Virus record (IMG/VR): IMGVR_UViG_3300009117_000044
Coordinates: 4,688-68,687 of that record
Length of the DNA stretch: 64,000 nt
Origin: a virus
Direction: 5' to 3' (one strand)
Shown: positions 1 to 64,000 of the stretch, piece after piece
How positions within the stretch are numbered: position 1 is the stretch's first letter
How the letters are laid out: each line of letters opens with the position of its first letter
The notes under the pieces: model-generated
Seen by the model: the letters and a program-made list of their open reading frames with translations, nothing else
Databases searched by the model: none
Told to the model about the DNA's origin: nothing
Made by a program: the position numbers and the translations under genes

Positions 1-1130
1 AAGGCTGTACGAATCAGTTGTGAGAGGGTATCTGGTATATCTTCATAGAGCAGTTCTAGTGTTTCAATATCACCATTTCTAACAATATTTCGCGCCTCTT
101 TTAAGTCTGGCATATGGTTTTGAGGGAGGTTTTGTAATTGCACAAGCCTCCCGGCAAAGCGTCCAGTTCTGTTAGCACCATAAAACTGAAACATGCCTCT
201 AGCTCTTGAATCACTACAAACCGCATTTTCCATCGCTGTATATTTCTTTACCGAGGATTTTGCCAGTTGCTGACGAAGTGAAAGAACTTCATTTAGTTCA
301 CCATCTGTTTCCTTAAGTTTCTCAGCGACAGCATTTTTACCGAGTGTCTCCATCTCTAGACCGTTTTCAGAAAGCCAGCCTTTCATCTGTTGTACAGAGT
401 TTGGGTTATCGAGATTTGTTATCTGCTGCATGGCATTTAGTAGTTTTTCATGAGATATGTCATCCATGGCAATGGCCTGCTTAACAAAATCCATATCCAC
501 CTTTATGCCTCGATCGTTGATTTCTTGGTCGAGATGATACTCAACCCAGATGTCCTCTGGCACTGGAAACTTGATCAATCTTTGTTGTATCTGTATTTCT
601 GCCTCCACATCACGCTTGTTATATGCTTTGAACTTCTGCCACTTATCGATTTCATCAGTGGGTAGGTTACGGGTTCTACCTCCATTTGTTTTAGTCGGAG
701 TACATGGAACACAAAAGTATCGTATCAAGTCCTTGCCCTCTGTCAGCTTTTGATTTTCAAGTCCTAGCACTGCACCTACACCTTCTAAAGAAAGAGGTAA
801 ACCCATATAGGCAGACCAAACCATGGAACATTTCCATGAGGAAGGATTTAGATAAGTCCCAGTGGGATAGCCCAAATAACGTGAAAGGCATACTCGCTCA
901 AACTGAGCATTAAATGCCCACTTCGTAATGGTTTCATCGGTTAAGGCATCTAGGATTTCTTTTGGAATCTTTTCTCCATCCATCAAATCGATGACCTTAA
1001 CTTCATCACCGTCAACCGCATAACCAAACAGCATCACCTCAAAATCTTCTGCTTCTACGTAACGATAAACACCACTTTTTTGTAGATTGGTAGATGAATA
1101 GGTTTCGATATCAATTTCTAAGTTCTTCAT
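1..1130 (-). CDS. Phage family A DNA polymerase, N-terminal part (runs off window; absent from ORF track)
   Basis: Manual translation from ATG at 1130: MKNLEIDIETYSSTNLQKSGVYRYVEAEDFEVMLFGY...KWAFNAQFERVCL, typical exonuclease-domain start of phage Pol A; follows DUF2800/DUF2815. Confidence 0.88.
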   Translation of the reverse strand, partial: MKNLEIDIETYSSTNLQKSGVYRYVEAEDFEVMLFGYAVDGDEVKVIDLMDGEKIPKEILDALTDETITKWAFNAQFERVCLSRYLGYPTGTYLNPSSWKCSMVWSAYMGLPLSLEGVGAVLGLENQKLTEGKDLIRYFCVPCTPTKTNGGRTRNLPTDEIDKWQKFKAYNKRDVEAEIQIQQRLIKFPVPEDIWVEYHLDQEINDRGIKVDMDFVKQAIAMDDISHEKLLNAMQQITNLDNPNSVQQMKGWLSENGLEMETLGKNAVAEKLKETDGELNEVLSLRQQLAKSSVKKYTAMENAVCSDSRARGMFQFYGANRTGRFAGRLVQLQNLPQNHMPDLKEARNIVRNGDIETLELLYEDIPDTLSQLIRTA

Positions 1131-1203
1131 AGCTACCACCTTTCCTAAATGAAAAAAGGTGGCAGAGGGAAGACCTCCACCACCGTCAAGTTTTCTATTC
1201 CTT

Positions 1204-1755
1204 TTAGGCAAGGAAGTCATTATCGACAAGAGTCGTAAAATCATCTACTGCAGAAGACTTACCGCCTAGAGGTTCTCCGTCTCTAATTTTTTGAATGTTA
1301 CCAAGACCACAAGCTACACCTTTATTACCATTTGAGTTGAAGGCATAGAAGTTAAGAGAAACCCTGCCATAACAACCGCTGTACACCTCGCTACGATCCA
1401 TAATCGGCTTAACACTTTTATCTACAATCTGTGGTGCTGTCTTGCTATTCGCATTGATGAAGTAATGGCCTTTATAAGCCTCATCATCACGCTCTACATC
1501 ACCATCACGCAGCGGTAGTTTAATGGCTGCCTTATTTGGTTTCTTACCACCAAACTTTGCGATACCTTCCTCAATGGCAGCATCAACTGCTGCATGGATG
1601 GCATTAATGGTTTCTTTGTCATCCTTTGGAATAAGGACGGATACGCTGTACTTTTCTGCACCACCATTAATAGATACAGGCTCCCATCCGTGGAAGTAAG
1701 AAAATCTTGAGTTTACACCTGTGATAACTTTTGTTTTGTTTTGCATATTTGCCAT
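1204..1755 (-). CDS. DUF2815 family ssDNA-binding protein (T7 gp2.5-like)
   Basis: RFSY..WEP, KYSVSVLIPK, YSGCYGRVSLNFYAFNSNGNKGVACGLGNIQK motifs and acidic C-terminal tail. Confidence 0.85.
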   Translation of the reverse strand: MANMQNKTKVITGVNSRFSYFHGWEPVSINGGAEKYSVSVLIPKDDKETINAIHAAVDAAIEEGIAKFGGKKPNKAAIKLPLRDGDVERDDEAYKGHYFINANSKTAPQIVDKSVKPIMDRSEVYSGCYGRVSLNFYAFNSNGNKGVACGLGNIQKIRDGEPLGGKSSAVDDFTTLVDNDFLA

Positions 1756-1760
1756 AATAT

Positions 1761-2897
1761 TTAATCCTCCATAATTTCGTTAAATTCGTTTTTAGCATTT
1801 ACTACGTTAATCGCCGTTCTTTTATCTGAGTTTGGAACAAGAGTCGGCTTACCCGGTGGTTTGAAAATGAGATCACCAAGGAGTTCCTCAAATTTGGTTT
1901 TACCCATCAATTTCTGCATCTCTGTCATCGGAATAAGGCTCCTTCTGTAAATATCCTTATATCCACCTGCTACAGCTTTTTCTGCGATGGCTTCTTCATC
2001 TTTATACTTACGAACCGAGCGACCTTCCACAACTTTAAAACCGTTCCACTCTTTACCGTGATTGACGGCGGCATCAGTGGCATAGGCTGTGATTTCATTG
2101 GCCCATTTGGTAAGGTCGGGAAGAACAAGCAAGATTTCTTCTATTTCTGTGTCCGTCAGTAACGGCGGCATCTTGAATTCTTTCTCGGCGAGCCTTAGTT
2201 TTTCTTCGGCTCTGGCCCGACATCTGTTTGCCGCTTTACAGAAGGCACACCATGGACCAGGAATGTACTCACCCTCACCGTTGAAGGCTTTGTCAGCTCT
2301 GGGCTTTAGTACCTCTTCCGCCCAGTCTTTTAGTTCTTCCACCGGTATTGTCCAGGTGCTGACATTTTCTCTTCTTGGTTGAAAGGTTGTCATAGACACT
2401 TCTTTGATGTCATACAGGTAATCATAAATTCCAAGTGCTCCGAGGGCATAGAGTTTCATCTGTGGATTGTCCACTGCATCGACTAGCACTCCCAGCCCAT
2501 ACTTAAAGTCTACGATGTGAAGTCTGTCATCCGCGATAATCACACAATCCCCTGTTCCAAAGCCGTCTGGAACATAACAAGAGAAGTCAAGACGTTGTTC
2601 AATAAGAACGATAGGATCTGTGCAAGACTTTCTTGCAAGTTCCACCTGTTCCATAACGAAGTCAACGTAAGCATCTGTACATTCCTCCATCTCATCAGAG
2701 TTATACTCAGAGATAGGTCGCTGACTTCTCATATGAAGTGCCTTTTTTAGTTTGTGTTCACACAGGTCATGAGCCGCTGTGCCTTCTTTTGCTGCCTCAC
2801 CACTTTGGTCTTCAAACTCCAGTTCAAGTCTTGCAGAGGGTAGGCAGTTAAGCCACCTGTGGGATGAGGATGCAGATAATATTGCATGATTACCCAT
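1761..2897 (-). CDS. DUF2800 family PD-(D/E)XK (Cas4-like) exonuclease
   Basis: HAILSASSSHRWLNC, GFGTGDCVII, IVDFKYG, NPQMKLYALGA, WCAFCKA..C motifs; likely start MGNHAIL at 2897. Confidence 0.85.
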   Translation of the reverse strand: MGNHAILSASSSHRWLNCLPSARLELEFEDQSGEAAKEGTAAHDLCEHKLKKALHMRSQRPISEYNSDEMEECTDAYVDFVMEQVELARKSCTDPIVLIEQRLDFSCYVPDGFGTGDCVIIADDRLHIVDFKYGLGVLVDAVDNPQMKLYALGALGIYDYLYDIKEVSMTTFQPRRENVSTWTIPVEELKDWAEEVLKPRADKAFNGEGEYIPGPWCAFCKAANRCRARAEEKLRLAEKEFKMPPLLTDTEIEEILLVLPDLTKWANEITAYATDAAVNHGKEWNGFKVVEGRSVRKYKDEEAIAEKAVAGGYKDIYRRSLIPMTEMQKLMGKTKFEELLGDLIFKPPGKPTLVPNSDKRTAINVVNAKNEFNEIMED

Positions 2898-3207
2898 TCC
2901 CAAGACCCTCCGCATCTTTCAAGATGTCAGAATAATACGCCTTATCAACAGCACTTAACTTGTCTGCACCATACTTCTGAATGAGTCCTCGCACTTCGGC
3001 AGTAAACCCAATCTGGCTCTTTTCAGCAAGTACCATACGTACTTTTTCCAGTGGGATATCCGGCTCTTTTACTGGTTCTTGTTCAGTGGCAGCTTTTGCA
3101 CCTGGAGCAGGATCTCCTTCTGTCATCGTATCGCAAACTGCCTGTATGCTGTCAGCAAGACTTCGCATATCATTGACCACTTCAAGCAGTAATTTTATTT
3201 TGCTCAA
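2890..3207 (-). CDS. Conserved phage hypothetical protein upstream of DUF2800
   Basis: Coupled ORF; C-terminal LEKVRMVLAEKS..GFTAEVRGLIQKYGADKLS typical of this phage position. Confidence 0.7.
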   Translation of the reverse strand: MSKIKLLLEVVNDMRSLADSIQAVCDTMTEGDPAPGAKAATEQEPVKEPDIPLEKVRMVLAEKSQIGFTAEVRGLIQKYGADKLSAVDKAYYSDILKDAEGLGNG

Positions 3208-3409
3208 GGTCAGTTCCTCCTTTCGTCATTTCACAGATAGATAGTTCCTCGATGCTATCTCCAGGGATCACAATCGTTACACGCTGTTTACTCCCTAAAA
3301 GAAAGCGAAGAATTCGTTCCCTTACGGACACATTACGGTAGGTAACAAGTCCGCCCGTCTGTGGTTTCTTAGAAACACTAATTTTGAGATTGTGTTTCAT
3401 ATCCATCAC
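3182..3409 (-). CDS. Small phage hypothetical protein
   Basis: SD GGAAAGAGG upstream; overlaps next gene; VRERILRFLLG..VTIVIPGDSIEEL motif. Confidence 0.7.
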   Translation of the reverse strand: MMDMKHNLKISVSKKPQTGGLVTYRNVSVRERILRFLLGSKQRVTIVIPGDSIEELSICEMTKGGTDLEQNKITA

Positions 3410-3441
3410 CTCTTTCCAAAGGGCGATTTATTTCTTGCCCT

Positions 3442-3481
3442 CTACCTAGTAGCCACGGGAGGTAATAGAATCTGACGGTTT
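3442..3481 (-). promoter_or_regulatory. Bipartite motif copy A (AAACCGTCAGATT-N14-GGCTACTAGGTAG)
   Basis: Two 13-bp blocks and 14-bp spacing identical to copy B at 34498-34537; promoter role is inference. Confidence 0.55.
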
Positions 3482-3485
3482 AGAG

Positions 3486-3529
3486 AAAAAGAATGCCTAC
3501 CAAAGAGAAATACTCCTTGATAGGCAATC
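3486..3529 (-). terminator. Intrinsic terminator after lysin
   Basis: Stem TTGCCTATCAAGG/CTTTGGTAGGCATTC followed by T run on minus strand. Confidence 0.65.
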
Positions 3530-3539
3530 TTATTAGTTC

Positions 3540-4478
3540 TTATTTCAAGAGTTCATTGACCCTTTTTTGTACCGAAATGTAGTCATAACCGGCATTTGTA
3601 AGTTTGTTTTTTCGATCTTGTCCGTTACCCCAATCGCCACGAATGACTTCCTTTGCGATGACATCAATAGACTTTTTACTAGATAGCATTTCATTGACCT
3701 TTGATTGCACCGCCGCGTAATCATAGCCTGCATCTGTTAAGCGTTTCTTTCGTTCTTCACCATTACCCCATAACCCTTGAATGACTTCCTTGGCCAGCAG
3801 CTCGACCGATTTCTTTTCTGTAGGAGTAGGTGCATTTTCTTCTTTGCCAAGATGATTAAGCCCTGCACTTTTGATAATCGCTTTGTAATCTTTATAGGCA
3901 TAGTTCATGTCTAAGTTTCCTGAGTAACCACTTAGTTTACCTTTGCTTGAGTACTGCCAGATACCATGACGAAGTGTCGGTTCTTTATTAGACCACTGAG
4001 CGACCCAGAAATCATAAGGTGCTAGACGATCCAGTTCTGTTAAATCTTGAAACCAAGAACTAGACGCATAGATACCGGCATAATAGCCAGCATTTTCTAT
4101 GGTTTCACAAAAGCCTACTAAAGCATCGGTAATGGCTTTCTTGCCACTTGGTCGCTGGTGATAATTATCCTCTGTATCAATAAAAACGGGATAAGAGATG
4201 GTCTTGCCTTTGATAATTTCAAGGCATTTCTTCGCTTCTGCTACGCCTTTGGCATTAGTATTCGCACAGCTGTACCAGTAAACACCGATAGGAATACCTC
4301 TCTCGTGAAAGGCTTTGTAGTGTTTTTCAAAGGCATCATCTTTGTGTAAACTCACTCCTGTACCGTGACCGGTGTATCCTGCACGTAGAATGACAAAATC
4401 AACCTCTTTTTCAAGTTGGTCATAGTTTATCTGACTTGGTTTTTGCCACGTGCTGATATCGATTCCTTTAGTTTTCAT
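3540..4478 (-). CDS. Endolysin, GH25 muramidase with two Cpl-7-like cell wall binding repeats
   Basis: GIDISTWQ, VILRAGY, VFIDTED, WVAQW, WQYSS..LDMN; two LAKEVI.G.WGNG..RK..L..AGYDY repeats. Confidence 0.9.
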   Translation of the reverse strand: MKTKGIDISTWQKPSQINYDQLEKEVDFVILRAGYTGHGTGVSLHKDDAFEKHYKAFHERGIPIGVYWYSCANTNAKGVAEAKKCLEIIKGKTISYPVFIDTEDNYHQRPSGKKAITDALVGFCETIENAGYYAGIYASSSWFQDLTELDRLAPYDFWVAQWSNKEPTLRHGIWQYSSKGKLSGYSGNLDMNYAYKDYKAIIKSAGLNHLGKEENAPTPTEKKSVELLAKEVIQGLWGNGEERKKRLTDAGYDYAAVQSKVNEMLSSKKSIDVIAKEVIRGDWGNGQDRKNKLTNAGYDYISVQKRVNELLK

Positions 4479-4480
4479 GA

Positions 4481-4891
4481 TTATTCCTCCTCGTCGCTCT
4501 TGTTATGGAGCTGTTCTAATACATCTTTTAGTTTTTCTGGGATAGGTAGTCCAAGGTGAGCTGAATTTTCTAACAGCGAAATTCCCTCATTTGATAGATA
4601 GAAGAAAACAATCGCTGTTCTTAGTACGCTCCCATCACCAATCACATATACATCTAAGATATTGGCTACACCCACTAAAACAAAAATCAGCACTTTACGG
4701 CTGATTCCGATAAATCCCACTTCACTTGATAGGGTCTTATCAGCGATTGCACATAAGACACCTGTTAGATAGTCGATGACTACAAAAACCAGTAGCGCAT
4801 ATAAAAATCCGTCTGCTCCTCCTAAAAACCATCCGAAGAATCCACCGATTGCTGTTATCACAACTTGGATCCAGTTCCATATTTCTTTCAT
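4481..4891 (-). CDS. Phage holin (phage_holin_4 type)
   Basis: TM segments, VIDYLTGV, SEVGFIGISRK, FYLSNEGISLLEN..LGLPIP; directly upstream of lysin. Confidence 0.9.
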   Translation of the reverse strand: MKEIWNWIQVVITAIGGFFGWFLGGADGFLYALLVFVVIDYLTGVLCAIADKTLSSEVGFIGISRKVLIFVLVGVANILDVYVIGDGSVLRTAIVFFYLSNEGISLLENSAHLGLPIPEKLKDVLEQLHNKSDEEE

Positions 4892-4951
4892 TTAAAATTC
4901 CTCCTTTTGTTGAAATAAAAAGAACACCTACTTTTGCAGATGTTCCTTTGA

Positions 4952-7420
4952 TTACTCTATTTGTTTTGGTAGCCACTCCCAGAGCCTTAAATCCTCCTGA
5001 CCTAGTGACCACATACACATACCTCGAAGTTTCCACCGATAAGCTGCTTCATTTTCCCAGTACACAAGGCTATCCACATCCTGATAATAAAGAATGGAAA
5101 ATCCGTCACCATCACCTAAGAAAATACGAGATATCCAGATGTTAATATCCCTTGGAATGATGGTGACACTGTAGTCCTTTCCGCACTGGATGGATGCCAT
5201 CATATCTGAATGAAAAAAATCATAATCTAGGGAGATGCTTTCACTTCTTGTGGCTGATTCTTCAAGGTCTGCTGTTAAAGTAAATACTTGAAACTCATCA
5301 TCCCAAGAACAGTTACTTCTTGATAGCCGACCATAAGTTTTAAATGTTCCATCTGGCATAAGCACGTCAAAGCGTTCATAAGGCTCATAGGTCCAAGCAT
5401 CGCCTAAGCGAAGCAACTGGCAATGGACTTTATTATCCGAACGAATACCTGCATACCCTGTCACATCCGAGCAAGTGGCTGTAAAGCGCAGTGTATTGGA
5501 TGCAGAGGAATAGACCCGCACTTGATTGCCACGCTTTCGAATTTCTAGAGTATAAAAGCTTGGATTCGATCGAATGTTTGCGGCCGATGTTTTTGAAAAG
5601 CTGGTGGCATAACTACCTTTTAAAGTAGAACCTTCATACAGTTCAATACGCTGGTTATCATAATTAAAGCAACAATAAATCGTTCCAATAAAAACACCTG
5701 CCTTGCCACTAAAGGTCTCAGGAAAAATAATCTGCGCCCTTAAATGTATATCTGAAAAATTGTTGTAGTTCCATGCTAACTGCCCCTTACCCTCCAGTTG
5801 GGAATAGGGTCTATTCATCGAACTGCTTGTATCTTGCCAAACACTCCATTCACCCGATAAAGTTGTCCAGTAGCTTTGGGGGAGAGGGTTATCATCTCTA
5901 AAATCCTCATACCACACAAGGGCAGAATCTGCTTTTCTTCTAAGCATCTCAAGCGTCAACTTAAAACCAGTTGCAGGCCCTACCATATCACCATTTACAT
6001 CTTTGAAATGTCTAGGAGCAAGGGTATATTCTGCTTCACCAACTGTTGGCTCCTCAGAAAATGAAGAACAGACTCTAAATCCATAAAACTGTGCACCCTT
6101 TGCCCCAAGCGAAATGGTGATGGTATGTGTTCCTTGAGAAAGGCTCACTCCTTTTTTCAGTACCGTCCAGAAAGTCGTTCTCCAATAAGGCCACCACAAC
6201 CTGTTTTCAGAAAAATCTACAACACTCCCATCAATAGAGATGCGGATGCTATTCTTATCCCAAAAGGGAAAGCCAAGCTTTACTGCCACATCATAAGTTC
6301 CTGCTTGAGCAATCGTAAAATGATAGGTTGCCGCACCTTCATCCCCCAGTGTTGTGACGCTATTAGAAACAGAAACAACACCAGAATAACTATCCGGCAT
6401 GGCATCATGATCCACATAAACAGTTCCAAAGGCTGACTTTTGTTGTTTGCCATAGGCCGTCAGATACTGTCTGCCATTGTAGCTTGCAGATAAGAGTGGA
6501 TAGCTATAGCGAGTGGCATCTCTTCCTTCCATATAATCGTAGACATGCGGCAATGCCCAAGGTACTTTATTCTCATCATCCCAGTAAGCCACGATGGGAA
6601 TAAACGGTTGAGGAGGCGCATCGTCTGTGAAATTATAGGCTCCTGTCATCCAGTATTTTGCTGCATAGTAGGTATGAGACGTTCCCCTATAGGCTTTACC
6701 TAGGTTTTCTGGTGTGTCATAGATTTGCCAGTTCCATCCATAAGCAGGCATCCCAAAGAAAATCTTATCGGGATTCATCACTGTAACGGCATAATCATAA
6801 ATCCCTTCAAGCCAGCTCTTTGGAGATACAGGTCCCGGTGCAGAACCTGACCAAGCCATGCCATAACTCATAATTGATGCGGTATCGCAATAAGGGTCTA
6901 GGTCACCATAGACGCACCAATTCTCACCGCCTACTGAACCATTGACGCTGGTCATACCTGGAAGGCAAATGTTCATCAGTTTGCTTGAATCATAGGCTTT
7001 GATGGTGTTGTAAATGTTTTGAAACATGGCGGTTGACTCAGCATGAGTGGAATAGTCATCGCCTCTTTCTAGGTCAATATCAATACCATCGCACCAAGGA
7101 TACTTTTTCATAATACGAATAAGCTCGGATAGAAACAGTTCCTGAGCGCCATTCGTGTTATCTCTCAATGCTCTGAAAATACTGTTTGCTCCATCATTGG
7201 CAATGGTAAGTAACCATTTGATGTGACGATAACGGTTAATGTAGGGGAGCATACTACTGATGGTGACACCACTCTCAACAATTTCACCCGTAGCTCGTAC
7301 CTTAAAAGAAAAAAGACCGATAGTATCAATCCGGTCTCCATATTTCTCTAAAGCTTCATACATCCGTGCATTTCCCATAAAAGTCCACACCATGATTTTC
7401 TTGCCTTTTAGTCGTTCCAT
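4952..7420 (-). CDS. GH18 glycoside hydrolase, tail-associated, with inserted beta-sandwich domains
   Basis: DGIDIDLE catalytic motif, IMSYG, FFGMPAYG, C-terminal RGMCMWSLGQED. Confidence 0.85.
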   Translation of the reverse strand: MERLKGKKIMVWTFMGNARMYEALEKYGDRIDTIGLFSFKVRATGEIVESGVTISSMLPYINRYRHIKWLLTIANDGANSIFRALRDNTNGAQELFLSELIRIMKKYPWCDGIDIDLERGDDYSTHAESTAMFQNIYNTIKAYDSSKLMNICLPGMTSVNGSVGGENWCVYGDLDPYCDTASIMSYGMAWSGSAPGPVSPKSWLEGIYDYAVTVMNPDKIFFGMPAYGWNWQIYDTPENLGKAYRGTSHTYYAAKYWMTGAYNFTDDAPPQPFIPIVAYWDDENKVPWALPHVYDYMEGRDATRYSYPLLSASYNGRQYLTAYGKQQKSAFGTVYVDHDAMPDSYSGVVSVSNSVTTLGDEGAATYHFTIAQAGTYDVAVKLGFPFWDKNSIRISIDGSVVDFSENRLWWPYWRTTFWTVLKKGVSLSQGTHTITISLGAKGAQFYGFRVCSSFSEEPTVGEAEYTLAPRHFKDVNGDMVGPATGFKLTLEMLRRKADSALVWYEDFRDDNPLPQSYWTTLSGEWSVWQDTSSSMNRPYSQLEGKGQLAWNYNNFSDIHLRAQIIFPETFSGKAGVFIGTIYCCFNYDNQRIELYEGSTLKGSYATSFSKTSAANIRSNPSFYTLEIRKRGNQVRVYSSASNTLRFTATCSDVTGYAGIRSDNKVHCQLLRLGDAWTYEPYERFDVLMPDGTFKTYGRLSRSNCSWDDEFQVFTLTADLEESATRSESISLDYDFFHSDMMASIQCGKDYSVTIIPRDINIWISRIFLGDGDGFSILYYQDVDSLVYWENEAAYRWKLRGMCMWSLGQEDLRLWEWLPKQIE

Positions 7421-8004
7421 TAGAATGGTTCACCTCCGTCTTGCATTTCCTGCATGGTAAACAGCACCCTTGCAGATTTCCCTTTTTCAAGGGTCACTTT
7501 GTGCTTTGAGTCCCAGGCAGCACTGTATTGATAGAACCCCTCTTTGGGTTCGCTTGCTCCGTTTTTGGTACATGCTCGTGTAGATGCTAGGAGCGCCAAA
7601 TCAACATCTTTTCCAATGGTTCCAGGGAAGGAGACCTGTTGCCCTCCTATACCTTGGCTTAGTTTCACTGTTCCAGCAGACATAGAAAGCTTTGGATAGA
7701 TATGAATATCAAGTCCTGCAGAGGTTTCACCAACATTAAATAAAATAATGGTTTCCTCTGAACGGACCACACCGTTAAACCAAACAGGATTCTTGATACT
7801 GCCATCTTCCTTTAGTTTTTCTAACCTGCTCTCTGTATGAGGCGCATAACCATTTAGAACAGGTCCTTCTTGTAACTGGATGTCCGTAAACCAAATCATG
7901 CCAGTGCAATCATAGAGGGTAGGTTTTATGCTTACACTCATGACACGCTTATCTTGTTTTTTATTTATGACTTCTGCCAACCTTATAAATTTAACCTTAG
8001 CCAT
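7420..8004 (-). CDS. Tail-associated hypothetical protein
   Basis: Translationally coupled within tail operon; WFTDIQLQEG motif typical of phage tail carbohydrate-binding-like segments. Confidence 0.7.
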   Translation of the reverse strand: MAKVKFIRLAEVINKKQDKRVMSVSIKPTLYDCTGMIWFTDIQLQEGPVLNGYAPHTESRLEKLKEDGSIKNPVWFNGVVRSEETIILFNVGETSAGLDIHIYPKLSMSAGTVKLSQGIGGQQVSFPGTIGKDVDLALLASTRACTKNGASEPKEGFYQYSAAWDSKHKVTLEKGKSARVLFTMQEMQDGGEPF

Positions 8005-8197
8005 CTAACGTCCACCTTATTTCACAGGGATGACCTACCCATCCCGTGACCACTGACCCTGCTTGTAAAAAGAGATCCGTAATATAAAAAGTGCCTGTGC
8101 AATTTGTGACACAGACACGGATGGTAATGGATTTTACTTTAGAAGAGTAGCTTTCTGGGAGTATCTTTTCTGATGTTCTTGAAAAATAGGCCACCAA
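7997..8197 (-). CDS. Small tail-associated protein
   Basis: SD GGAGG upstream of GTG; FYITDLFLQAG..TGWVGHP motif. Confidence 0.65.
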   Translation of the reverse strand: MVAYFSRTSEKILPESYSSKVKSITIRVCVTNCTGTFYITDLFLQAGSVVTGWVGHPCEIRWTLDG

Positions 8198-8206
8198 TCC
8201 ACCTCC

Positions 8207-10732
8207 TTAATACAAATCAATAAACCTTGCTTCTGTCGTTCCATCTTCATATTCAATAACCACTTCAATGCCAACCTGTGAGTTGCTACTCAGCTTTTCA
8301 AGGTTTTCAGATGCGATTTGTGCCGAGAGCGTGTAGCTAGAACGATTCGCTGGATAGATGGTCTGAGCCATACTTTTTGTCATATTAGCTACACCCATTG
8401 CCTTAAAGGATGTCGACCCACTTACACCGTTATCACCATCTACTTCAAAGCCTGAGTTAATCCAGTAAGCCATCGCATCATCACCACGAGAATTTCGCAA
8501 TAAATTAAATGGCACCATTTCACGGATATCATTGTTTGTCACCATACTTGTGCCTTCAAGAGAATCTGCTACATTGTCCCACTGGCTTGCAGAACTGCCC
8601 AGATTTTTAAGGGTAGTGGATAGTTCGAGCACCGTATTCCACGGCTCTTGTAAGTTGTACTCTCTTCGTATGACACGAGTGGTAACTGACAGCCCTAAAT
8701 CCTTATCTTCTACATGAACGTAATCGCCAAGCGACCATGCCTCATGCTCATAACCCGTTAAGACTGATAAATCCATTGCATTTAAAACATAGGAGATATT
8801 GGGTTTTGCATACTGAGCAAGTCTCATCTCGGTATATTCTTTCATCTGATAGGGATTGGTAAAGGAAGAACAATCAAGCGTTGATATTCGAATATCAGAC
8901 GAATAAGTATAGTCCTCCACATATGCCTTTCCTCCATTGATGTCTGCAAAAGTAAGACCATCGCTACCAATGGCATAAAGCCTTGTTACAAGACTTCTGG
9001 TATCAACGACTCTTTTAATGCTCTTCATATTTTTCTTATAGGAAAACAATGCACCACTATCCGTACCATAGACCGTTAAGAGATGGACCAGTCTATTCGG
9101 GCAATCAAAGACAAGGTCCCCACCGTGTAAGTCAGCAACCGTGCGAAGGATGGAAAGTGCATTCTTTTCTGTACTCGTCCAGGTTCTTTTAGTTCGCACA
9201 TTGACTGTGCCTACGCTCCACTCTGTTCCTTCTAAAGCATAAGCCATAGAGACTTCAGCAGTTTCTGCATCAAATTTATGCTCTTCTTTTCGCACTGAAA
9301 AGGTCAGGTCATAAAACTCTGCCTCAGCATACACTTCAGTCGCTAGATTTCCTTCGCTGTCTTTTGTATCCGTCAAAGTCCTTACTTTGTAGACGTCATC
9401 AACAATCTGGATTTTCTTTTCACTATCAATAAATCCCCGCTTGGGATCACGGTAGGGGATCATAAAGGAGAGCGTATCCTCACCATTGATTTCACTGGTT
9501 ACTACAATGTTATAAGCATTTTCTAACACAGCCTCCCAGGCTCCAGTTGAATCCAGTACGACCGGTCTTGAAAAACCAATCCTTTCATAAGGTGACTTTG
9601 GAATGTCATATAGCCTGATATCAATAATTCGTGGAGTCTTACTCGTATCTGTGGTAGTAAGCGTGACTCTAAAACGAATGTATGCCTTATTCGGAGATAC
9701 CAGTTTTCCATCAAGTGCGATGGCTGCCCAATCACTCCAATGAACTAGGTCATCGCTTGTTGAGGTTTCTATTGGCCCAACTGCAGTTACCCCAGAAATA
9801 TATTCACTGGTAACAGATACCCGACCTGTGCCAGACAGATTGCACGTTGCCGGAGCCGTATATAGTGTTCCTTCCGTTGGATAGACACCTTCTGTTTCCC
9901 TTAAGCTCACCACTCCCGGTACGCTAAGGGCATCAACAGCACCGCCCATATCACCCCCGTTAGTCAAAAGAGACCCATTGAAATAATCAATCAAATCATC
10001 CGTTGTAAGACTGGAATCCATATCAAAAAACCAGTCATCAAATCTGCCAGCATACCAATAGGCATCCGCATGCATGCCCATAATGATGTCGGCCGTACAA
10101 GATGGGTTTAATGTGCCTGTAAAGGAATAGGTCGGGGATACCCAGCTTATTTCATTCGTCCTATCTCCTAGTACAATCCATGCATTTTTATTGTTTGGCT
10201 CTATGACCATGCAAATAAAATACACACCACCATTGATTAAAGAAAAAGGCGGTGTGGTTGTTTGGTCGAGTATGAGAGAACCACTAGCGTTATAAAGCAT
10301 GATTCTAGGTCTGCCTGCAAAGAGCGACAGGTAAAAGATTGGCTGACCAGGACCATAGCGCGTATTCAATATGGGGCAATAGGTATTTCCCACCGAATAA
10401 GTAGTCGGTATCATCCATCCGCCAACAAGGATTCGTTCTCCCATCTCCGAAAAGAAAGTACCATCATTAGCCACTTTAAGATAAGTCTTTTCCGTAGCGG
10501 GATTGTTGATGTTGATTCGGATTTGTCTCCCTTTTTGCCCACTTTGAAGGCTTGTAGTTGTTCCTAGATAATTTACAAGCTCTATTTTTCTGTCTAACCC
10601 AGAAGAGTCTGCAAGATAGCCATATTCATCAACTGATACATCATTAAATCGCCACAGTCCAGATTTTGCATATTCGACTGGGAACTCTCCCGTAAAATCT
10701 GTCTGTTTATTTAATATTGTTTTTAGTGCCAC
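8207..10732 (-). CDS. Tail spike/Tal-like protein with N-terminal LamG-like domain and prophage tail endopeptidase region
   Basis: Follows Dit; GLWRFND and YAGRFDDW LamG-like motifs; KNMKSIKRVVDTRSLVTRLYAIG, LGDYVHVED tail motifs. Confidence 0.8.
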   Translation of the reverse strand: MALKTILNKQTDFTGEFPVEYAKSGLWRFNDVSVDEYGYLADSSGLDRKIELVNYLGTTTSLQSGQKGRQIRININNPATEKTYLKVANDGTFFSEMGERILVGGWMIPTTYSVGNTYCPILNTRYGPGQPIFYLSLFAGRPRIMLYNASGSLILDQTTTPPFSLINGGVYFICMVIEPNNKNAWIVLGDRTNEISWVSPTYSFTGTLNPSCTADIIMGMHADAYWYAGRFDDWFFDMDSSLTTDDLIDYFNGSLLTNGGDMGGAVDALSVPGVVSLRETEGVYPTEGTLYTAPATCNLSGTGRVSVTSEYISGVTAVGPIETSTSDDLVHWSDWAAIALDGKLVSPNKAYIRFRVTLTTTDTSKTPRIIDIRLYDIPKSPYERIGFSRPVVLDSTGAWEAVLENAYNIVVTSEINGEDTLSFMIPYRDPKRGFIDSEKKIQIVDDVYKVRTLTDTKDSEGNLATEVYAEAEFYDLTFSVRKEEHKFDAETAEVSMAYALEGTEWSVGTVNVRTKRTWTSTEKNALSILRTVADLHGGDLVFDCPNRLVHLLTVYGTDSGALFSYKKNMKSIKRVVDTRSLVTRLYAIGSDGLTFADINGGKAYVEDYTYSSDIRISTLDCSSFTNPYQMKEYTEMRLAQYAKPNISYVLNAMDLSVLTGYEHEAWSLGDYVHVEDKDLGLSVTTRVIRREYNLQEPWNTVLELSTTLKNLGSSASQWDNVADSLEGTSMVTNNDIREMVPFNLLRNSRGDDAMAYWINSGFEVDGDNGVSGSTSFKAMGVANMTKSMAQTIYPANRSSYTLSAQIASENLEKLSSNSQVGIEVVIEYEDGTTEARFIDLY

Positions 10733-10736
10733 TGGA

Positions 10737-11519
10737 TCACCTCCATCTACTGCGAGCCTTTATTTCAAGCGCTGTAAATACAGCATTATTCGTTGTTATC
10801 GTTAGGGTGTTAGTGCCTACATTGAGACTTGGAAAATCTATCTCCTCTAGGTAAGGCAAAGCGTTTCTTAAGATTATCCCGTTTTCGTCTTCCACATAAG
10901 CCGTCATCTTATCTGTATCAATGACAAGGGTTTCTTCTGCCAAAAGTACAGCATTCACTATTTTCATTTCCAAGCCATTGGTTGTAACAGAAATAGAATT
11001 GTTCACACCCGATGTGATGATTCCCTTCAAGCGATACATAGGATTGGATTCAACATTACCGGTCTGTCTTAAAATCGTGTGACTTCCTTCGCTTTCTATT
11101 AAATAATTTTCATCCGTAATGGCATAAGCAAAAGGGTCAGGACAGAAAAATTTCAAGTTAAAACTTCCTGCAAAACGAATGAGTCGTTCACAATCCACTT
11201 TTTCATTCAGCCTTGCCATGAAATACCTGTCGGGTACATCATCAAAAACAAGCTGTCTCAACCCTTGCATTGGATCAAGCCAAGTAGAAATATTATCAAG
11301 GGTAGTCACCAGTGCAGAAAAGCTATGCTTAGGATAGATATTACAAGCTAAATTGATTTCTCGGTAATCAAAATCAGCCCCAAAGTCTGTCACACCATAC
11401 TTTCCAGGTACGGTGGTGGTAAAATTACGCATTCCTCCACAGACCTGCCAGGAAGTGAGCCTGGCTTTTAGTCCCATGCTTTTTGAAGAAATATCGTCAT
11501 ATGAAAAACCCATCGGCAC
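10737..11519 (-). CDS. Distal tail protein (Dit)
   Basis: Directly after tape measure; LVFDDVPDRYFMAR, F.CPDPFAY motifs. Confidence 0.85.
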   Translation of the reverse strand: MPMGFSYDDISSKSMGLKARLTSWQVCGGMRNFTTTVPGKYGVTDFGADFDYREINLACNIYPKHSFSALVTTLDNISTWLDPMQGLRQLVFDDVPDRYFMARLNEKVDCERLIRFAGSFNLKFFCPDPFAYAITDENYLIESEGSHTILRQTGNVESNPMYRLKGIITSGVNNSISVTTNGLEMKIVNAVLLAEETLVIDTDKMTAYVEDENGIILRNALPYLEEIDFPSLNVGTNTLTITTNNAVFTALEIKARSRWR

Positions 11520-11525
11520 ACCTCC

Positions 11526-14132
11526 TTATGTTGTAGAAAACCGGCCCTGAGCACGAGAGCCTGTCTGAATTAAGTTATAAAGTTCCTGAGATACCCTTCT
11601 GATATCATCTTCACTTCGTACAATCATCTGCTGTACAGTAACTAGCGACCCACTGACACCACCTAGGGAAGAGGTCGCTGCATTTGAAATCACGCCGCCT
11701 ACAGAAGTATCCACTGAAAAGTCTGTAGGCAAGGATGTACTCATATCGCTGGCAAGACTGGTCATCACATCGTTGATATCCTCGCTCATCATTTCAGCCG
11801 CTTTCACAGCTTCATCACCGTTATCTTGGATAGAACCTGCAAGACCTTTTACAAGCATTTCACCAACCCACCCCATCTGTTTCGATGGTGATTTGATACC
11901 GAAGAAATCCTTGATTCCAGTCCAAATGCCACTAATCCAACCACTGACTTTATTCCATAACCAAGAAGCAAGAGATTGAATACCCTGCCATAACCCTTTT
12001 ACAATGTTGCCACCCACCGTCACGATGGAACCCATGGAGTTTGTAAATGCTCTGACGATGCCGCCAATAATCTGAGGCACTGCTTTTACGATCTCTACCA
12101 CAATGGTTGGTAAATTCTGAATGAGTGCTACAAATAGCTGAACCCCTGCCATAATTATCTTGTCGATGTTTCCAATTAAGGCATTTACGATACTTGAAAT
12201 GATTTGAGGGATTGCCGCCACAATGGTGGTAATAATGGTCGGTAGATTTTGAATCAGTGCAACAAGTAAGTCGACACCCGCTTGTATGAGTTGTGGAATC
12301 GAACTTAAAATCCCATTTAATATTCCATCAATAATCTGTGGAATCGCCTCTACAATAGCCGTAATAATTTCAGGCAAGGCTGTAACCAGCGATGTTAATA
12401 GCTGAATACCTGCATCTATAATCTGAGGAATTGCGCTAATAATAAAATCAACGATTGCCAAAATAATCGTAGGGAGAGCCTCAATTAGTTGCGGGATCGC
12501 CTCGAGAAACCCCTGAGCCAAACCAAGTATTAACTGCAGTGCTGCATCGAGCAGCATGGGTAGATTATCAACCAAACCTTGCACAATCGTAGTAATTGCA
12601 TTAACTGCCGCAGGAATCAGTTCTGGCATTGCCTGCCCAAGGCCATCCACTAAAGCTGCTATTAACTGAACGGCTGTATCCACTAGCAGTGGTAAGTTTT
12701 CAATCAACGCATTCACAATCGTGAGAATGGAATCAACTGCTACCGGTATTAGGGTAGGTAGTAGGTTCATCAGTGCGTTCAGTACCTGAGTAAATAAATC
12801 TGTCACGGTGGCAAGGAGTGTCGGTAACAAATCTGAGATGGCATCTAGCAATGCTTCAATGGCTATAGGTAGTGCTATTACGATATTTCCAATCACTGGA
12901 GTAATGTTTTTCACCACAGACTGAAAGGCATCCACCATGTTTTTACTGAGTTGTTCCATATCCGCATCAGCATTTCCAAAACCAACTAAAAGATTTTGTA
13001 AAGCCGATTGGAAGGCATTCAAGGACCCTGAAATAGTCTCCTCTGCCTCAAGAGCAGTCGTACCAGCAATACCCATGCTTTCTTGAATGACATGGATGGC
13101 AGAAACTACATCGGCATACGAAGAAACATCATACTCAATACCAGAGATGGCCTCGGCATCGGCAAGGAGCCGCTCCATTTCACTTTTTGTACCACCATAT
13201 CCAAGTTTAAGGTTGTCTAGCATGGTGTAATTTTGCTTAGCAAAACCCTGATAGGCATTTTGAATGGACTCCATGTCTGTACCCATTTTATTGGCATTGT
13301 CAGACATATCGGTGATCGCCATATCCGCATATTTAACGGCTTTTTCTGTATCTCCTCCAAGAGAAGAAATAAGGCTTGCAGAAAAAGAAGTCACGGTTTC
13401 CATGTAGTCATTGGCAGAAAGACCTGCCGTCTTATAGGCATTCGATGCATAGTCTTGTAACTGCTGAGAGTTTTCTTTAAAAAGTGTATCTACACCACCG
13501 ACTAATTGTTCGTAATCAGCATAGGCAGAAATGACTTCTTTACCAAGTTTGACAGCCGCCGCACCTGCTGCAACAGCAACTGCTCCCATGGCAATGCCGA
13601 TAGATTTTAAAGTTGTACCTAAGCCTTTAAACTTAGATTCGGATTTTTCAGCAGAGTCAGCTGCCTCATCAATCTCTTTTCCCATATCATCTGCACTGTC
13701 GGTGACATCGTTCATTTCACGGTTCATGTCATCGAGAGCATCTTCAGCATCATCATAATTAGAGTTAGCTTCTTCAAGAGCAGCATTATTGCTACTTAAC
13801 TCTCGCTCCATATTGTTGAGTGCCGCCTCAGCATTGTTCAATTGAATCTGCCAGTTTTGTGTTCTTCTATCGGTTTCTCCAAAGGAGGTAGCTGCATTTT
13901 CTAGAGCCGACCTCAAGGTATCAATTTTGCTCTTTTGGGTTTCAATCTCTTTGTTGAGAACTGAATTCCTGGCGGAAAGAGCCTGGACAGACTTATCGTT
14001 TTTATCAAATTCTGAAGCTACCAGTTTCATTTCAGAGCCAAGTACTTTAAAGGAGCGATTGATATCTGTTAATGCCTTCTTAAATTCTTTCTCGCCTTCA
14101 AGACCAATCTTCAAACCAAAATTATCTGCCAT
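11526..14132 (-). CDS. Tape measure protein
   Basis: FGLKIGLEGEKEFK start, coiled-coil N-terminus, amphipathic Leu/Ile repeats, FFGIKSPSK motif. Confidence 0.9.
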   Translation of the reverse strand: MADNFGLKIGLEGEKEFKKALTDINRSFKVLGSEMKLVASEFDKNDKSVQALSARNSVLNKEIETQKSKIDTLRSALENAATSFGETDRRTQNWQIQLNNAEAALNNMERELSSNNAALEEANSNYDDAEDALDDMNREMNDVTDSADDMGKEIDEAADSAEKSESKFKGLGTTLKSIGIAMGAVAVAAGAAAVKLGKEVISAYADYEQLVGGVDTLFKENSQQLQDYASNAYKTAGLSANDYMETVTSFSASLISSLGGDTEKAVKYADMAITDMSDNANKMGTDMESIQNAYQGFAKQNYTMLDNLKLGYGGTKSEMERLLADAEAISGIEYDVSSYADVVSAIHVIQESMGIAGTTALEAEETISGSLNAFQSALQNLLVGFGNADADMEQLSKNMVDAFQSVVKNITPVIGNIVIALPIAIEALLDAISDLLPTLLATVTDLFTQVLNALMNLLPTLIPVAVDSILTIVNALIENLPLLVDTAVQLIAALVDGLGQAMPELIPAAVNAITTIVQGLVDNLPMLLDAALQLILGLAQGFLEAIPQLIEALPTIILAIVDFIISAIPQIIDAGIQLLTSLVTALPEIITAIVEAIPQIIDGILNGILSSIPQLIQAGVDLLVALIQNLPTIITTIVAAIPQIISSIVNALIGNIDKIIMAGVQLFVALIQNLPTIVVEIVKAVPQIIGGIVRAFTNSMGSIVTVGGNIVKGLWQGIQSLASWLWNKVSGWISGIWTGIKDFFGIKSPSKQMGWVGEMLVKGLAGSIQDNGDEAVKAAEMMSEDINDVMTSLASDMSTSLPTDFSVDTSVGGVISNAATSSLGGVSGSLVTVQQMIVRSEDDIRRVSQELYNLIQTGSRAQGRFSTT

Positions 14133-14149
14133 GCTTTCCTCCTCCTTTG

Positions 14150-14360
14150 TCAGATTCCATCAGGGATAATGTCATCAATAAATATCTCTCTTTTTGGTTT
14201 TGCCAGCCCCTGATACTGTTTGTGACACTCCCACAAGTCTAGTAGCAAACCAAACGGCATCAGCCAAAATTCATCCATGGTCAGATGTAATACGCTGATG
14301 CCGTAATATAAAAGCCTCGTAAATAACTCTTCGTCACTTACGGGGCTACTGCGTTTTTTT
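14150..14360 (-). CDS. Tail assembly chaperone -1 frameshift extension (gpT-like)
   Basis: A AAA AAC slippery heptamer at 14353-14359; -1 frame open to TGA at 14150 (EELFTRLLYYG..FWLMPFGLLLDLWECHKQ). Confidence 0.75.
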
Positions 14361-14721
14361 GGCTTTCCTCACTGAGTACATTTCTTTTTGCACCCTTGTA
14401 AAGGGCATTCATAATTTCCTCTTTGTACTCTGCCAAATCAATCGGGCTTGTGAGAATTTCCACCTCATCTTCTGTTAGTAATTCCTTCGGTGCATCCTTG
14501 TGCTTGATGTTATAGACAAGGGTACTTTGATTGGCCAGTAAGGTAATCAGCCACACAATCTCCGAAAGTGCCATCTCGACATTCTCAGACTTCATTAGCT
14601 TATCGCCTAGGTTTTCAAGACCACCGTAGCGTGCTGCGATGTCTTTGGTCGCTTTGGTCGTGAGTAGTAGTGTGTACTCATTACCTGAAATTGTTATGTT
14701 TGCACTTCGATCGTTTTCCAT
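14338..14721 (-). CDS. Tail assembly chaperone (gpG-like)
   Basis: Between major tail and tape measure genes; ends at slippery site. Confidence 0.85.
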   Translation of the reverse strand: MENDRSANITISGNEYTLLLTTKATKDIAARYGGLENLGDKLMKSENVEMALSEIVWLITLLANQSTLVYNIKHKDAPKELLTEDEVEILTSPIDLAEYKEEIMNALYKGAKRNVLSEESQKNAVAP

Positions 14722-14738
14722 TTTAATCTATCTCCTTA

Positions 14739-15329
14739 TCATGGTAATATCACATATTCAGGTTCATAAACTTCTGTATACCAGGCACTGATAACAGATG
14801 CCGGTACATCCTTATCGCCTTCGGTCACTTCTGCTTTCCACGGATGCTTTCCATTGGTGTCTGCTTTGTTTCTTCTTAGAACCGTTCCTTCAATAGTCGG
14901 TGTTGAGAAGGTAATGCTGTCACCTTTGGTTGCTAGGTTTGTAGATGGGATACCGAACTTCACTCGGTAGAGCCAATAGTATTTATACTTGCCATTGGAT
15001 TTCTTTGCTCTAAAACCGACAGCCACAGGATTCCCGCCATCTTCACTGTTAGAAACCACAACGTTGTTCTTATCAACCGTGACACCGGTTAAGGCGGCTG
15101 CAGTAGTCGAGCCAATATCATCTACTCCAAGAGAGATAGTGCCATTCTTAAATTCTTTGACGATTTCTGCCGCACCATCATCTGCATAGAGGGTTGCCTC
15201 TGCCAGTTCAACAGATAGCTCTGCTGAGATTGCTTTTGCCAGCTGAGTGGGTGTGCCATAGATTTCTTCGCCATTTTCATCATCTGTGATGGTCGCATAA
15301 TAAAGTTTATCCAGACCAATTGTTGCCAT
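14739..15329 (-). CDS. Major tail protein (phi13 family)
   Basis: MATIGLDKLYYA, LYADDG, YYWLYRVKF, TKGDSITFSTPTIEG motifs. Confidence 0.9.
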   Translation of the reverse strand: MATIGLDKLYYATITDDENGEEIYGTPTQLAKAISAELSVELAEATLYADDGAAEIVKEFKNGTISLGVDDIGSTTAAALTGVTVDKNNVVVSNSEDGGNPVAVGFRAKKSNGKYKYYWLYRVKFGIPSTNLATKGDSITFSTPTIEGTVLRRNKADTNGKHPWKAEVTEGDKDVPASVISAWYTEVYEPEYVILP

Positions 15330-15331
15330 TT

Positions 15332-15676
15332 TTAATTACCTCCTATTTCATAATGTTTGGCTACATCCACGTTGTAGTGGTAATAGCCCGTATCATCTTC
15401 AAAGCCGATGTAGCTCCGTGCGGTTATGGTGAAACTGGAAGCCAACAATAACTGCACCACTTGATTTTTTAACGCTGTATAACTGCCTTTGCTATAAATT
15501 GAAATCCGTGCCTCTTGAACATCGATGCATGGTAGATTATCCGAATGAAGATCAAAGCTATCGCTCATCGGAACAATCACCATGTACTTACCAGGGGCAG
15601 TATCCGAAAACATACCTGTTTCTATTGGAACATCCAGTGATTCTAAAGCGACTTGTAAGTCTGCTAGAATGCTCAT
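15332..15676 (-). CDS. Tail terminator/completion protein
   Basis: Position between gp10-like and major tail; FEDDTGYYHY motif. Confidence 0.7.
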   Translation of the reverse strand: MSILADLQVALESLDVPIETGMFSDTAPGKYMVIVPMSDSFDLHSDNLPCIDVQEARISIYSKGSYTALKNQVVQLLLASSFTITARSYIGFEDDTGYYHYNVDVAKHYEIGGN

Positions 15677-16104
15677 ATCTTTTTGACCTCCTCTTCAAAA
15701 GTGCTTTTCATTGTCGAGATACACTCAGACTTTGATGCACTTTTAGCTGGTTTCAAAAAAGGTTTCGCAGGTTGACCGTGTTTGCCATACTCAAGGATGT
15801 TTGCTATTTTTGCGTTACTCTCACCATCAGGCCTTGGTTCAGAAAATCCAATTTTTATATTGTGGTTTCCGTTCCTATCTAGCCTGACTGAAGTGACACC
15901 GAGTGCCTTTTCTAATTCACCCGTTGATCGTGATTCATGCTTTGTACCTTTACCGATTACAGCAGAAAGATTGCTCTTCGTTCGTTTGAAAACGACTTCG
16001 CCACCTGCTTTTAGCACCTTTTCGGCAACAGGGTCAAAGTCAGATCCAAGCTTTGAAACCTTAAGTAGAAATTCATCGGGCATCTTAATATCAACTTTTG
16101 CCAA
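15673..16104 (-). CDS. HK97 gp10-like protein
   Basis: RSTGELEKAL, ILEYGKHGQPAKPFLKPA motifs. Confidence 0.85.
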   Translation of the reverse strand: MAKVDIKMPDEFLLKVSKLGSDFDPVAEKVLKAGGEVVFKRTKSNLSAVIGKGTKHESRSTGELEKALGVTSVRLDRNGNHNIKIGFSEPRPDGESNAKIANILEYGKHGQPAKPFLKPAKSASKSECISTMKSTFEEEVKKI

Positions 16105-16432
16105 TACTGCTCACCACCTTCTTTGCCAAAACTTCTGTATACATACCTCGACCTTTTACGTTTTCTACCGAGGTAATATCAAAACGCTCTCCATCACACT
16201 CAATAAAGTGTTCTGTCGTGACCTCGACTCCTGGAATCGCACGAAACCTGAATAAATCTGTAGCCTCTGAAAAAGTAGCTAGGTTAGCCCAGCGTTCACT
16301 GCCATGACGCCCTTCCCGGTAGACTCGAATCGAAGCAATCACGGTTTCTGATGTTGTCGCAAATCCTTCACTGTCTTTTGTTTTTGTGACTACCTTAATA
16401 TCAGCAAATCCATTCATTTTTCCGAAACTCAC
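16091..16432 (-). CDS. Head closure (head-tail adaptor) protein
   Basis: GTG start SFGKMN..; YREGRHGSERWAN, FRFRAIP, FDITSVENVKGRGMY motifs. Confidence 0.8.
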   Translation of the reverse strand: MSFGKMNGFADIKVVTKTKDSEGFATTSETVIASIRVYREGRHGSERWANLATFSEATDLFRFRAIPGVEVTTEHFIECDGERFDITSVENVKGRGMYTEVLAKKVVSSIGKS

Positions 16433-16455
16433 AACCAGTACCTCGCTTTCAATGT

Positions 16456-16764
16456 TTAAACCTTCCAATCCCGATCGAGTCTTAATAGTAGGTTGACCGT
16501 TTTCCAAACCTGCTGACCCGCCTGCACATTATCTGCAAAGAAGCCACCTGTACTGCCATCTCTGCTTTCATAAAAATGAGAGGAGAGCATAATAATGGCT
16601 TGCTCTGTAGTCGGTGGCATAGGATTGTCGCTATAGAAATTTTCTGGTACATGCTGATAACTCTCGGCATAACTGACAGCAGCGGCGATGAACATCTCTA
16701 AGAGTTCGTCATCAGCTTCATGCTCTAAAATCAAGTTTGCCTTTACCTTTTGAATCAGTGTCAT
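16456..16764 (-). CDS. Head-tail connector (gp6-like)
   Basis: KVKANLILEHEADDELL, AIIMLSSHFYESRD motifs. Confidence 0.85.
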   Translation of the reverse strand: MTLIQKVKANLILEHEADDELLEMFIAAAVSYAESYQHVPENFYSDNPMPPTTEQAIIMLSSHFYESRDGSTGGFFADNVQAGQQVWKTVNLLLRLDRDWKV

Positions 16765-16786
16765 ACCGCTACCATCCTTTCTCTTT

Positions 16787-17011
16787 TTAATCAGCTTCCA
16801 TGAGTCCGGCTGTTTTTAGCTTTGAAAGCAATGCATTAAAATCAACAACTAAACTCGTAATATCTTCTGCCACACTAGGTGCTTGGTTTTCTGCAGGAGT
16901 AAAAGAAGAAGGGAGACCTGTTACGGTTGCTCCCTCCTTAATCTCTAACGTTCCTGCGATGACGGTTTTATCTCCGCCTTGTTCGGTGTAGTTTTTTGTG
17001 TTGTAATCCAT
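16787..17011 (-). CDS. Small head fiber/decoration-like protein
   Basis: YNTKNYTEQGG, LVVDFNALLSKLKTAGLM; immediately after capsid. Confidence 0.7.
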   Translation of the reverse strand: MDYNTKNYTEQGGDKTVIAGTLEIKEGATVTGLPSSFTPAENQAPSVAEDITSLVVDFNALLSKLKTAGLMEAD

Positions 17012-17023
17012 ATCGCACCTCCG

Positions 17024-18220
17024 TTAGGCTTTCTGCTGAAGAACCTTGATTGCTTCAGGTAGTACTAACTTGCCATCCACACGTTCTTTAGCTACAAAAC
17101 CGACCATGCCATTACCTGCAAACAGCTCACGAAGTTCTGCAAAGGAACGAGAACCACGATCTCCAATGTTGTAGTAAGACAAATCGCCAAAGATAATGGT
17201 CTTAGCACCTGCCTCAATGGTAGGCATATAAGCAGATGTATAAACAGGATAGCCAAGTAGTTTATCTGGTTCACCTGCAACAAGAGCTGCTTGCCACATA
17301 TAGGCACCGTTCCCGTCCTTTAGTTTTCTAAGGGCTGCAATGGTCTGGTCATTCAAAATGAACACGGCATTTTTACGGTAAGGACGCTTCAGTGAATACA
17401 CCAGGTTAATCACTTCGTCAGCAGTAATCGCCGTTGCAGATGCTGTGGTCACACCGACTTCAGCACCACCACTTGCAGCTAGAATACCCAGTGGTTTCCC
17501 TGTACCATTACCATTAATAAAGGCATCTTCTTCGGCATTGGCCAGAGCCTTATAAAACTCCTCAATGATGTAGTTCTCCAGTTGGAAGGCATTGTCATAA
17601 AGTAGTTCTTCAGTAACCTTTACGGCTACATGAAGTTTGTGGGCATCCAGATTGATTTGAGAGAAGGTTGCATCACTAAAGGTCAGTGCCTCGCCCTCAT
17701 CAATCCATGCAGCTGCAGGTTTTGTAGCTGCAATATTAATTTTTCGCTCACCAGATGTGGTAATGGTATGACCCAGCTTACGAATGATATTTTCGTCTTT
17801 CAGCCCATCAATCAGTCTCGTGTCATACTCTTCTGGAACCAGATATCCACCATCAGCATCAACACCTTCTTGCAGGACATTGGATACATTACGGAAGTTT
17901 GAACGAAGAGCTGAAAGCATGGCTGTCTTATAAGAATCAGCTGCTCGGCCAGTTTTGATTTCACTGTTATCCAGTCGACCATTCATCGGATTTTCAATGA
18001 TTGGCTTGCTGACAGGTTTTTCAAGTTCAGCCTCGATTGCTTCACGTCTTTCCATGCGATGGATTTCATTCGTGAGTTCAGTGATCTCATCTTCCATGGT
18101 TTTGTAGGTTTTATCATCTTCTGCGGACAATGTGCCATTCTTGGTTTTATGAGTGTCCAAGAACCCGTCCATTGTTTCAATGAGCTTTTTGCGCTTGTTA
18201 CGCATTTCTGTAATCGTCAT
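17024..18220 (-). CDS. Major capsid protein, HK97 fold
   Basis: N-terminal delta domain, DGGYLVPEE, AAWIDEG, FGDLSYY, ERVDGKL motifs. Confidence 0.95.
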   Translation of the reverse strand: MTITEMRNKRKKLIETMDGFLDTHKTKNGTLSAEDDKTYKTMEDEITELTNEIHRMERREAIEAELEKPVSKPIIENPMNGRLDNSEIKTGRAADSYKTAMLSALRSNFRNVSNVLQEGVDADGGYLVPEEYDTRLIDGLKDENIIRKLGHTITTSGERKINIAATKPAAAWIDEGEALTFSDATFSQINLDAHKLHVAVKVTEELLYDNAFQLENYIIEEFYKALANAEEDAFINGNGTGKPLGILAASGGAEVGVTTASATAITADEVINLVYSLKRPYRKNAVFILNDQTIAALRKLKDGNGAYMWQAALVAGEPDKLLGYPVYTSAYMPTIEAGAKTIIFGDLSYYNIGDRGSRSFAELRELFAGNGMVGFVAKERVDGKLVLPEAIKVLQQKA

Positions 18221-18236
18221 AGTAAAATTCCTCCAT

Positions 18237-18968
18237 TTACATATATTTTTTGATAATTAAAAGACGCTCCTTGAGTTCATCAATTGAGCGCCCTTGTGGT
18301 TTTAGAGTTTCCTCTGCCTTGATTGGTATTGTCTTTTCTGCAATTTTATTTAGCAGATTCGTAGCCACTGCTTTTCTAGAAAACGCATAGGCAGAAAAAG
18401 TGGGTTCGGATTGTTTCTCATCCTTTAGCACATCGTCTGCAAAGCCAAGTTCTATGGCTTTGTTGGCATTCATCCAGGTTTCAGCATCCATCAGATGAGA
18501 TAGTTTGATGCGAGATACTCCAGTCTTAATCTCATAGGCATTAATAATGCTTTCTTTCACCTCATCTAACATCTCAATCGCTCGTTTCATGTCTTCATGA
18601 TCGCCCATCGTGATGGTTGCCGGGTTATGAATCATCATGAGTGCTGTCGGAGCCATCAATACCTTTGTTCCTGCCATGGCAATGACAGAAGCGGCTGATG
18701 CTGCAATCCCATCAATCTTGACGGTTACCTCATCTGGATAATCCATCAACATGGTATAAATCTGACTTGCGGCAATGCAATCTCCACCCGGTGAGTTAAT
18801 CCATAAGGTGATGGGTCCTTTTCCGCTAAAGAGTTCATTTCTAAACATCTGCGGGGTCACATCATCATCAAACCAGCTTTCTTCAGCGATTGTTCCATAA
18901 AGCTCAAGAACTCGTTCTTCTTGTTCGCTTGCTTGGTTCTTCCATCGCCAAAATATCTTGTTCTTCAT
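18237..18968 (-). CDS. ClpP-like prohead protease
   Basis: WINSPGGD, GIAASAASVI, MMIHNP, ETWMNA..AIELGFAD; start MKNKIFWRW at 18968. Confidence 0.92.
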   Translation of the reverse strand: MKNKIFWRWKNQASEQEERVLELYGTIAEESWFDDDVTPQMFRNELFSGKGPITLWINSPGGDCIAASQIYTMLMDYPDEVTVKIDGIAASAASVIAMAGTKVLMAPTALMMIHNPATITMGDHEDMKRAIEMLDEVKESIINAYEIKTGVSRIKLSHLMDAETWMNANKAIELGFADDVLKDEKQSEPTFSAYAFSRKAVATNLLNKIAEKTIPIKAEETLKPQGRSIDELKERLLIIKKYM

Positions 18969-20232
18969 CCAAGTCTTCCTCCTTTCCATCCTCGTTTGTA
19001 TTTGCGAATGCACCTGCCTTTGTAAGAGGGAGCATATTCCCGTTGACAAGGTACATGTCACCGCCGTCCTCTGCAGGAATACGGTCTAGGTTTTCAAGTT
19101 CCCTAATATCATTTGCACTCATCCAACCGTTCTGCCTTGCTGTGGCATATCCGCTCATACGACTGACATAATCCCCTCTCAGTAGGCCTTCTACATTGAA
19201 TCTAAAGAAGTATTTTTTCTTTTCCTCCGGTGTAAAAAGGGTGCGGGCTAGGGTTTGCTCCCAACGCACTACCCACGGGTCTAAGGTGTATTTCACAAAC
19301 TCAAGAGATTGTTGCTCAATATTAGAAAAGCTAGACTTTTCAAGGTCGCCTACCATGTGAGGAGGGACTCTGAAAATCCGAGCAATTTCATTGATTTGAA
19401 ACTTCCTTGTTTCAAGGAATTGTGCTTGTTCTGGTGAAATGGAAATCGGTGTATATTTCATTCCTTCTTCCAGCACGGCTATTTTATTGGAATTGGCACT
19501 GCCACCAAATTGTGACTGCCAAGCCGCTCTGACTTTCCCAGGTTCTTTAATCGTTCCTGGATGTTCAAGCACACCACTTGGAGCAGCACCGTTAGCAAAG
19601 AACTTGGCTCCATATTCCTCTGTTGCAATGGCTAGACCAATCGCATTTTTAGCCATCGCAATCGGGGAGTAGCCAACCAGTCCATCAAACCCGAGTCCGG
19701 GAATATGAAGTACATCGGAGGTACTAAGTTTTACTGTCATACCCTTTGTGCTGTTCACATCATCTGCACCTCTGGTATATAAGTAATAGAGCTGCCCACT
19801 CTCATCTCGATGAACTGACATTCTATTTGGCATCAAGGGGTAGAGCGCGACAACTTCACCTTTACCATTACGAATAATCTGTGCATAACAATTCCCCCAT
19901 AATAAAAGATGAGTCATCATTGTTTCTCGAAACACAAAGGAACTCATCTCAGCATTTGGTTCATCGTGCAAAAGTCGATACAAGGAGTGGTCAATTGCTT
20001 TTTCCTTGCCACCATCATCTGTATAACGATAAAGGTGCAGAGGAAGCCCTGCTACTGCTTCAGCTAATATTCGAACACAAGAGTATACAGCCGTCATTTG
20101 AAGTGCCGACCGTTCGGTCACTGTTTTACCTGCTGTGGTTGATCCCATTAAAAATGTATAGTTGGAACTCACAGCTCTATCAGTAGGCTTATCTCTTGCC
20201 TTAAAAATGGATGATAAAAATCCCAAAATCAA
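18904..20232 (-). CDS. Portal protein (HK97 family)
   Basis: AVYSCVRILAE, HIPGLGFDGLVGYSPI, QFLETRKFQ..EIARIFRVPPH. Confidence 0.95.
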   Translation of the reverse strand: MILGFLSSIFKARDKPTDRAVSSNYTFLMGSTTAGKTVTERSALQMTAVYSCVRILAEAVAGLPLHLYRYTDDGGKEKAIDHSLYRLLHDEPNAEMSSFVFRETMMTHLLLWGNCYAQIIRNGKGEVVALYPLMPNRMSVHRDESGQLYYLYTRGADDVNSTKGMTVKLSTSDVLHIPGLGFDGLVGYSPIAMAKNAIGLAIATEEYGAKFFANGAAPSGVLEHPGTIKEPGKVRAAWQSQFGGSANSNKIAVLEEGMKYTPISISPEQAQFLETRKFQINEIARIFRVPPHMVGDLEKSSFSNIEQQSLEFVKYTLDPWVVRWEQTLARTLFTPEEKKKYFFRFNVEGLLRGDYVSRMSGYATARQNGWMSANDIRELENLDRIPAEDGGDMYLVNGNMLPLTKAGAFANTNEDGKEEDLDEEQDILAMEEPSKRTRRTSS

Positions 20233-20240
20233 TCACCTCC

Positions 20241-21851
20241 TCATATAAAGAGAATGCCTCGGTTGTCATAAACCGAAGCACTCGTATCGTTGCCACAACG
20301 AATCGCTCGATCAAGAGCCATAATCGTTGCCACTGCACCATCAATTTTTTCTGATGATTTTTCCTTGTCTGGCTTGATGTTGCCTGCCGGGTCTGTTCGA
20401 ACAAAAATGTTATCCATCATCCAACGAAGCACTGGATGCCCGCCATGAGCGACCTTTTCTTCTAGCGTTAGTTTCATCAGTTCCTTAGTCGGTGGACTCA
20501 TATCCTTAAATCCTTGACCAAAGGGGACAACAGTAAAACCCATGCCTTCTAGGTTTTGAACCATTTGTACGGCTCCCCAACGGTCAAAGGCAATTTCACG
20601 AATATTGTACTTTTCGCCAAGTTCTTCAATAAACTTCTCAATAAAACCGTAATGAACTACATTGCCTTCCGTTGTTTTAAGCTGTCCTTGCTTTTCCCAG
20701 ACATCATAGGGAACATGGTCACGGTTGACCCTGGCACTTAGAGTTTCTTCTGGCAGCCAAAAGTAGGGAAGAATGATGTATTTATCATCCTCATCTAGGG
20801 GAGGAAACACCAATACAAAGGCAGTAATATCAATGGAGCTAGAAAGGTCTAGTCCGCCATAGCATACCCTTCCAAGTAAATCCTCTTCATTTACAGCAAA
20901 GGCGCATTTATCCCATTTATCCATTGGCATCCAGCGAACCGCTTGTTTGACCCACTGATTAAGCCTTAGCTGTCTAAAGGCATTCTCTTCTGCAGGGTTT
21001 TGCTTGGCTGATTCACAGGCGGCTTTTACCTTATCAATCCCTACCGTTATGCCAAGGCTTGGATTCGCTTTTTTCCACACCTTTGGACTGGTCCAATCAT
21101 CGGACTCATCTGCTCCATAAATAACCGGATAAAAGGTCGGGTCAATCTTTCTTTTCTCCATGAGGTCTTTGGCTTTCTGATGAGTTTCATAGCAGATTGA
21201 TTTTGTGTCAGATCCTGCCGTGGTGATAAGAAAATATAGGGGCTGTGTTCTGGCATCACCAGAACCTTTGGTCATGACATCAAAGAGTTTTCTGTTGGGC
21301 TGCGTATGCAACTCATCAAAAACAACACCATGAATATTAAAGCCATGCTTTGAATAGGCCTCTGCTGACAGCACTTGATAAAAACTATTAGTCGGTTGGA
21401 AAATGATCCGTTTTGTTGCCGATAAGATTTTGACTCGTTTACTCAGTGCCGGACTCATACGCACCATGTCAGCAGCCACTTCAAAAACAATGGATGCCTG
21501 TTGCCTGTCTGCGGCGCAACCATAAACCTCGGCTCTTTCTTCACCATCACCACAAGTAAGCAGTAGTGCGACAGCTGCCGCTAATTCAGATTTCCCCATT
21601 TTCTTAGGAATCTCAATATAGGCCGTATTAAATTGCCGATAGCCATCTGGTTTCAGTGAGCCAAAGAGGTCTCTAATAATTTGTTCTTGCCAATCAATCA
21701 GTTCAAATGGTTTTCCAGACCATTTCCCTTTGGTATGACTTAAACATTCAATAAAGTTGACCGCATAATCTGCAGCATCTTTATCGTAGATAGAGTCTTT
21801 TGCCATAAAAGGTGTCGGTTTATATTTCTTGAGCTTTCTAATTGCGGTCAC
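20241..21851 (-). CDS. terL: Terminase large subunit
   Basis: IPKKMGKSE Walker A, VVFDELH Walker B, GLDLSSSID and KIDGAVA nuclease motifs. Confidence 0.95.
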   Translation of the reverse strand: MTAIRKLKKYKPTPFMAKDSIYDKDAADYAVNFIECLSHTKGKWSGKPFELIDWQEQIIRDLFGSLKPDGYRQFNTAYIEIPKKMGKSELAAAVALLLTCGDGEERAEVYGCAADRQQASIVFEVAADMVRMSPALSKRVKILSATKRIIFQPTNSFYQVLSAEAYSKHGFNIHGVVFDELHTQPNRKLFDVMTKGSGDARTQPLYFLITTAGSDTKSICYETHQKAKDLMEKRKIDPTFYPVIYGADESDDWTSPKVWKKANPSLGITVGIDKVKAACESAKQNPAEENAFRQLRLNQWVKQAVRWMPMDKWDKCAFAVNEEDLLGRVCYGGLDLSSSIDITAFVLVFPPLDEDDKYIILPYFWLPEETLSARVNRDHVPYDVWEKQGQLKTTEGNVVHYGFIEKFIEELGEKYNIREIAFDRWGAVQMVQNLEGMGFTVVPFGQGFKDMSPPTKELMKLTLEEKVAHGGHPVLRWMMDNIFVRTDPAGNIKPDKEKSSEKIDGAVATIMALDRAIRCGNDTSASVYDNRGILFI

Positions 21852-21951
21852 CTCCCTTCAAAATGATCATAAAAAATACAGCCTTAAGCTGTATGACGAG
21901 AGAAAGAGCGTCTGCACGCTCAAACCCCTGTACTATTGAATTATTTATGAT

Positions 21952-22131
21952 TTAATCTTCATCACCGTTTAAAATGAACTTCACATACTTGGCTTTTTCT
22001 TCTTCAAGAAAAATGACCAGCTCATAAAATTCCATCTCATCTGCGATTCTTTGGACTGCGTTCACATCAAACATATTGGTAAGGCCTGTATCTCGAATGG
22101 CAATAATCTGCTCTTTTATCTTATCTGTCAT
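21952..22131 (-). CDS. DUF5049-like small protein
   Basis: MTDKIKEQIIAIRDTGLTNMFDV motif; start at 22131. Confidence 0.75.
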   Translation of the reverse strand: MTDKIKEQIIAIRDTGLTNMFDVNAVQRIADEMEFYELVIFLEEEKAKYVKFILNGDED

Positions 22132-22351
22132 CGTCAATCCTCCTGCAAAGGTCTTCTCCAAAAACAACGGATAAACTAGACCCTGTGTCCCAAGACACCA
22201 TGATTGAGCCGATATCATCAACTCCTATTACTGTTCCTTTTGTTCCAATCACTGGTGCTTGAATATCATCCATCCTTAATAGTTCTACACGGCATCCTAC
22301 AGGATACTTTTCACGAAGATGATGTAGTTTTTCTTTACTGATTATCCTCAT
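22121..22351 (-). CDS. DUF4314-like protein
   Basis: YPVGCRVELLRMDD, GTKGTVIGVDDIGSIMVSWDTGSSL. Confidence 0.8.
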   Translation of the reverse strand: MRIISKEKLHHLREKYPVGCRVELLRMDDIQAPVIGTKGTVIGVDDIGSIMVSWDTGSSLSVVFGEDLCRRIDDDR

Positions 22352-23027
22352 TTTTAGCTCCTCCTTTAAATGCCGATGAACCTGTTAGGTTTCTAAGCAG
22401 TATTTTCCGTTCTTCCTTATATTCTTTTCCGATAAAGCCAAGGCGCAGTAAAAAGCATCGGAATGCATATTTCTCATTCGGAGTTTCCTTTTCTTTTACC
22501 GTGATGCGTTTTTGATTCCTTGCCATCTCACAAAGTGCTGAAATAAAGTGGGTATACGCTTGTACCTCTTCTGGTGAAGGCATCTCTTCAAACCAAGGAA
22601 ATGAGACTTGGTCTTCTGTAATCTCAATCGGTAAATCATCTAGCTGCAAAGCGTGACGAATCAGTTCGCCTTTTACCTGAATGATTGCCTTTACGTTATC
22701 TAGTGCCGTTTCAGTAAAGCTACTTCTTGGCATGGAGATACAAAGACCAAATGTTCCTCTGTCCGCCGTTTGTGCGCCCGCTGTGGCCTTAGTTTTTTCA
22801 TCTGGGGTAAAGCCCTCGCTTGCTAAACACTCGGCCACACTTTCGATTTTTTCGCCTTCTGCCTTGCCAGTCAGTTCAAGTGTTCCATTCTTGTCGATGA
22901 TAAAATCCCCCACCTCATAAGCCATGCTAGGCATTCCTAGATACTTTGCTTTCACACCTGTAATTTTGCTCAGTGTTGTAACTAGCCTTTTTCGGTCTGC
23001 TCCTGTTACGTTATATTTAATGACCAT
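22335..23027 (-). CDS. Conserved phage protein (often labelled virulence-related protein)
   Basis: YLGMPSMAYEVG and NEKYAFRCFLLRLGFIG..YK..RKILL.NL.GSSAFK motifs. Confidence 0.75.
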   Translation of the reverse strand: MVIKYNVTGADRKRLVTTLSKITGVKAKYLGMPSMAYEVGDFIIDKNGTLELTGKAEGEKIESVAECLASEGFTPDEKTKATAGAQTADRGTFGLCISMPRSSFTETALDNVKAIIQVKGELIRHALQLDDLPIEITEDQVSFPWFEEMPSPEEVQAYTHFISALCEMARNQKRITVKEKETPNEKYAFRCFLLRLGFIGKEYKEERKILLRNLTGSSAFKGGAKNEDNQ

Positions 23028-23121
23028 GTACAAAACCTCCTTTGTTTTGGTATGTACATATATCACTCTAAATCACTACTATAGCAAGCTATTTCTCGCT
23101 TTTTAGGTGTAGAAATGAGAC

Positions 23122-24858
23122 TTAAGATTTCACCTCTAATTGTGTAAACCAAACAATGCCCGATAGGACAAAACATACATTGGGCAGGGCTACTCCATTA
23201 CCCCACATCTTATATTCTGCAGAATCTGAATGAGGGTTTCTAAGCCACTTCTTGATTTGCTTCAGTGTCTTAGGTTTGGTGTAAGCTTCCGTTGCTTTAC
23301 GGAATGTTTCAAAAATGTCATACCAAATCCGAAGGTCATCCATCGTTGGGGTCTCTATGCCTAAATCACTGCACCACCAATCTGGAAAACCTTGCAGTCT
23401 TGCACACTCAGTTGGAGTTAGTCTTCTCACCGTATAATCTATCCCCTCATTATCATTGATAAGTGGCGGATCTTTGTAGTCGGTAGCAACTAGTGTATTG
23501 GCCAGTTCCTCTTTGGCATCTGTAAAAAACGATGCCTTACTGGATGAGTAGGTAGGAGTTGCAACAGCACTGGGACCTTGTGCCTTCAGTGTTGAATTAA
23601 TTCCATCTTCAGTAATTCCAAGGTTTCTAGCATAGTTTTGACCGCAGTTAAATGACTCCCTATCAATGGCATAGACCACAGCGTGTTTATCTACAGTATT
23701 TAGAGTAAAGCTAAGCTCCTCATTCACACCATCACCTTGAGGACCATTCTTGTCTGCCCGTCCTATCATAGAACCTTGTAAACCATAAGATTCCACCACT
23801 GCAATACCACCTTGATTGCTGTCCGGTGCATTACCTGACGTATCAATCGTTCTTGCCGTGTCACTCTCGTAAACATTGGAACGAGCATTTACAGTTCCTT
23901 CCGAGGTAAATCGCACATCATAAGTCTTAGAATTCTCTACAACAAATGGCTGATTGTTGCCGCCTGTTCCATAAGTAGCAGAAATAGTTGGTGCAACATC
24001 AATCGGCCCACTAAAACGAGTATCCTTTCCGTGATTATCAAAAACAGCCGAGTCCATAACACAAGGTGGATGATTTGACTTAGCACGTAGGGTACAAGTG
24101 ATATCCTTTGTCACATCCATACGATTACCGCCCTGGTCATTTAAGCAGATTGTGCCTGCCTCTCCAGTGCTGTCTGCAATATAGCTGGTAGCACCTTGCC
24201 ACGAGCGGATGCTCTCCTTAGAATACCCAGACAAGCCTTCTGACTTAAATAGTATTTCTCCGGCACCCCCACCTGCAAAATCTGCGACAAGGAAGATTCG
24301 TTTTCTTCGTTGGGGAACTCCCCAGTATTGAGCATCCAGCACTCGCCAGGCAAGGGAGAAATAATCTCCCACGATACTTCCTGCTTGTTTCCATTTATCA
24401 GTTTTAGGAATTGATATGGTTTCATCTTCGATGTGGCAGATGCCTTCAAGGACACATCTGAAATCTTCTCCTTTGTTTGAGGAGAATGCTCCAAGCACAT
24501 TTTCCCAGACGATATATCTTGGTTTTTTGCCATCTGTTGCACACCTCATTTCTTTTACGATTCGGATGGCTTCATAAAAAAGACTTGAACGTTTCCCATC
24601 CAAGCCATCACGCTTACCTGCTATGGATAAATCTTGGCAAGGGGAGCCAAAGGTAATGATATCTACTGGCTCTATCTTGCTGCCATCCATGCAAGAAATA
24701 TCTCCATAATGTTTGATAAAAGGCAGCCTTTTGGTTGTCACCCTAATAGGAAACGGTTCAATTTCCGATGCCCATACTGGGGTAATACCGGAAATTAAAC
24801 CGCCTAAAGGAAAACCGCCCGAGCCGTCAAAAAGACTGCCTAGGGTCAGTTTATTCAT
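23122..24858 (-). CDS. C5-cytosine DNA methyltransferase with long multi-module variable region
   Basis: LGSLFDGSGG (I), TFGSPCQD (IV), WENV (VI), QRRKRIF (VIII), RRLTPTECARLQGFP (IX), KMWGNGV (X). Confidence 0.92.
   Translation of the reverse strand: MNKLTLGSLFDGSGGFPLGGLISGITPVWASEIEPFPIRVTTKRLPFIKHYGDISCMDGSKIEPVDIITFGSPCQDLSIAGKRDGLDGKRSSLFYEAIRIVKEMRCATDGKKPRYIVWENVLGAFSSNKGEDFRCVLEGICHIEDETISIPKTDKWKQAGSIVGDYFSLAWRVLDAQYWGVPQRRKRIFLVADFAGGGAGEILFKSEGLSGYSKESIRSWQGATSYIADSTGEAGTICLNDQGGNRMDVTKDITCTLRAKSNHPPCVMDSAVFDNHGKDTRFSGPIDVAPTISATYGTGGNNQPFVVENSKTYDVRFTSEGTVNARSNVYESDTARTIDTSGNAPDSNQGGIAVVESYGLQGSMIGRADKNGPQGDGVNEELSFTLNTVDKHAVVYAIDRESFNCGQNYARNLGITEDGINSTLKAQGPSAVATPTYSSSKASFFTDAKEELANTLVATDYKDPPLINDNEGIDYTVRRLTPTECARLQGFPDWWCSDLGIETPTMDDLRIWYDIFETFRKATEAYTKPKTLKQIKKWLRNPHSDSAEYKMWGNGVALPNVCFVLSGIVWFTQLEVKS
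24141..24542 (-). CDS. Nested alternative-frame ORF resembling M.EcoHK31I polypeptide beta
   Basis: GECWMLNTGEFPNEENESSLSQIL..PEKYYLSQKACLGILRRA..RG..LP; resemblance recalled from knowledge, not searched. Confidence 0.6.
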   Translation of the reverse strand: MQQMAKNQDISSGKMCLEHSPQTKEKISDVSLKASATSKMKPYQFLKLINGNKQEVSWEIISPLPGECWMLNTGEFPNEENESSLSQILQVGVPEKYYLSQKACLGILRRASARGKVLPAILQTALERQAQSA

Positions 24859-26086
24859 TGGCTACCTCCAATTCATCATATTTATAAGTGAGTCCGTCCC
24901 TTTGAACACTTACTTCTTTTGAAGTGCCGACTTGCTCAATATAGCGTTTTACAATAACATCACAGAACTTCTCATCTAGTTCCACTGTGTAGCAAATACG
25001 CTCTGACTGCTCACAAGCAATTAATGTACTTCCACTTCCACCAAAGGGATCGAGTACAATTGTATTACTCATAGAGGAATTCAAAATAGGATAGGCAAGA
25101 AGAGGAATTGGCTTCATCGTAGGATGATCACCATTTCTCTTTGGCTTATCAAACTCCCATATGGTAGTTTCTTTTCTTCCCGTATACCATTGATGTCTTC
25201 CTTTCTTCTTCCAGCCATAAAGCACTGGTTCGTGTTGCCATTGATATGGTGAACGCCCAAGTACAAGGGAGTCCTTTTTCCATATACAGCACCCGGATAA
25301 ATAAAAACCGGCATCCGAGAAGGCTTTTCTAAAATTAAACCCTTCGGTGTCGGCATGAAATACATAGATGGAGGCATCGTCTGCTAATGCTTCTTCAATA
25401 TTAATAAAGGCATCTAAGAGGAATTGATAAAAGGCATCATTTGCCATATTATCGTTTTTGATTTTCCCTGCAGAGCCTTCATAATTTACGTTGTAGGGAG
25501 GGTCTGTCACACACAAATTTGCCTTGTTTTTATTCATCAGCACATCATAGGTTTCTTTTTTTGTGGAGTCACCACATACGAGTCGATGCCTACCTAATGT
25601 CCATATGTCACCAATTTTACTGATTGCTGGCTTTTTTAATTCTTCATCCACATCAAAGTCATCATCGTGAATTCCATCCTTAATGGTATCTTTAAATAAG
25701 TCATCCAGTTCTTTAGGATCAAATCCAGTAAGCGAGACATCAAAATCTGCACCTTGTAAATCAGCAATCAAAAGGGCAAGCTTATCCTTATCCCAATCAC
25801 CGCTAATTTTATTTAAAGCGATATTGAGGGCTTTTTCCTTTTCCTCATCCATCTCAACGATGACGCATTCAACTTCTGATATACCCATATCAATGAGTAC
25901 TTTAAGTCTTTGATGGCCACCTACTACATTGCCTGTCACCTTATTCCAGATAACCGGCTCCACATATCCAAACTGCTCAATCGAGCGTTTCAGCTTTTCA
26001 TACTCTGCATCACCTGGCTTTAAATCTTTACGAGGATTGTATTTAGCAGGAAGCAGGTCTTTTGTATTCTTTTTTTCAATCAACAT
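24851..26086 (-). CDS. ParB-like domain plus N6A/N4C DNA methyltransferase
   Basis: YNPRKDL, VVGGHQRL (ParB-like); TDPPYN, HPTMKP, VLDPFGGSGST. Confidence 0.9.
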   Translation of the reverse strand: MLIEKKNTKDLLPAKYNPRKDLKPGDAEYEKLKRSIEQFGYVEPVIWNKVTGNVVGGHQRLKVLIDMGISEVECVIVEMDEEKEKALNIALNKISGDWDKDKLALLIADLQGADFDVSLTGFDPKELDDLFKDTIKDGIHDDDFDVDEELKKPAISKIGDIWTLGRHRLVCGDSTKKETYDVLMNKNKANLCVTDPPYNVNYEGSAGKIKNDNMANDAFYQFLLDAFINIEEALADDASIYVFHADTEGFNFRKAFSDAGFYLSGCCIWKKDSLVLGRSPYQWQHEPVLYGWKKKGRHQWYTGRKETTIWEFDKPKRNGDHPTMKPIPLLAYPILNSSMSNTIVLDPFGGSGSTLIACEQSERICYTVELDEKFCDVIVKRYIEQVGTSKEVSVQRDGLTYKYDELEVANE

Positions 26087-27239
26087 ACCTTTTTACCGCC
26101 TCCCTTAGCTCTTTATAGCAATCTAAAAACTCCCAAGAATGCAATCCATATCTGAAATGACCGTAGGTAGCAGTATCCGCATAAATGACATCGGTCAGCC
26201 TTAACTTTTCGATAATGGCTGCAGGTCTTAGATTGAATACATCTAACACAGCACGGCAAAGGATACTTTCCTCAATCGACCCTGTTCCAAAGGTATCAAT
26301 CTCAAGAGCAACAGGATCTGCTTTTCCAATTGCATAGGAAATCGCTACCTGACATCGCTTAGCAAAGCCACATCGAACGATATTCTTTGCAATCGCCCTT
26401 GCCATATAGGCACCACTGCGGTCAACTTTTGTCGGGTCTTTTCCTGAAAATGCACCGCCCCCGTGGGATGCAATGCCGCCGTATGTGTCCACCATTATTT
26501 TTCTGCCTGTTAATCCTGTATCAGCGGCAGGTCCACCTTCCACAAAGCGCCCGCTTGGATTAATGAGTATCTCCGTTTCATCATCAAATGGATATTTTTC
26601 AAAGACAGGCCAAAGCACCTGAGAGATGATTCCATTCCTTAAATCATTTAAGTCTTTATCAGCACCGTGCTGAACGGAAACAACAATGGTCTTGATCCGC
26701 TTTGGCTTATCATCTTTATACTCTACTGTAACTTGAGCCTTACCATCTGGGCCAATGTCTTTGATTACGCCATTCTTCATCACCTTATCCAGCTTTTCGC
26801 AAATGGCATGAGATAAGACTAAGGGGAGAGGTAGTTTCTCACTAGTTTCATTGGTGGCATAGCCATAAACGGTGCCTTGGTCACCCGCTCCTAACATGGA
26901 ATACCATGACGTATCACCCTCACGAGATTCCAAGGCTTGATCCACACCACCTGCGATATCTTTACTTTGCTGATGGACATAGACAAAGACTAAAAACTTT
27001 CTAGGATTGTAGCCCACATCCGTAAGAACACGGCGGACAACACCTCTAATGTCAATTCTCTTTGAGCAGGTAATCTCACCGGCAACAATGATGTGTCCTT
27101 TGGTTGCCATCACCTCACAAGCGACACGAGAGGATTTATCTTTTCTTAAACACGCATCTAAAATGCTATCTGAAATAAGGTCACATAATTTATCGGGATG
27201 ACCTTTGCATACACTTTCACACGTTCTATATTTATTCAT
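26076..27239 (-). CDS. metK: S-adenosylmethionine synthetase
   Basis: ESVCKGHPDK, GAGDQG, GPDGKAQV, NPSGRFVEGGP.ADTGLTGRK, GGGAFSGKDPTKVDRS. Confidence 0.95.
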   Translation of the reverse strand: MNKYRTCESVCKGHPDKLCDLISDSILDACLRKDKSSRVACEVMATKGHIIVAGEITCSKRIDIRGVVRRVLTDVGYNPRKFLVFVYVHQQSKDIAGGVDQALESREGDTSWYSMLGAGDQGTVYGYATNETSEKLPLPLVLSHAICEKLDKVMKNGVIKDIGPDGKAQVTVEYKDDKPKRIKTIVVSVQHGADKDLNDLRNGIISQVLWPVFEKYPFDDETEILINPSGRFVEGGPAADTGLTGRKIMVDTYGGIASHGGGAFSGKDPTKVDRSGAYMARAIAKNIVRCGFAKRCQVAISYAIGKADPVALEIDTFGTGSIEESILCRAVLDVFNLRPAAIIEKLRLTDVIYADTATYGHFRYGLHSWEFLDCYKELREAVKRYVD

Positions 27240-27240
27240 T

Positions 27241-27780
27241 TTATTTTCCTTTCCGAGCAGATAATAACCGCTCCATCAAATCATCTTGTGGACTTCTGCC
27301 TCCAAACTCCACAGAGCAGTTTTCCTTTACAATTTGGTAAATCTGATACCAACACTGGTTGACCTGTTTCATGTATTCACGGCTCATCGCAACATAAGGT
27401 GATGCGATGGCAGCTGAAGTGGTTGGATGCTTTGCAAGAAATCCATATTCTGAAATACACTCTTCGCACTGAATCCAACGAGAAACACTCATGGCATACT
27501 GCTCGATTAGCTGGTTGTTTACTAACATTTCGCAGCTACGATCTTTCAGCCACTTGTAAGTTTCGATATAAATATCTTCTGCACAGAGGTCTTTACCGTT
27601 TTTCTGAGCCGCCTTTAAATAATCTTTTACTGGAGGAACATCCGTGCCTTCCATTTCTGCTGGCTCCGGCAGTACTTGAACCCCGTTTAATCTGCCATCA
27701 GCAATTTTGTCGGTTAGAGCCTTTGATTTTCTTCCAGCACCAACACGCTGACCGCCTCTTGCTGTACCGTCTTTCGCCAT
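27241..27780 (-). CDS. terS: Terminase small subunit (P27 family-like)
   Basis: RGGQRVGAGRK, YAMSVSRWIQCE, ASPYV motifs; follows HNH. Confidence 0.85.
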   Translation of the reverse strand: MAKDGTARGGQRVGAGRKSKALTDKIADGRLNGVQVLPEPAEMEGTDVPPVKDYLKAAQKNGKDLCAEDIYIETYKWLKDRSCEMLVNNQLIEQYAMSVSRWIQCEECISEYGFLAKHPTTSAAIASPYVAMSREYMKQVNQCWYQIYQIVKENCSVEFGGRSPQDDLMERLLSARKGK

Positions 27781-27810
27781 GTTTTCACCCCACTTTTCTA
27801 AAAGTCTTTA

Positions 27811-27895
27811 ATACCCCCTTTGATTTCTGATTTTTACACGCGAAGCCCCAGGCCGTTGTCCGCCATAAAAGGTCTAGAGATTTGACCTCCCCCTT
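27811..27895 (-). other. Candidate cos region
   Basis: GC-rich core ACAACGGCCTGGGGCTTCGCG flanked by GGGGG tracts between HNH and terS, the usual cos position in HNH-terminase phages. Confidence 0.45.
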
Positions 27896-27898
27896 GGC

Positions 27899-28261
27899 TC
27901 AGTTGCGAATTTGTCGATCACCGAGTTCTAAATGAATCTTGTTGTGACAGGATTTACATAAGGACATCAGATTACTTCTATCGTGTGTACCACCTTGAGA
28001 AACAGGGAGGATGTGATGCACTTCATCAGTGGGAGTCAGTCTGCCGTCCGCTTTACACATCTCACACAGTGGATGTTCCTGTGCATACCGGTCTCGGATT
28101 CTTTTCCAGGCTCTGCCATACTTTTTATTAACATCACTTGACCGTTGGTACTTGTCATAGCGCCTACGCTCTTCTACTCGATGGTCTTCACAGTACTGGC
28201 CATCGGTTAAGTTGGGACAGCCTGGTGTACTGCATGGTCGTTTTGGTTTTCTTGGCATCAT
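27899..28261 (-). CDS. Packaging-associated HNH endonuclease
   Basis: CEMC, EVHHILP..QGG, NLMSLCKSCHNKIH intact HNH. Confidence 0.9.
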   Translation of the reverse strand: MMPRKPKRPCSTPGCPNLTDGQYCEDHRVEERRRYDKYQRSSDVNKKYGRAWKRIRDRYAQEHPLCEMCKADGRLTPTDEVHHILPVSQGGTHDRSNLMSLCKSCHNKIHLELGDRQIRN

Positions 28262-28283
28262 ATCACCTCGCTTTCTGGGCATA

Positions 28284-28320
28284 GAAAAAGCCCTGCAGGG
28301 CGCATCCCACAAGGCTTGGT
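28284..28320 (-). terminator. Terminator-like hairpin upstream of HNH/late operon
   Basis: AAGCC..GGCTT stem followed by TTTTCT on minus strand. Confidence 0.45.
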
Positions 28321-28376
28321 AAGTATTCTATCTTGCTGATTATAATGTAACATGAAGATGAGGTGCTTATCTCTGC

Positions 28377-28829
28377 TCAAAAGTGCTCATTGCTGTTCAA
28401 CATTTGAATAACAATTGGATTTTCAGGTACGACAACGTGATTTAAGGCATTGCCATGCCATCTGCGAATGGTACTCTTATCAGCATTCAGCTCATCGCCG
28501 ATTTGCTCCCAGGTAAAGTTATGAACGTAGCGGTAACGTAACACCATGCGTTCATCGATATCCGTTACTTTATTAATCACATCTCGAATCTCTGCTTTAA
28601 GTGCTACAAGATGATCCACCTCATCATTAATCTTGATTTGAAGTTCTTCAATTCGCTCCAGGTATCTGACAAACAAGGCATCGGTATGCCGCTGGGTTTG
28701 TATTCTCTCACCCCAACTAGGGGAGGAAACACTGGTCGATAGCTCCCTTAGCCTTTCCATTTCCTCAATGTTGGATTGGATTCGTTTATCTAGCCTGTAG
28801 GCTTGATGTAAATATTCTTTTGCTTTCAT
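28377..28829 (-). CDS. DUF1492/ArpU-like late transcriptional regulator
   Basis: MKAKEYLHQAY, VLRYRY..NFTWEQI..EL....STIRRWH..AL HTH. Confidence 0.8.
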   Translation of the reverse strand: MKAKEYLHQAYRLDKRIQSNIEEMERLRELSTSVSSPSWGERIQTQRHTDALFVRYLERIEELQIKINDEVDHLVALKAEIRDVINKVTDIDERMVLRYRYVHNFTWEQIGDELNADKSTIRRWHGNALNHVVVPENPIVIQMLNSNEHF

Positions 28830-29050
28830 TACTCGCTCACCTCCGCTTGTAGCTTTTTGATTAGGACGTTCCCATCAACAGAGGTAAGTTCTCTATACCA
28901 ATCAGAGCGGAAGAACCTCTCCACCTCGTTTTTCAAATCTTGTGCCGGTCCATATCTAGGCCGTTTCATTAGTTTCTTTAAAGCATCTCTATAATCTTTA
29001 ACAGCCATCAAAATAATGGCATTGGCTAAATCTTGATAAGGTTCTGTCAT
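28829..29050 (-). CDS. Small phage hypothetical protein
   Basis: YQDLANAIILMAVKDYR, VERFFRSDWY..LT; coupled ORF. Confidence 0.75.
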   Translation of the reverse strand: MTEPYQDLANAIILMAVKDYRDALKKLMKRPRYGPAQDLKNEVERFFRSDWYRELTSVDGNVLIKKLQAEVSE

Positions 29051-30414
29051 CGCATCACCTCTAAATTCGCCTTTACCGCATCAATCAAGGCATCTTGAGT
29101 TTTCTCCTTTTTTGTGAGTGCAAGCAGCACGTCTTCATCGATGGTGTTTTTGGTGATGATGTGGTGGACAATAACTGTATCACTTTGACCCTGCCTATAA
29201 AGTCTTGCATTAGTTTGCTGATACAGCTCTAGTGACCAGGTCAGACCAAACCAGATCAGAGTCGAGCCGCCGCTTTGAAGATTAAGACCATGACCTGCAC
29301 TGGCTGGATGAATAACAGCAATGGGTATCTTGCTATTATTCCAATCCTCAATATCCTTCGATGACTGAATTTGTCTGACCGGAAATCGATCTTTAATTCG
29401 TTCTAAATCATGCTTATACCAATAAGCAACAAGGACCGGTTTCCCATTAGCTCCTTCGATTAAATCTTCCAAGGCATCTAGCTTTTTGTCATGAATCACA
29501 TGAGCCTTATTCTCGCTATCGTATACTGCACCATTTGCCATCTGTAGCAGTTTTCCAGAAAGGACTGCCGCATTAACCGCATCAATATCTTCATCACCTA
29601 AGTTAGCCACCATGTCTTCCTTGAAATCTGAGTAAACCTTCCATTCCTTATCACTTAAAGTGACAAATACTTCATTGCTGACATATTCAGGCATCTTGAG
29701 ATAATCAGTAGATTTCATAGAAATGGTGATGTCTGATATTTGTTTGTAGATTTCCTCTTCAGCGCCGGGTAGTGGTTTATAAGAAAATATAATCTGAGCA
29801 TTTCGCTTATCTGGCTTAAAATAGGTATTTCGATAATGACTAATGTAGCGTCCAAGCCTTTGACCCAAATCAAGAATTCGAAATTCTGCCCATAAATCCA
29901 TCAATCCATTACTGGAGGGAGTACCAGTAAGACCGACAATTCTTTTTACAGAGGGTCTTACTTTAAGTAGACTCTTAAACCGCTTTGCGCCATAAGACTT
30001 AAAGGATGACAATTCATCAATGACCACCATATCAAAATGAAAAGGAATACCACTTTTATGAACCAGCCAATCTACGTTCTCACGGTTGATAATGTATAGC
30101 GTTGATTGTTTTTTGAGGGCATCGATTCTTTCTTTTTCCGTTCCCACTGCCACTGAATAAGAGAGTCCTTTTAGATGATCCCACTTTTTGATTTCTGCAG
30201 GCCAAGTATCCCTTGCTACTCGAAGTGGAGCAATGACTAGCACTTTACATACGAGAAAACTGTCTAAACACAAATCAAATATGGCGGATAAGGTAATCAC
30301 ACTTTTACCTAAACCCATTTCAAGAAATACAGCCGATATGGGATGGGATAAAATGAATTCAGTGGCATAGCTTTGGTATTCATGTGGCTTGTATTTCACT
30401 AAGTATCCCTCCAA
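29047..30414 (-). CDS. SNF2-like helicase
   Basis: MGLGKS, VIDELS, LTGTP, HPASAGHGLNLQ, QTNARLYRQGQ. Confidence 0.92.
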   Translation of the reverse strand: MEGYLVKYKPHEYQSYATEFILSHPISAVFLEMGLGKSVITLSAIFDLCLDSFLVCKVLVIAPLRVARDTWPAEIKKWDHLKGLSYSVAVGTEKERIDALKKQSTLYIINRENVDWLVHKSGIPFHFDMVVIDELSSFKSYGAKRFKSLLKVRPSVKRIVGLTGTPSSNGLMDLWAEFRILDLGQRLGRYISHYRNTYFKPDKRNAQIIFSYKPLPGAEEEIYKQISDITISMKSTDYLKMPEYVSNEVFVTLSDKEWKVYSDFKEDMVANLGDEDIDAVNAAVLSGKLLQMANGAVYDSENKAHVIHDKKLDALEDLIEGANGKPVLVAYWYKHDLERIKDRFPVRQIQSSKDIEDWNNSKIPIAVIHPASAGHGLNLQSGGSTLIWFGLTWSLELYQQTNARLYRQGQSDTVIVHHIITKNTIDEDVLLALTKKEKTQDALIDAVKANLEVMR

Positions 30415-30661
30415 TCTGTTCTATATCATCCAGGCAATAGACTAGAAAGCCTAATGCCTCTAATTGCTTCTTTCTTTTATTTTGTAAAGGTCGCATCTTT
30501 TTCCCTGTTGCCTTACATTCGACAAAGGCGATTCTTCCCATGGGAAGTAATACAATGCGATCAGGCATTCCATCTATTCCAGGACTCACAAATTTCGGGG
30601 CAATACCTCCCATGCTTTTTACTGTCGCTACCAGTTTTTGTTCTATATATTTTTCTTGCAT
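30380..30661 (-). CDS. VRR-NUC domain nuclease
   Basis: EKYIE, GMPDRIVL, FVECKA, RPLQ. Confidence 0.88.
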   Translation of the reverse strand: MQEKYIEQKLVATVKSMGGIAPKFVSPGIDGMPDRIVLLPMGRIAFVECKATGKKMRPLQNKRKKQLEALGFLVYCLDDIEQIGGILSEIQAT

Positions 30662-30684
30662 AAATGACCTCCAACAATTCATCA

Positions 30685-30968
30685 GGAACAACAAGCACAA
30701 CTTTTAACGTTTTTTCCTATACGCGCGCATACACACGCTCACGATGCTTTACTACTACTATTTATTAATTTATTACTAAGTAGTAAAACTCTTGTTCCAC
30801 TCATTCCAGTAAAGCCAAAATGTCGGTAATGACTGGGTTTTTAAGAGAACAAGCATAAGGAACAACTAAGGAACAATGAACGACCTTACTCATTCTTCTC
30901 GTAACAACGTTGTCTACCGTAAATGGGAAAATTACTTGTTCCATTCTTGTTCCCTTGGTACTTGTTCC
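30685..30968. repeat. GGAACAA repeats around an AT-rich palindrome, candidate replication origin
   Basis: GGAACAA at 30685, 30859, 30870; TTGTTCC at 30792, 30936, 30947, 30962; TTTACTACT..AGTAGTAAA around AT-rich core 30748-30787. Confidence 0.55.
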
Positions 30969-33243
30969 ACCCATTAATCTTTTTCATAATGCCTGCAATG
31001 GCATAAGAGTCTGCAGGTTTCATGGCGGAGGCATCCCTTCCAAAGCATTCACACCAAATTTCCATATTACAAACAAGCGTACGTTCAACCGTACCGACAC
31101 GGGATTCCCCACCAAATTCACTACCGTTTAGGTAGTTTCTTCGCTCGTATAAGGACAGGGCATTCCAATCATCGGGTAAAAGCGTATCGAGATAGCTGCG
31201 AACAAGGCCTTCTCGCTCATCACTTTCCATGGCATCTGCCTGCTCATTCGTTGCCAACTCTACATCACTGCCCTCTAAATAGAGCTTTTCACCTTTGGCA
31301 TAAAGCACCAAAGTTTCTGCCCAAATCTGCTCTACATCGTATACGGACATCTGCCATGCTTTTCTTTTACCATCACCACTAATACGCACTGGCCAGAATC
31401 TTCGGTTACCCGTGATGTCTCGCAAAAATCCACTTTCTGCATTGGTAGAGCCGACAATGATACATTGACGAGGATGGCTTTCAACATTCACCCCATAACT
31501 GGCACGGTATTTATCATCGGATCTTGAAATAAAGGATTTCACGACTTCTACATCGGTTTTTCGCATGCCAGCTAGTTCACCCAGTTCTAAGATCCAATAC
31601 CCTTGAAGTTTCTCAGGGCCTGCTTTGTCTTTCATATCGGTGAGGGTTAAACTATCGGAAAACCAATCGCCTGCAAGCTTTGCAAAGAAGGTAGACTTAC
31701 CGATGCCTTGTGGTCCATTCAGAATTAAAACGCTGTCGAATTTCGTACCAGGTTGAACAATTCTAGCGACTGCTGCCACCATCATTTTTCTAGTAACGGC
31801 TCTGGTATAGGAATTATCTGTTGCATTAAAATAATCAATCAGTAAGGTCTCAACGCGATCGGTTCCATCCCAATCTGGTAGATGATCCAGGTATTCTTTT
31901 ATAGGATGATAGGATCGCTCTGCTGCGACTGCTAGTATTGCGTCCTTTGTTTTGGTTGGGGAGTAGATGCCATATTTATTAGACAGATAAACTTTAAGGG
32001 CTGCATTATCTGAATCATTCCAGCCGCCCTTCATTTGCTCCCAAGGCAATCCTTCTCTTGCATCGATTCCATCACGGTGCTTATTAAAAGCAATGGATTC
32101 TAGTTCTGAATCGTTACGGATGATGAGAACGATATTATCCAAGGTGTCCTTAATCTTTCCTTGCTTATCCAATTCAAGGGCTGTCTGCCAGTTGTCTTCA
32201 GTAAAATCGATTGTTGCCTGTTCCATCCGCTCTTTCGTAAACTGTGCTTTTACTTCATCGTCTTGGATAGCAAATTCACACATGTTGATAAAGGATGGTA
32301 GTTTACTTGGTGGCGTACTTTCTGTTGCCCTATCATCTAAATGACCAAATCGATGGATGCGAACAAGGTCAAAAGCATTAAGCAGTCTCCCACTTGCAGG
32401 ATCTGTTGCGTGATGGGAATAGGAAAACTTATCATCATAGAGTATGACCCCGGCACTGGAATCTGCAGGGATATAATCATAGCGACCAGCCATTACTGAA
32501 GGCTCGTATATATCCTTTAAGAACCTATCGATTGCACTACTTACTGAGTAAGTACGGCAAAAAGTACCGATGACACCTTCCTTAGAAAGCGGATCGGCTT
32601 GTTCTTTTAATGAGCGGTCAAGGACTTCTGACTGCCTAGAGGATACCGGCCAAGTACTGGTATCTCGCCAATCATCGTATTTATTTAGAAATACATCAGG
32701 GTCTAAGAGAGAACCGTCTTTTTCTTCATACACAAAGACACCGTTTCTAGAGGTAGACGGCCAATACATTAATCGTTCTGGTTCATAGGTTGTATCATCA
32801 AAAAGGTCGATGCCGATTTCTTTTGCGACCATGCGACTAACGGCTGCATACTCTTCCTCTCCCAAATCACGAAAGAGAGGAATAATCAGTCTTAGTCTTG
32901 GATGTTCTGGAGTATGCTTATGAGTAGAATAAATACAACACTGATAAGGGAAGAAGGTAGAGATTTCTTCCCAGATAGTACTTGTGCCATAATCCATATC
33001 AAGGGTGAGCATGGATCGTGATAGAACATTCCCTTTTTTACGTCTACCATCTTTTAAATGACCGCCTACAAAACCTCCCACATCTTTAATGGAATCTTGG
33101 CCACCTTTTCTCATTTTTCGATATTCTTCTACGGTTTCAGTAGTACGCTGTGTGGTCTTAACACGGGAACAGAAATCTTCCCAGTTAATATCGCTGTTTT
33201 TCCACTTTTTATCCATTCGGCTATTGCCGTATGCTATCTTCAT
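30886..33243 (-). CDS. Primase-like plus VapE-family helicase
   Basis: YSTHKH..PRLR (primase-like), GPQGIGKST Walker A, ILELGEL, DITGNRRFWP. Confidence 0.9.
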   Translation of the reverse strand: MKIAYGNSRMDKKWKNSDINWEDFCSRVKTTQRTTETVEEYRKMRKGGQDSIKDVGGFVGGHLKDGRRKKGNVLSRSMLTLDMDYGTSTIWEEISTFFPYQCCIYSTHKHTPEHPRLRLIIPLFRDLGEEEYAAVSRMVAKEIGIDLFDDTTYEPERLMYWPSTSRNGVFVYEEKDGSLLDPDVFLNKYDDWRDTSTWPVSSRQSEVLDRSLKEQADPLSKEGVIGTFCRTYSVSSAIDRFLKDIYEPSVMAGRYDYIPADSSAGVILYDDKFSYSHHATDPASGRLLNAFDLVRIHRFGHLDDRATESTPPSKLPSFINMCEFAIQDDEVKAQFTKERMEQATIDFTEDNWQTALELDKQGKIKDTLDNIVLIIRNDSELESIAFNKHRDGIDAREGLPWEQMKGGWNDSDNAALKVYLSNKYGIYSPTKTKDAILAVAAERSYHPIKEYLDHLPDWDGTDRVETLLIDYFNATDNSYTRAVTRKMMVAAVARIVQPGTKFDSVLILNGPQGIGKSTFFAKLAGDWFSDSLTLTDMKDKAGPEKLQGYWILELGELAGMRKTDVEVVKSFISRSDDKYRASYGVNVESHPRQCIIVGSTNAESGFLRDITGNRRFWPVRISGDGKRKAWQMSVYDVEQIWAETLVLYAKGEKLYLEGSDVELATNEQADAMESDEREGLVRSYLDTLLPDDWNALSLYERRNYLNGSEFGGESRVGTVERTLVCNMEIWCECFGRDASAMKPADSYAIAGIMKKINGWNKYQGNKNGTSNFPIYGRQRCYEKNE

Positions 33244-33674
33244 AAAGCCTCTACCTCCTCAAAATCCTTATTGAAATATCTGACCGGTTGTCTACGTTTC
33301 TTTGCCTTTTCTATTTCAATACTCATGCCTCTTGAGATCACATCACCTAGAACCCAGACCTCTTGGCATTTGCCCATCAGGATAATATCCATAAAAATAG
33401 CGAGCTCACGTTCTTTCTCATTGCTGTCATCCATAAACTGTGGAAATAAAAGGTGAGGAGCAAGCGGAATATTGCCCTTATCTAAAGCAAAACGGCAAAA
33501 TGATCGTGTGCGCTTATTGTTGTTTTCTATATCGCCACTAAAGGGAGAGCAAATATAGACAAGGGGCTTAAAGGCAGCTTTTGCTGCTGCCTTTTCCTCA
33601 CGGGTGATATTGCTAAGTGCTTCATGGGGAGTTGTGTCATAATATCCTTCTGCATTGAATTTATTGATTCCCAT
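33240..33674 (-). CDS. DUF4406-like protein
   Basis: LVYICSPFSG, PLAPHLLFPQF, CQEVWVLG..IS.GM..EI. Confidence 0.8.
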   Translation of the reverse strand: MGINKFNAEGYYDTTPHEALSNITREEKAAAKAAFKPLVYICSPFSGDIENNNKRTRSFCRFALDKGNIPLAPHLLFPQFMDDSNEKERELAIFMDIILMGKCQEVWVLGDVISRGMSIEIEKAKKRRQPVRYFNKDFEEVEAL

Positions 33675-33675
33675 A

Positions 33676-34458
33676 TCACACCTCCATCTCAATCTGCGGA
33701 TAAATACCATCCGCCTTTAGCTGTTCATAGATAAAGAGTCTGCCTTTTTGTGTCCACTTGGTATGCACTTTCGTATGTTGGATACCCTTACTATCTTCAT
33801 AAATGTGAGTATTAGTCTTGGTATATCCATTAGGAGCATACTTTTGATAAAGAAGCCAAATATCGCCTTGTTTAAACTGAATCCCTTTTTCATGAAGGTA
33901 TTCGTTCATGCGCATGGCACTCCAGCCATAATCTTTAGCAATCACAGAAATATTGACTGCATCCCTGCATTTAAGAACCACATCATAATAAGTAGCCTTG
34001 GGTTTCATCTCAGCGATTTGCTGTTGACCAATCGCAACGGCCGCCATCAGTTCCTTGTTCTTTTCTCGTTCCTCTTTCAATGCAGTAAATGCAGCAATAG
34101 CAAGGTCTGGATTTGCGATTAAATCGTCTGTTGCATAAAGTCCATGTTTGCGAATAGCAGGGAGGACTTCACTTGTCACCCAGCGTTTGAACTTTTTAGC
34201 ATTTGGCATCTTGCTTGAGAGGATGAGACTATACAGACCAGACTCGTTGATAGCAGTCATCGTTTGATTTCTTCCGATGGCGTCACGAATCGTTACGTCA
34301 TCCTTGTCCTCTTCATCAACATGGTCAATTAAAGCTTTTCGAGTATTTGAGTAACCAAGAATACCAGCTACATCCTTACCCACAAAATAAGGTTGACCGC
34401 CAAGCGTTGTAGTACGTACAGAGCCAAACTCTGCATTTTTGTAAACTTGTAATTCCAT
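33676..34458 (-). CDS. BRO-N/KilA-C antirepressor
   Basis: FVGKDVA.ILGY, INESGLYSLIL.SK, FKRWVTSEVLPAIRKHG, WTQKGRLFIY. Confidence 0.92.
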   Translation of the reverse strand: MELQVYKNAEFGSVRTTTLGGQPYFVGKDVAGILGYSNTRKALIDHVDEEDKDDVTIRDAIGRNQTMTAINESGLYSLILSSKMPNAKKFKRWVTSEVLPAIRKHGLYATDDLIANPDLAIAAFTALKEEREKNKELMAAVAIGQQQIAEMKPKATYYDVVLKCRDAVNISVIAKDYGWSAMRMNEYLHEKGIQFKQGDIWLLYQKYAPNGYTKTNTHIYEDSKGIQHTKVHTKWTQKGRLFIYEQLKADGIYPQIEMEV

Positions 34459-34497
34459 TCGAATTACCTCCTTGTATTTTTTGGAGGTCTTAACCTC

Positions 34498-34537
34498 CTA
34501 CCTAGTAGCCTTGGGAGAAGGTCAAATCTGACGGTTT
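34498..34537 (-). promoter_or_regulatory. Bipartite motif copy B overlapping 3' end of sigma-like gene
   Basis: AAACCGTCAGATT-N14-GGCTACTAGGTAG, matching copy A. Confidence 0.55.
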
Positions 34538-35064
34538 TCAATTTCTTTTCTTAATTTTTGTGTAGCTCGCTTTAACTTCTGGGTAATGTTGTTTTCACTT
34601 ACACCGATGGAACTGGCATATTCTCGAATCGACATACCGTCAATTCGTACTGCAATGAACATATCTGCCCAGTCCTGTTTTTTACCAAGAGCGGTACGTA
34701 TCCATTTGCAGACAGATTCGTACTCATCTTGGAGACTCTGTTCTATCTCCTGAGAATTATCAGCGAAAGTATCCATGACATCTATTTCAACTTCATCATC
34801 TTTTCGATAAGGTGTCTTTGGATTACCAAGATGCCTATGGTAGCGACGCCAATGGTTATATTCCTTGTTGTTCATGAGGTCGAACATTTCTTGTAGAGTC
34901 TCGCAGCGTTTCACCTCTTCCTTCTTTTCAGGCTTTGCTTCTGCAAGACGTTGCTCATAGTCGATATCCAGCATGACGCTGTAATCTCCATCTGGAATTT
35001 CAATTGTGGTGTAGTTCTTGTGACCGTTTTTGATGTTGTCTTCATATAAAACTCGAATCTTCAT
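34522..35064 (-). CDS. Sigma-70 region 4-like transcription factor
   Basis: C-terminal HTH GMSIREYASSIGVSENNITQKLKRA; first large gene of early operon. Confidence 0.8.
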   Translation of the reverse strand: MKIRVLYEDNIKNGHKNYTTIEIPDGDYSVMLDIDYEQRLAEAKPEKKEEVKRCETLQEMFDLMNNKEYNHWRRYHRHLGNPKTPYRKDDEVEIDVMDTFADNSQEIEQSLQDEYESVCKWIRTALGKKQDWADMFIAVRIDGMSIREYASSIGVSENNITQKLKRATQKLRKEIENRQI

Positions 35065-35067
35065 AAA

Positions 35068-35350
35068 GTATTCCTTTCCGCCTAGTCATTGGGCGGCGGA
35101 ATACAAAAAGAGCCTGCGGTGAAGATGACCACAGACTTCGCATGTCCTAAAAAAGGGCACACGAAATAACGGTGGGTGCATCTTCATTCCAAACACAGTC
35201 TTTATCACTGTGTTCTGAACTCTTATGCATCCCGCCGTCCGTATGCGCACTAGGGACTTTGAGATTGATTTTTGAGCGATAACCGCTCTGGTAAATAACT
35301 CCCTTAGGGAGGATAGGTAGGCTGATTATTCAAATCTGTCTCTACCTATC
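35068..35350 (-). promoter_or_regulatory. Structured 5' leader (candidate cis-regulatory RNA) with RBS-occluding hairpin
   Basis: Stems at 35312-35350, 35299-35311, 35274-35288, 35174-35233, 35068-35104. Confidence 0.55.
35105..35139 (-). terminator. Intrinsic terminator directly upstream of sigma-like gene
   Basis: GAAGTCTGTGGT/ACCGCAGGCTC stem then TTTTTG. Confidence 0.65.
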
Positions 35351-35364
35351 AATTTGGATAATGT

Positions 35365-35508
35365 TTACTTCTTCTTGCATGGTCTTGTTTGACTTAAAGC
35401 ACTGCCTGCAACCGATTTGGCTTTCTTGCTGTAACGTCCATCGCTAAGAATTTTGCTTGCTTTTGATGCAACTCTTTTTGATGTTTGCTTCGAATTACGT
35501 TTTGCCAT
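35365..35508 (-). CDS. 47-aa basic peptide, absent from ORF track
   Basis: AAAGGAGG SD; MAKRNSKQTSKRVASKASKILSDGRYSKKAKSVAGSALSQTRPCKKK. Confidence 0.75.
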   Translation of the reverse strand: MAKRNSKQTSKRVASKASKILSDGRYSKKAKSVAGSALSQTRPCKKK

Positions 35509-35652
35509 TTACGTTCCCTCCTTTCATTTTTTGGATTCATGCATTCATTTTCGTAAATATAATGTAGATTTTCGCAAAGATACATGATAGAATATCTTTG
35601 TTATGCCTTAACTAAATGATGCTGGTTTAAATCCTATCTACATAATATAAAA

Positions 35653-35706
35653 ACCCACCTTTCGAACTGGGTACGTTCCAGGTCGAAGATGGGTACAAAG
35701 TGGGAC
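35653..35706. promoter_or_regulatory. Imperfect inverted repeat, candidate operator
   Basis: ACCCACCTTTCGAACTGG..CCAGGTCGAAGATGGGT plus TGGG(T)AC repeats, between divergent units. Confidence 0.4.
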
Positions 35707-35731
35707 AACTATCTTGAAAGGAGTTAACGTA

Positions 35732-36853
35732 ATGGAATTTAATGATTTCTTCAATCTAATGAAACCTGTACTAGGTAAAGAAAGAGCAAATGCTAAGTTG
35801 GTGCGAAACCTAATAGCTATGATTACTAAAACTGATAGCGATGTTGACCCTTCTCAAGATCAGTCAGATGACACTTTGAAATCTTATGCAAATGGAAAAA
35901 GACCTCTGTCTCCTGAATATGCTAGAGGAATAATCGCAGAGATTGAATTTCAAAATTTTGTTGATTCGGTGAATTCAAACGATGAGGTTGTAATTGAAAG
36001 ACTATCAGATAGTTTTAAACCGTATGATTCAACAGTAACTCCTGATGTAGTGGGCACAGTTGCAGGAAAAATTTTCTTAGAAATCCTTTATAAAGCTGCT
36101 GGTGAAAACACTGATGTGCAAAAGTCCTTAATGCCTTCAAAGTATTATTTAAGACATAGATATGGAAATCAATTGTTAGTAGAAAACAAGGGAAATTGCC
36201 CTTTTAAGGGGTGTGGTAAACCCCTCTTATTGAGTAACAACGAAGCAACACAAGCATATTTTGACGTGATTATGATAGATAGTGAAAGTGGAGAGCATAG
36301 CGAAAATTTAATTGCTCTTTGTCCAGAATGTGCAGCAAAATATTTACTATCTCATACAGAAGAAGAACAAATCGAGTTGCAGGATTTAAAGATATCTATG
36401 TATGAACTTTTATTAGCTCAGAAGTCACTTACAGATATAAAAGTTGAAGAAGCCATATCGGAAGTTTTGGAAGTTCTTTATGTAACTGATCCAAATGAAA
36501 TCACCAAGTTAAATTATGAACCACAATCCGTAAGAGATAAGATTTATAAGAATAATTACCTCTTATTAAGAACTAACATTTTTAATGTGACTCAGTATTA
36601 TCCGTTTATTGAAACACAGTTTAAATCTTTGTCTAGAGAAAAGAAAATGAATTACAATGTGTTGTCCTCGCAAATAAGACTTGCGTATGTCACAGCATTA
36701 GAAAAAACAAGTGTGCAAGACGAAATTTTTAATTCCCTCGTTGAGTGGCTTATGGGAATCACAAAAAAGCCAAGAGTAGCCTGTGAGATAGTTATTTCGT
36801 TTTTTGTACAGAAATGTGAGGTATTCGATGCTCCTTCCAAACAAACTGTTTAG
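35732..36853 (+). CDS. lmuA: LmuA-like ABC-three-component protein: HTH-like N-terminus, degenerate HNH/Zn finger, C-terminal domain
   Basis: SD GAAAGGAG; CPFKGC..NLIALCPEC; C-terminal KI..N..YY..IE..F..L..CEIVISFFVQKCEVF typical ABC-3C CTD; operon context. Confidence 0.75.
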   Translation: MEFNDFFNLMKPVLGKERANAKLVRNLIAMITKTDSDVDPSQDQSDDTLKSYANGKRPLSPEYARGIIAEIEFQNFVDSVNSNDEVVIERLSDSFKPYDSTVTPDVVGTVAGKIFLEILYKAAGENTDVQKSLMPSKYYLRHRYGNQLLVENKGNCPFKGCGKPLLLSNNEATQAYFDVIMIDSESGEHSENLIALCPECAAKYLLSHTEEEQIELQDLKISMYELLLAQKSLTDIKVEEAISEVLEVLYVTDPNEITKLNYEPQSVRDKIYKNNYLLLRTNIFNVTQYYPFIETQFKSLSREKKMNYNVLSSQIRLAYVTALEKTSVQDEIFNSLVEWLMGITKKPRVACEIVISFFVQKCEVFDAPSKQTV

Positions 36854-37070
36854 CTATAAAGAAAGTACCCTGGCTAAATTTCCAGTACTTATAAAGTGCT
36901 TGAATAATAGACCTTACTCGGTAGAGGAATTATATAACACAAACAAAAGACTGTTTTTAGATATAGAAGATTATACAGAAACGTTATGCTGTCTTTATGC
37001 ATTAAGAAAAATCGAACTCGATGAAGAAAGGGGCGTGATTGTCTATGTTGAAGAAGATTCAGTGCGATAA
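36828..37070 (+). CDS. lmuC: ABC-three-component middle component (LmuC-like)
   Basis: MLLPNKLFSYKESTL..L..LYAL.KI motif; overlaps both neighbours. Confidence 0.75.
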   Translation: MLLPNKLFSYKESTLAKFPVLIKCLNNRPYSVEELYNTNKRLFLDIEDYTETLCCLYALRKIELDEERGVIVYVEEDSVR

Positions 37071-38682
37071 ATTTATTTCCAAAGGGCAAGTGCGTCCACC
37101 AATAGAGTTTAAGAAGGGGCTTAATACGATTCTTGGAGGTGTGAATGCTAATAACTCCATCGGCAAATCAACTTTGCTACTTATTATTGACTTTGCATAC
37201 GGCGGAAACTCCTACCTTGATAGCGATGCTGTAAACCAAGTGGGACTTCATACAATTAATTTCGAATTTGAGTTCAATGGTACATCTTACTTTTTTTCTA
37301 GAAGTACCACGCAGAGAACTACAATTAATAAATGTGATGAGCAATTTAATTTTATTGAGGAAATTAACATTAAGGACTTTTTGTCTTTTTTACAAGAACA
37401 GTATGGAGTTAATTTTTATGGAAGTTCATTTAGAGAGCTAATTAGTCGCTACTTTAGAATCTATGGAAAGAACAACCATGACGAAAAGAAACCCCTACAT
37501 AGTGATCCAAGAGAAAAAAATGTAGCCGCAATTACTGCATTAGAAAAGTTATTTAACTCATTTGAGGTTATTGAGTCATATAGAACAGAATTTAAAAAAG
37601 TATCTGACAAACTTGATGCCCTCAAGAAAGCAAAGAAACAAGATGTTATCTCGTACGGCTCTATCACAACAAAGAAGCGTTATAACGAAAATCTTAATGA
37701 GTTAGAAAAACTCAAAGATGACTTGAGAGATCACACTGTCTCTAATAACTCCAAATATGTAGACCTTGATTTGAAACAGGCAGATCAGATAAGTCAAATC
37801 AAGACTCAATTAAACATTTTGATGAGAAACAGAACGTCAACTAAAACACAGTTAAGTCTTGTTGAAGACAATCTCTCTTCAAATCCGGAAGTTCATCATG
37901 GTCCTTATGAAGAGTTAGAGCAGTTCTTTCCCGGGGTTAATATTCGCAAAATATCTGAAATCGAATCTTTTCATGAAAAATTAAGTGAAATACTGATGGC
38001 TGAATATGAGCAACAGAGAAAAGAGTTGAGCAAAAATCTTGAACGGTTAAATCATGAAATTGATAGCCTGAAAAATCAGCTTTCTAAGCATGGAGAGCCA
38101 GCAAACTATTCAACTACTTACCTGAATAAATACAAAGAGTTAAATCTTGCTATAGAAAGACTTGAAGCGCAAAACCGGGATTATATTTTGGTTGAGGAAT
38201 TAAATGTTTCAAAGAAGGGTGTCAAAGAACAACTTCAGAAAGTTGAAGAAGCTGAATTGCGTAGGATTGAGAGCAGCATCAATGAGCAAATGGTGCGATT
38301 TAACGATAGAATCTACGAGAAAAAAAGAAAAGCTCCTGTGCTAGATTTAGACAGTGGTACAACTTATGAATTCTATACACCTGATGATAGTGGTACAGGA
38401 ACTTCATATAAGAGTCTTATTGTATTTGACCTCAGTGTTTTAGAAACAACTATGTTGCCTGCATTGGCACATGACTCTCTTCTATTTAAAAACATTGGTG
38501 ACGAACCGCTCAATAAGATTATTCAGCTATACACAGAGTTTGACAAGCAAATATTCATTGCTTTTGACAAAGGCGAATCTTACTCTGAGGAAACTAGTCA
38601 AATTCTTAATAGTACTGCTGTCATTCGCCTTAACGAAAATGGCGATGAACTATTTGGACGCTCATGGAATATCAAGGAGTGA
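37045..38682 (+). CDS. lmuB: SMC-like ABC ATPase, DUF2326 (LmuB-like)
   Basis: Walker A NSIGKST, long coiled coil, SGTGTSYKSLIVFD, HDSLLFKNI, QIFIAFD. Confidence 0.85.
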   Translation: MLKKIQCDKFISKGQVRPPIEFKKGLNTILGGVNANNSIGKSTLLLIIDFAYGGNSYLDSDAVNQVGLHTINFEFEFNGTSYFFSRSTTQRTTINKCDEQFNFIEEINIKDFLSFLQEQYGVNFYGSSFRELISRYFRIYGKNNHDEKKPLHSDPREKNVAAITALEKLFNSFEVIESYRTEFKKVSDKLDALKKAKKQDVISYGSITTKKRYNENLNELEKLKDDLRDHTVSNNSKYVDLDLKQADQISQIKTQLNILMRNRTSTKTQLSLVEDNLSSNPEVHHGPYEELEQFFPGVNIRKISEIESFHEKLSEILMAEYEQQRKELSKNLERLNHEIDSLKNQLSKHGEPANYSTTYLNKYKELNLAIERLEAQNRDYILVEELNVSKKGVKEQLQKVEEAELRRIESSINEQMVRFNDRIYEKKRKAPVLDLDSGTTYEFYTPDDSGTGTSYKSLIVFDLSVLETTMLPALAHDSLLFKNIGDEPLNKIIQLYTEFDKQIFIAFDKGESYSEETSQILNSTAVIRLNENGDELFGRSWNIKE

Positions 38683-38687
38683 GAATT

Positions 38688-38909
38688 ATGGGTATCAGTC
38701 TAAGCTACAACCGATTATGGAAACTGTTGATAGATAGAGGAATGACTAAGCAGGATCTTCGAAAAATCACAGGTCTAAGCTCTGCCTCAATTGCTAAGTT
38801 AGGCAAAGGTCAGAATGTTAACACTGATGTACTAATTAGAATATGCAATGCGTTGAACTGCGATTTACACGACATGGTAGAAACTGTTCATGATGAAAAT
38901 ACTATATAG
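38688..38909 (+). CDS. Cro/C1-type HTH protein
   Basis: SYNRLWKLLIDRGMTKQDL..SSASIAKLGKGQNV.TDVL.RIC.AL. Confidence 0.88.
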   Translation: MGISLSYNRLWKLLIDRGMTKQDLRKITGLSSASIAKLGKGQNVNTDVLIRICNALNCDLHDMVETVHDENTI

Positions 38910-38937
38910 AATAATAAGATAAGAGGAGGTATGGGTT

Positions 38938-39834
38938 TTGACAATGACATTTGGTGCTGCTGAGCATCGTATACTCGATATGTTTAAAATTGGAACACGT
39001 TTTATATTTGATGACATTGAATATGTTGTTACTGTTTCTGGTAAACCCACTTGTAGTAAAGGTGAACCCAAAACAGATATCTATATAGGAGCAAAGAGCT
39101 CCATTAATACAAATAAAGAATTTAAGATTTCATTCAAAAAGATTAACGCTGATTTTCTAGAAAATAAGACTAATGCAGAACGCGCCGAACAATTACTTGG
39201 AAGCGAATGGGATAATATTATCGCAATGGCAACATCTAATATTAAGGATGCTTTTCTTTCAAGACCGTTAATTTATAGAGAAAAGTTTGGAAGAACTGAT
39301 GCGGGAGCAATTACATTAGGCTGGAAGTTTGAACTTCTAAATGTCCTAAGCGGTCAGTTAAGCGGTGTCATAGACCTCTCAAGAGAACAAGTTATTGATG
39401 TTTATGCAGGTACTAATCTCGCGGGTGATAAAAAGGATTCAACAGTCAATCGTATCATAGTTCCCAACAGTGGAATTTCAAACTATATTCTTTTTGAAAA
39501 TAAAGCATTTGGCAGTGTCCAACAGGTAATTGATTCACTAATAACCGTAGAGGATTATGTTGAATTAAACCCCAATGTATATTTTGCATGTAAAGCCTTA
39601 AACTATAGAACTTTTAAGAAAAAATATGACGGTAATAGACCTCTCGCTGTTTATGTTGATTGGTTTGTAAGAGAAGGAAAATTGGCATATAATCTTAATT
39701 TCGATACTCCATTGAAGCAAGGTGGTAATTATGCTTTCGCAAGATTAAAATCCGCGTTAGATGCTCTCGGTGTGGAAACAACAAATGACTTAAATTCATA
39801 TAATGTAGAGAATAGTAATATAATATTTGGCTAA
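38938..39834 (+). CDS. Putative type II restriction endonuclease
   Basis: EPKTDIY...KISFK resembles a PD-(D/E)XK active site; convergent with C5 methylase; family not assigned. Confidence 0.6.
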   Translation: MTMTFGAAEHRILDMFKIGTRFIFDDIEYVVTVSGKPTCSKGEPKTDIYIGAKSSINTNKEFKISFKKINADFLENKTNAERAEQLLGSEWDNIIAMATSNIKDAFLSRPLIYREKFGRTDAGAITLGWKFELLNVLSGQLSGVIDLSREQVIDVYAGTNLAGDKKDSTVNRIIVPNSGISNYILFENKAFGSVQQVIDSLITVEDYVELNPNVYFACKALNYRTFKKKYDGNRPLAVYVDWFVREGKLAYNLNFDTPLKQGGNYAFARLKSALDALGVETTNDLNSYNVENSNIIFG

Positions 39835-39875
39835 AAAAAGATGGTGCCTATCAAAACTTAGGCACCATCTTTTTT
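39833..39875. terminator. Bidirectional intrinsic terminator
   Basis: AAAAAAAGATGGTGCCTA/TAGGCACCATCTTTTTT between convergent genes. Confidence 0.85.
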
Positions 39876-39877
39876 AG

Positions 39878-40879
39878 TTACTTAAGAACTTCTTTAATTG
39901 CCACTGCAATCTCATAAGCAAGATTAACTGGAACAGCATTACCGATCATCTTGTATGCATTATTAACATCAGTATATATAAACTGAAAATCATCTGGAAA
40001 ACCTTGGACTCTAGCAATTTCTCTTACTGTCATTCTTCTATACAGTGACTCTTTGCCTTCAACAAATCTACAGTCATTCTTTCCTACCTTTACCATTTTC
40101 GGTGCTTGTGGATGCAACTGGCATTGTCTTCCTGAGGCTTGTACGGTATAAGCTTGCTCGTCCCAAGACTTTACCCTATTTCGGCTCATAAAAATTGGCG
40201 AGAAAGCTCCTGTAAAGAATTCATTATTGTTTTTTGCATTAGGATTATGCTTGTTTTTATCTGCGGCAGGAACTGCAGTATCCTGTAAATCCCAGATAAT
40301 ATCTCTAAGCGTAATTTTCTTATCATCCGAAACGGTTGACCCCTCTGGAAAATCAAACTTGATATTTAAATCTTTTCTAAATCCTATATAGAAAACTCTC
40401 TTTCGCTCTTGTGCAACACCATAATCCTTAGCATTAACCATTGTTAAAGATACATTATACCCAGCGTCTTCAAACATTTTTAGAATGTTTTGTACTGCAT
40501 CTGAATGTCTATTCGCAAGCATGCCACTTACATTCTCTGCTAGAAAAAATTTTGGTCTGAACTCTTTTAATATTCTAATATAGTCAAAGAAAAGTTGACC
40601 TCTCTCATCCTTAATTCCTTTAAGAGAGCCTGCCTCTGACCATGATTGACAGGGAGGACCTCCAATTATTCCATCAATATCTCCGTTTAAGTATTTTTCC
40701 ATATCAACTTTGGTAACTTGACGAATGTCACCCTCTATTAACTTAGTATTAGGATGATTAACCTTGTAGGTACTCCAAATAGTTTTATCAAAATCGTTAG
40801 CAACAGGGATTTCAAATCCTGCCCGTTCAAATCCTAAATCTAAACCACCGCAACCACTAAATAAACTAATAATCTTCAC
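39878..40879 (-). CDS. C5-cytosine methyltransferase, M.HaeIII-like (probably GGCC)
   Basis: [28 protein letters not shown]; target region [27 protein letters not shown] matches M.HaeIII as recalled; GTG start overlaps upstream TGA. Confidence 0.9.
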
Positions 40880-41094
40880 TCTTTTTCCTCCCAAACTTTT
40901 CTATCAACATCAAAAGGCAAGTTGTTTATGTTACAGAACTCTTTTATTTTCTGCAATGCTTGATAATTGGGAGTTGCTTTTCCATTTTCCCAACGATTTA
41001 CTGTAGAAAATGAAACACCTAATGCATGAGCAAAATCCGTCTGACTTAAAAGACATTTTCGTCTTATATTTTTTATTGTTTCACATAAATCCAC
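40876..41094 (-). CDS. XRE HTH, candidate R-M controller protein
   Basis: [30 protein letters not shown]; coupled to methylase. Confidence 0.8.
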
Positions 41095-41234
41095 AACAAT
41101 ACCTCCTATCCATTTATATAGCTTTATTATAGCATATATGAAGCTTTTAAGAAAGCCTTTTTAAGAGAAATATTAAGTCAATTATTAAGGGTCAGTTATT
41201 AATAGAAATCAGTAATAAATGATAATAACAGACA

Positions 41235-41289
41235 GCCAACCATCTTATCAACTCACCATTGTTTTGCCAATCATCTTATCAACTCACCA
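41235..41289. repeat. Two 24-bp direct repeats, 31-bp period
   Basis: GCCAA(C/T)CATCTTATCAACTCACCA at 41235 and 41266. Confidence 0.8.
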
Positions 41290-41358
41290 CATCAACAATT
41301 ATTACGGCTGATATTTTTTTATTTCATCATTCTTGGATAACTTCCCTCAAAGCAAAAA

Positions 41359-41403
41359 TCCGTGATTATCCTTCCGGCTTAGAACCAGATCTCAAATCAC
41401 GGA
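41359..41403 (-). terminator. Long hairpin/terminator downstream of rlmD-like 3' end
   Basis: TCCGTGATT..AATCACGGA stem then TTTTTG on minus strand. Confidence 0.55.
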
Positions 41404-41433
41404 AAGCCTTTATTTACTTATCTTATTACACGC

Positions 41434-41533
41434 TTACTTATCCACCCTTGACATCAATACTACCGTCTCAACGTGGATTGAGAGGATAGCATTGATGTTT
41501 TATGCCTTTGTCCGTTGTAGGAAACTGGTCAAC
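41434..41533 (-). pseudogene. rlmD(rumA)-like 3' terminal fragment
   Basis: VDQFPTT (41513-41533), 37-nt gap, HVETVVLMSRVDK* (41434-41475). Confidence 0.7.
41452..41497. other. Candidate serine-integrase att site
   Basis: 20-bp arms CATCAATACTACCGTCTCAA / TTGAGAGGATAGCATTGATG, 17/20 inverted match, around CGTGGA. Confidence 0.7.
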
Positions 41534-42163
41534 GGTAATTTACTTACTTTTTCCGAATAAAGCAAATAATCAAAGCGCTTTTATCTTAACATTTGTTAAA
41601 CCCAAAAACAATAGATGGGTTGAAGAAACGAAGCCTTTTAAGCTTACTTTTAAAATAATAAACGTATTATAAAAATTGAGAGTTTGGAAAGTTCTAAAAA
41701 TATGATTTAATACCAAATTCATGGCCAAGTGCAAAGTAAGCGCCACTATTATCGATACATACAGTGTCAACTTGACATTTAAAAGTTAGATCTGCAGTAA
41801 TTTTGAAGCATCATTATTTCTGTACAACATAAAAATTTACCAAAAAACAGCGCCAACAACTTATTTTCAAGTAGTGGCACTGCATTTTTTTGTTTTGATT
41901 GTAACTGTTCAGGCTTTGTTTATTAATATTTTCAGCCTTACCTCGTTGAATAACGCCAATGATGGACTTTTGTGAAACGTGTAAATCGGACTATACTGAA
42001 TTTATACTCAATTCTTCACAACTCATTGCCTTTCTCAACTTGATGAAAATGCATTTTAACTCCTTGGAATCTCTGCTATTTCATTATATTGATTCCACAT
42101 ATTTTTTACCTAGTACGGCCTTTCTTTTCTCTTGGTAAGTTCATTTATCCTAGCGCTTTCGCA

Positions 42164-45100
42164 TCATTCCTGTGCTGTTTCAGTATCAATGGCAAGTTCC
42201 ATAAAACGCTTGAGCATAGCAGAAACCTCAGCTCTGGTTGCCATACCCTGGGGGTCAAATACATTGTTACTCTTCCCGCTGATAATGCCTGCCAGCTGTA
42301 CTTTTTCCACAGCATCTTTTGCCCATGTGCCAATCTTAGCATTATCGGCAAAGGTGCTCACTTCGTTCACCTTTGGCAATGCAACCCCCATAACCTTGGT
42401 GTAGTTATTCAAAATAACCGCCATCTGCTCACGGGTAATTGACTGGTCAGGCGCAAACTTTCCATCTTCCATGCCAGTTACAATATTATTCTTACTTGCC
42501 CACTCAATATATGGCATATAGTAAGCATCATTTTTCACATCGCTAAAGCTGGTATTGGTGTATTTCTCTGTGTCCACCTCCGCCATTCTCCCAAGGGCGG
42601 TTACAAACATACCTCTCGTCATGGATGAATCTGGGCTAAAAGTAGAAGCAGAAGTGCCGCTGAACAATCCACGGCTTACTGCAAACGCAATGCTTTCCTT
42701 CGCCCAATGGTTTGTAATATCAGTAAACTCCGAATTTGTCTGTTTATAACCTATGCCGTAGGTAGAGAAGTGTTTTGTGCTAAAGCGAACCACCTTTTTT
42801 GTCCTATCATAGACAGAGTCAGTCAGCCACTCCACCTTGCCGTTATCGTCTATATAAACCGCACAAATATTGTCTGCTTCTTCATTTTCGCCAAGCGTAT
42901 ATGGAATTTCCACCGTTATGCTGCCTTCACCGAAATTTTCCACCTGTCTACCGCTGCCGTAATTTACCTTGAGGACAAAGACAGGACGAGAGCCAACTGC
43001 CTCTTTTGCTTCATCCGTCAGCCCTTTATTATCTGCCTTTGCAGCCGTAAGATTCACATCTGTTTTTGCCTGTTTATTGATTTCTTCCACAGCAGTTAAA
43101 TCCATACCGATTAAAATATCAGGACTATCAACCATGACAACTGTGCTGACAATTTTTTTGCTGATGATAGCATCCTGCACTGCCTTTGGCAAATTAACGG
43201 TCATAGTGTTCGCCGTTTGATTGCCTGTATCTACACTCAGCACAAGGGTAATTCCATTTTCCTCGTTGCCATTTTTCTTTGCATCGGCAATGGCCTTATT
43301 AAAGACATCCGTAACATTCTTATCAGTTATGGTTATGGTGACATGATTATTTTGGTCAACCTTGCCACTTAATATGATTTCCCCCTGCGTTGGAGTGCTT
43401 GGTTGTTCTGCTGGAGGCGTAATTACAATAATTTTGGAAGCACTGTCATTGTTATTAATAATGTTATTGCTATTACTTCCGCCGCCGCCGGAACTACCAC
43501 CGCCTAAATATGTCCAGCGGGCATAAATGGTGTCATTGCCTGTAAAAACAGTATCAGTGGTCACCTGTGTGCCGCCGCTTAGCGCTGTAAACCAACCATC
43601 ATAACGATAGCTGCCGCTTCTTGTGGGCGTAGGCAGACTTGCAAGCTTGCCCTCTAAGCTTGTTGCTGTAGTGGTAGGGGTAACCGTGCCGCTGTTTGCA
43701 TCAAAAGTAATGATGCAGGCACCTGTTACAGTAAAGCTTATATCAAAGCTTTGCGCAGTGATGTCGCTTGCGTTACCGCTCGCCTTTTCCACGGTTACCG
43801 TTGCAGTATAAACACCCCCAGCAAGGCCTGTGCTTGGTTTTACGCTAAAGGTATCATTGCCGCTTGCTGCAATGCTATCAATACTTGTTTTATTCAGGGT
43901 AAAACTGCCGCTGTTTGCACCAGAAAGTGCTACGGTCAATGCGCCAGTAGGCTGATTTCCAGTGTTACTTACCTGCACAGTGAGTGCGCCTTGTTCCCCA
44001 TAGCCCACAATTGCCCCAGCAAAGATGTGGGTACCTGTTTTATCCAAGCTGATTCCATAGGTTGGCGTTGGGCTGTATGCCCCAATGGTAAAGGTGCTTT
44101 CAGCGCCTGGGTTATGGGTTTCAGTTTCTTTCACACGCACCTTATACTCGCCGTTACTTAGCCCCGTGATTGTGCTGCCAGTGCCATCTGTCCAGTCTGC
44201 ATCACTTGACATTTTATATTGCATATCAGTGGTCACACCAATGAGTGTGCCATCGTTGTTGTCTGCCGTCGTGCAGTTTGTTACAGAAACACCGCTTACC
44301 GCTAAGCCATCTGCTTTTGCAATCGTCCCAGTTGTACTGCCGCTGATTGCACCTGTTTGAGCATCGCTTGTTACTTCACAGGTGATGGTGTTGCCAATAT
44401 CTTCCTGAACTGTGGTGTAGGTTGCATCTGTGCCCAAATTCGTGGCGCCACGCTTCCACTGATAGGACAGCGTGCCTGTGTTGTTGTCACCACTTAGCGT
44501 TGCCGTAAGAAGTTCATTAAATTTTAAAGTGCCGCTGATTGTCACTATGCCCGTAAATGGTTGATTTTCCCAAACTGCATACACCGTTGTGTCCTCAGTA
44601 AAGGTATGTGTACCCCCTGCTGCCACCTTCGTGCCATCTGCACTTCCTATCGCCCATTCCTTAAACTGCTTACCCACAGGCGGAGTGAGGGTACAGCTTG
44701 GCAAGGTGAAGGCTATATCTTCCAATGCTGTGCCTGTGCTCATCGTGCCTGTGCCACTGTTATTATCATAGGTTACGGTATAGCTGGCAGGTGTATTATT
44801 CACCTGTAAATAGCACTGGGTAAGATCTTCTAATATGGTTGATGGTTCCACAAGGGTATCATAGCTTGTGTCATCTGCAGAGGATAAAAATGACTTTCCG
44901 CTGCCAAGTAATGTGGAAGCCTCACTTTGAGGTGCATCAACACCACTCGGGTCGATAGCCCTTCCAGAGTTGCCACTCTTTAGCGTACCTCCGTTTAAAG
45001 TAACGCTATTTGAACCAACCGACATAGCACAACCATGCTTAAAGATGCCCTCACCGCCCGTAATCGTTCCATTATTTACTATAACGGTGGCACCAGCAGC

Positions 45101-46591
45101 ATAAGCACTAATCCCTATGCCACCATACCGGTAGCCGCTACCACCCGTAATCGTTCCATTATTTACTGTAAGAATACCCGAAGTTATACTTATTCCACTA
45201 CCGTTGTAATCACTCCCGTCAGCGCCACTACCGCCGGTAATCGTACCATTGTTTACAGTAAGGTTGCCCGCAACAACTTGTATGGCATAACCACCACTAC
45301 CGTTGTTGTTGGTAAACCTACCACCAATAAAGCTTCCTCCATCAATGATGAGGTTCGCATTTGAATGATTTACAAATAAAGCTCTCGCACCACCAGCACT
45401 TATATTAAAAGAACCAATAATGCTGCCGCCGCCGCCGCTGTCTTTTATGGTTAGCGTGCGTGCTGCACTGTGACTGATTGCCGCATAGCTGGCAGTATCG
45501 GTAATCGTTTTACCATTTAAGTCCAAAGTGAAATCCACTGCTTTTGTGGTAACAGACGTTGTAAGGTCAACGTCCTCCAAAAGCTTTATGGTCTGCTCAT
45601 TTTCAACCGCATCCACCGCTGCTTGCAGGGTTTCGTAGCCTTGGCTTGTTTCTTCGATAGTGGCAACAGCTGGGGTTCCTGGTTCAATTTTCACATATTT
45701 ATTGTTCATATAGGTAGTACTATTTGGCGATGCAACAATGGCATTATTTGTGCTGCTTTCCCCCGCCGTTACCTGTGGAGTATAGCTAGCACTGAAGGAG
45801 GGCACTTTGTCCATAGCCCGAGAAATGCCACCTTCTTCCACCGAACTGCCGTTGGCGGTTACCGTCCCTCCATTGATGGTAACGCTATTATTAATCCTTA
45901 ACCCATAGCTAAAAGGTGCAGCTCCCCCCGTAGCTGTTAATGTGCCATCATTTATAACACATTCAAATACATGTGCACCATAACTGCAATACACAGATAC
46001 CTCTGCAGCGGCTATCATAGTTCCTCCGTTATTAATTGTTAAATTTCCATAAAAACCAGTGCCAAACGCGGTTCCTTGGGTTGCTCCAGCTATGGCGGTT
46101 ACCGTAGCAGCACTATCTATAGTAGTGCGGTAAGAATATATTCCACTGCTTTGATAATTGGTAGTACTATTGATACTGCCGCCTTTTGCGGTCAGCGAAC
46201 CACTTCCGGTTATCACTATGTTGCCAGCCACATATACAGCGCTGTTGTAGCCTGTTGTTGTGCTTGACGAAGAAATATCAACGGTATTGTCTCCAATAAG
46301 CACGATATTCAGGGCTTCTTGTGCGTATATTCCAAAAAGGCTGGTCATGTCAGCGACTGGTTTATCAACAAATGAACCCCACGTTGTGATGTTAGCATTG
46401 GTAAGGGTGAGGGTTTGGGGTGTCTCCCCATCGGCAGGGGTGTAGCTCCAGCCCACACCGCTGTCGTTCACAGAGGTTACCTGCGTGCCGCCCACCCAAA
46501 CGTTATAACTTTCAAAAGCAAATGCCGTTGCTGGCAACATGGTAAACACCATACACACTACAAGAAGCATTCCAAGTATTTTCTTTCTCAT
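42164..46591 (-). CDS. Large secreted surface protein with beta-helix-like repeats, InlB B-type repeats and C-terminal SLH domains
   Basis: Signal peptide MRKKILGMLLVVCMVFTMLPATAFA; VNNGTITGG repeats; VTYDNNSG..VYAVW and ITFDANSG..YARW; FTDITNHWAKESI, MTRGMFVT, ITREQMAV, ATRAEVS. Confidence 0.9.
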   Translation of the reverse strand: MRKKILGMLLVVCMVFTMLPATAFAFESYNVWVGGTQVTSVNDSGVGWSYTPADGETPQTLTLTNANITTWGSFVDKPVADMTSLFGIYAQEALNIVLIGDNTVDISSSSTTTGYNSAVYVAGNIVITGSGSLTAKGGSINSTTNYQSSGIYSYRTTIDSAATVTAIAGATQGTAFGTGFYGNLTINNGGTMIAAAEVSVYCSYGAHVFECVINDGTLTATGGAAPFSYGLRINNSVTINGGTVTANGSSVEEGGISRAMDKVPSFSASYTPQVTAGESSTNNAIVASPNSTTYMNNKYVKIEPGTPAVATIEETSQGYETLQAAVDAVENEQTIKLLEDVDLTTSVTTKAVDFTLDLNGKTITDTASYAAISHSAARTLTIKDSGGGGSIIGSFNISAGGARALFVNHSNANLIIDGGSFIGGRFTNNNGSGGYAIQVVAGNLTVNNGTITGGSGADGSDYNGSGISITSGILTVNNGTITGGSGYRYGGIGISAYAAGATVIVNNGTITGGEGIFKHGCAMSVGSNSVTLNGGTLKSGNSGRAIDPSGVDAPQSEASTLLGSGKSFLSSADDTSYDTLVEPSTILEDLTQCYLQVNNTPASYTVTYDNNSGTGTMSTGTALEDIAFTLPSCTLTPPVGKQFKEWAIGSADGTKVAAGGTHTFTEDTTVYAVWENQPFTGIVTISGTLKFNELLTATLSGDNNTGTLSYQWKRGATNLGTDATYTTVQEDIGNTITCEVTSDAQTGAISGSTTGTIAKADGLAVSGVSVTNCTTADNNDGTLIGVTTDMQYKMSSDADWTDGTGSTITGLSNGEYKVRVKETETHNPGAESTFTIGAYSPTPTYGISLDKTGTHIFAGAIVGYGEQGALTVQVSNTGNQPTGALTVALSGANSGSFTLNKTSIDSIAASGNDTFSVKPSTGLAGGVYTATVTVEKASGNASDITAQSFDISFTVTGACIITFDANSGTVTPTTTATSLEGKLASLPTPTRSGSYRYDGWFTALSGGTQVTTDTVFTGNDTIYARWTYLGGGSSGGGGSNSNNIINNNDSASKIIVITPPAEQPSTPTQGEIILSGKVDQNNHVTITITDKNVTDVFNKAIADAKKNGNEENGITLVLSVDTGNQTANTMTVNLPKAVQDAIISKKIVSTVVMVDSPDILIGMDLTAVEEINKQAKTDVNLTAAKADNKGLTDEAKEAVGSRPVFVLKVNYGSGRQVENFGEGSITVEIPYTLGENEEADNICAVYIDDNGKVEWLTDSVYDRTKKVVRFSTKHFSTYGIGYKQTNSEFTDITNHWAKESIAFAVSRGLFSGTSASTFSPDSSMTRGMFVTALGRMAEVDTEKYTNTSFSDVKNDAYYMPYIEWASKNNIVTGMEDGKFAPDQSITREQMAVILNNYTKVMGVALPKVNEVSTFADNAKIGTWAKDAVEKVQLAGIISGKSNNVFDPQGMATRAEVSAMLKRFMELAIDTETAQE

Positions 46592-46740
46592 GAAATTCAT
46601 TCCTCCTTTTTTGTGAAGGCAAAAAAACATCTCCCCTTGCCCTCATTCCATTGTTTTCCCTGTTATCGTTAAATCAGTCTGCCAGCTATCGAGCATTGTA
46701 AACGCCATACACAACGAAACGCTACACATAATACTTGATT

Positions 46741-47097
46741 TTAAATCACTTGTTTTTCCGCCCCCTTGGTTTTTTCTGTTTTCTCATCCTCGTTTTTTTG
46801 CCCAAAGCCCAGAAAAAATGCCGGAACAATCCGCAAAGGTTTTTGCTGGGCTTCGTTATAAAGTCTTAAAGATTGTTTATATATGCTTTGACTTCTTTCC
46901 AGTATTCCCCTTGCGTTATCCTCCTCTGGGCCGTCGCGCAAACGCAGATATTCCTGACGGCTTGCCGAGAATTGACACTTGGCTGCATCCACCGCCTTTT
47001 GTTTTGCATTTAGTTCTCGCCACACCAACCAAAACCACCGGGCAATCAACGCCGTGGTGCTGTCTATGGCTATAAAACTGGCAATCACAGTGGTCAA
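46741..47097 (-). CDS. Small LemA-like membrane-anchored protein
   Basis: N-terminal hydrophobic segment; YNE..KPLRIVPAFFLGF C-terminus; SD AGGGGG. Confidence 0.55.
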   Translation of the reverse strand: MTTVIASFIAIDSTTALIARWFWLVWRELNAKQKAVDAAKCQFSASRQEYLRLRDGPEEDNARGILERSQSIYKQSLRLYNEAQQKPLRIVPAFFLGFGQKNEDEKTEKTKGAEKQVI

Positions 47098-47188
47098 GTT
47101 TATGCCCCCTTTTTTTCTATATCAATTTTTCTATATACTCATTCAGCTTAATCCTAACAAATCCTCAGAAAAAAAGTTGCATTTGGCG

Positions 47189-47219
47189 TAAGTGGTAGTA
47201 TTTTTCGGTGCAAGTGGAA
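47189..47219. promoter_or_regulatory. Candidate LytTR direct-repeat operator
   Basis: TAAGTGGTA and CAAGTGGAA 22 bp apart in the divergent intergenic region. Confidence 0.4.
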
Positions 47220-47259
47220 AACATAGTGTCGAAAAATATAGTTTTTGTGTTATAATTGA

Positions 47260-48015
47260 ATGACTATATTATCCTATCTCGGAGGTGTATTGAATTTGCA
47301 TATTGCCATTTGTGACGACGACAAGGACGAGCTTTTGCGTATCTCGTCTATTTTAGATACATATAAACAGGAGCGAAAAGCATCTATTTCCTACGAGGCC
47401 TTTGCTAGTGCTACTGAGCTGCTTTCCACTGCCAAAGCTGGCAAGTACGACCTATACCTTTTGGATATTATAATGCCTGGGGTAAACGGTATGGAAACCG
47501 CACAGGAAATCAGAGGCTTTGACGAAGATACAAGTATTGTATTTTTGACCTCCTCCCCCGAGTTTGCAGTACAAAGCTATCGATATAAGGCGCAGGACTA
47601 TTTGCTAAAGCCTGCAAAGACAGCGAACATATTCCCCTTACTGGATATGCTTATTGCAAAGACACAAAAACCCCAAGATTTCCTTGGGGTAAAAACGAAA
47701 AACGGTATGGCCCGCATATTATTTTCTGACCTTGCTTATGTAGAGGTTGTGAACAAACGGGTGTATTTTCACCTGTCAGATGGCAGTGTGCGCGAGGCAG
47801 CAGCCTCCCTTGCAGAGTTTGAATCCATTTTGCTCTCCCGCCCCCAATTTGTGCGTGCACACCGTTCCTATATTGTCAATCTTTTGCAGATTGGAGAGTT
47901 GACAGGAAGCGAGGCCATTACCCTTTCAGGGAAAAAGGTGCCAATATCTCGACAAAATTTTGCCAAGGTGCGAGACGCCTATATCGAGCAGCTATTTTCC
48001 AAAAAGGAGAGCTAA
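47260..48015 (+). CDS. LytTR family response regulator
   Basis: IAICDDD, LLDIIMPGVNG, LLKP; FVRAHRSYIVN, VPISR. Confidence 0.95.
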   Translation: MTILSYLGGVLNLHIAICDDDKDELLRISSILDTYKQERKASISYEAFASATELLSTAKAGKYDLYLLDIIMPGVNGMETAQEIRGFDEDTSIVFLTSSPEFAVQSYRYKAQDYLLKPAKTANIFPLLDMLIAKTQKPQDFLGVKTKNGMARILFSDLAYVEVVNKRVYFHLSDGSVREAAASLAEFESILLSRPQFVRAHRSYIVNLLQIGELTGSEAITLSGKKVPISRQNFAKVRDAYIEQLFSKKES

Positions 48016-48017
48016 AG

Positions 48018-49301
48018 ATGCAATTTACCGTGATTTTGTCCTTAATCATTATTACAAATGCGCTGGTTATTATGGCAATACTTCTTGATGTTATCCCCTC
48101 TAAGCTATCCATCAAACGGCGTATCTGCTTTTTTGCAGGAATAGGGAGCATCTTGTTAATGCAGATTTTTGCATTATTTTTGGTAGGCCCAAAAACCTAT
48201 GCAAAGCTTTATTTGTTTTTTGCGCAGCTGCCCACACTCATTTTATTCTGGGCAGTGTCTAAGCAGGGCTTTATTAAGCCTGTTTTTGTCGTGTTAACAA
48301 CCATATTTCTTTCTTCACTGGGTACGACCATATCAAGAATTTTTAATCATATTTTATACTTGTCTCCAGCAATACAATTGATTACTATTTTTACTGTTGA
48401 TGTGGCAATGCTATTTATCATCTGGCGGCACATGAAGCCAAGCTTTGACTATTTTCTCAATGTCTTTGGCGCACGAGATATTTTAGGCTTTTGCGCCGTA
48501 CCACTGCTTTATAACCTTATGATTCTAGCCACAGGCGGCTATACGATAAACGAGCAAAACATGACATTTAGAACACTGATCTCTCTAAGTACATTGGCTG
48601 CCTTTTTTCTTCTAATGAATGTATTTCGCCGTGCAAAAGAAATCAATGAACTACAATATGAAAAAAACATAATGACAGTTCAGCTTATGACGGCGAAGCA
48701 AAAAATGGAAGAGCTTTATCACACAGCTGAGCAAGCAGCCATCTATCGTCACGATATGCGGCATCATTTATCTCTCATCGAAAATCTTGCTGAAAGTGGA
48801 GAGTTGGATAAAATTAAGGCCTATCTTTCCCATACAGAGCAGGAACTAAAAGCCATTACACCCATGCGTTTTTGCGAAAATGAAACAGTGAATATGATTG
48901 TTTCTTCCTTTGCTGAGAAAGCCGAAAAGGAAAATATCACCTTATCAGTAAAAGCACAGCTCCCAAAAAATCTAAATTTTCCCGATACGGAGCTTTGCGC
49001 GGTACTCTCCAACGGGCTGGAAAATGCACTTCATGCTGTAAGTGAAGTAACGGATATATCTTTAAAAAAAATATTTTTGGACTGCAGTATGGAACGAAAT
49101 TTACTGCTGATTGAAATAGAAAATGCATATATAGGAGAATTGCACATGCAAAATGGTATCCCTGCATCCAAAGATGAGGGGCATGGCTACGGTTGTCGAA
49201 GTGTGCTCTCGATTGCACAAAAGCGAAACGGCTTTTGCACCTTTAAGGCAGATGATGGGATATTTACGCTGAGAGTTGTTTTGCCCACAAAGAAGGAATA
49301 A
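48018..49301 (+). CDS. AgrC-like membrane histidine kinase (GHKL)
   Basis: Multiple TMs, RHDMRHHL H-box, NGLENALHA, GHGYG. Confidence 0.92.
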   Translation: MQFTVILSLIIITNALVIMAILLDVIPSKLSIKRRICFFAGIGSILLMQIFALFLVGPKTYAKLYLFFAQLPTLILFWAVSKQGFIKPVFVVLTTIFLSSLGTTISRIFNHILYLSPAIQLITIFTVDVAMLFIIWRHMKPSFDYFLNVFGARDILGFCAVPLLYNLMILATGGYTINEQNMTFRTLISLSTLAAFFLLMNVFRRAKEINELQYEKNIMTVQLMTAKQKMEELYHTAEQAAIYRHDMRHHLSLIENLAESGELDKIKAYLSHTEQELKAITPMRFCENETVNMIVSSFAEKAEKENITLSVKAQLPKNLNFPDTELCAVLSNGLENALHAVSEVTDISLKKIFLDCSMERNLLLIEIENAYIGELHMQNGIPASKDEGHGYGCRSVLSIAQKRNGFCTFKADDGIFTLRVVLPTKKE

Positions 49302-49467
49302 TGCGTTGGAAAATTATAATCATTAAAGAACTCCTTACTCTTAGCGTTTAATTATATCCAGGCGCAAGGAAATAACTTGTGCCTAATATAATCCCAATTC
49401 ATACCACTATGTGAGTAAAAGCTCATATCCACAAAATCTCTAGGGGTATTCCTCCTGTGCGAAATCT

Positions 49468-51033
49468 TCACTTTTCTATTTTCACGCTCACGTCGGATTT
49501 AAACTCCACTAAAAATTTCCCCTCAAATACTGTAACCTTCTCAATTAGTTGCCTAACTAGCTGTTTGTCGTATTCTTCTACTATACCAGTCTGCTCATTC
49601 AAAAATTCCGTCATTTCAGCAATTCTCTGTTTCAATCCCTCACGCTGGGCACTCTCACCTAACGCATTCTGCTTGAGTTCCCTCAGACGGTTTATCTCAA
49701 CCGCAATATCATCATACTCCACTTTTTCATTTGCCCTTTTTAGCAGTTCCCTTTGCAGTTCCTCCAGTTTGGTATCAATACCAACTATCGTAGATTCATC
49801 CTCCTGTTGTAAAACAGTTTCAATATTCTCCTGTAAAACCCTTAGCACTCTATCCCTGTTGCCCAAAACCAGATTGATGGCTTTGACAACTGCTGCTTGC
49901 AAGTCTGTTTCCAAAATTGTCGGTGCATCACACTTACTAGGGCCATGTTCCACTCTGCTTACACACCGCCAAACGATGGAGCGCTTCCCCCTATTGTTCC
50001 ACGCAATCCTACGGTAAATATCTCCGCAATTACCGCAGTACACAATCCCCGACAAAGCATATTTACTGCTATAAACCCGTTTCTTATTGCCACTGCTCAA
50101 ACTTCCGCGCCGGACCATCTCCTCCTGTACCTGCATATATAAGTCTTTGGGGATAATGGGCTCATGGCTATTTTCCACATAGTACTGGGGTACAATGCCG
50201 TTATTCTTCACTCGCTTTTTTGTAAGGAAGTCCACGGTGTAGGTTTTTTGCAAAAGAGCATCCCCAATGTACTTCTCGTTTTGCAGGATTTTCTTCAATG
50301 TTTCCGGCCTCCACTTAGGCTTATTGGCAGCCGTTAGGATACTATCTTTTTCAAGGCTCCTAGCAATCTGGGTCAGACTTGCTCCTTCCAGATATTCACG
50401 ATAGATGCGTTTTACCACTTCCGCCTCCTCTGGAACAATCACCAGGTTTTTATTTTCATCCTTGGTATAGCCAAGAAAACGATTGTGGTTAACCTGAACC
50501 TCTCCGTTTTGATAGCGGTACTGCAATCCCAGCTTTACATTCTGACTAAGTGACTGACTTTCTTGCTGTGCCAAACTTGCCATGATGGTAAGCAGCACCT
50601 CACCTTTAGAGTCCATGGTATTTATCCCTTCTTTTTCGAAGAAAACAGAGGTGTTTTTATCCTTTAGTTGACGGATGTATTTCAAACAATCCAATGTATT
50701 TCTTGCAAAGCGGCTGATGGACTTAGTGATAATCATATCGATATTGCCTTTCATGCACTCTGCAATCATGCGGTTGAATTCCTCACGCTTTTTGGTATTG
50801 GTACCACTGATGCCATCATCGGCAAATATGCCCGCCATTTCCCACTCATTATTTTTCTGTATAAACTGGGTATAATGCTCCACCTGCGCTTCATAGCTGG
50901 TAGCCTGCTCCTCACTATCCGTAGAAACACGGCAGTAGGCAGCGACCCTAAGCTTTGGTTTTTCTTCTAATTGTATCGTATTACCCACACGCTTTCGTGC
51001 GGGAATGACCGTAACATTTTTAGTTGCATTCAT
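49468..51033 (-). CDS. Large serine recombinase
   Basis: [16 protein letters not shown], Zn ribbon YCGNCG..WRC, coiled coil. Confidence 0.95.
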
Positions 51034-51036
51034 GTT

Positions 51037-51450
51037 TTACACCTCGCATTCGATTAGACTATATGCATACTCTGCCTGTTGAAAGGGATTTGTATATTTC
51101 TCCTGAACCTTTGGAATGGTAAAGGTCATGGGGTTTTGAGCCTTTAAGAGCTCTCTTTTTTCATACACTCTACCCAGTGCTTTTGCTCTTTTTAGGCGTT
51201 CATCCTCTGCATTTTGGAAAGTTACCCTATCAATGATTGCAGGATAATACCCATCACCGAGATATTTTCTATTCCGCAGCATCCTACCGGCACTGCCATG
51301 GAATAGTTTTAGTCCTGCCTTTTCAGCCGCATCTTTAAGTCCCAACCCCGAGATATACCCCTCAAATAAACCTCTAACCTGTTCTGCCTGTTTTTCATCA
51401 ATAACTGCTATACCGTTTTCAATGTGGTATCCATAAGGTGTATGCCCCAT
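51037..51450 (-). CDS. Short recombinase-domain-only protein
   Basis: TPYGY, MLRNRKYLG..YYPAII; no catalytic domain. Confidence 0.85.
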   Translation of the reverse strand: MGHTPYGYHIENGIAVIDEKQAEQVRGLFEGYISGLGLKDAAEKAGLKLFHGSAGRMLRNRKYLGDGYYPAIIDRVTFQNAEDERLKRAKALGRVYEKRELLKAQNPMTFTIPKVQEKYTNPFQQAEYAYSLIECEV

Positions 51451-53013
51451 TTAATCCACCAGCCTTTCCCTTAGTTGCAATCCACATTTCAATTCAAATA
51501 TGATATCTGTACTTGATAAAACCGTAATTTTCTCCACGTAAGTAAGAAAATCTTCATCATCAAACTGTGTCAGCATTTCACCTTTGGCGGTAAACCTTAT
51601 CAACTTCTGCAATTCTTCTGCCTTGGTTCTATCTCCACCCATGGAAAGCATCAGATTATCTTTTTCCTTTCGGAGCATCTCTGCCTCCATGGTTAATTTG
51701 TTATTCTCCTTATTAAAAAGAACAGGCTCAAGGTATTTACTTGCCATAAGGCTGGTTAATACTTGACGCTGTTCTGTATTTTTCCCAATTCGTGATTCAA
51801 TCTCCTGTATTTCAAAAAATTTATCTTTATCATTCATACTTTGTAAACTTTTCATTAAAGGCTTTAATATAATCTGGTGCCCAAAAAACAACTTATTCAT
51901 CATGGTTACAAATGCTTTTTTCACCATTTCGTCAGTGATGTATTCCATGGAACATTCCTTTATATTTTTAATGTGGTTGGAACAACACCAAACAACGTAT
52001 GTACCCTTGGTCTGATACCGCATTCTGCGTTTAAAACTACTGCCGCATTCTGCACATTTTATCATACCGGAAAAGGCATATCGATTTTGATATTTGGCAC
52101 TGCATTTTTCAATTCCTTTTTCTTTGCTGCGCTGTTCTAGCACTGCATTGGCTTTTTCAAAATCCTCATGTATGATGATAGGCTCATGATGCTCTTTTAC
52201 AAGATACATATCCTGCTCTCCATAATTAACATGGCGGTTAAAACTACCATCCGTATACGTTTTTTGGAAAAGCGCATCTCCTGTATATTTCTCGTTGCCA
52301 ATTAATCTAGCCACTGTTTCAGCATACCACTTACCTCCTTTCTTGGTGGGAACGCCTCTTTTATTCAAAGCGGCTGCAATGGTATATGTACCTTTCCCCA
52401 CCAAAGCCTCTGCGAATATCTCTTTGACGATTTCAGCCTGCTCTGGTATGATGACCATTTCTCCATCCACGTTGGTGTAGCCATAAGGTGGATAAGAAAT
52501 CACATAAGTTCCATTTTGAAAGCGTTTCTTAATGCTCCATTTTTCATTCTCTGAGATGGATATTGATTCACTTTCCGCAAGGCTACCTAATATAGAAAGC
52601 ATGAGCTCACTTTCCATGGAACCAGTATCAAGGTTTTCCTTCTCAAAATATATGGAAATCCCCAACCCTAGGAGTTTTCTAACCAGTTCCAAACAGTCTG
52701 TGACGTTTCTGGCAAAGCGGCTGATGGACTTTGTAATGATAAAGTCTATTTTTCCTTGCTCACAATCTGTAATCATAGAAAGCAGGCCCTCACGCTTTTC
52801 TTTCTTCGTGCCAGAAATGCCTGCATCATAATAAATTCCTGCAAACTCCCATTCTAGATTTCCTTTGATGTAGTTTTCGTAATGTTCCTTTTGTGCCTCT
52901 AGACTTTCAAGTTGGTCAACCTTTGCCGTAGATACACGGCAGTAGGCTGCCACACGCAGTTTTTTGGTTTGCATCATTTCCATATTGCCATGAAGTTTTG
53001 TTATCCGTTTCAT
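51451..53013 (-). CDS. Large serine recombinase
   Basis: [24 protein letters not shown]; start MKRITKL at 53013. Confidence 0.95.
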   Translation of the reverse strand: MKRITKLHGNMEMMQTKKLRVAAYCRVSTAKVDQLESLEAQKEHYENYIKGNLEWEFAGIYYDAGISGTKKEKREGLLSMITDCEQGKIDFIITKSISRFARNVTDCLELVRKLLGLGISIYFEKENLDTGSMESELMLSILGSLAESESISISENEKWSIKKRFQNGTYVISYPPYGYTNVDGEMVIIPEQAEIVKEIFAEALVGKGTYTIAAALNKRGVPTKKGGKWYAETVARLIGNEKYTGDALFQKTYTDGSFNRHVNYGEQDMYLVKEHHEPIIIHEDFEKANAVLEQRSKEKGIEKCSAKYQNRYAFSGMIKCAECGSSFKRRMRYQTKGTYVVWCCSNHIKNIKECSMEYITDEMVKKAFVTMMNKLFFGHQIILKPLMKSLQSMNDKDKFFEIQEIESRIGKNTEQRQVLTSLMASKYLEPVLFNKENNKLTMEAEMLRKEKDNLMLSMGGDRTKAEELQKLIRFTAKGEMLTQFDDEDFLTYVEKITVLSSTDIIFELKCGLQLRERLVD

Positions 53014-53073
53014 CCTCTCATCCTCCTTTCTGTTGGTCACATATTACCTCTGAAGTGCGACTTTATCAAGGTT

Positions 53074-53307
53074 TCAGGCCATTAGTTTCGCCAAGGAAGG
53101 AGAGAATGTTTTTCTATTTATCACCGTGATTTTGTGGAATTCATCCTGTGTAATTAGGCCATTTTCAAGCATAGATTTCAGAAGCTTTTGAGCAAGGATG
53201 TAATCATATTCCCGTTGCAGCTGCTCCTGTGACAGCTTTTTTGCTTCACTCTTGGTATTGATGCCCTCTACTATTTTTGTTGTTTTCTTATTTTCATTCT
53301 GATTCAT
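53074..53307 (-). CDS. SHOCT-like small protein upstream of recombinases
   Basis: QLQREYDY..A..LLKSMLENGLITQDEF.KI..NRKTFSP. Confidence 0.8.
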   Translation of the reverse strand: MNQNENKKTTKIVEGINTKSEAKKLSQEQLQREYDYILAQKLLKSMLENGLITQDEFHKITVINRKTFSPSLAKLMA

Positions 53308-53428
53308 ATCCTATGCCCGCCTACCTTTCTACCTGTAGCCTTGATATTCATCTTAAAAAATTGACACCGCTATGTTTTTCTATCCCCAAATCGCAGTCAA
53401 AAAAATTCATGTATTGTAAACCCCTGAC

Positions 53429-53467
53429 AAAAAAAATGCCTATGGAACTTTAACCTCCACAGGCATT
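53429..53467 (-). terminator. Intrinsic terminator after amidase
   Basis: AATGCCTGTGGAG/TTCCATAGGCATT stem then T run. Confidence 0.7.
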
Positions 53468-53498
53468 GCTTTATATTCTATCTTTGAATCGTTGCTTC

Positions 53499-54182
53499 TT
53501 ATTTCTTTTTTAATACCGGAATACTCCCCTTACTTGTAATGTCGTAACCTACGGCCTCTGCAATATCTCTAATCTTCACATAATTCGTGCCATCCTTAAG
53601 AATACGATTTACTTCGTAGGTCTTTCCATCAATCATGATCTTTGCCTGTTCCACCATCTCAATATCTACCAGCCTTTCCTTCCACTTTTTCCATGCTGCT
53701 TTATTTTCTACAAAGGGTTTGGGACAAATCTTTCCTACTACATCAAAATGTCTTATGACGTTTACTATAGGAACATTGTATTTCTTCATTAACATTTGGC
53801 ACAACTTTGTTGCATTCATCAGCGTTGCCTCCGTAAAGTCAGATACACCATTTTTCTTGGTATCGCATAGCTCTATGGAAATACTGTTACTATTGGTACA
53901 TTTGCCGTACCATTGCCCGCCGCCAGTTTTAGCGCTGGAGGGATATTTATTCCCACCAACACTCCATGCAATACAGTGATCCGGCACACTCTGGATGATT
54001 TCTGTATCGTCAACAAAGTAGTGTGCAGAGGCATTTACAAGACGTTCTTTGAAATACTTTCCATTAGAAGCAGCCCGATCGCCATCGTTTCCTGTGTAGT
54101 GAATGACGATATATCGAATCGCTGAAGTATTTCTTTTACCTCCGTAATTATTCTGATTGGCGAGTAACTTCTTAATCTCCAT
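53499..54182 (-). CDS. Endolysin, amidase_2 type
   Basis: YIVIHYT, ASAHYFVD, NSISIELC, VIRHFDV.GK.CP; start MEIKKLL at 54182. Confidence 0.92.
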   Translation of the reverse strand: MEIKKLLANQNNYGGKRNTSAIRYIVIHYTGNDGDRAASNGKYFKERLVNASAHYFVDDTEIIQSVPDHCIAWSVGGNKYPSSAKTGGGQWYGKCTNSNSISIELCDTKKNGVSDFTEATLMNATKLCQMLMKKYNVPIVNVIRHFDVVGKICPKPFVENKAAWKKWKERLVDIEMVEQAKIMIDGKTYEVNRILKDGTNYVKIRDIAEAVGYDITSKGSIPVLKKK

Positions 54183-54381
54183 TACCCTCGACCTCCTCTT
54201 GTCCTTTTTGATACTGGGTACCAAAATAAAATGCCACTACTACAGAGAAGATGGTGAGAAACTGTTCTCCTGAAATTCTCCCTACAATGGATAAATAAGA
54301 AAATACCATTGTTAGCAGAACGGTAACAATGCTTTTTACTGTCAATAGGTTTTGAATTGTAACTTTTGTGTTTTCATTCAT
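54172..54381 (-). CDS. Small two-TM holin-like protein
   Basis: LLTVKSIVT..; F.TI...VVAFYFGTQ; adjacent to lysin. Confidence 0.7.
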   Translation of the reverse strand: MNENTKVTIQNLLTVKSIVTVLLTMVFSYLSIVGRISGEQFLTIFSVVVAFYFGTQYQKGQEEVEGNGD

Positions 54382-54650
54382 TCTGTTTTCCCCTTTCTTC
54401 TATTACTCCGTTGTTCCTGTCTTTTATCCTGTGCATCAGACCATCTCTTGAAAATGGTCATAACACCACAAATACCAAGTTCCGTACCAAATATCCTCAA
54501 AGCGCTATCTACTATGGCTGAACTATCCACGCCATTTTGTGCCTGCACCATCCCCCAGACGACAATCAAAACACAGAAAATCAAAGAGGATACCACAATC
54601 GTTGTCATGGTATCCCCGTTTATCTTCCATTTTTTCTTCATACTATTCAC
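54378..54650 (-). CDS. Small membrane protein in lysis cassette
   Basis: Two hydrophobic segments, basic C-terminus; coupled. Confidence 0.6.
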   Translation of the reverse strand: MNSMKKKWKINGDTMTTIVVSSLIFCVLIVVWGMVQAQNGVDSSAIVDSALRIFGTELGICGVMTIFKRWSDAQDKRQEQRSNRRKGKTE

Positions 54651-54933
54651 CCTCCCAGTTATGGGCGGATTGGTTCAGATGTTTCCCCAGCTTTTTATGG
54701 GCCTCCGTTACGCCCCCATTTGCCCCTAGCTGTTTCAAACCGTCCAGTGTCGCAAGTAGTGCGAAACAAATGATGCACTGCTCTTTTTTGATATTTTGAA
54801 TTTCTATGTCTTGCACTTTTTGCCGTTCCATCCAACGAAATGCCCGATACAAGATTACACCTAAAGTACCCAATGCTCCTGCCAGTGCAGCCATTTTGAT
54901 AATCGTATCCCCATTCACGTACATTTTCTTCAC
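54643..54933 (-). CDS. Small membrane protein in lysis cassette
   Basis: N-terminal TM, ALLATLDGLKQLGANGGV motif; coupled. Confidence 0.65.
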   Translation of the reverse strand: MKKMYVNGDTIIKMAALAGALGTLGVILYRAFRWMERQKVQDIEIQNIKKEQCIICFALLATLDGLKQLGANGGVTEAHKKLGKHLNQSAHNWEGE

Positions 54934-54963
54934 CTTCTCCCGTTTCTTCCTTTAAAATAATAG

Positions 54964-55035
54964 CTGTTTCCTCCTATTATATAGAGTCTGTTTCTTCCTA
55001 TTATATAGAGTCTGTTTCTTCCTTTATAATATAGT
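54964..55035. repeat. Three tandem 24-bp repeats
   Basis: CTGTTTC(C/T)TCCT(A/T)T.... units starting 54964, 54988, 55012. Confidence 0.85.
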
Positions 55036-55144
55036 CCTTTTCCGCCACTGTAATTTTCCCATCCGAAACCATCTCATCTAACCGAGCCTTATTAATCTTC
55101 CCATAAAAAAAGAGCCGTTTTAGGCTCTCAACCAATATTCTCAT
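55001..55144 (-). CDS. XkdX-like 47-aa protein, absent from ORF track
   Basis: MRILVESLKRLFFYGKINKARLDEMVSDGKITVAEKDYIIKEETDSI; ATGA overlap with upstream stop. Confidence 0.7.
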   Translation of the reverse strand: MRILVESLKRLFFYGKINKARLDEMVSDGKITVAEKDYIIKEETDSI

Positions 55145-55479
55145 AATATACCTTCTTCCATCAGTTCCATGGTATAAGTATCAATGGCTTCATTTACAAG
55201 CTCACCTTGGGTTTTGTTGACTGCTGCTTCAATACGATCCAACTGTGTGGGTTCAGGTATAGGTTTTGGTTCTTGAATATATTCATGGAATTCTCCAGTG
55301 TCTGGCTCATAAACCCACCCTAGAACTACATCATCCCCACAAATTACGGCCTTGATGGGGTTACCCATAGGGTCTGGCGGCCAATATGGCTCTGTATCCT
55401 GTTCATGGAGGATACCAATAACTCTGTTCTGTAAAATCATTGCGTAATTCATTCTAACAAACCTCCCCTTACCACTCAA
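55141..55479 (-). CDS. Tail fibre-associated hypothetical protein
   Basis: Between Gly-rich gene and XkdX-like gene; PTQLDRIEA..AIDTYTMELMEEGIL. Confidence 0.7.
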   Translation of the reverse strand: MSGKGRFVRMNYAMILQNRVIGILHEQDTEPYWPPDPMGNPIKAVICGDDVVLGWVYEPDTGEFHEYIQEPKPIPEPTQLDRIEAAVNKTQGELVNEAIDTYTMELMEEGIL

Positions 55480-56212
55480 TCATAACAATACCATTTCCAC
55501 CGGCGGAAGCTGAATTACTATCACTATGTGAGCCTCCACCGCCACCGCCATTTCCGGGTAACAGCTGTGAGGCACCACTGCCTCCCATGCCTAGTGAACC
55601 TCCACCACCGCCTCCATCATTCATTAAAATACCACCGCTAGATATGCCATCCGTTCCATTTGATCCATCAACAGATGTGCCATTAGATGTTCTTGGACCA
55701 GTACCCTCTCCACCATGACCGCCCCCTGTTCCTCCGGAAAGGCCTCCTCTATAAAATGCGCCACCAGTACCGCCAGGTAGTGTAATTAGATTGCCTATTA
55801 CAGTGGAAGCACCAGTAGCCCCTGCAGTTGTGGTAAAATTGGGGTCGGAAGATTCTCCACTTCGACCTGGAGCTCCTCCATTTCCAACGGTGATACTAAT
55901 TACTTGTCCAGGATTGACGGCAAATGCCCTTTTTTCAATGCTTGCACCACCGCCACCTCCGCCTCCACCAGTGCCCCAGTTAAAACGTGTGTTTGCGCCA
56001 CCGCCACCGCCTCCGCCAGCACAGGCTGTGACTAAAATTTTCTTAACGTTTGCCGGAACAGTGAATGTTCCATTGGCGGTAAAAACTTTTACGCCACCCC
56101 AAAGACATTTTACATTATCGTCCACCTCTGAAAGAATCCTGTCCAAGGGCTTAAACCCCGTTGTCCCCAGAGTGCTATTTAACGCATATTTAATACCCGG
56201 CCAAAGGCCCAT
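55469..56212 (-). CDS. Glycine-rich tail fibre/RBP-like protein
   Basis: VFTANGTFTVP..KKILVTACAGGGGG, VNPGQVISITVG.GG, GGNGIVMIEW. Confidence 0.8.
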   Translation of the reverse strand: MGLWPGIKYALNSTLGTTGFKPLDRILSEVDDNVKCLWGGVKVFTANGTFTVPANVKKILVTACAGGGGGGGANTRFNWGTGGGGGGGGASIEKRAFAVNPGQVISITVGNGGAPGRSGESSDPNFTTTAGATGASTVIGNLITLPGGTGGAFYRGGLSGGTGGGHGGEGTGPRTSNGTSVDGSNGTDGISSGGILMNDGGGGGGSLGMGGSGASQLLPGNGGGGGGSHSDSNSASAGGNGIVMIEW

Positions 56213-56583
56213 TACACAAACACCTCCCGAATGCTGCCATCCTCCTGAAAGATTGTCTTTTTTGCGATTATTACGCCTTCTGTGTTGGTAAAGGTTTCTG
56301 TAATGGAACCATCCGCATTGAAGGTTGTAACCAAGGGTTCCCCTGTACCATTTAACTCTGTAATGCTGCCATCTTCATTGAATATGGTATTTTTTTCCTG
56401 AAATCCCTGTAATACCATAAAAACTTCACGATTTAAAAAAGTTCCCTCTCTGGTGGGGTTATCGGCTCTTTCAATGGTAGCATATTTTATGCCACCGCCT
56501 TCCTCTGTGATTTTGTATCTATTTGGTTTTTCTGCCAATCTATCTTGAAAATCCCTCAATATAAACCTCCTCCTTCTCCACAA
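56212..56583 (-). CDS. Tail hypothetical protein
   Basis: Coupled; three F..DGSI.E repeats. Confidence 0.65.
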   Translation of the reverse strand: MWRRRRFILRDFQDRLAEKPNRYKITEEGGGIKYATIERADNPTREGTFLNREVFMVLQGFQEKNTIFNEDGSITELNGTGEPLVTTFNADGSITETFTNTEGVIIAKKTIFQEDGSIREVFV

Positions 56584-56990
56584 TGTGTACTACCACAGTG
56601 TTTTTTTGTTTTTCGCATCTGCTGAATACTTTTTTCAATCTCAACAAAGACCTTTTCTATGTTGTTCGCAGCAACATAATCCAAACCATCCATAGTGTGG
56701 GGCAAGGGAATACCTAAATCAAAAAAAGAGTCCCGACATTTATGCACTTGTGAAAGGTAATATTCCATTTCCTCCGCCAGTGGAATTTCACCCTCTGAAT
56801 AATCCGTGCGAAAAGTACCGACGATGGGATACCCTACATCAATACCAATGATTCGCAGTTCTTCCGCCGCAGTACCCACACGGTTTAGATCACTGGCGTT
56901 ATAGGTACCTTTTTCATTTTGGCTAAGGACATCTCCCAGTGTTCTATCTGTTATTAGCTCTGTTGTCATAACTGTCGTCGTTTCTGCCAT
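56556..56990 (-). CDS. Tail hypothetical protein
   Basis: KGTYNASDLNRV, ANNIEKV motifs; coupled. Confidence 0.7.
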   Translation of the reverse strand: MAETTTVMTTELITDRTLGDVLSQNEKGTYNASDLNRVGTAAEELRIIGIDVGYPIVGTFRTDYSEGEIPLAEEMEYYLSQVHKCRDSFFDLGIPLPHTMDGLDYVAANNIEKVFVEIEKSIQQMRKTKKHCGSTHCGEGGGLY

Positions 56991-58549
56991 CAGTCTAACC
57001 CCCTTCCCGTGATGGTTCCTGTTAGGCCTTCTGTATCAAAGGTAAGAACATGGGTCATGACAATCACTTTACTATGGGCAAAATCATTCTGAATCGTGAG
57101 TCCATCTGCTGCCTCAATGCTCATGTCCCCCCTATAATCCACGGTGTGGGTTAAGCGAAGGTTCTTGAAATCCATATAAGCCTGCGCCACCTCTGCCGCC
57201 TGCGCTTCCGAGCATATATAATAGGAAGTAACTCCTAATTTCTGTCCATCATCCTCATCCTCTTTTACCGTTACATCTGTGCCTTTTAAGGTGCTATTTG
57301 CACTATCCCAGTAATAATATCGCACGGTACAGGAGGTGTATCTTTCCCCCATACTGATACTAGGCTTGCTCCACATATTTTCATAATCGATATCATTGGT
57401 CATAGCCTCGGGCAATTTCCACTTTTTTAAGGAATAACTCCCATCCCGTTCAAATTTCCAATACCCACAACAAGCAATGGCCAGATATGCCATAGCCGTA
57501 TGAATGGGAATATCATCCCCTATGTACTGGTTGACTTGTATATTTTTCAATTCTTCGTCAATGACGACCGGTTCTTGAATATTGGTAAACAGGATAGATA
57601 CTGCCTGTTCTACCGTTTGCACCCCTCGTCCTTCGTTCTTATAACTTCCTAGCTCAAAAGCGATGGAAGGTCTACAATACACCTTGGCTTCATTGGGTTG
57701 ATCTGTTTTCGGAAAAGAATACAGATAAAACTGTCCCATGCCAATACTGTCCGTCCTGGCTCCTACAATTAAATCTAGCTTTGGTACTGTTTTCATTTTC
57801 TGGCGGAGGAAGGATGCAAATCCATCGGGATTGATAATATTAAACTCATTATCCGTGTTGTCAAATACCAAAGTAGTCTCCGGAAATCGAAGGGACGAGC
57901 TAAAAGGGTCAATACTTTCCTCAAAATCAAACTGGAAAATACCCTCCGATGCAAAGGAAAGAATGATGCCTGGTACAATCTGGCTTACCTTACAATACCG
58001 CAATCCTTTGTTCCATTTCTTGAAGGAAAACACCAGCTTCTTAACGTTATGCTGTCTAATTTCCGCATAAAACAAGGCTTTGTGATTGGCAAAAGAAAGG
58101 GATGAAAGTAAAGTATCCGCCCCATCATAAACCTTGATATCCAGTTCCTCTGCCCATTCCCCACCCAAGTCATCAAAAGCAATCGAAACCCCGACAATAT
58201 CATAAAGGGCATCAAATGTATAAGTCACTTCTTCTGCTGGTGAGAAATAACCCTCGCTATCACACATCCCCGCAGAAAAGAAACCAATCTGCTGTGTATT
58301 GTTCTTTGGAATAAAAGATACGCTGCCATCCAGAACAATTCTTTTATGTTCCAATGTCCCCCAGTTGGCATCCATACCAAAGGAACCGTTCTTCAGCTGT
58401 TGAGGATGGGCTACACTAAGACATTCTGTTGTAGAAATCTCAGTACCCTCTGTTGCACCAGGTGGAACAAAGGAAAGTTCTGCCCGACACTGTATCAGTT
58501 CCGTATCCCCTTTGATATTTTCCTTATATTTATCACTTGTTTGTATCAT
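56990..58549 (-). CDS. Baseplate/tail-tip structural protein
   Basis: Second gene after tape measure; DYRGDMSIEAAD motif; start MIQTSDKY at 58549. Confidence 0.7.
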   Translation of the reverse strand: MIQTSDKYKENIKGDTELIQCRAELSFVPPGATEGTEISTTECLSVAHPQQLKNGSFGMDANWGTLEHKRIVLDGSVSFIPKNNTQQIGFFSAGMCDSEGYFSPAEEVTYTFDALYDIVGVSIAFDDLGGEWAEELDIKVYDGADTLLSSLSFANHKALFYAEIRQHNVKKLVFSFKKWNKGLRYCKVSQIVPGIILSFASEGIFQFDFEESIDPFSSSLRFPETTLVFDNTDNEFNIINPDGFASFLRQKMKTVPKLDLIVGARTDSIGMGQFYLYSFPKTDQPNEAKVYCRPSIAFELGSYKNEGRGVQTVEQAVSILFTNIQEPVVIDEELKNIQVNQYIGDDIPIHTAMAYLAIACCGYWKFERDGSYSLKKWKLPEAMTNDIDYENMWSKPSISMGERYTSCTVRYYYWDSANSTLKGTDVTVKEDEDDGQKLGVTSYYICSEAQAAEVAQAYMDFKNLRLTHTVDYRGDMSIEAADGLTIQNDFAHSKVIVMTHVLTFDTEGLTGTITGRGLD

Positions 58550-58550
58550 T

Positions 58551-58916
58551 CTAAACCTCCTCGAAAGTTGCACCGATGGCTTTATAAGCTCTAGTTCTAC
58601 CTCTTAACACATCTAACGCAGAGGGTGTCTTTTTCGCGGTGCATTTCATTTTGGCAGATACCGACTCCCCAGTGTAGGGATTTGTAAAACTGATAACACC
58701 GTAGGCAGACCGCATTTCTAAGCACTTAGTATAAAACGCCTTTTGGAACTCCAAGGAAAGGGTTTTATTCTCAAAGCTAATTGTAATCTTCCATTTTTCC
58801 ATTGGTGCCAATTTGGTAATCATCCTACCGGATACCGTCCGACGATTGGTGTCAAAGTTCTGCTTTTCAATGACAATGGAGGTATCCTCCGGCAGTTTTA
58901 ATCCATCTATAATCAA
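58551..58916 (-). CDS. Small distal-tail-position protein
   Basis: First gene after tape measure; RRTVSGRM..K motif. Confidence 0.65.
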   Translation of the reverse strand: MIIDGLKLPEDTSIVIEKQNFDTNRRTVSGRMITKLAPMEKWKITISFENKTLSLEFQKAFYTKCLEMRSAYGVISFTNPYTGESVSAKMKCTAKKTPSALDVLRGRTRAYKAIGATFEEV

Positions 58917-58965
58917 AAAGATACCTCCTTATTCAAATATTAAATATAAAAAAACAACCAGCCCT

Positions 58966-61368
58966 TTAATCTGAGCTGGACACAGATTTTGCAGCACGTA
59001 GTGCGATGCTATAGATCTCGCCATAGGTCGGTGCAAACATCCTGTTTCTTCGATCACCTTCGCCATCAAAAGCATCCCAAGTGGTTTTTGCCATCTTCAC
59101 ACTATCAATATAAAAGTCCAGAATTTTAGGAATGGCATCAAAAATATTGTTTCCTACATAATTTAACCCCTCCAATAGAGCCGTTGCGAAGGTTTCCGCA
59201 ATCAAGTTATACATCTTTTCATCGGACTGGTTCTTTTTTAATGAGCCATTATCGCTGTTCACTGCATAGGCGGCGTTCTCCGCCATTTCACTAACTACAG
59301 GTTTTACTGCCAACTGCAAACCACCTAATTCTGCAATGGCAGATTCCGTGGAAAGCTTAATCTTCTGGGCATAAAGTTCACCGAATGCTCCCAGTTCATC
59401 ATCTGACATTTGGGTTAATGCGTGGATTTCTGCTGCGGCCTTTGGGCCCTGTTCCCGGAGCTCGTCCAGCATTGCATCCGAAATACCCTTTGACATCAAA
59501 TCCTGTAAGTCATTCTGCCACTGGTTTAATAGTTCCACCTGAACGGAGAGATTATCAATTAAAGATTGAGCACTCACGTCCGTGTTCTGTGTTACTGCAT
59601 CAAACAATCCTGCAAAGCTAGAAATAGCGTCTGCCCTGGATTCCACATTCTGCTGGAAGGCATCCAATACGTCATTGGTTTCAGACAGCACAGCTGTTCC
59701 CATCTCATCAACGGCCTGGATGACTTCTGGTTTTCCATCTTCGATGCCTTCCGCCATACCAAGGGCCATATTCTTACCCACTTCATCTCGAAATACTGTG
59801 GATGGAGAATGGATCCCGAAGAAAGCCTTAATCCCACTCAAAACGCTGCCGCACCATTCCTTCACCTTGTTCAAAAGCCATGTTTTAGCATTGCTAATAC
59901 CTTGCCAAATACCCTCCACCATGTTTCTACCAATGGAGATAAACTCAGTTACCTTGTTCTTGATAGCTGTGATTACACTGGTTACCGTAGTCTTTACTGC
60001 TTCAAAAGCAGCATTCACCTTATTGCGGAATTCCTCTGATGTCTGATAGGTATGAACGAACTTTGCAATCAATACACCTATGAGTGCCGTGATAATGGTT
60101 ATAGGGCCACCAATGGCAGCAAGAGCAGTCTTAACTAATTGAAACCCAGTTACTAATTTCGGCACAAGGGATACAATGGCGCCAAAACTGGTTATTAAAT
60201 TACCTACCACCAAGATAACCGGGCCGATGGCAGCAGCAATCCCTCCAATCACCAGAATAACTTTCTGCATTTCCGGGGAAATACCATTAAATTTTTCCAG
60301 CAGTGTTGTGGCAAAACTTACAAACTGCGCTGCGATTGGATCAAGAAGCTTTCCTAGTTTGGCAAGCTCTGATTGCAGTTCATACTGGGCTTCGGCAGCA
60401 TCAATCAAATCAGGGTTGCCCTCTCTGAACTGCTGATAGAAATTAGCAAGGCCTGTTTTAGATAGCGTATCAAGAATGAAATTCTCCTGTTCACCATTCG
60501 TGATAGCTTCCTGTAATCCAATATTAAAATCATCAAGAACCATACCCGAGCGTTCCAGCAGTTCTGCAAATGGCCCTACTGCCGATCCGGTAGCAAGGGT
60601 TTCCTGCAAACCGTCTGAAATACCTTCAAACCTCAAAGTATCAGAGAACTTGATTGCCGCACCTGAAAGGGCATCCATCATCTCTTGAAACCCTTCATCG
60701 CTAATGCCTGCTGCCAGAAGGTTTGATAAACCCTCCACAGAACTATCTACTTCATCCGTAACCCCTACAATCTGTTTCATGTAGTCGTTCATTTTCTCCA
60801 TGGACTGTCCAGCTTGTTCTGCGTTGGTTTCCAACCTTGCCAAATCAGAGCGGAATTCTCGCGTTCCTTCTGTTGCCAATGCAAGACCTGCCGTCAATGG
60901 AGCAGTTACTTTGGTAGATAGCGAACCGCCGATATTCCCTAACTTATCTCCAAACTCCTGCATCTTGCCACCCGCCGCGGCGATCTGTTGTGAGGTTACA
61001 CTACCGAATTTCTTCATGGATTGTGTTAAATCATCCAGTTTGTTTTCTGTACTGGCAATCTCACGAACCAGATTTCGATATTCCTTTTGGTTTACCTGTG
61101 TACCATTCGCCATATCTCTATCAGCTTGTGCTTTTGCTGCCTTTAAAGCCTCAAGCTTGGTGTTTGTATCGCGAATACTCTGATTCAGTAGCTCTTCCTT
61201 TTGTCTTAGCAAATCCACATTAGAAGGATCAAGTTTTAATAAACTTTCTACACCATTTAGTTCCTTTTGCAGACCTCTAGCTTCGGAATTTACGGCTTTC
61301 AGAGCCTTAGATAGTGGGTTAACATCACCGCCAATTTCCACAGTAATCCCTTTGATGTTTCCTGACAT
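58966..61368 (-). CDS. Tape measure protein
   Basis: IKGITVEIGGD..L..ALK, LLKLDP.N..LL.QK, FFGIHSPS. Confidence 0.9.
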   Translation of the reverse strand: MSGNIKGITVEIGGDVNPLSKALKAVNSEARGLQKELNGVESLLKLDPSNVDLLRQKEELLNQSIRDTNTKLEALKAAKAQADRDMANGTQVNQKEYRNLVREIASTENKLDDLTQSMKKFGSVTSQQIAAAGGKMQEFGDKLGNIGGSLSTKVTAPLTAGLALATEGTREFRSDLARLETNAEQAGQSMEKMNDYMKQIVGVTDEVDSSVEGLSNLLAAGISDEGFQEMMDALSGAAIKFSDTLRFEGISDGLQETLATGSAVGPFAELLERSGMVLDDFNIGLQEAITNGEQENFILDTLSKTGLANFYQQFREGNPDLIDAAEAQYELQSELAKLGKLLDPIAAQFVSFATTLLEKFNGISPEMQKVILVIGGIAAAIGPVILVVGNLITSFGAIVSLVPKLVTGFQLVKTALAAIGGPITIITALIGVLIAKFVHTYQTSEEFRNKVNAAFEAVKTTVTSVITAIKNKVTEFISIGRNMVEGIWQGISNAKTWLLNKVKEWCGSVLSGIKAFFGIHSPSTVFRDEVGKNMALGMAEGIEDGKPEVIQAVDEMGTAVLSETNDVLDAFQQNVESRADAISSFAGLFDAVTQNTDVSAQSLIDNLSVQVELLNQWQNDLQDLMSKGISDAMLDELREQGPKAAAEIHALTQMSDDELGAFGELYAQKIKLSTESAIAELGGLQLAVKPVVSEMAENAAYAVNSDNGSLKKNQSDEKMYNLIAETFATALLEGLNYVGNNIFDAIPKILDFYIDSVKMAKTTWDAFDGEGDRRNRMFAPTYGEIYSIALRAAKSVSSSD

Positions 61369-61418
61369 TTCATCCCTCCTCCCTAGTTTTAGTACAATAC
61401 ATAAAGAACAAGTTCTCT

Positions 61419-61469
61419 GGGCCCTGCCCCGAACCCCGCAAGCCTTTGAAAAGGCTTGACCTAAACTTT
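61419..61469 (+). repeat. GC-rich hairpin element in tail operon gap
   Basis: GGGCCCTGCCCCGAACCCCG then palindrome CAAGCCTTTGAAAAGGCTTG (61439-61458). Confidence 0.5.
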
Positions 61470-61530
61470 ATAAGCAAAAATAAACATTTTTGCAAAGGAC
61501 ATATTGTTTTAAATTAACTCTTTAATATTA

Positions 61531-61737
61531 TTAAAATGCATCAATATCTGCCTGTGTTGCTGTCCGTTTTGGATTTCTTGCTTCATACTCTGCGTTCTGG
61601 CAAGTAGTCAAAAAATCAATAATCATGCCCAACTCCATTGTTTCGAAGTCTGCCGTTGTCAATCCCCTGGCAATGGCCATCCGCAAAATATCCTCTGTTG
61701 TTACTTCTCCTACTTGGGAGTGCGTGGCTTTTTTTTT
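61531..61737 (-). CDS. Tail chaperone -1 frameshift extension (gpT-like)
   Basis: A9G slippery run at 61728-61737; -1 frame open to TAA at 61531 ending R.ATQADIDAF. Confidence 0.75.
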   Translation of the reverse strand, partial: KKKATHSQVGEVTTEDILRMAIARGLTTADFETMELGMIIDFLTTCQNAEYEARNPKRTATQADIDAF

Positions 61738-62099
61738 GACTTCACAGTTGTTTTCGCCATAGAGAACAACAGCTCTGTTACTTGAGGGAACACATCAGAT
61801 ACGAAGTCCATAGGTGTCACCTCAAAGGTATCTAGCCATTCCTCCATAGGGAGAATACTAGGATCGCCGGCTTTTGCAAACACCCAAATGAAACGATACA
61901 ACGTATCAATTTCAAAATCTCCGTCTAAAAACGCACTTACGGCTACATCCTTCGGATGATCTTTAGGGTTCATGCCTCCCACCAGTGCCAATAAATCTCT
62001 CATACCATCTCGCCCAAAATTTCTCCTATAAGAAAACAGGCTTGCCGCCGTGCTTTTTACCGGGAATTCATACTCCCCAACTCTTACGATTTTCTCCAT
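61710..62099 (-). CDS. Tail assembly chaperone
   Basis: After major tail; YRRNFGRD, LYRFIWVFAK motifs. Confidence 0.8.
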   Translation of the reverse strand: MEKIVRVGEYEFPVKSTAASLFSYRRNFGRDGMRDLLALVGGMNPKDHPKDVAVSAFLDGDFEIDTLYRFIWVFAKAGDPSILPMEEWLDTFEVTPMDFVSDVFPQVTELLFSMAKTTVKSKKKPRTPK

Positions 62100-62102
62100 A
62101 GA

Positions 62103-62666
62103 TTATCCCTCCGCACTCTGATAAACAGCGTTATACCAACCATCAAAAGCTGTGTTTGCTGTGATACCGCCCACAACCGTTGCTTTTACTGCTCCTGTAT
62201 CAACAGCAGGACTACAAGTAATGGGCAAAGTAAACTCTGCTGCCTCTGTACTTTCTTCTTTCGTCTTGCCTGCAAAGTCTGGTCTACCTGCCACACAGCT
62301 ATATAGTACAAAACGTTTCTTCTCTGCTGTTTCAGAGGAAAACTCACCCAACAAAGCAAAGCTTTCTTTTGCATCCTCTGCATTTTCTACAACCACACCA
62401 TTGGTATCCTTTGTCATCCCCATAATCTCCGTCATAAAAGTTTCCGGGACATTCAGTAATGTCAAATCTCCCTCATAACCCTGATTGGATGTAATGGTTA
62501 CATAGGCAATATCATCTGCATATACAGCAACATCCTCACCTACAGGACTTAGGGACATTTCCCTTGCACCTGGCAACATCACAGGATTGCCGTATGTAAC
62601 GACACCCTCAGCGCTGATTGTAATCTTGGCATATGCTAATTTTTTCAAACCATAGGTTACTTTCAT
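62103..62666 (-). CDS. Major tail protein (phi13 family)
   Basis: YGLKKLAYA, YADDI, NQGYEGDL, FALLGEF. Confidence 0.9.
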   Translation of the reverse strand: MKVTYGLKKLAYAKITISAEGVVTYGNPVMLPGAREMSLSPVGEDVAVYADDIAYVTITSNQGYEGDLTLLNVPETFMTEIMGMTKDTNGVVVENAEDAKESFALLGEFSSETAEKKRFVLYSCVAGRPDFAGKTKEESTEAAEFTLPITCSPAVDTGAVKATVVGGITANTAFDGWYNAVYQSAEG

Positions 62667-62977
62667 TCAGCCATCATCTCCATTTCATAAATGATTTCGT
62701 ACATCTTCTCACTTTCAATATAAGTTTCACTTTTTGTGTAGTAAAAGTCGGATAATACCAACTCAACCAGTGCTTCCGTGAAAATATCTTTCTTTTCCGT
62801 GTATAGTTCCACCCGTAACACCGATACCTTCTGGTAAACCCCATCGTCGGCAGCGATGTTATTGCTGTCCGGAGTGTAATAAACCAAAAAAGGGAGGTCT
62901 TTTTCCTCCCCAAAATGATGGTATGCCACAGGAAGTCCCGTAGCTTCCAACAGCTTTTTCACTTCTTCAATTTTCAT
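62663..62977 (-). CDS. Tail terminator protein
   Basis: TGLPVAYHHF, LPFLVY, VELYTEKKD, YIESEKMYE..YE. Confidence 0.8.
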   Translation of the reverse strand: MKIEEVKKLLEATGLPVAYHHFGEEKDLPFLVYYTPDSNNIAADDGVYQKVSVLRVELYTEKKDIFTEALVELVLSDFYYTKSETYIESEKMYEIIYEMEMMAE

Positions 62978-63371
62978 CCTCAACCTTCTCCTTGATTCGT
63001 TTTGGCAGTTGCTCCTTGGCATATTTCTCACCATATTTAATATGAGGAAAATCCTGCACACGACCGCCACCACGCTTGGCATGACCGTATTCCAAAAGAT
63101 GTGTCAGACGATAATGGGGTGCCTTTACATACCAGACCTTGCTTTTACTTTTCTTTGTTTCCCTCACAGTTTTTATGGCCATGGCCTTTTTATATTTCCC
63201 AGTTCTATTTTGAAATGAAATGTGACTCTCAATTTCTCTCTTTACCCCATCAGCCACTTCGTCTACAGACTCCTTCGTCTTTTGTGTTATTGTTTCGCTG
63301 TATTCTTCCAGTTCTCCTGCGATGGCTTTTGCCAGGTCATTTACATGAATTGATCTGCTTATAGAGATCAC
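62967..63371 (-). CDS. HK97 gp10-like protein
   Basis: RTGKYKK, YRLTHLLEYGHAKRGGGRV..PHI. Confidence 0.85.
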   Translation of the reverse strand: MISISRSIHVNDLAKAIAGELEEYSETITQKTKESVDEVADGVKREIESHISFQNRTGKYKKAMAIKTVRETKKSKSKVWYVKAPHYRLTHLLEYGHAKRGGGRVQDFPHIKYGEKYAKEQLPKRIKEKVEDEN

Positions 63372-63700
63372 TTCCTTTCCCGTTCTCCTCGAAACTTAAG
63401 CGATTTCTTCTTGAAACCCATGTTGTCAATGAATTTGATGTTATAAACCCTGTCATTGAAGAAAATACGGTACTGGGTTGCATTCACGGCAGCTGCCATT
63501 TTACAATATCGCACCGTAAAGGAAAGGCTCTCGTTCTCGGTAACTGCAGCTTTTTCGGTTTCACCGTCACCTGTGCTACTTATCGTTGCATAGCAGGAAA
63601 AGTAATCACTCCATTGCAGTGTATCATTGCCAACCGCATCACTGACACTGGTGCTTTTCTGAATAATAATACGGCAATTCAAAGCAGCTATATCCATCAA
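63368..63700 (-). CDS. Head closure protein
   Basis: LNCRIIIQ, FTVRYC, RIFFNDRVYNI..ID. Confidence 0.85.
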   Translation of the reverse strand: MMDIAALNCRIIIQKSTSVSDAVGNDTLQWSDYFSCYATISSTGDGETEKAAVTENESLSFTVRYCKMAAAVNATQYRIFFNDRVYNIKFIDNMGFKKKSLKFRGERERK

Positions 63701-63999
63701 AACACCGCCTTTCTCGAACCAAAGAGCAGAGAACGGAGTGTAAGCATGAGTTCGTGGTGGTCAGCTTCTTCACGGTGTTCATACAGATATGCTACGGTAT
63801 ACATGATTGCAGCTTTTGCATTTTCATTGCATGCAAGAGATTCTAAATCATCCGTTCTCACAATATCCATACAAATCTGCTCAGCCACTGAAAGTAATTG
63901 AGTGATAAGCCTATCGTCATCTTCGTAATCCACCCGGAGATATTCCTTCATTTCTTCCAAGGCAACGATATTTCCTTCGTCATTCAGCATATCCATCAC
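63697..63999 (-). CDS. Head-tail connector (gp6-like)
   Basis: LEEMKEYLRVDYEDDD.LI, AIMYTVAYLYEHRE. Confidence 0.88.
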   Translation of the reverse strand: MMDMLNDEGNIVALEEMKEYLRVDYEDDDRLITQLLSVAEQICMDIVRTDDLESLACNENAKAAIMYTVAYLYEHREEADHHELMLTLRSLLFGSRKAVF

Positions 64000-64000
64000 C

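Follow-up and report, generated by a model that had tools for sequence, protein, structure and literature searches.

The minus-strand open reading frame at 35365-35508, 47 codons long with a product of 47 aa, is by its pattern of substitutions a genuine and strongly constrained gene, and the best reading of its surroundings is that the Shine-Dalgarno sequence, the frame and a covarying pair of RNA hairpins behind the stop codon form one accessory cassette in this prophage lineage. We tentatively take the product, at a little under an even chance, to be an accessory and putatively nucleic-acid-binding micro-protein tied to the defence-cargo border of the prophage; judging from related loci, it is probably not an antiterminator of the leader behind it. 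The gene lies in the window, the whole 64,000-nucleotide stretch of viral DNA analysed here, and is present in a single copy in the 75.8-kb IMG/VR provirus record containing the window. The peptide is among the most conserved genes of very widespread gut and environmental Bacillota prophages, including Candidatus Heliusvirales records. Our analysis separates three things that had previously been merged: a portable peptide-RNA cassette, an independent terminator-containing leader and a hot spot for defence cargo. New here are the covarying hairpin element, which is absent from Rfam, the independence of the leader, the tracking of cargo and the stand-alone copies of the gene elsewhere.

The 47-codon gene and its predicted protein

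Two features define the start of the unit:

35517-35524, minus strand: Shine-Dalgarno sequence AAAGGAGG, read directly, 8 nt 5' of the ATG
35365-35508, minus strand: gene for a basic 47-aa protein of the PHROG 5079 family, predicted to be a helical hairpin (homology, codon pattern, AlphaFold2 (AF2))

The strong Shine-Dalgarno sequence and the basic frame (11 K, 4 R, 1 D) described by the first-pass annotation are both present, with the product as quoted; there is no E (0), and the net charge is +14. The overlapping wrong frame that it mentioned is probably a 63-aa ORF at 35394-35585, on the same strand in another frame, which contains stops in 51 of 64 homologous genes, and its placing of the peptide gene first in the unit is true by position. 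Its word "unannotated" holds in part: homologues stand in public records as "hypothetical protein", some of them as an N-terminally over-extended ORF of 98 aa.

Substitution patterns single out the coding frame. In pairwise comparisons of 64 distinct homologous genes, differences at codon positions 1, 2 and 3 numbered 21.8k, 18.6k and 52.8k, and synonymous changes made up 61% of differing codons in frame as against 4-6% in the shifted frames; the other two frames are broken by stops in 51/64 and 63/64 of these genes. The MAK start and the Shine-Dalgarno sequence are conserved among relatives and the frame 5' of the start is not. Homology among peptide-bearing loci begins exactly at the Shine-Dalgarno sequence, the sequence upstream being unconserved, and their promoter region varies with the adjoining cargo.

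The homologue searches that had been proposed as a check on conservation turned up hundreds of relatives. The peptide matches the PHROG 5079 profile over its full length with an E-value of 6.7e-22, its residues 3-47 aligning with positions 5-49 of the 49 in the profile, and its relatives form 666 protein clusters (90% identity clusters, E<=1e-3), or 376 at the 50% identity level. Members of the PHROG include phiC2 p57, B166 ORF09 and Javan630_0053; Streptococcus phage Javan630 is the nearest named phage, with a 91% identical peptide and the same gene order, and some relatives are filed under Candidatus Heliusvirales. Pfam and NCBIfam searches with the peptide gave nothing above noise, PADLOC models matched neither the peptide nor seven relatives, and a search for longer fused forms found only N-terminally over-extended ORFs and no fusions to other domains. 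A literature search for the conserved motif (N-x-K-Q-T-S-K-x-V-A-S-K-A-S-K-I-L-x-D-G-R-Y-S-K-x-x-K-S-V-A-G-S-A-L-S-Q in the consensus) found no paper, and the Heliusvirales paper does not discuss the peptide or its neighbouring genes.

Purifying selection is strong along the whole peptide, and its basic C-terminus is conserved. The peptide remains about 80% identical where the sigma-like protein encoded behind it is 30-40% identical and the ABC-3C proteins are 25-45% identical, and its identity is 74-98% across hosts of several phyla. Relatives were located at 254 viral loci, and close single-repeat relatives at 289 places in species-representative genomes, roughly 540 loci together. Hosts of the latter include Clostridia, Bacilli, Erysipelotrichia, Negativicutes, some Actinomycetota and a Sneathia, with Geosporobacter ferrireducens IRF9, Alkaliphilus hydrothermalis DSM 25890, Dorea phocaeensis and Allofustis seminis DSM 15817 among them; a number of odd host labels on MAGs are probably binning errors. 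In one group of genome loci (L177-L198) the primase is 96-98% and the peptide 91-98% identical across different family or order labels (Clostridiaceae, Erysipelotrichaceae, Allofustis, Christensenellaceae, Anaerorhabdus), a pattern suggesting that this element either has a very wide host range or has spread recently; the Methanolobus, Thermotogaceae and Proteiniphilum labels in this group look like binning errors.

AF2, run on 44 sequences, predicts a confident two-helix hairpin (helices 11-22 and 28-39) with a pLDDT of 86, rising to about 95 between residues 10 and 40. Tandem duplication of the peptide module accounts for many relatives of about 82 aa, and one such two-repeat protein is predicted as four helices (pTM 0.74). 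Single-repeat members are always basic, with net charges of +7 to +15 (n=102); since 7 of 41 two-repeat relatives are neutral or acidic, the fold reads as a scaffold and the basic charge as a property of the phage subfamily rather than of the fold. The single-repeat protein probably acts as a dimer, given that two-repeat relatives are predicted as four-helix proteins; a homodimer prediction from two copies scored 0.02, which we count neither for nor against a dimer. Fold searches with single- and two-repeat models (Foldseek PDB, VIA-align) returned generic helical-bundle or HEAT-like rows with a best Z of 5.7 and none at E<=0.001, an ESM Atlas feature search returned just unnamed clusters of the peptide's own family, and Pfam on 38 two-repeat relatives gave sub-threshold repeat-like matches only. 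A ribbon-helix-helix (RHH) repressor, considered for its size and strand-helix-helix order, was rejected: no RHH family in Pfam matches, the N-terminal segment has no hydrophobic residues, and in the AF2 model the strand pairing amounts to a one-residue bridge between residues 9 and 41.

RNA elements between the peptide and sigma-like genes

The first-pass annotation had placed hairpins and a terminator-like site between the peptide gene and a sigma-like gene, and they are indeed found there. We divide them into a module A, next to the peptide gene, and a module B, next to the sigma-like gene:

35292-35353, minus strand: module A, a covarying two-hairpin RNA element directly 3' of the peptide stop codon
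35312-35350, minus strand: RNA hairpin 1 (covariance model R1, 77 bits)
35299-35311, minus strand: RNA hairpin 2, CUCCC-UAA-GGGAG, abutting hairpin 1
35065-35288, minus strand: module B, leader of the sigma-like gene, conserved at 73-94% nucleotide identity in peptide-less loci
35274-35288, minus strand: small 5' hairpin of module B
35111-35137, minus strand: terminator stem, with a T run at 35101-35110 (terminator scan)
35098-35104 with 35068-35074, minus strand: hairpin masking the Shine-Dalgarno sequence (consensus fold)
34522-35064, minus strand: sigma-70 region-4-like regulator, first gene after the leader (phrog_11138, E 2e-32; TIGR02937, E 4e-8)

The spacer between the two genes is 300 nt long and non-coding. 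It is 85-93% identical in nucleotides where the sigma-like protein is 63-66% identical, and so outconserves its protein, which itself falls just under the cut-off of Pfam Sigma70_r4_2 (E 2e-5).

Hairpin 1 has a 9-bp lower stem, a bulged purine-rich middle and a 4-bp GAUU/AAUC top, and begins 14 nt past the stop codon in the window. In many very different loci it starts 7-17 nt past the stop and has a 9-10-bp stem of variable sequence, with the bulged middle and the GAUU/AAUC top conserved across loci; hairpin 2 of relatives is short and G+C-rich, lacks a U tract and frequently closes on a UUCG or GNRA-type loop. Model R1, made from 22 sequences, gave matches in 38/58 sources and 50/80 genome loci, once per locus and only directly behind the peptide gene. 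Among 33 distinct sequences, both partners have changed in 10 of the 15 pairs of hairpin 1, and pairing holds in 90% of cells, values that 0 of 500 shuffles reach and that slid controls fall far below. G-U pairs are common and scores on the reverse strand far lower, both of which indicate that module A is an RNA on the peptide's strand. The hairpin pair makes a well-supported candidate new family of structured RNAs. An Rfam search of window positions 30000-40000 at E<=1 gave a chance match at 35972-36051 as its sole result, and none for the hairpins or the leader.

Other interpretations of module A fared less well. A DNA palindrome or operator is less likely in view of the G-U pairs, the UUCG or GNRA-type loops and the low reverse-strand scores. 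A promoter in hairpin 1 (TTGATA-16-AATAAT) was rejected as a general feature: its -35 lies within the covarying stem, and its -10-like loop is lost in GC-rich variants. Hairpin 2 was rejected as an intrinsic terminator, as most relatives have an A-rich tail there and not a U tract.

Module A travels with the peptide gene. In loci without the cassette, peptide and module A are missing together while module B stays, and fully peptide-less loci lack module A too. Decayed peptide copies (L109, 1030-1200; L128-L131, 1090-1200; L064, 4000-4140), broken by stops, an internal deletion and in one case an in-frame TGA, still precede module A. In another phage lineage (L055, L058, L074, L235, L239, L249, L252, L256) a different conserved 3' element, ACCGAGCAACGGAGCCGAGUGCGAGCUACC followed by a long terminator hairpin, takes up the place right behind the peptide stop codon and might be another structured RNA partner.

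Module B also holds a long interrupted hairpin, and its consensus fold has 7 compensated pairs; the hairpin masking the Shine-Dalgarno sequence shows a compensated U-A to C-G change. Of 80 loci collected via the sigma-like protein, 64 have comparable upstream flanks, and an intact peptide gene is absent from 44 of these, including four with a decayed copy. In peptide-less loci detected by blastn, the leader survives between about positions 93 and 300 with 73-94% nucleotide identity, a part comprising the long hairpin, the terminator and the Shine-Dalgarno-masking hairpin. Because the same leader and terminator are kept in the peptide-less loci examined, control by the leader is, on this comparison, independent of the peptide, and module B lies outside the peptide cassette. 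By its conservation and consensus fold, module B is a structured RNA in its own right, with no Rfam match.

Two further features of this region deserve mention. A segment in the 3' strand of the long hairpin (GAAGAUG..CCAC) can pair with the 5' arm and loop of the terminator, an attenuator-like layout. In the peptide-less locus L098 (1195-1260), and also in L106, L121 and L136, a strong terminator and then TTGACA beside a perfect palindrome, GGACATG-N-CATGTCC, precede the leader; the two motifs are a candidate early-operon operator and promoter, missing in peptide-bearing phages.

On the 3' side of the sigma-like gene, the minus strand reads on through a Bro-N/ANT antirepressor, a DUF7768 gene (nucleoside deoxyribosyltransferase-like), a VapE-type primase, an SNF2 helicase, a second sigma-r4 protein, terminase and further structural genes. 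The second sigma-70 region-4 protein (DUF1492; 28377-28829, minus strand) is encoded just upstream of the small terminase gene and is likely, from this position, to be a late-gene regulator.

Defence cargo and the distribution of the peptide

Beside the peptide gene lies a cargo of defence genes, for which a related locus offers a useful comparison:

35714-38682, plus strand: divergent three-gene ABC-3C defence operon (CTD11 effector, MC7, DUF2326 ATPase), Lamassu-like (Pfam, PADLOC)
38938-39834, plus strand: type II restriction enzyme (PADLOC REase_II, 5e-50)
39878-40894, minus strand: C5 cytosine methylase (Pfam DNA_methylase, 1e-102)
about 460-1250 of locus L128, minus strand: gene with an LmuA-like N-terminal domain

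The divergent operon had been called Lamassu. In the window it is an ABC-3C system with partial PADLOC matches of LmuA and LmuB type (LmuA N-terminus 8.5e-16, LmuB 7e-6): the LmuA match is limited to the N-terminal 140 aa, the LmuB match is weak, and the PDC-M68A/B and Pfam ABC-3C (CTD11, MC7, DUF2326) matches are better; relatives such as L230 have a full LmuA/LmuC/LmuB set at the same position. On its gene content, this prophage end is a multi-system defence island. The N-terminal ~140 aa of the CTD11 effector (35714-36130, plus strand) match the LmuA N-terminus, and the divergent gene of L128 and L130 starts with a similar domain; an N-terminal module seems common to these Lamassu and ABC-3C effectors. 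Between the ABC-3C gene and the peptide is a long imperfect hairpin (35647-35692, minus strand; ~17 bp, loop AACGUA, then UUUUUAU), unflagged by a simple terminator scan, which on the plus strand falls within the 5' UTR of the ABC-3C operon and on the minus strand would block antisense transcription into the peptide unit. Past the defence genes, the region 42164-51033 encodes an SLH-domain surface protein of 1488 aa, a LytTR response regulator together with a GHKL kinase, and a large serine recombinase.

For a survey of such cargo, defence genes were recognised by PADLOC and Pfam models and by tblastn searches with five sets of queries. Among 140 peptide-bearing loci with enough upstream DNA, 100 had matches to Lamassu (LmuA/LmuC/LmuB), ABC-3C, Hachiman (HamB) or type III methyltransferase; about 40 had no recognised defence gene, and ten neighbourhoods of this latter kind gave no PADLOC system match. 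Loci anchored on the sigma-like gene and compared over equal flanks divided as follows:

Peptide present: defence system recognised in 16, none recognised in 4
Peptide absent: defence system recognised in 0, none recognised in 44

The association has a Fisher p of about 1e-11 on rows that are not phylogenetically independent. Loci with and without the peptide are interleaved at 86-94% identity of their sigma-like proteins to that of the window, and in peptide-less phages the cargo position is variable too, with no PADLOC match in ten tested cases. We regard the tracking of defence cargo by the peptide as a strong lead rather than proof, since the rows are not independent; the correlation may reflect shared descent of one cargo-plus-border block whose defence genes were swapped by recombination. 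The idea that peptide pseudogenes arise on cargo loss is unsupported, as L128-L131 keep a gene with the LmuA/ABC-3C-like N-terminal domain and L109 has LmuA.

The peptide also lives apart from such cargo. In C. difficile phiC2, S. aureus B166, S. gordonii Javan246 and Oscillospiraceae-type prophages its gene stands alone with a plain terminator, points in the direction of the cI-type repressor gene and converges on cro and the early genes, whose 3' end it often overlaps; the loci L229 and L205 show this orientation too. These three named phages carry the peptide without the leader of the sigma gene, a search of their complete genomes for the R1 element found none, and the stand-alone copies have no evident defence neighbour.

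Few neighbourhoods of two-repeat relatives, all on bacterial contigs, were examined. Two lay behind HTH-Panacea genes, one with CBASS next and the other with MmeI; one lay behind a RelA/SpoT toxSAS-like gene with AbiE adjoining, one beside an AAA/S8-peptidase pair, and one amid housekeeping genes (S18, Sua5, an RNase J-like gene, gmk).

Candidate functions and known systems

Under the reading that we tentatively favour, a micro-protein tied to the cargo border, the cassette of Shine-Dalgarno sequence, ORF and hairpins sits at the inner border of the defence-cargo region, present beside Lamassu, ABC-3C, Hachiman and type III restriction genes and absent from close relatives without such cargo. 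The peptide would bind nucleic acid. Because its gene lies upstream of the leader terminator, synthesis of the promoter-proximal stretch of the transcript would suffice for its production, and hence it would be made with the lytic operon shut as well. It could act for the cargo region by controlling prophage-borne DNA-sensing defence systems or keeping them safe, with the 3' hairpins as its own cis element, serving for 3' stabilisation, processing or binding. The earlier suggestion of a nucleic-acid-binding inhibitor or partner of the divergent operon gains comparative support from the tracking of cargo, the binding itself being a putative property. There is no obvious mechanism by which one small protein would serve four mechanistically different defence systems.

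Possible, though on the unlikely side, is that the peptide is an ordinary moron, expressed in lysogeny for a job unrelated to the defence genes (host-target modulation or superinfection exclusion, for example) and merely sharing a variable cargo locus, with hairpins that stabilise or delimit its mRNA. The stand-alone copies in unrelated temperate phages, with their own terminator and in the direction of cI, would fit such a gene, as would its presence/absence polymorphism and occasional pseudogenes; its very high conservation across phyla would suit a conserved host target, and the kind and orientation of cargo change while the peptide stays the same. Weighing against a moron are the peptide-less relatives, 0 of 44 of which have a recognised defence system at that position although variable genes occupy it, and the recurrence of two-repeat relatives in defence or toxin-antitoxin neighbourhoods.

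We think it unlikely that the link to cargo goes as far as a companion module of DNA-sensing prophage defence, in which peptide and hairpins would act as a nucleic-acid-binding "safety catch" that sets the activity of the cargo or spares the phage's own DNA on induction, the two-repeat relatives in bacterial defence islands doing likewise for chromosomal systems. If such a catch existed, a temperate phage could carry abortive or nuclease-type cargo without attack on its own induced DNA. More generally, a functional cargo link would bear on how prophages tolerate or control their own abortive-infection cargo during induction.

The other alternative offered by the first-pass annotation was an RNA-binding antiterminator analogous to lambda N, and here the evidence is mostly against it. 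In its fullest form the proposal is a portable N/nut-like pair: the peptide binds hairpin 1, hairpin 2 or both, polymerase reads through the leader terminator into the sigma-like operon, and cargo-side transcripts escape control. The layout is suggestive, with a highly basic peptide and hairpins that are co-inherited and always lie between promoter and terminator, the conserved bulged bases of hairpin 1 suiting specific recognition and the terminator following about 175 nt downstream in the peptide transcript. What makes the pair quite improbable is the comparative test of whether the terminator depends on the peptide: 44 loci lack an intact peptide, and those examined keep leader and terminator. 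Moreover, phiC2, B166 and Javan246 have the peptide without leader or hairpins, convergent with the early operon and followed by a plain terminator. The hairpin pair stands at the place expected of a nut-like site and is co-inherited with the peptide; these three complete phages, which carry the peptide, have no such element. The peptide also matches none of the antiterminator families in Pfam, NCBIfam and PHROGs, and the Arg-rich disordered N-terminus typical of N is absent from a Lys-rich protein (11 K, 4 R) predicted to fold as a compact helical hairpin.

Membership in a toxin-antitoxin-like family, with the module as a small toxin or antitoxin, is very doubtful. Two independent loci with an HTH-Panacea gene immediately upstream, and another where a RelA/SpoT gene takes that place and AbiE adjoins, would be in keeping with it. 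Yet the gene in the window and most phage copies have no candidate operon partner, the implied roles conflict (a toxin beside Panacea, an antitoxin beside toxSAS), other two-repeat relatives stand in unrelated contexts, and no PADLOC model matches. Least credible of all is a cis-acting leader peptide whose translation or termination steers the folding of the downstream RNA with no trans function: a terminating ribosome could reach hairpin 1 over the short, conserved distance from the stop (7-17 nt), and the basic C-terminus is conserved, but strong purifying selection covers the whole sequence and not just the C-terminus, the protein is also found ahead of plain terminators and in fused two-repeat form, and its predicted fold is confident.

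Among known systems, lambda N/nut (boxA/boxB) has a comparable arrangement, in which a small basic phage protein is likewise encoded at the start of a transcript with an RNA hairpin near and a terminator downstream. Lambda N is about 107 aa long, Arg-rich and disordered, whereas the peptide is 47 aa long, Lys-rich and predicted to be folded, and has no sequence relation to it; the leader and terminator here persist without the peptide, and the peptide occurs without the hairpins in other phages. The put sites of HK022, known from enterobacterial phages, are cis-acting antiterminator RNAs of two stem-loops that need no phage protein. Module A, which we liken to put by description only, similarly has two adjacent stem-loops with conserved bulges upstream of a terminator; it has no Rfam match. 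Rop/Rom of ColE1 is a helical hairpin of about 60 aa from a mobile element, and its dimer is a four-helix bundle that binds structured RNA. The peptide shares with it a predicted helical hairpin and a mobile element as its home; the four-helix resemblance is generic only, single-chain ROP scoring Z 4.4 at rank 13, within noise, and there is no sequence similarity.

Like the peptide, Had1 is a very small phage protein of no known family, and Hachiman is among the systems found beside the peptide. Had1 is a 53-aa anti-Hachiman protein with 23 homologues confined to Bacillus and Paenibacillus phages (bioRxiv 10.1101/2023.05.01.538930). Unlike the case of Had1, the defence system here is on the same prophage and not in an attacked host. 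Judged by distribution, identity with Had1 is unlikely: Had1 is narrow in Bacillus, and the peptide has no match in any Bacillus phage. The PHROG 5079 entry gives no function, structure or context, nor does it cover the RNA element, the link to cargo or the two-repeat relatives. The peptide gene resembles phage morons and prophage cargo in being a small accessory gene, polymorphic in presence and absence, at a prophage edge beside defence cargo, and in other phages it has its own terminator and the orientation of the repressor gene, as morons do. In this lineage, unlike a moron, it has no conserved promoter and no terminator of its own and reads into the early operon, and unlike typical cargo it is far more conserved.

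Follow-up and report, generated by a model that had tools for sequence, protein, structure and literature searches.

What does a Lamassu-type system do inside a phage, directly beside the promoter of the early genes? Lamassu is now understood to sense DNA ends and, in response, to set loose a nuclease by which the infected cell is killed. In the window (the whole stretch of 64,000 nucleotides of viral DNA that was analysed), an earlier note had described such a system as a three-gene operon in the repressor slot of a prophage, with an LmuA fused to a helix-turn-helix (HTH) domain and an HNH that looks catalytically dead, and had suggested that this defence sensor may have been rewired as a lysogeny switch.

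Operon Layout and Prophage Setting

The host element is a Heliusvirales-like prophage with triple serine recombinases, and the cassette is located in a cargo hot spot that reaches from the early promoter to the right end of the prophage. Three overlapping plus-strand genes encode an LmuA-like protein of 373 aa (35732-36853; Pfam CTD11, E 4.6e-35), the LmuC-like middle component MC7 of 80 aa, which begins with MLLPNK (36828-37070; Pfam MC7, E 1.4e-20), and an LmuB-like coiled-coil ABC ATPase of 545 aa (37045-38682; Pfam DUF2326, E 1.2e-18). Both overlaps measure 26 nt, and the MC7 gene starts, as read from the letters, with an ATG behind a Shine-Dalgarno sequence. Only 5 nt past the ATPase stop, a further plus-strand gene encodes a YozG-like XRE protein of 73 aa (38688-38909; Pfam HTH_26, E 1.6e-18). 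The operon thus consists of four genes; the three overlapping ones described earlier are real, but the fourth had not been counted as part of it.

On the minus strand, the early operon comprises, in this order, genes for a 47-aa peptide, a sigma-like protein, a Bro-N/KilAC antirepressor, a deoxyribosyltransferase, and the primase. The cassette is indeed the first unit divergent from it, adjoins the early promoter, and shares a 223-nt control region with the opposite direction. An Rfam scan of 34900-41600 returned nothing real. Metatranscriptome contigs from compost and wastewater over 23000-42500 span early, late, and cassette genes alike, with level and strand unreadable and DNA carry-over possible.

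The designation as repressor slot did not withstand the comparison with related phages. Among 17 evaluable relatives anchored by their primase, 8 carry the cassette and 9 do not; the latter lack an HTH_26 gene of this type and have restriction-modification (R-M) or McrBC-like systems there, even though the primase of 7 of them is 89-98% identical to that of the present phage. The slots of the cassette-less sibling phages hold type I R-M, McrBC-like, or LlaJI-type systems and no ABC-3C genes, and the R-M system downstream of the cassette is exchanged between relatives that are 91-95% identical. A CI-type repressor in a fixed lysogeny slot would be expected to recur at this position in related phages, which the cassette and its HTH_26 gene do not. 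As claimed previously, no S24-type CI was found among those prophage-1 ORFs that a non-exhaustive scan covered, and the conserved part of the prophage yielded no XRE-type regulator besides HTH_26; the papers on phi1207.3 and on the Heliusvirales say nothing about a repressor. The comparisons with related phages show that the slot is a hot spot for swappable cargo. In some streptococcal relatives of the Heliusvirales-like gut prophages, resistance genes occupy the same region.

Some sibling phages carry in this slot a cassette of the CTD6/MC2/AAA_23 type, which has the same N-terminal domain (N-domain) and HTH_26 but no HNH. That N-domain and HTH_26 remain paired although the ABC-3C core differs between the two cassette types hints that they are functionally connected, a connection that would be superfluous if the cassette served defence only.

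A Variant of the Lamassu (ABC-3C) Family

ABC-3C systems were reportedly defined by Krishnan et al. in 2020, and CTD11 and MC7 are Pfam families established for these systems. The CTD11 match covers residues 229-365 of the LmuA-like protein (36416-36826, plus strand), which in addition matches phrog_6948 over its full length, while the MC7 protein matches phrog_6259. Further matches of the ATPase are PADLOC PDC-M68B (E 1.7e-14), LmuB (E 7e-6), and phrog_5467 (E 5e-139). Its motifs (Walker A NSIGKST, signature-like DSGTG, Walker B AHDS) are identical in systems with the N-domain (long forms) and in HNH-type systems without it (short forms). Together with the PADLOC LmuA and LmuB models, the CTD11, MC7, and DUF2326 matches bear out the proposed Lamassu/ABC-3C-type identity. 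A coiled-coil ABC ATPase, a small middle component, and an effector with a C-terminal docking domain, which characterize ABC-3C and type II Lamassu systems, are all present; an enzymatic effector domain is not, as the HNH lacks both histidines and the N-domain matches no family or fold.

Compared with the type II (short) Lamassu systems DdmABC of V. cholerae and LmuACB of Salmonella enterica (PDB 9hqu), the order of effector with C-terminal domain, middle component, and coiled-coil ABC ATPase, encoded by overlapping genes, is the same, and the PADLOC model of LmuA matches the N-domain found here. In contrast, the type II systems studied use a Cap4-type nuclease as effector, whereas the present effector has no active enzyme domain, a fourth gene is attached, and the cassette is carried by a phage. 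Moreover, the DUF2326 ATPase has HDS in Walker B instead of DE or DQ, and no sequence match to the solved LmuB was detectable. Further counterparts are HNH-type systems with an LmuA of about 250-270 aa (Pfam HNH_2 and CTD11), which share all three CTD11/MC7/DUF2326 families as well as the zinc finger and the ATPase motifs. Unlike the present cassette, these short forms have no N-domain, and in none of 22 does HTH_26 or a divergent sigma-like gene lie alongside, both of which occur here; only 1 of the 22 showed a single other phage-hallmark match. Judged by sequence, the cassette is a variant of the known Lamassu (ABC-3C) anti-phage family that differs by its dead HNH, its N-domain, and HTH_26.

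An HNH-Like Zinc Finger Without Histidines

Behind a linker, residues 136-208 of the LmuA-like protein (36137-36355, plus strand) include an HNH-like zinc finger recognized by the McrA HNH profile (E 2e-7); likewise, the HNH part of PADLOC mREase_IV matches residues 136-221. The four cysteines C156, C161, C197, and C200 are kept along with N192, but the position of the catalytic histidine is taken by M181 (codon 36272-36274, plus strand) and that of the metal-binding histidine by A201 (codon 36332-36334, plus strand). The packaging HNH at 27899, by comparison, does possess an intact motif (HHI...CKSCH), just as had been stated.

The view that the HNH is catalytically dead can be extended from this protein to its whole clade. 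Both catalytic histidines are kept in none of 212 homologues with the N-domain as compared to 19 of 22 short forms, and this split between long and short forms also holds across 140 loci. The HNH-like region nevertheless has dN/dS values of 0.03-0.11, that is, it is under strong purifying selection. The sequences thus portray the loss of both histidines as a clade-wide trait, with the zinc finger being retained under purifying selection.

The N-Domain

The N-domain (residues 1 to about 125; 35732-36127, plus strand) is recognized by the PADLOC LmuA model PDLC03857 over residues 1-134 (E 8e-16). It is predicted by AF2 to be well folded, with a pLDDT of 91.7 as compared to 82 for the whole LmuA-like protein. 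Hence, the earlier note was correct in pointing to a real domain; its HTH nature, on the other hand, comes down to a faint similarity in shape. The domain has a net charge of -7 (negative in 83% of the 212 homologues), is conserved at hydrophobic positions only, with no conserved polar residue, and has a variable acidic loop at the position of helix 2. Profile searches, Foldseek, and VIA-align gave no significant match in the PDB, nor did a search of the ESM Atlas by features, and an hhalign comparison with HTH_26 resulted in a probability of 0.3%. Among 50 members searched against Pfam, a single one matched HTH_3 (E 0.005). The nearest shapes beyond its own relatives are all XRE HTH proteins, albeit weakly (TM 0.34-0.43). 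A predicted complex of residues 1-210 with HTH_26 scored 0.00, which is uninformative either way.

The same fold does head other proteins, namely those of CTD6 ABC-3C systems and NTPases of the NACHT+SNaCT14 type (TM 0.61-0.81), and the domain is also present in many unnamed proteins. In cellular-gene settings, systems with N-domain and dead HNH occur without HTH_26, beside Abi_2 and DUF4417 genes. No homotypic partner of the N-domain was found in the contig or among the 140 loci. The domain is not recognisable as the HTH that was fused to LmuA in the earlier reading; what occupies the effector position is an unrelated helical domain. Since it has neither a catalytic signature nor a known fold, no effector mechanism can be named. 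In a survey of homologues such as the earlier note had called for, a dead HNH coincided with the presence of the N-domain and with a location divergent from sigma-like genes of phages.

HTH_26 as Probable Autoregulator

The small HTH gene at 38688, previously regarded as a rival candidate for the repressor, turned out to be a conserved part of the cassette: among 89 evaluable long-form loci, 77 have a homologue behind the ATPase gene or overlapping with it, as opposed to none of 22 loci with an active HNH (Fisher p 6e-15, uncorrected for relatedness). Between phages in which the LmuA-like proteins share 29-36% identity, that of HTH_26 amounts to 50-68%. A role of HTH_26 as C protein for the restriction enzyme encoded downstream was considered and ruled out: the homology shared with close relatives extends as far as 38899-38900 and then breaks, and relatives with a different R-M system lose it just past the HTH_26 gene.

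Upstream of the cassette, two operator-like half-sites, TTCGTAAA (35550-35557) and TTCGCAAA (35571-35578), lie 21 bp apart. A putative extended -10 element, TGATAGAAT (35585-35593, plus strand), begins 14 nt downstream of the position where the proximal half-site starts, and this +14 distance to TGATATAAT-like elements recurs in six other loci (L009, L019, L021, L023, L066, and L133). In 51 non-redundant upstream regions, the half-site motif is enriched 4.6-fold (1.39 per locus versus 0.30 in shuffles, with 0.53 in the highest shuffle) and is concentrated at 150-230 nt ahead of the first gene, frequently in pairs 20-21 bp apart. In many loci, such a pair brackets the -35 element of a promoter matching the consensus TTGAAA-17-TGnTATAAT, and CTD6-type cassettes exhibit the same promoter and operator design with other repeat sequences. 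Paired half-sites around the cassette's own -35 suggest autoregulation, and HTH_26 is thus the probable autoregulator of the cassette. In this respect, it would resemble the C proteins of R-M systems and the Aca regulators of anti-CRISPR operons, where a small HTH protein from within the operon apparently represses a strong promoter through paired sites; HTH_26, however, belongs to another subfamily (YozG-like) and is linked to an ABC-3C system.

A Proposed Mode of Action and Its Alternatives

On balance, we consider it moderately likely that the cassette is an autoregulated, phage-borne four-gene accessory module of the Lamassu family (CTD11/MC7/DUF2326) with a non-nucleolytic output. By analogy with the Lamassu systems studied, for which sequestration, release, and tetramerisation of the effector have been described (bioRxiv 10.1101/2025.03.14.643221; 10.1101/2025.06.23.660979), the ATPase dimer and the middle component would probably hold the LmuA-like protein through its C-terminal domain and release it once foreign DNA ends are sensed. 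The freed, oligomerising protein would then act through its N-domain without cutting DNA, possibly assisted by the inert HNH finger, which may bind DNA. HTH_26 would meanwhile repress the near-consensus promoter of the cassette via the two half-sites around its -35. With a tightly regulated output that is not nucleolytic, the phage may be able to harbour a sensor of DNA ends without cutting short its own lytic cycle.

Another scenario, rather unlikely in our view, is that the output is regulatory: the SMC-like sensor would detect DNA ends or damage, and the freed LmuA-like protein would act on transcription via its N-domain, for instance by titrating away HTH_26 or through binding to the divergent control region, thereby derepressing the cassette and/or the early operon, so that the module would report induction or infection. 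The non-enzymatic head and the dead HNH would fit, as would the proximity to the early promoter, the lack of an S24-type CI among the ORFs scanned, the weak XRE-like resemblance with its lone HTH_3 match, and the constancy of N-domain and HTH_26 while the core is swapped in sibling phages. Yet both cassette and HTH_26 are absent from siblings with an 89-98% identical primase, the paired sites bracket the cassette's own -35, and the N-domain, which is acidic and conserved at hydrophobic positions alone, is found both at the head of NACHT proteins and in cellular long-form systems lacking HTH_26. In a mirror-tree test, moreover, the N-domain co-varied with HTH_26 or sigma no further than their shared history predicts (partial r 0.02-0.03; sigma distances are saturated). 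Quite improbable is the specific version in which the LmuA-like protein, once released and oligomerised, captures HTH_26 or occupies the control region via a degenerate XRE-like N-domain and so turns on the cassette and possibly the early operon. A lysogeny switch of the phage, as originally envisaged, is a conceivable but unsupported reading; the operator-like sites are located on the cassette's own promoter, and systems with N-domain and dead HNH occur among cellular genes without HTH_26.

It is likewise unlikely that HTH_26 is the maintenance repressor of the prophage and that the ABC-3C genes simply ride on the lysogenic transcript, like rexA-rexB with cI in lambda. No XRE-type regulator other than HTH_26 is conserved at this end of the prophage, its gene is transcribed divergently from the early operon, and the half-sites are situated inside the shared control region; the record of phage Javan422 even begins with the HTH_26 gene, so that nothing else lies on that side. 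However, sibling phages do without it, the sites are on the promoter that points towards the cassette, and both its unusual conservation and a half-site motif common to phages of different phyla argue against this role. One contig furthermore carries two cassettes (L012 and L018) with near-identical recognition-helix regions of HTH_26, which would be unusual for immunity determinants. Defence functions in, or tied to, a lysogeny control region are familiar from lambda cI-rexA-rexB and the KKP module of Pf prophages (PMC11341870), but in the present case, the gene of the probable regulator comes last in the defence operon and the whole unit is absent from sibling phages.

Very improbable is a counter-defence decoy, for which the phage would make a Lamassu mimic with a dead nuclease that would occupy DNA ends or poison the effector tetramers of a host Lamassu. 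The strong constraint on a dead nuclease would agree with it, as would the finding that the long form is mostly phage-borne and rare elsewhere, with no full-length match in 72,556 plasmids. A decoy would, however, need neither an ATPase nor a middle component of its own; the CTD11, MC7, and DUF2326 proteins co-vary tightly (r 0.55-0.90 in the mirror-tree test), as a closed system would, and similar systems occur in cellular defence-island settings. A decaying remnant of an HNH-type Lamassu without current function, as the loss of both catalytic histidines might suggest, is hardly credible in view of dN/dS values of 0.03-0.26 in every part, intact and overlapping reading frames, and the hundreds of homologues that are full-length yet diverged (721 clusters at E<=0.001).

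Significance

The accessory module favoured here represents a large and diverged phage-borne branch of Lamassu, encompassing hundreds of protein clusters, that has dropped the nuclease chemistry, placed a helical domain in the effector position, and added a probable repressor of its own. In addition, the terminal region of Heliusvirales-like gut prophages and of their streptococcal relatives emerges as a hot spot for defence systems. If the output were wired to transcription after all, an immune sensor of the Lamassu type would here regulate instead of kill. The N-domain of this branch is also used by NACHT-type immune proteins. Its function would explain how a phage manages to harbour a sensor of DNA ends that the phage itself does not set off, and could bring to light an output of SMC-like immune sensors that is non-enzymatic or regulatory.

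Cassette Layout and Known Components

Downstream of a 223-nt gap, the cassette comprises four close-set plus-strand genes that encode an LmuA-like protein (35732-36853; 373 aa; Pfam CTD11 at residues 229-365, E 4.6e-35), a middle component (36828-37070; 80 aa; MC7, E 1.4e-20), an ABC ATPase (37045-38682; 545 aa; DUF2326, E 1.2e-18), and a small HTH protein (38688-38909; 73 aa; HTH_26, E 1.6e-18). Overlaps of 26 nt join gene 1 to gene 2 and gene 2 to gene 3, and the fourth gene starts 5 nt past the ATPase stop; the three genes that an earlier note had described as an operon are all present, but the unit is not limited to them. In PADLOC, residues 1-134 of the LmuA-like protein match an LmuA model and residues 136-221 match a type IV restriction enzyme in its HNH part, while the ATPase matches PDC-M68B and, weakly, LmuB; proteins 1-3 each match one PHROG family of unknown function over their full length. 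The system type is already known, with models for the cassette parts in defence catalogues.

The divergent early operon (minus strand) encodes a 47-aa basic peptide, a sigma-like protein, Bro-N/KilAC, a deoxyribosyltransferase, and a VirE-type primase. The prophage as a whole follows a Heliusvirales-like order (cassette, early genes, primase, helicase, HNH, terminase, structure, lysis, DUF2800, SSB, PolA, serine recombinases). Across 36-42 kb, G+C is 33-36%, down from about 42%.

A Retained HNH-Like Finger

The HNH of the LmuA-like protein had been suspected to be catalytically dead, which is borne out by its residues: C156, C161, C197, C200, and N192 are kept, with M181 at the position of the general-base His and A201 at that of the metal-binding His. 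The packaging HNH of the same phage (27899) is intact. Of the 240 homologues collected in two database searches, 212 bear the N-domain (residues 1 to about 125; long form), and none of these keeps both His (neither in 194, only the last in 16, only the first in 2), as compared to 19 of the 22 short forms without N-domain. The region nevertheless still matches McrA (E 2e-7; Foldseek matches to McrA and Cap5 are weak) and, relative to four close relatives, is the most tightly constrained part of the protein (dN/dS 0.03-0.11 versus 0.03-0.26 for all remaining parts). Because it is both recognisable and most constrained, we take it for a retained, predicted non-catalytic zinc finger rather than a product of decay.

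The N-Domain

Modeled alone with 50 homologues, the N-domain gave a confident seven-helix prediction (pLDDT 91.7, pTM 0.85). Neither a Pfam or PDB sequence match nor a meaningful counterpart among solved structures was found (best VIA-align Z 5.0; Foldseek E above 0.5). In AlphaFold DB, the fold heads unnamed proteins 142-439 aa long (TM 0.74-0.86, N-terminus), and in the ESM Atlas it occurs on CTD11 proteins, on ABC-3C proteins of the CTD6 type, and on 713-aa NACHT+SNaCT14 NTPases (TM 0.61-0.81); XRE-type HTH proteins come next, as weak neighbours by shape (TM 0.34-0.43). The proposal of an HTH-fused N-terminus was not supported: TLKSYANGKRPLSPEYARGII does resemble the helix-3/loop/helix-4 part of XRE domains, but a variable acidic loop takes the place of helix 2, the net charge is -7 (mean -4.4; below zero in 83% of the 212 homologues), and a profile comparison with HTH_26 shows no similarity. 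Conservation at ≥50% is confined to hydrophobic or structural positions, and no second copy of the domain was found nearby. We take the N-domain, which may stem from an XRE fold, for a non-enzymatic module that several conflict systems use where the effector sits; a DNA-binding HTH is not demonstrable in it.

The HTH_26 Gene and the Control Region

Relatives of the LmuA-like protein in four phage records (Ruminococcus phage NatCom_28274 (Ca. Heliusvirales) and Streptococcus phages Javan422, phiStag1, and PhiSdyV1524) all lie in the same cassette unit divergent from a sigma-like gene; a small XRE gene closes the unit in three, and the remaining record stops at the ATPase gene. Together with IMG/VR and GTDB genomes, these records made up a survey of 140 loci. 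HTH_26 directly follows the ATPase gene in 77 of 89 evaluable long-form loci and in 0/22 short forms with active HNH. Whether His-less N-domain forms keep their place divergent from a sigma-like gene, as the earlier note had asked, can be affirmed for at least 64 of 106, against none of the 22 short forms. Within the cassette, HTH_26 is also the protein that varies least across loci (50-68% identity; ATPase 33-50%, LmuA-like 29-36%). One 162-kb IMG/VR contig carries two diverged four-gene cassettes (L012, L018); their LmuA-like proteins share 33% and 32% identity with that of the window, and the two HTH_26 recognition regions are near-identical. In cellular gene settings, long-form systems without HTH_26 are present, with Abi_2 and DUF4417 genes alongside; plasmids are essentially free of the long form, and the divergent neighbours of most 'unassigned' genomic copies match PHROG.

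The octamer TTCGCAAA, counted with up to one mismatch, shows a 4.6-fold enrichment across 51 non-redundant upstream regions, mostly as two copies spaced 20-21 bp. In the window (putative half-sites 35550-35557 and 35571-35578) and six comparison loci (L009, L019, L021, L023, L066, L133), the proximal copy lies inside the spacer of a cassette-directed TTGAAA-17-TGnTATAAT promoter and the distal one immediately 5' of the -35; the extended -10 of the putative cassette promoter is at 35585-35593. Paired putative sites and promoter have the layout of an operon autoregulator, a role in which HTH_26 would bind these sites.

An Accessory Cassette in a Defence Hot Spot

As had been noted, no S24-type CI was found, here among the prophage-1 ORFs scanned. 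The place is variable rather than a fixed repressor slot, according to a survey that took the primase as anchor and so did not depend on the cassette. Sibling phages (primase 89-98% identical) carry six kinds of occupant at this place: the window-type cassette (L141), a CTD6/MC2/AAA_23 ABC-3C with the same N-domain (E about 1e-22), without HNH and with HTH_26 last (L145, L149, L220), a dead-HNH CTD11/MC7/DUF2326 unit with HTH_26 first (L144, L147), type I R-M plus YgjP (L142, L143, L146), McrBC-like genes (L148, L153), or LlaJI-type R-M (L151). The last three contain neither ABC-3C nor a small HTH_26 gene. Overall, an ABC-3C cassette is present in 8 evaluable primase-anchored loci and missing in 9, and cassette protein distances do not follow the distances of the sigma-like gene next to it (r about 0.13-0.15).

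The CTD6-type cassettes (L145:2206-5487, L149:1809-5345, and L220) encode N-domain+CTD6, MC2, a 609-aa AAA_23 ATPase (CPFC zinc hook), and HTH_26, and their promoter has the same two-site design with GTGAATTT-like repeats. In siblings that lack the cassette, the sigma-adjacent gene is large and encodes a protein of 528 aa whose residues 418-464 resemble HTH_26 (L143:4245-5831) or one of 628 aa with no Pfam match (L148:2549-4435, L153:2572-4461). The 47-aa peptide (35365-35508, minus strand; phrog_5079, E 6.7e-22) recurs with each of the three ABC-3C cassette types (L141, L144, L145, L147, L149), with no match in L220, and was undetected in siblings with R-M or McrBC-like genes; it may be part of the swappable unit rather than of the core early operon.

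Immediately 3' of the HTH_26 gene lies a cargo slot (38938-41094), here filled by a type II R-M module: REase 38938-39834 (+), C5 methylase 39878-40894 (-), and HTH_3 gene 40876-41094 (-). Among 91-95% identical relatives the module is kept in L007 and swapped in L008 and L061 for two other type II systems (ApaLI-like REase with N6/N4 methylase; a different REase with C5 methylase), homology stopping at 38899-38900 and returning at about 41241. Variable slot occupants, swapped downstream R-M, and cellular copies together establish the cassette as phage-associated but accessory, located in a defence hot spot.

Homology with relatives ends at about 41476-41487, and contigs from four RNA-library runs enter unlike sequence at 41475-41486; this is likely the right end (att) of prophage 1, in agreement with the earlier note. 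At the left end, after PolA, two large serine recombinases flank a ~137-aa gene (G000:C1:1-5931, on the contig but outside the window); the second prophage in the window has this arrangement at its own left end too, at 49468-53040. Consecutive genes for a C5 methylase, a ParB-N6/N4 methylase fusion, and SAM synthetase (23122-27239, minus strand) look like an anti-restriction set.

Proposed Mode of Action

In the Lamassu complexes studied, LmuA is kept inactive and monomeric via its oligomerisation domain; sensing of DNA ends leads to its release and assembly into a tetramer, the active nuclease (bioRxiv 10.1101/2025.03.14.643221, 10.1101/2025.06.23.660979). Because the ATPase motifs of the cassette (Walker A NSIGKST, signature-like DxGTG, Walker B HDS) are identical to those of the active-HNH sister systems, the sensing part is probably unchanged and the change confined to the output.

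A regulatory output would fit the constant pairing of N-domain and HTH_26 on two different ABC-3C cores and the lack of any enzyme, but we consider it rather unlikely. Slightly more doubtful is a role of HTH_26 as prophage repressor in the manner of lambda cI-rexAB, given sibling phages without HTH_26, its unusual conservation, and the near-identical recognition regions of two cassettes on one contig. A decoy function appears highly improbable, and decay scarcely credible.

As far as checked, in a literature that did not include the paper defining ABC-3C, three features are undescribed: the coupled loss of HNH chemistry and gain of N-domain and HTH_26 in a phage-specific clade, the N-domain common to CTD6 systems and NACHT proteins, and the conserved putative promoter/operator design. 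On balance, we lean towards an autoregulated, phage-borne Lamassu variant whose released LmuA-like effector would act without DNA cleavage. A dead nuclease combined with tight repression may be what renders such a cassette tolerable to the replication of its own phage.
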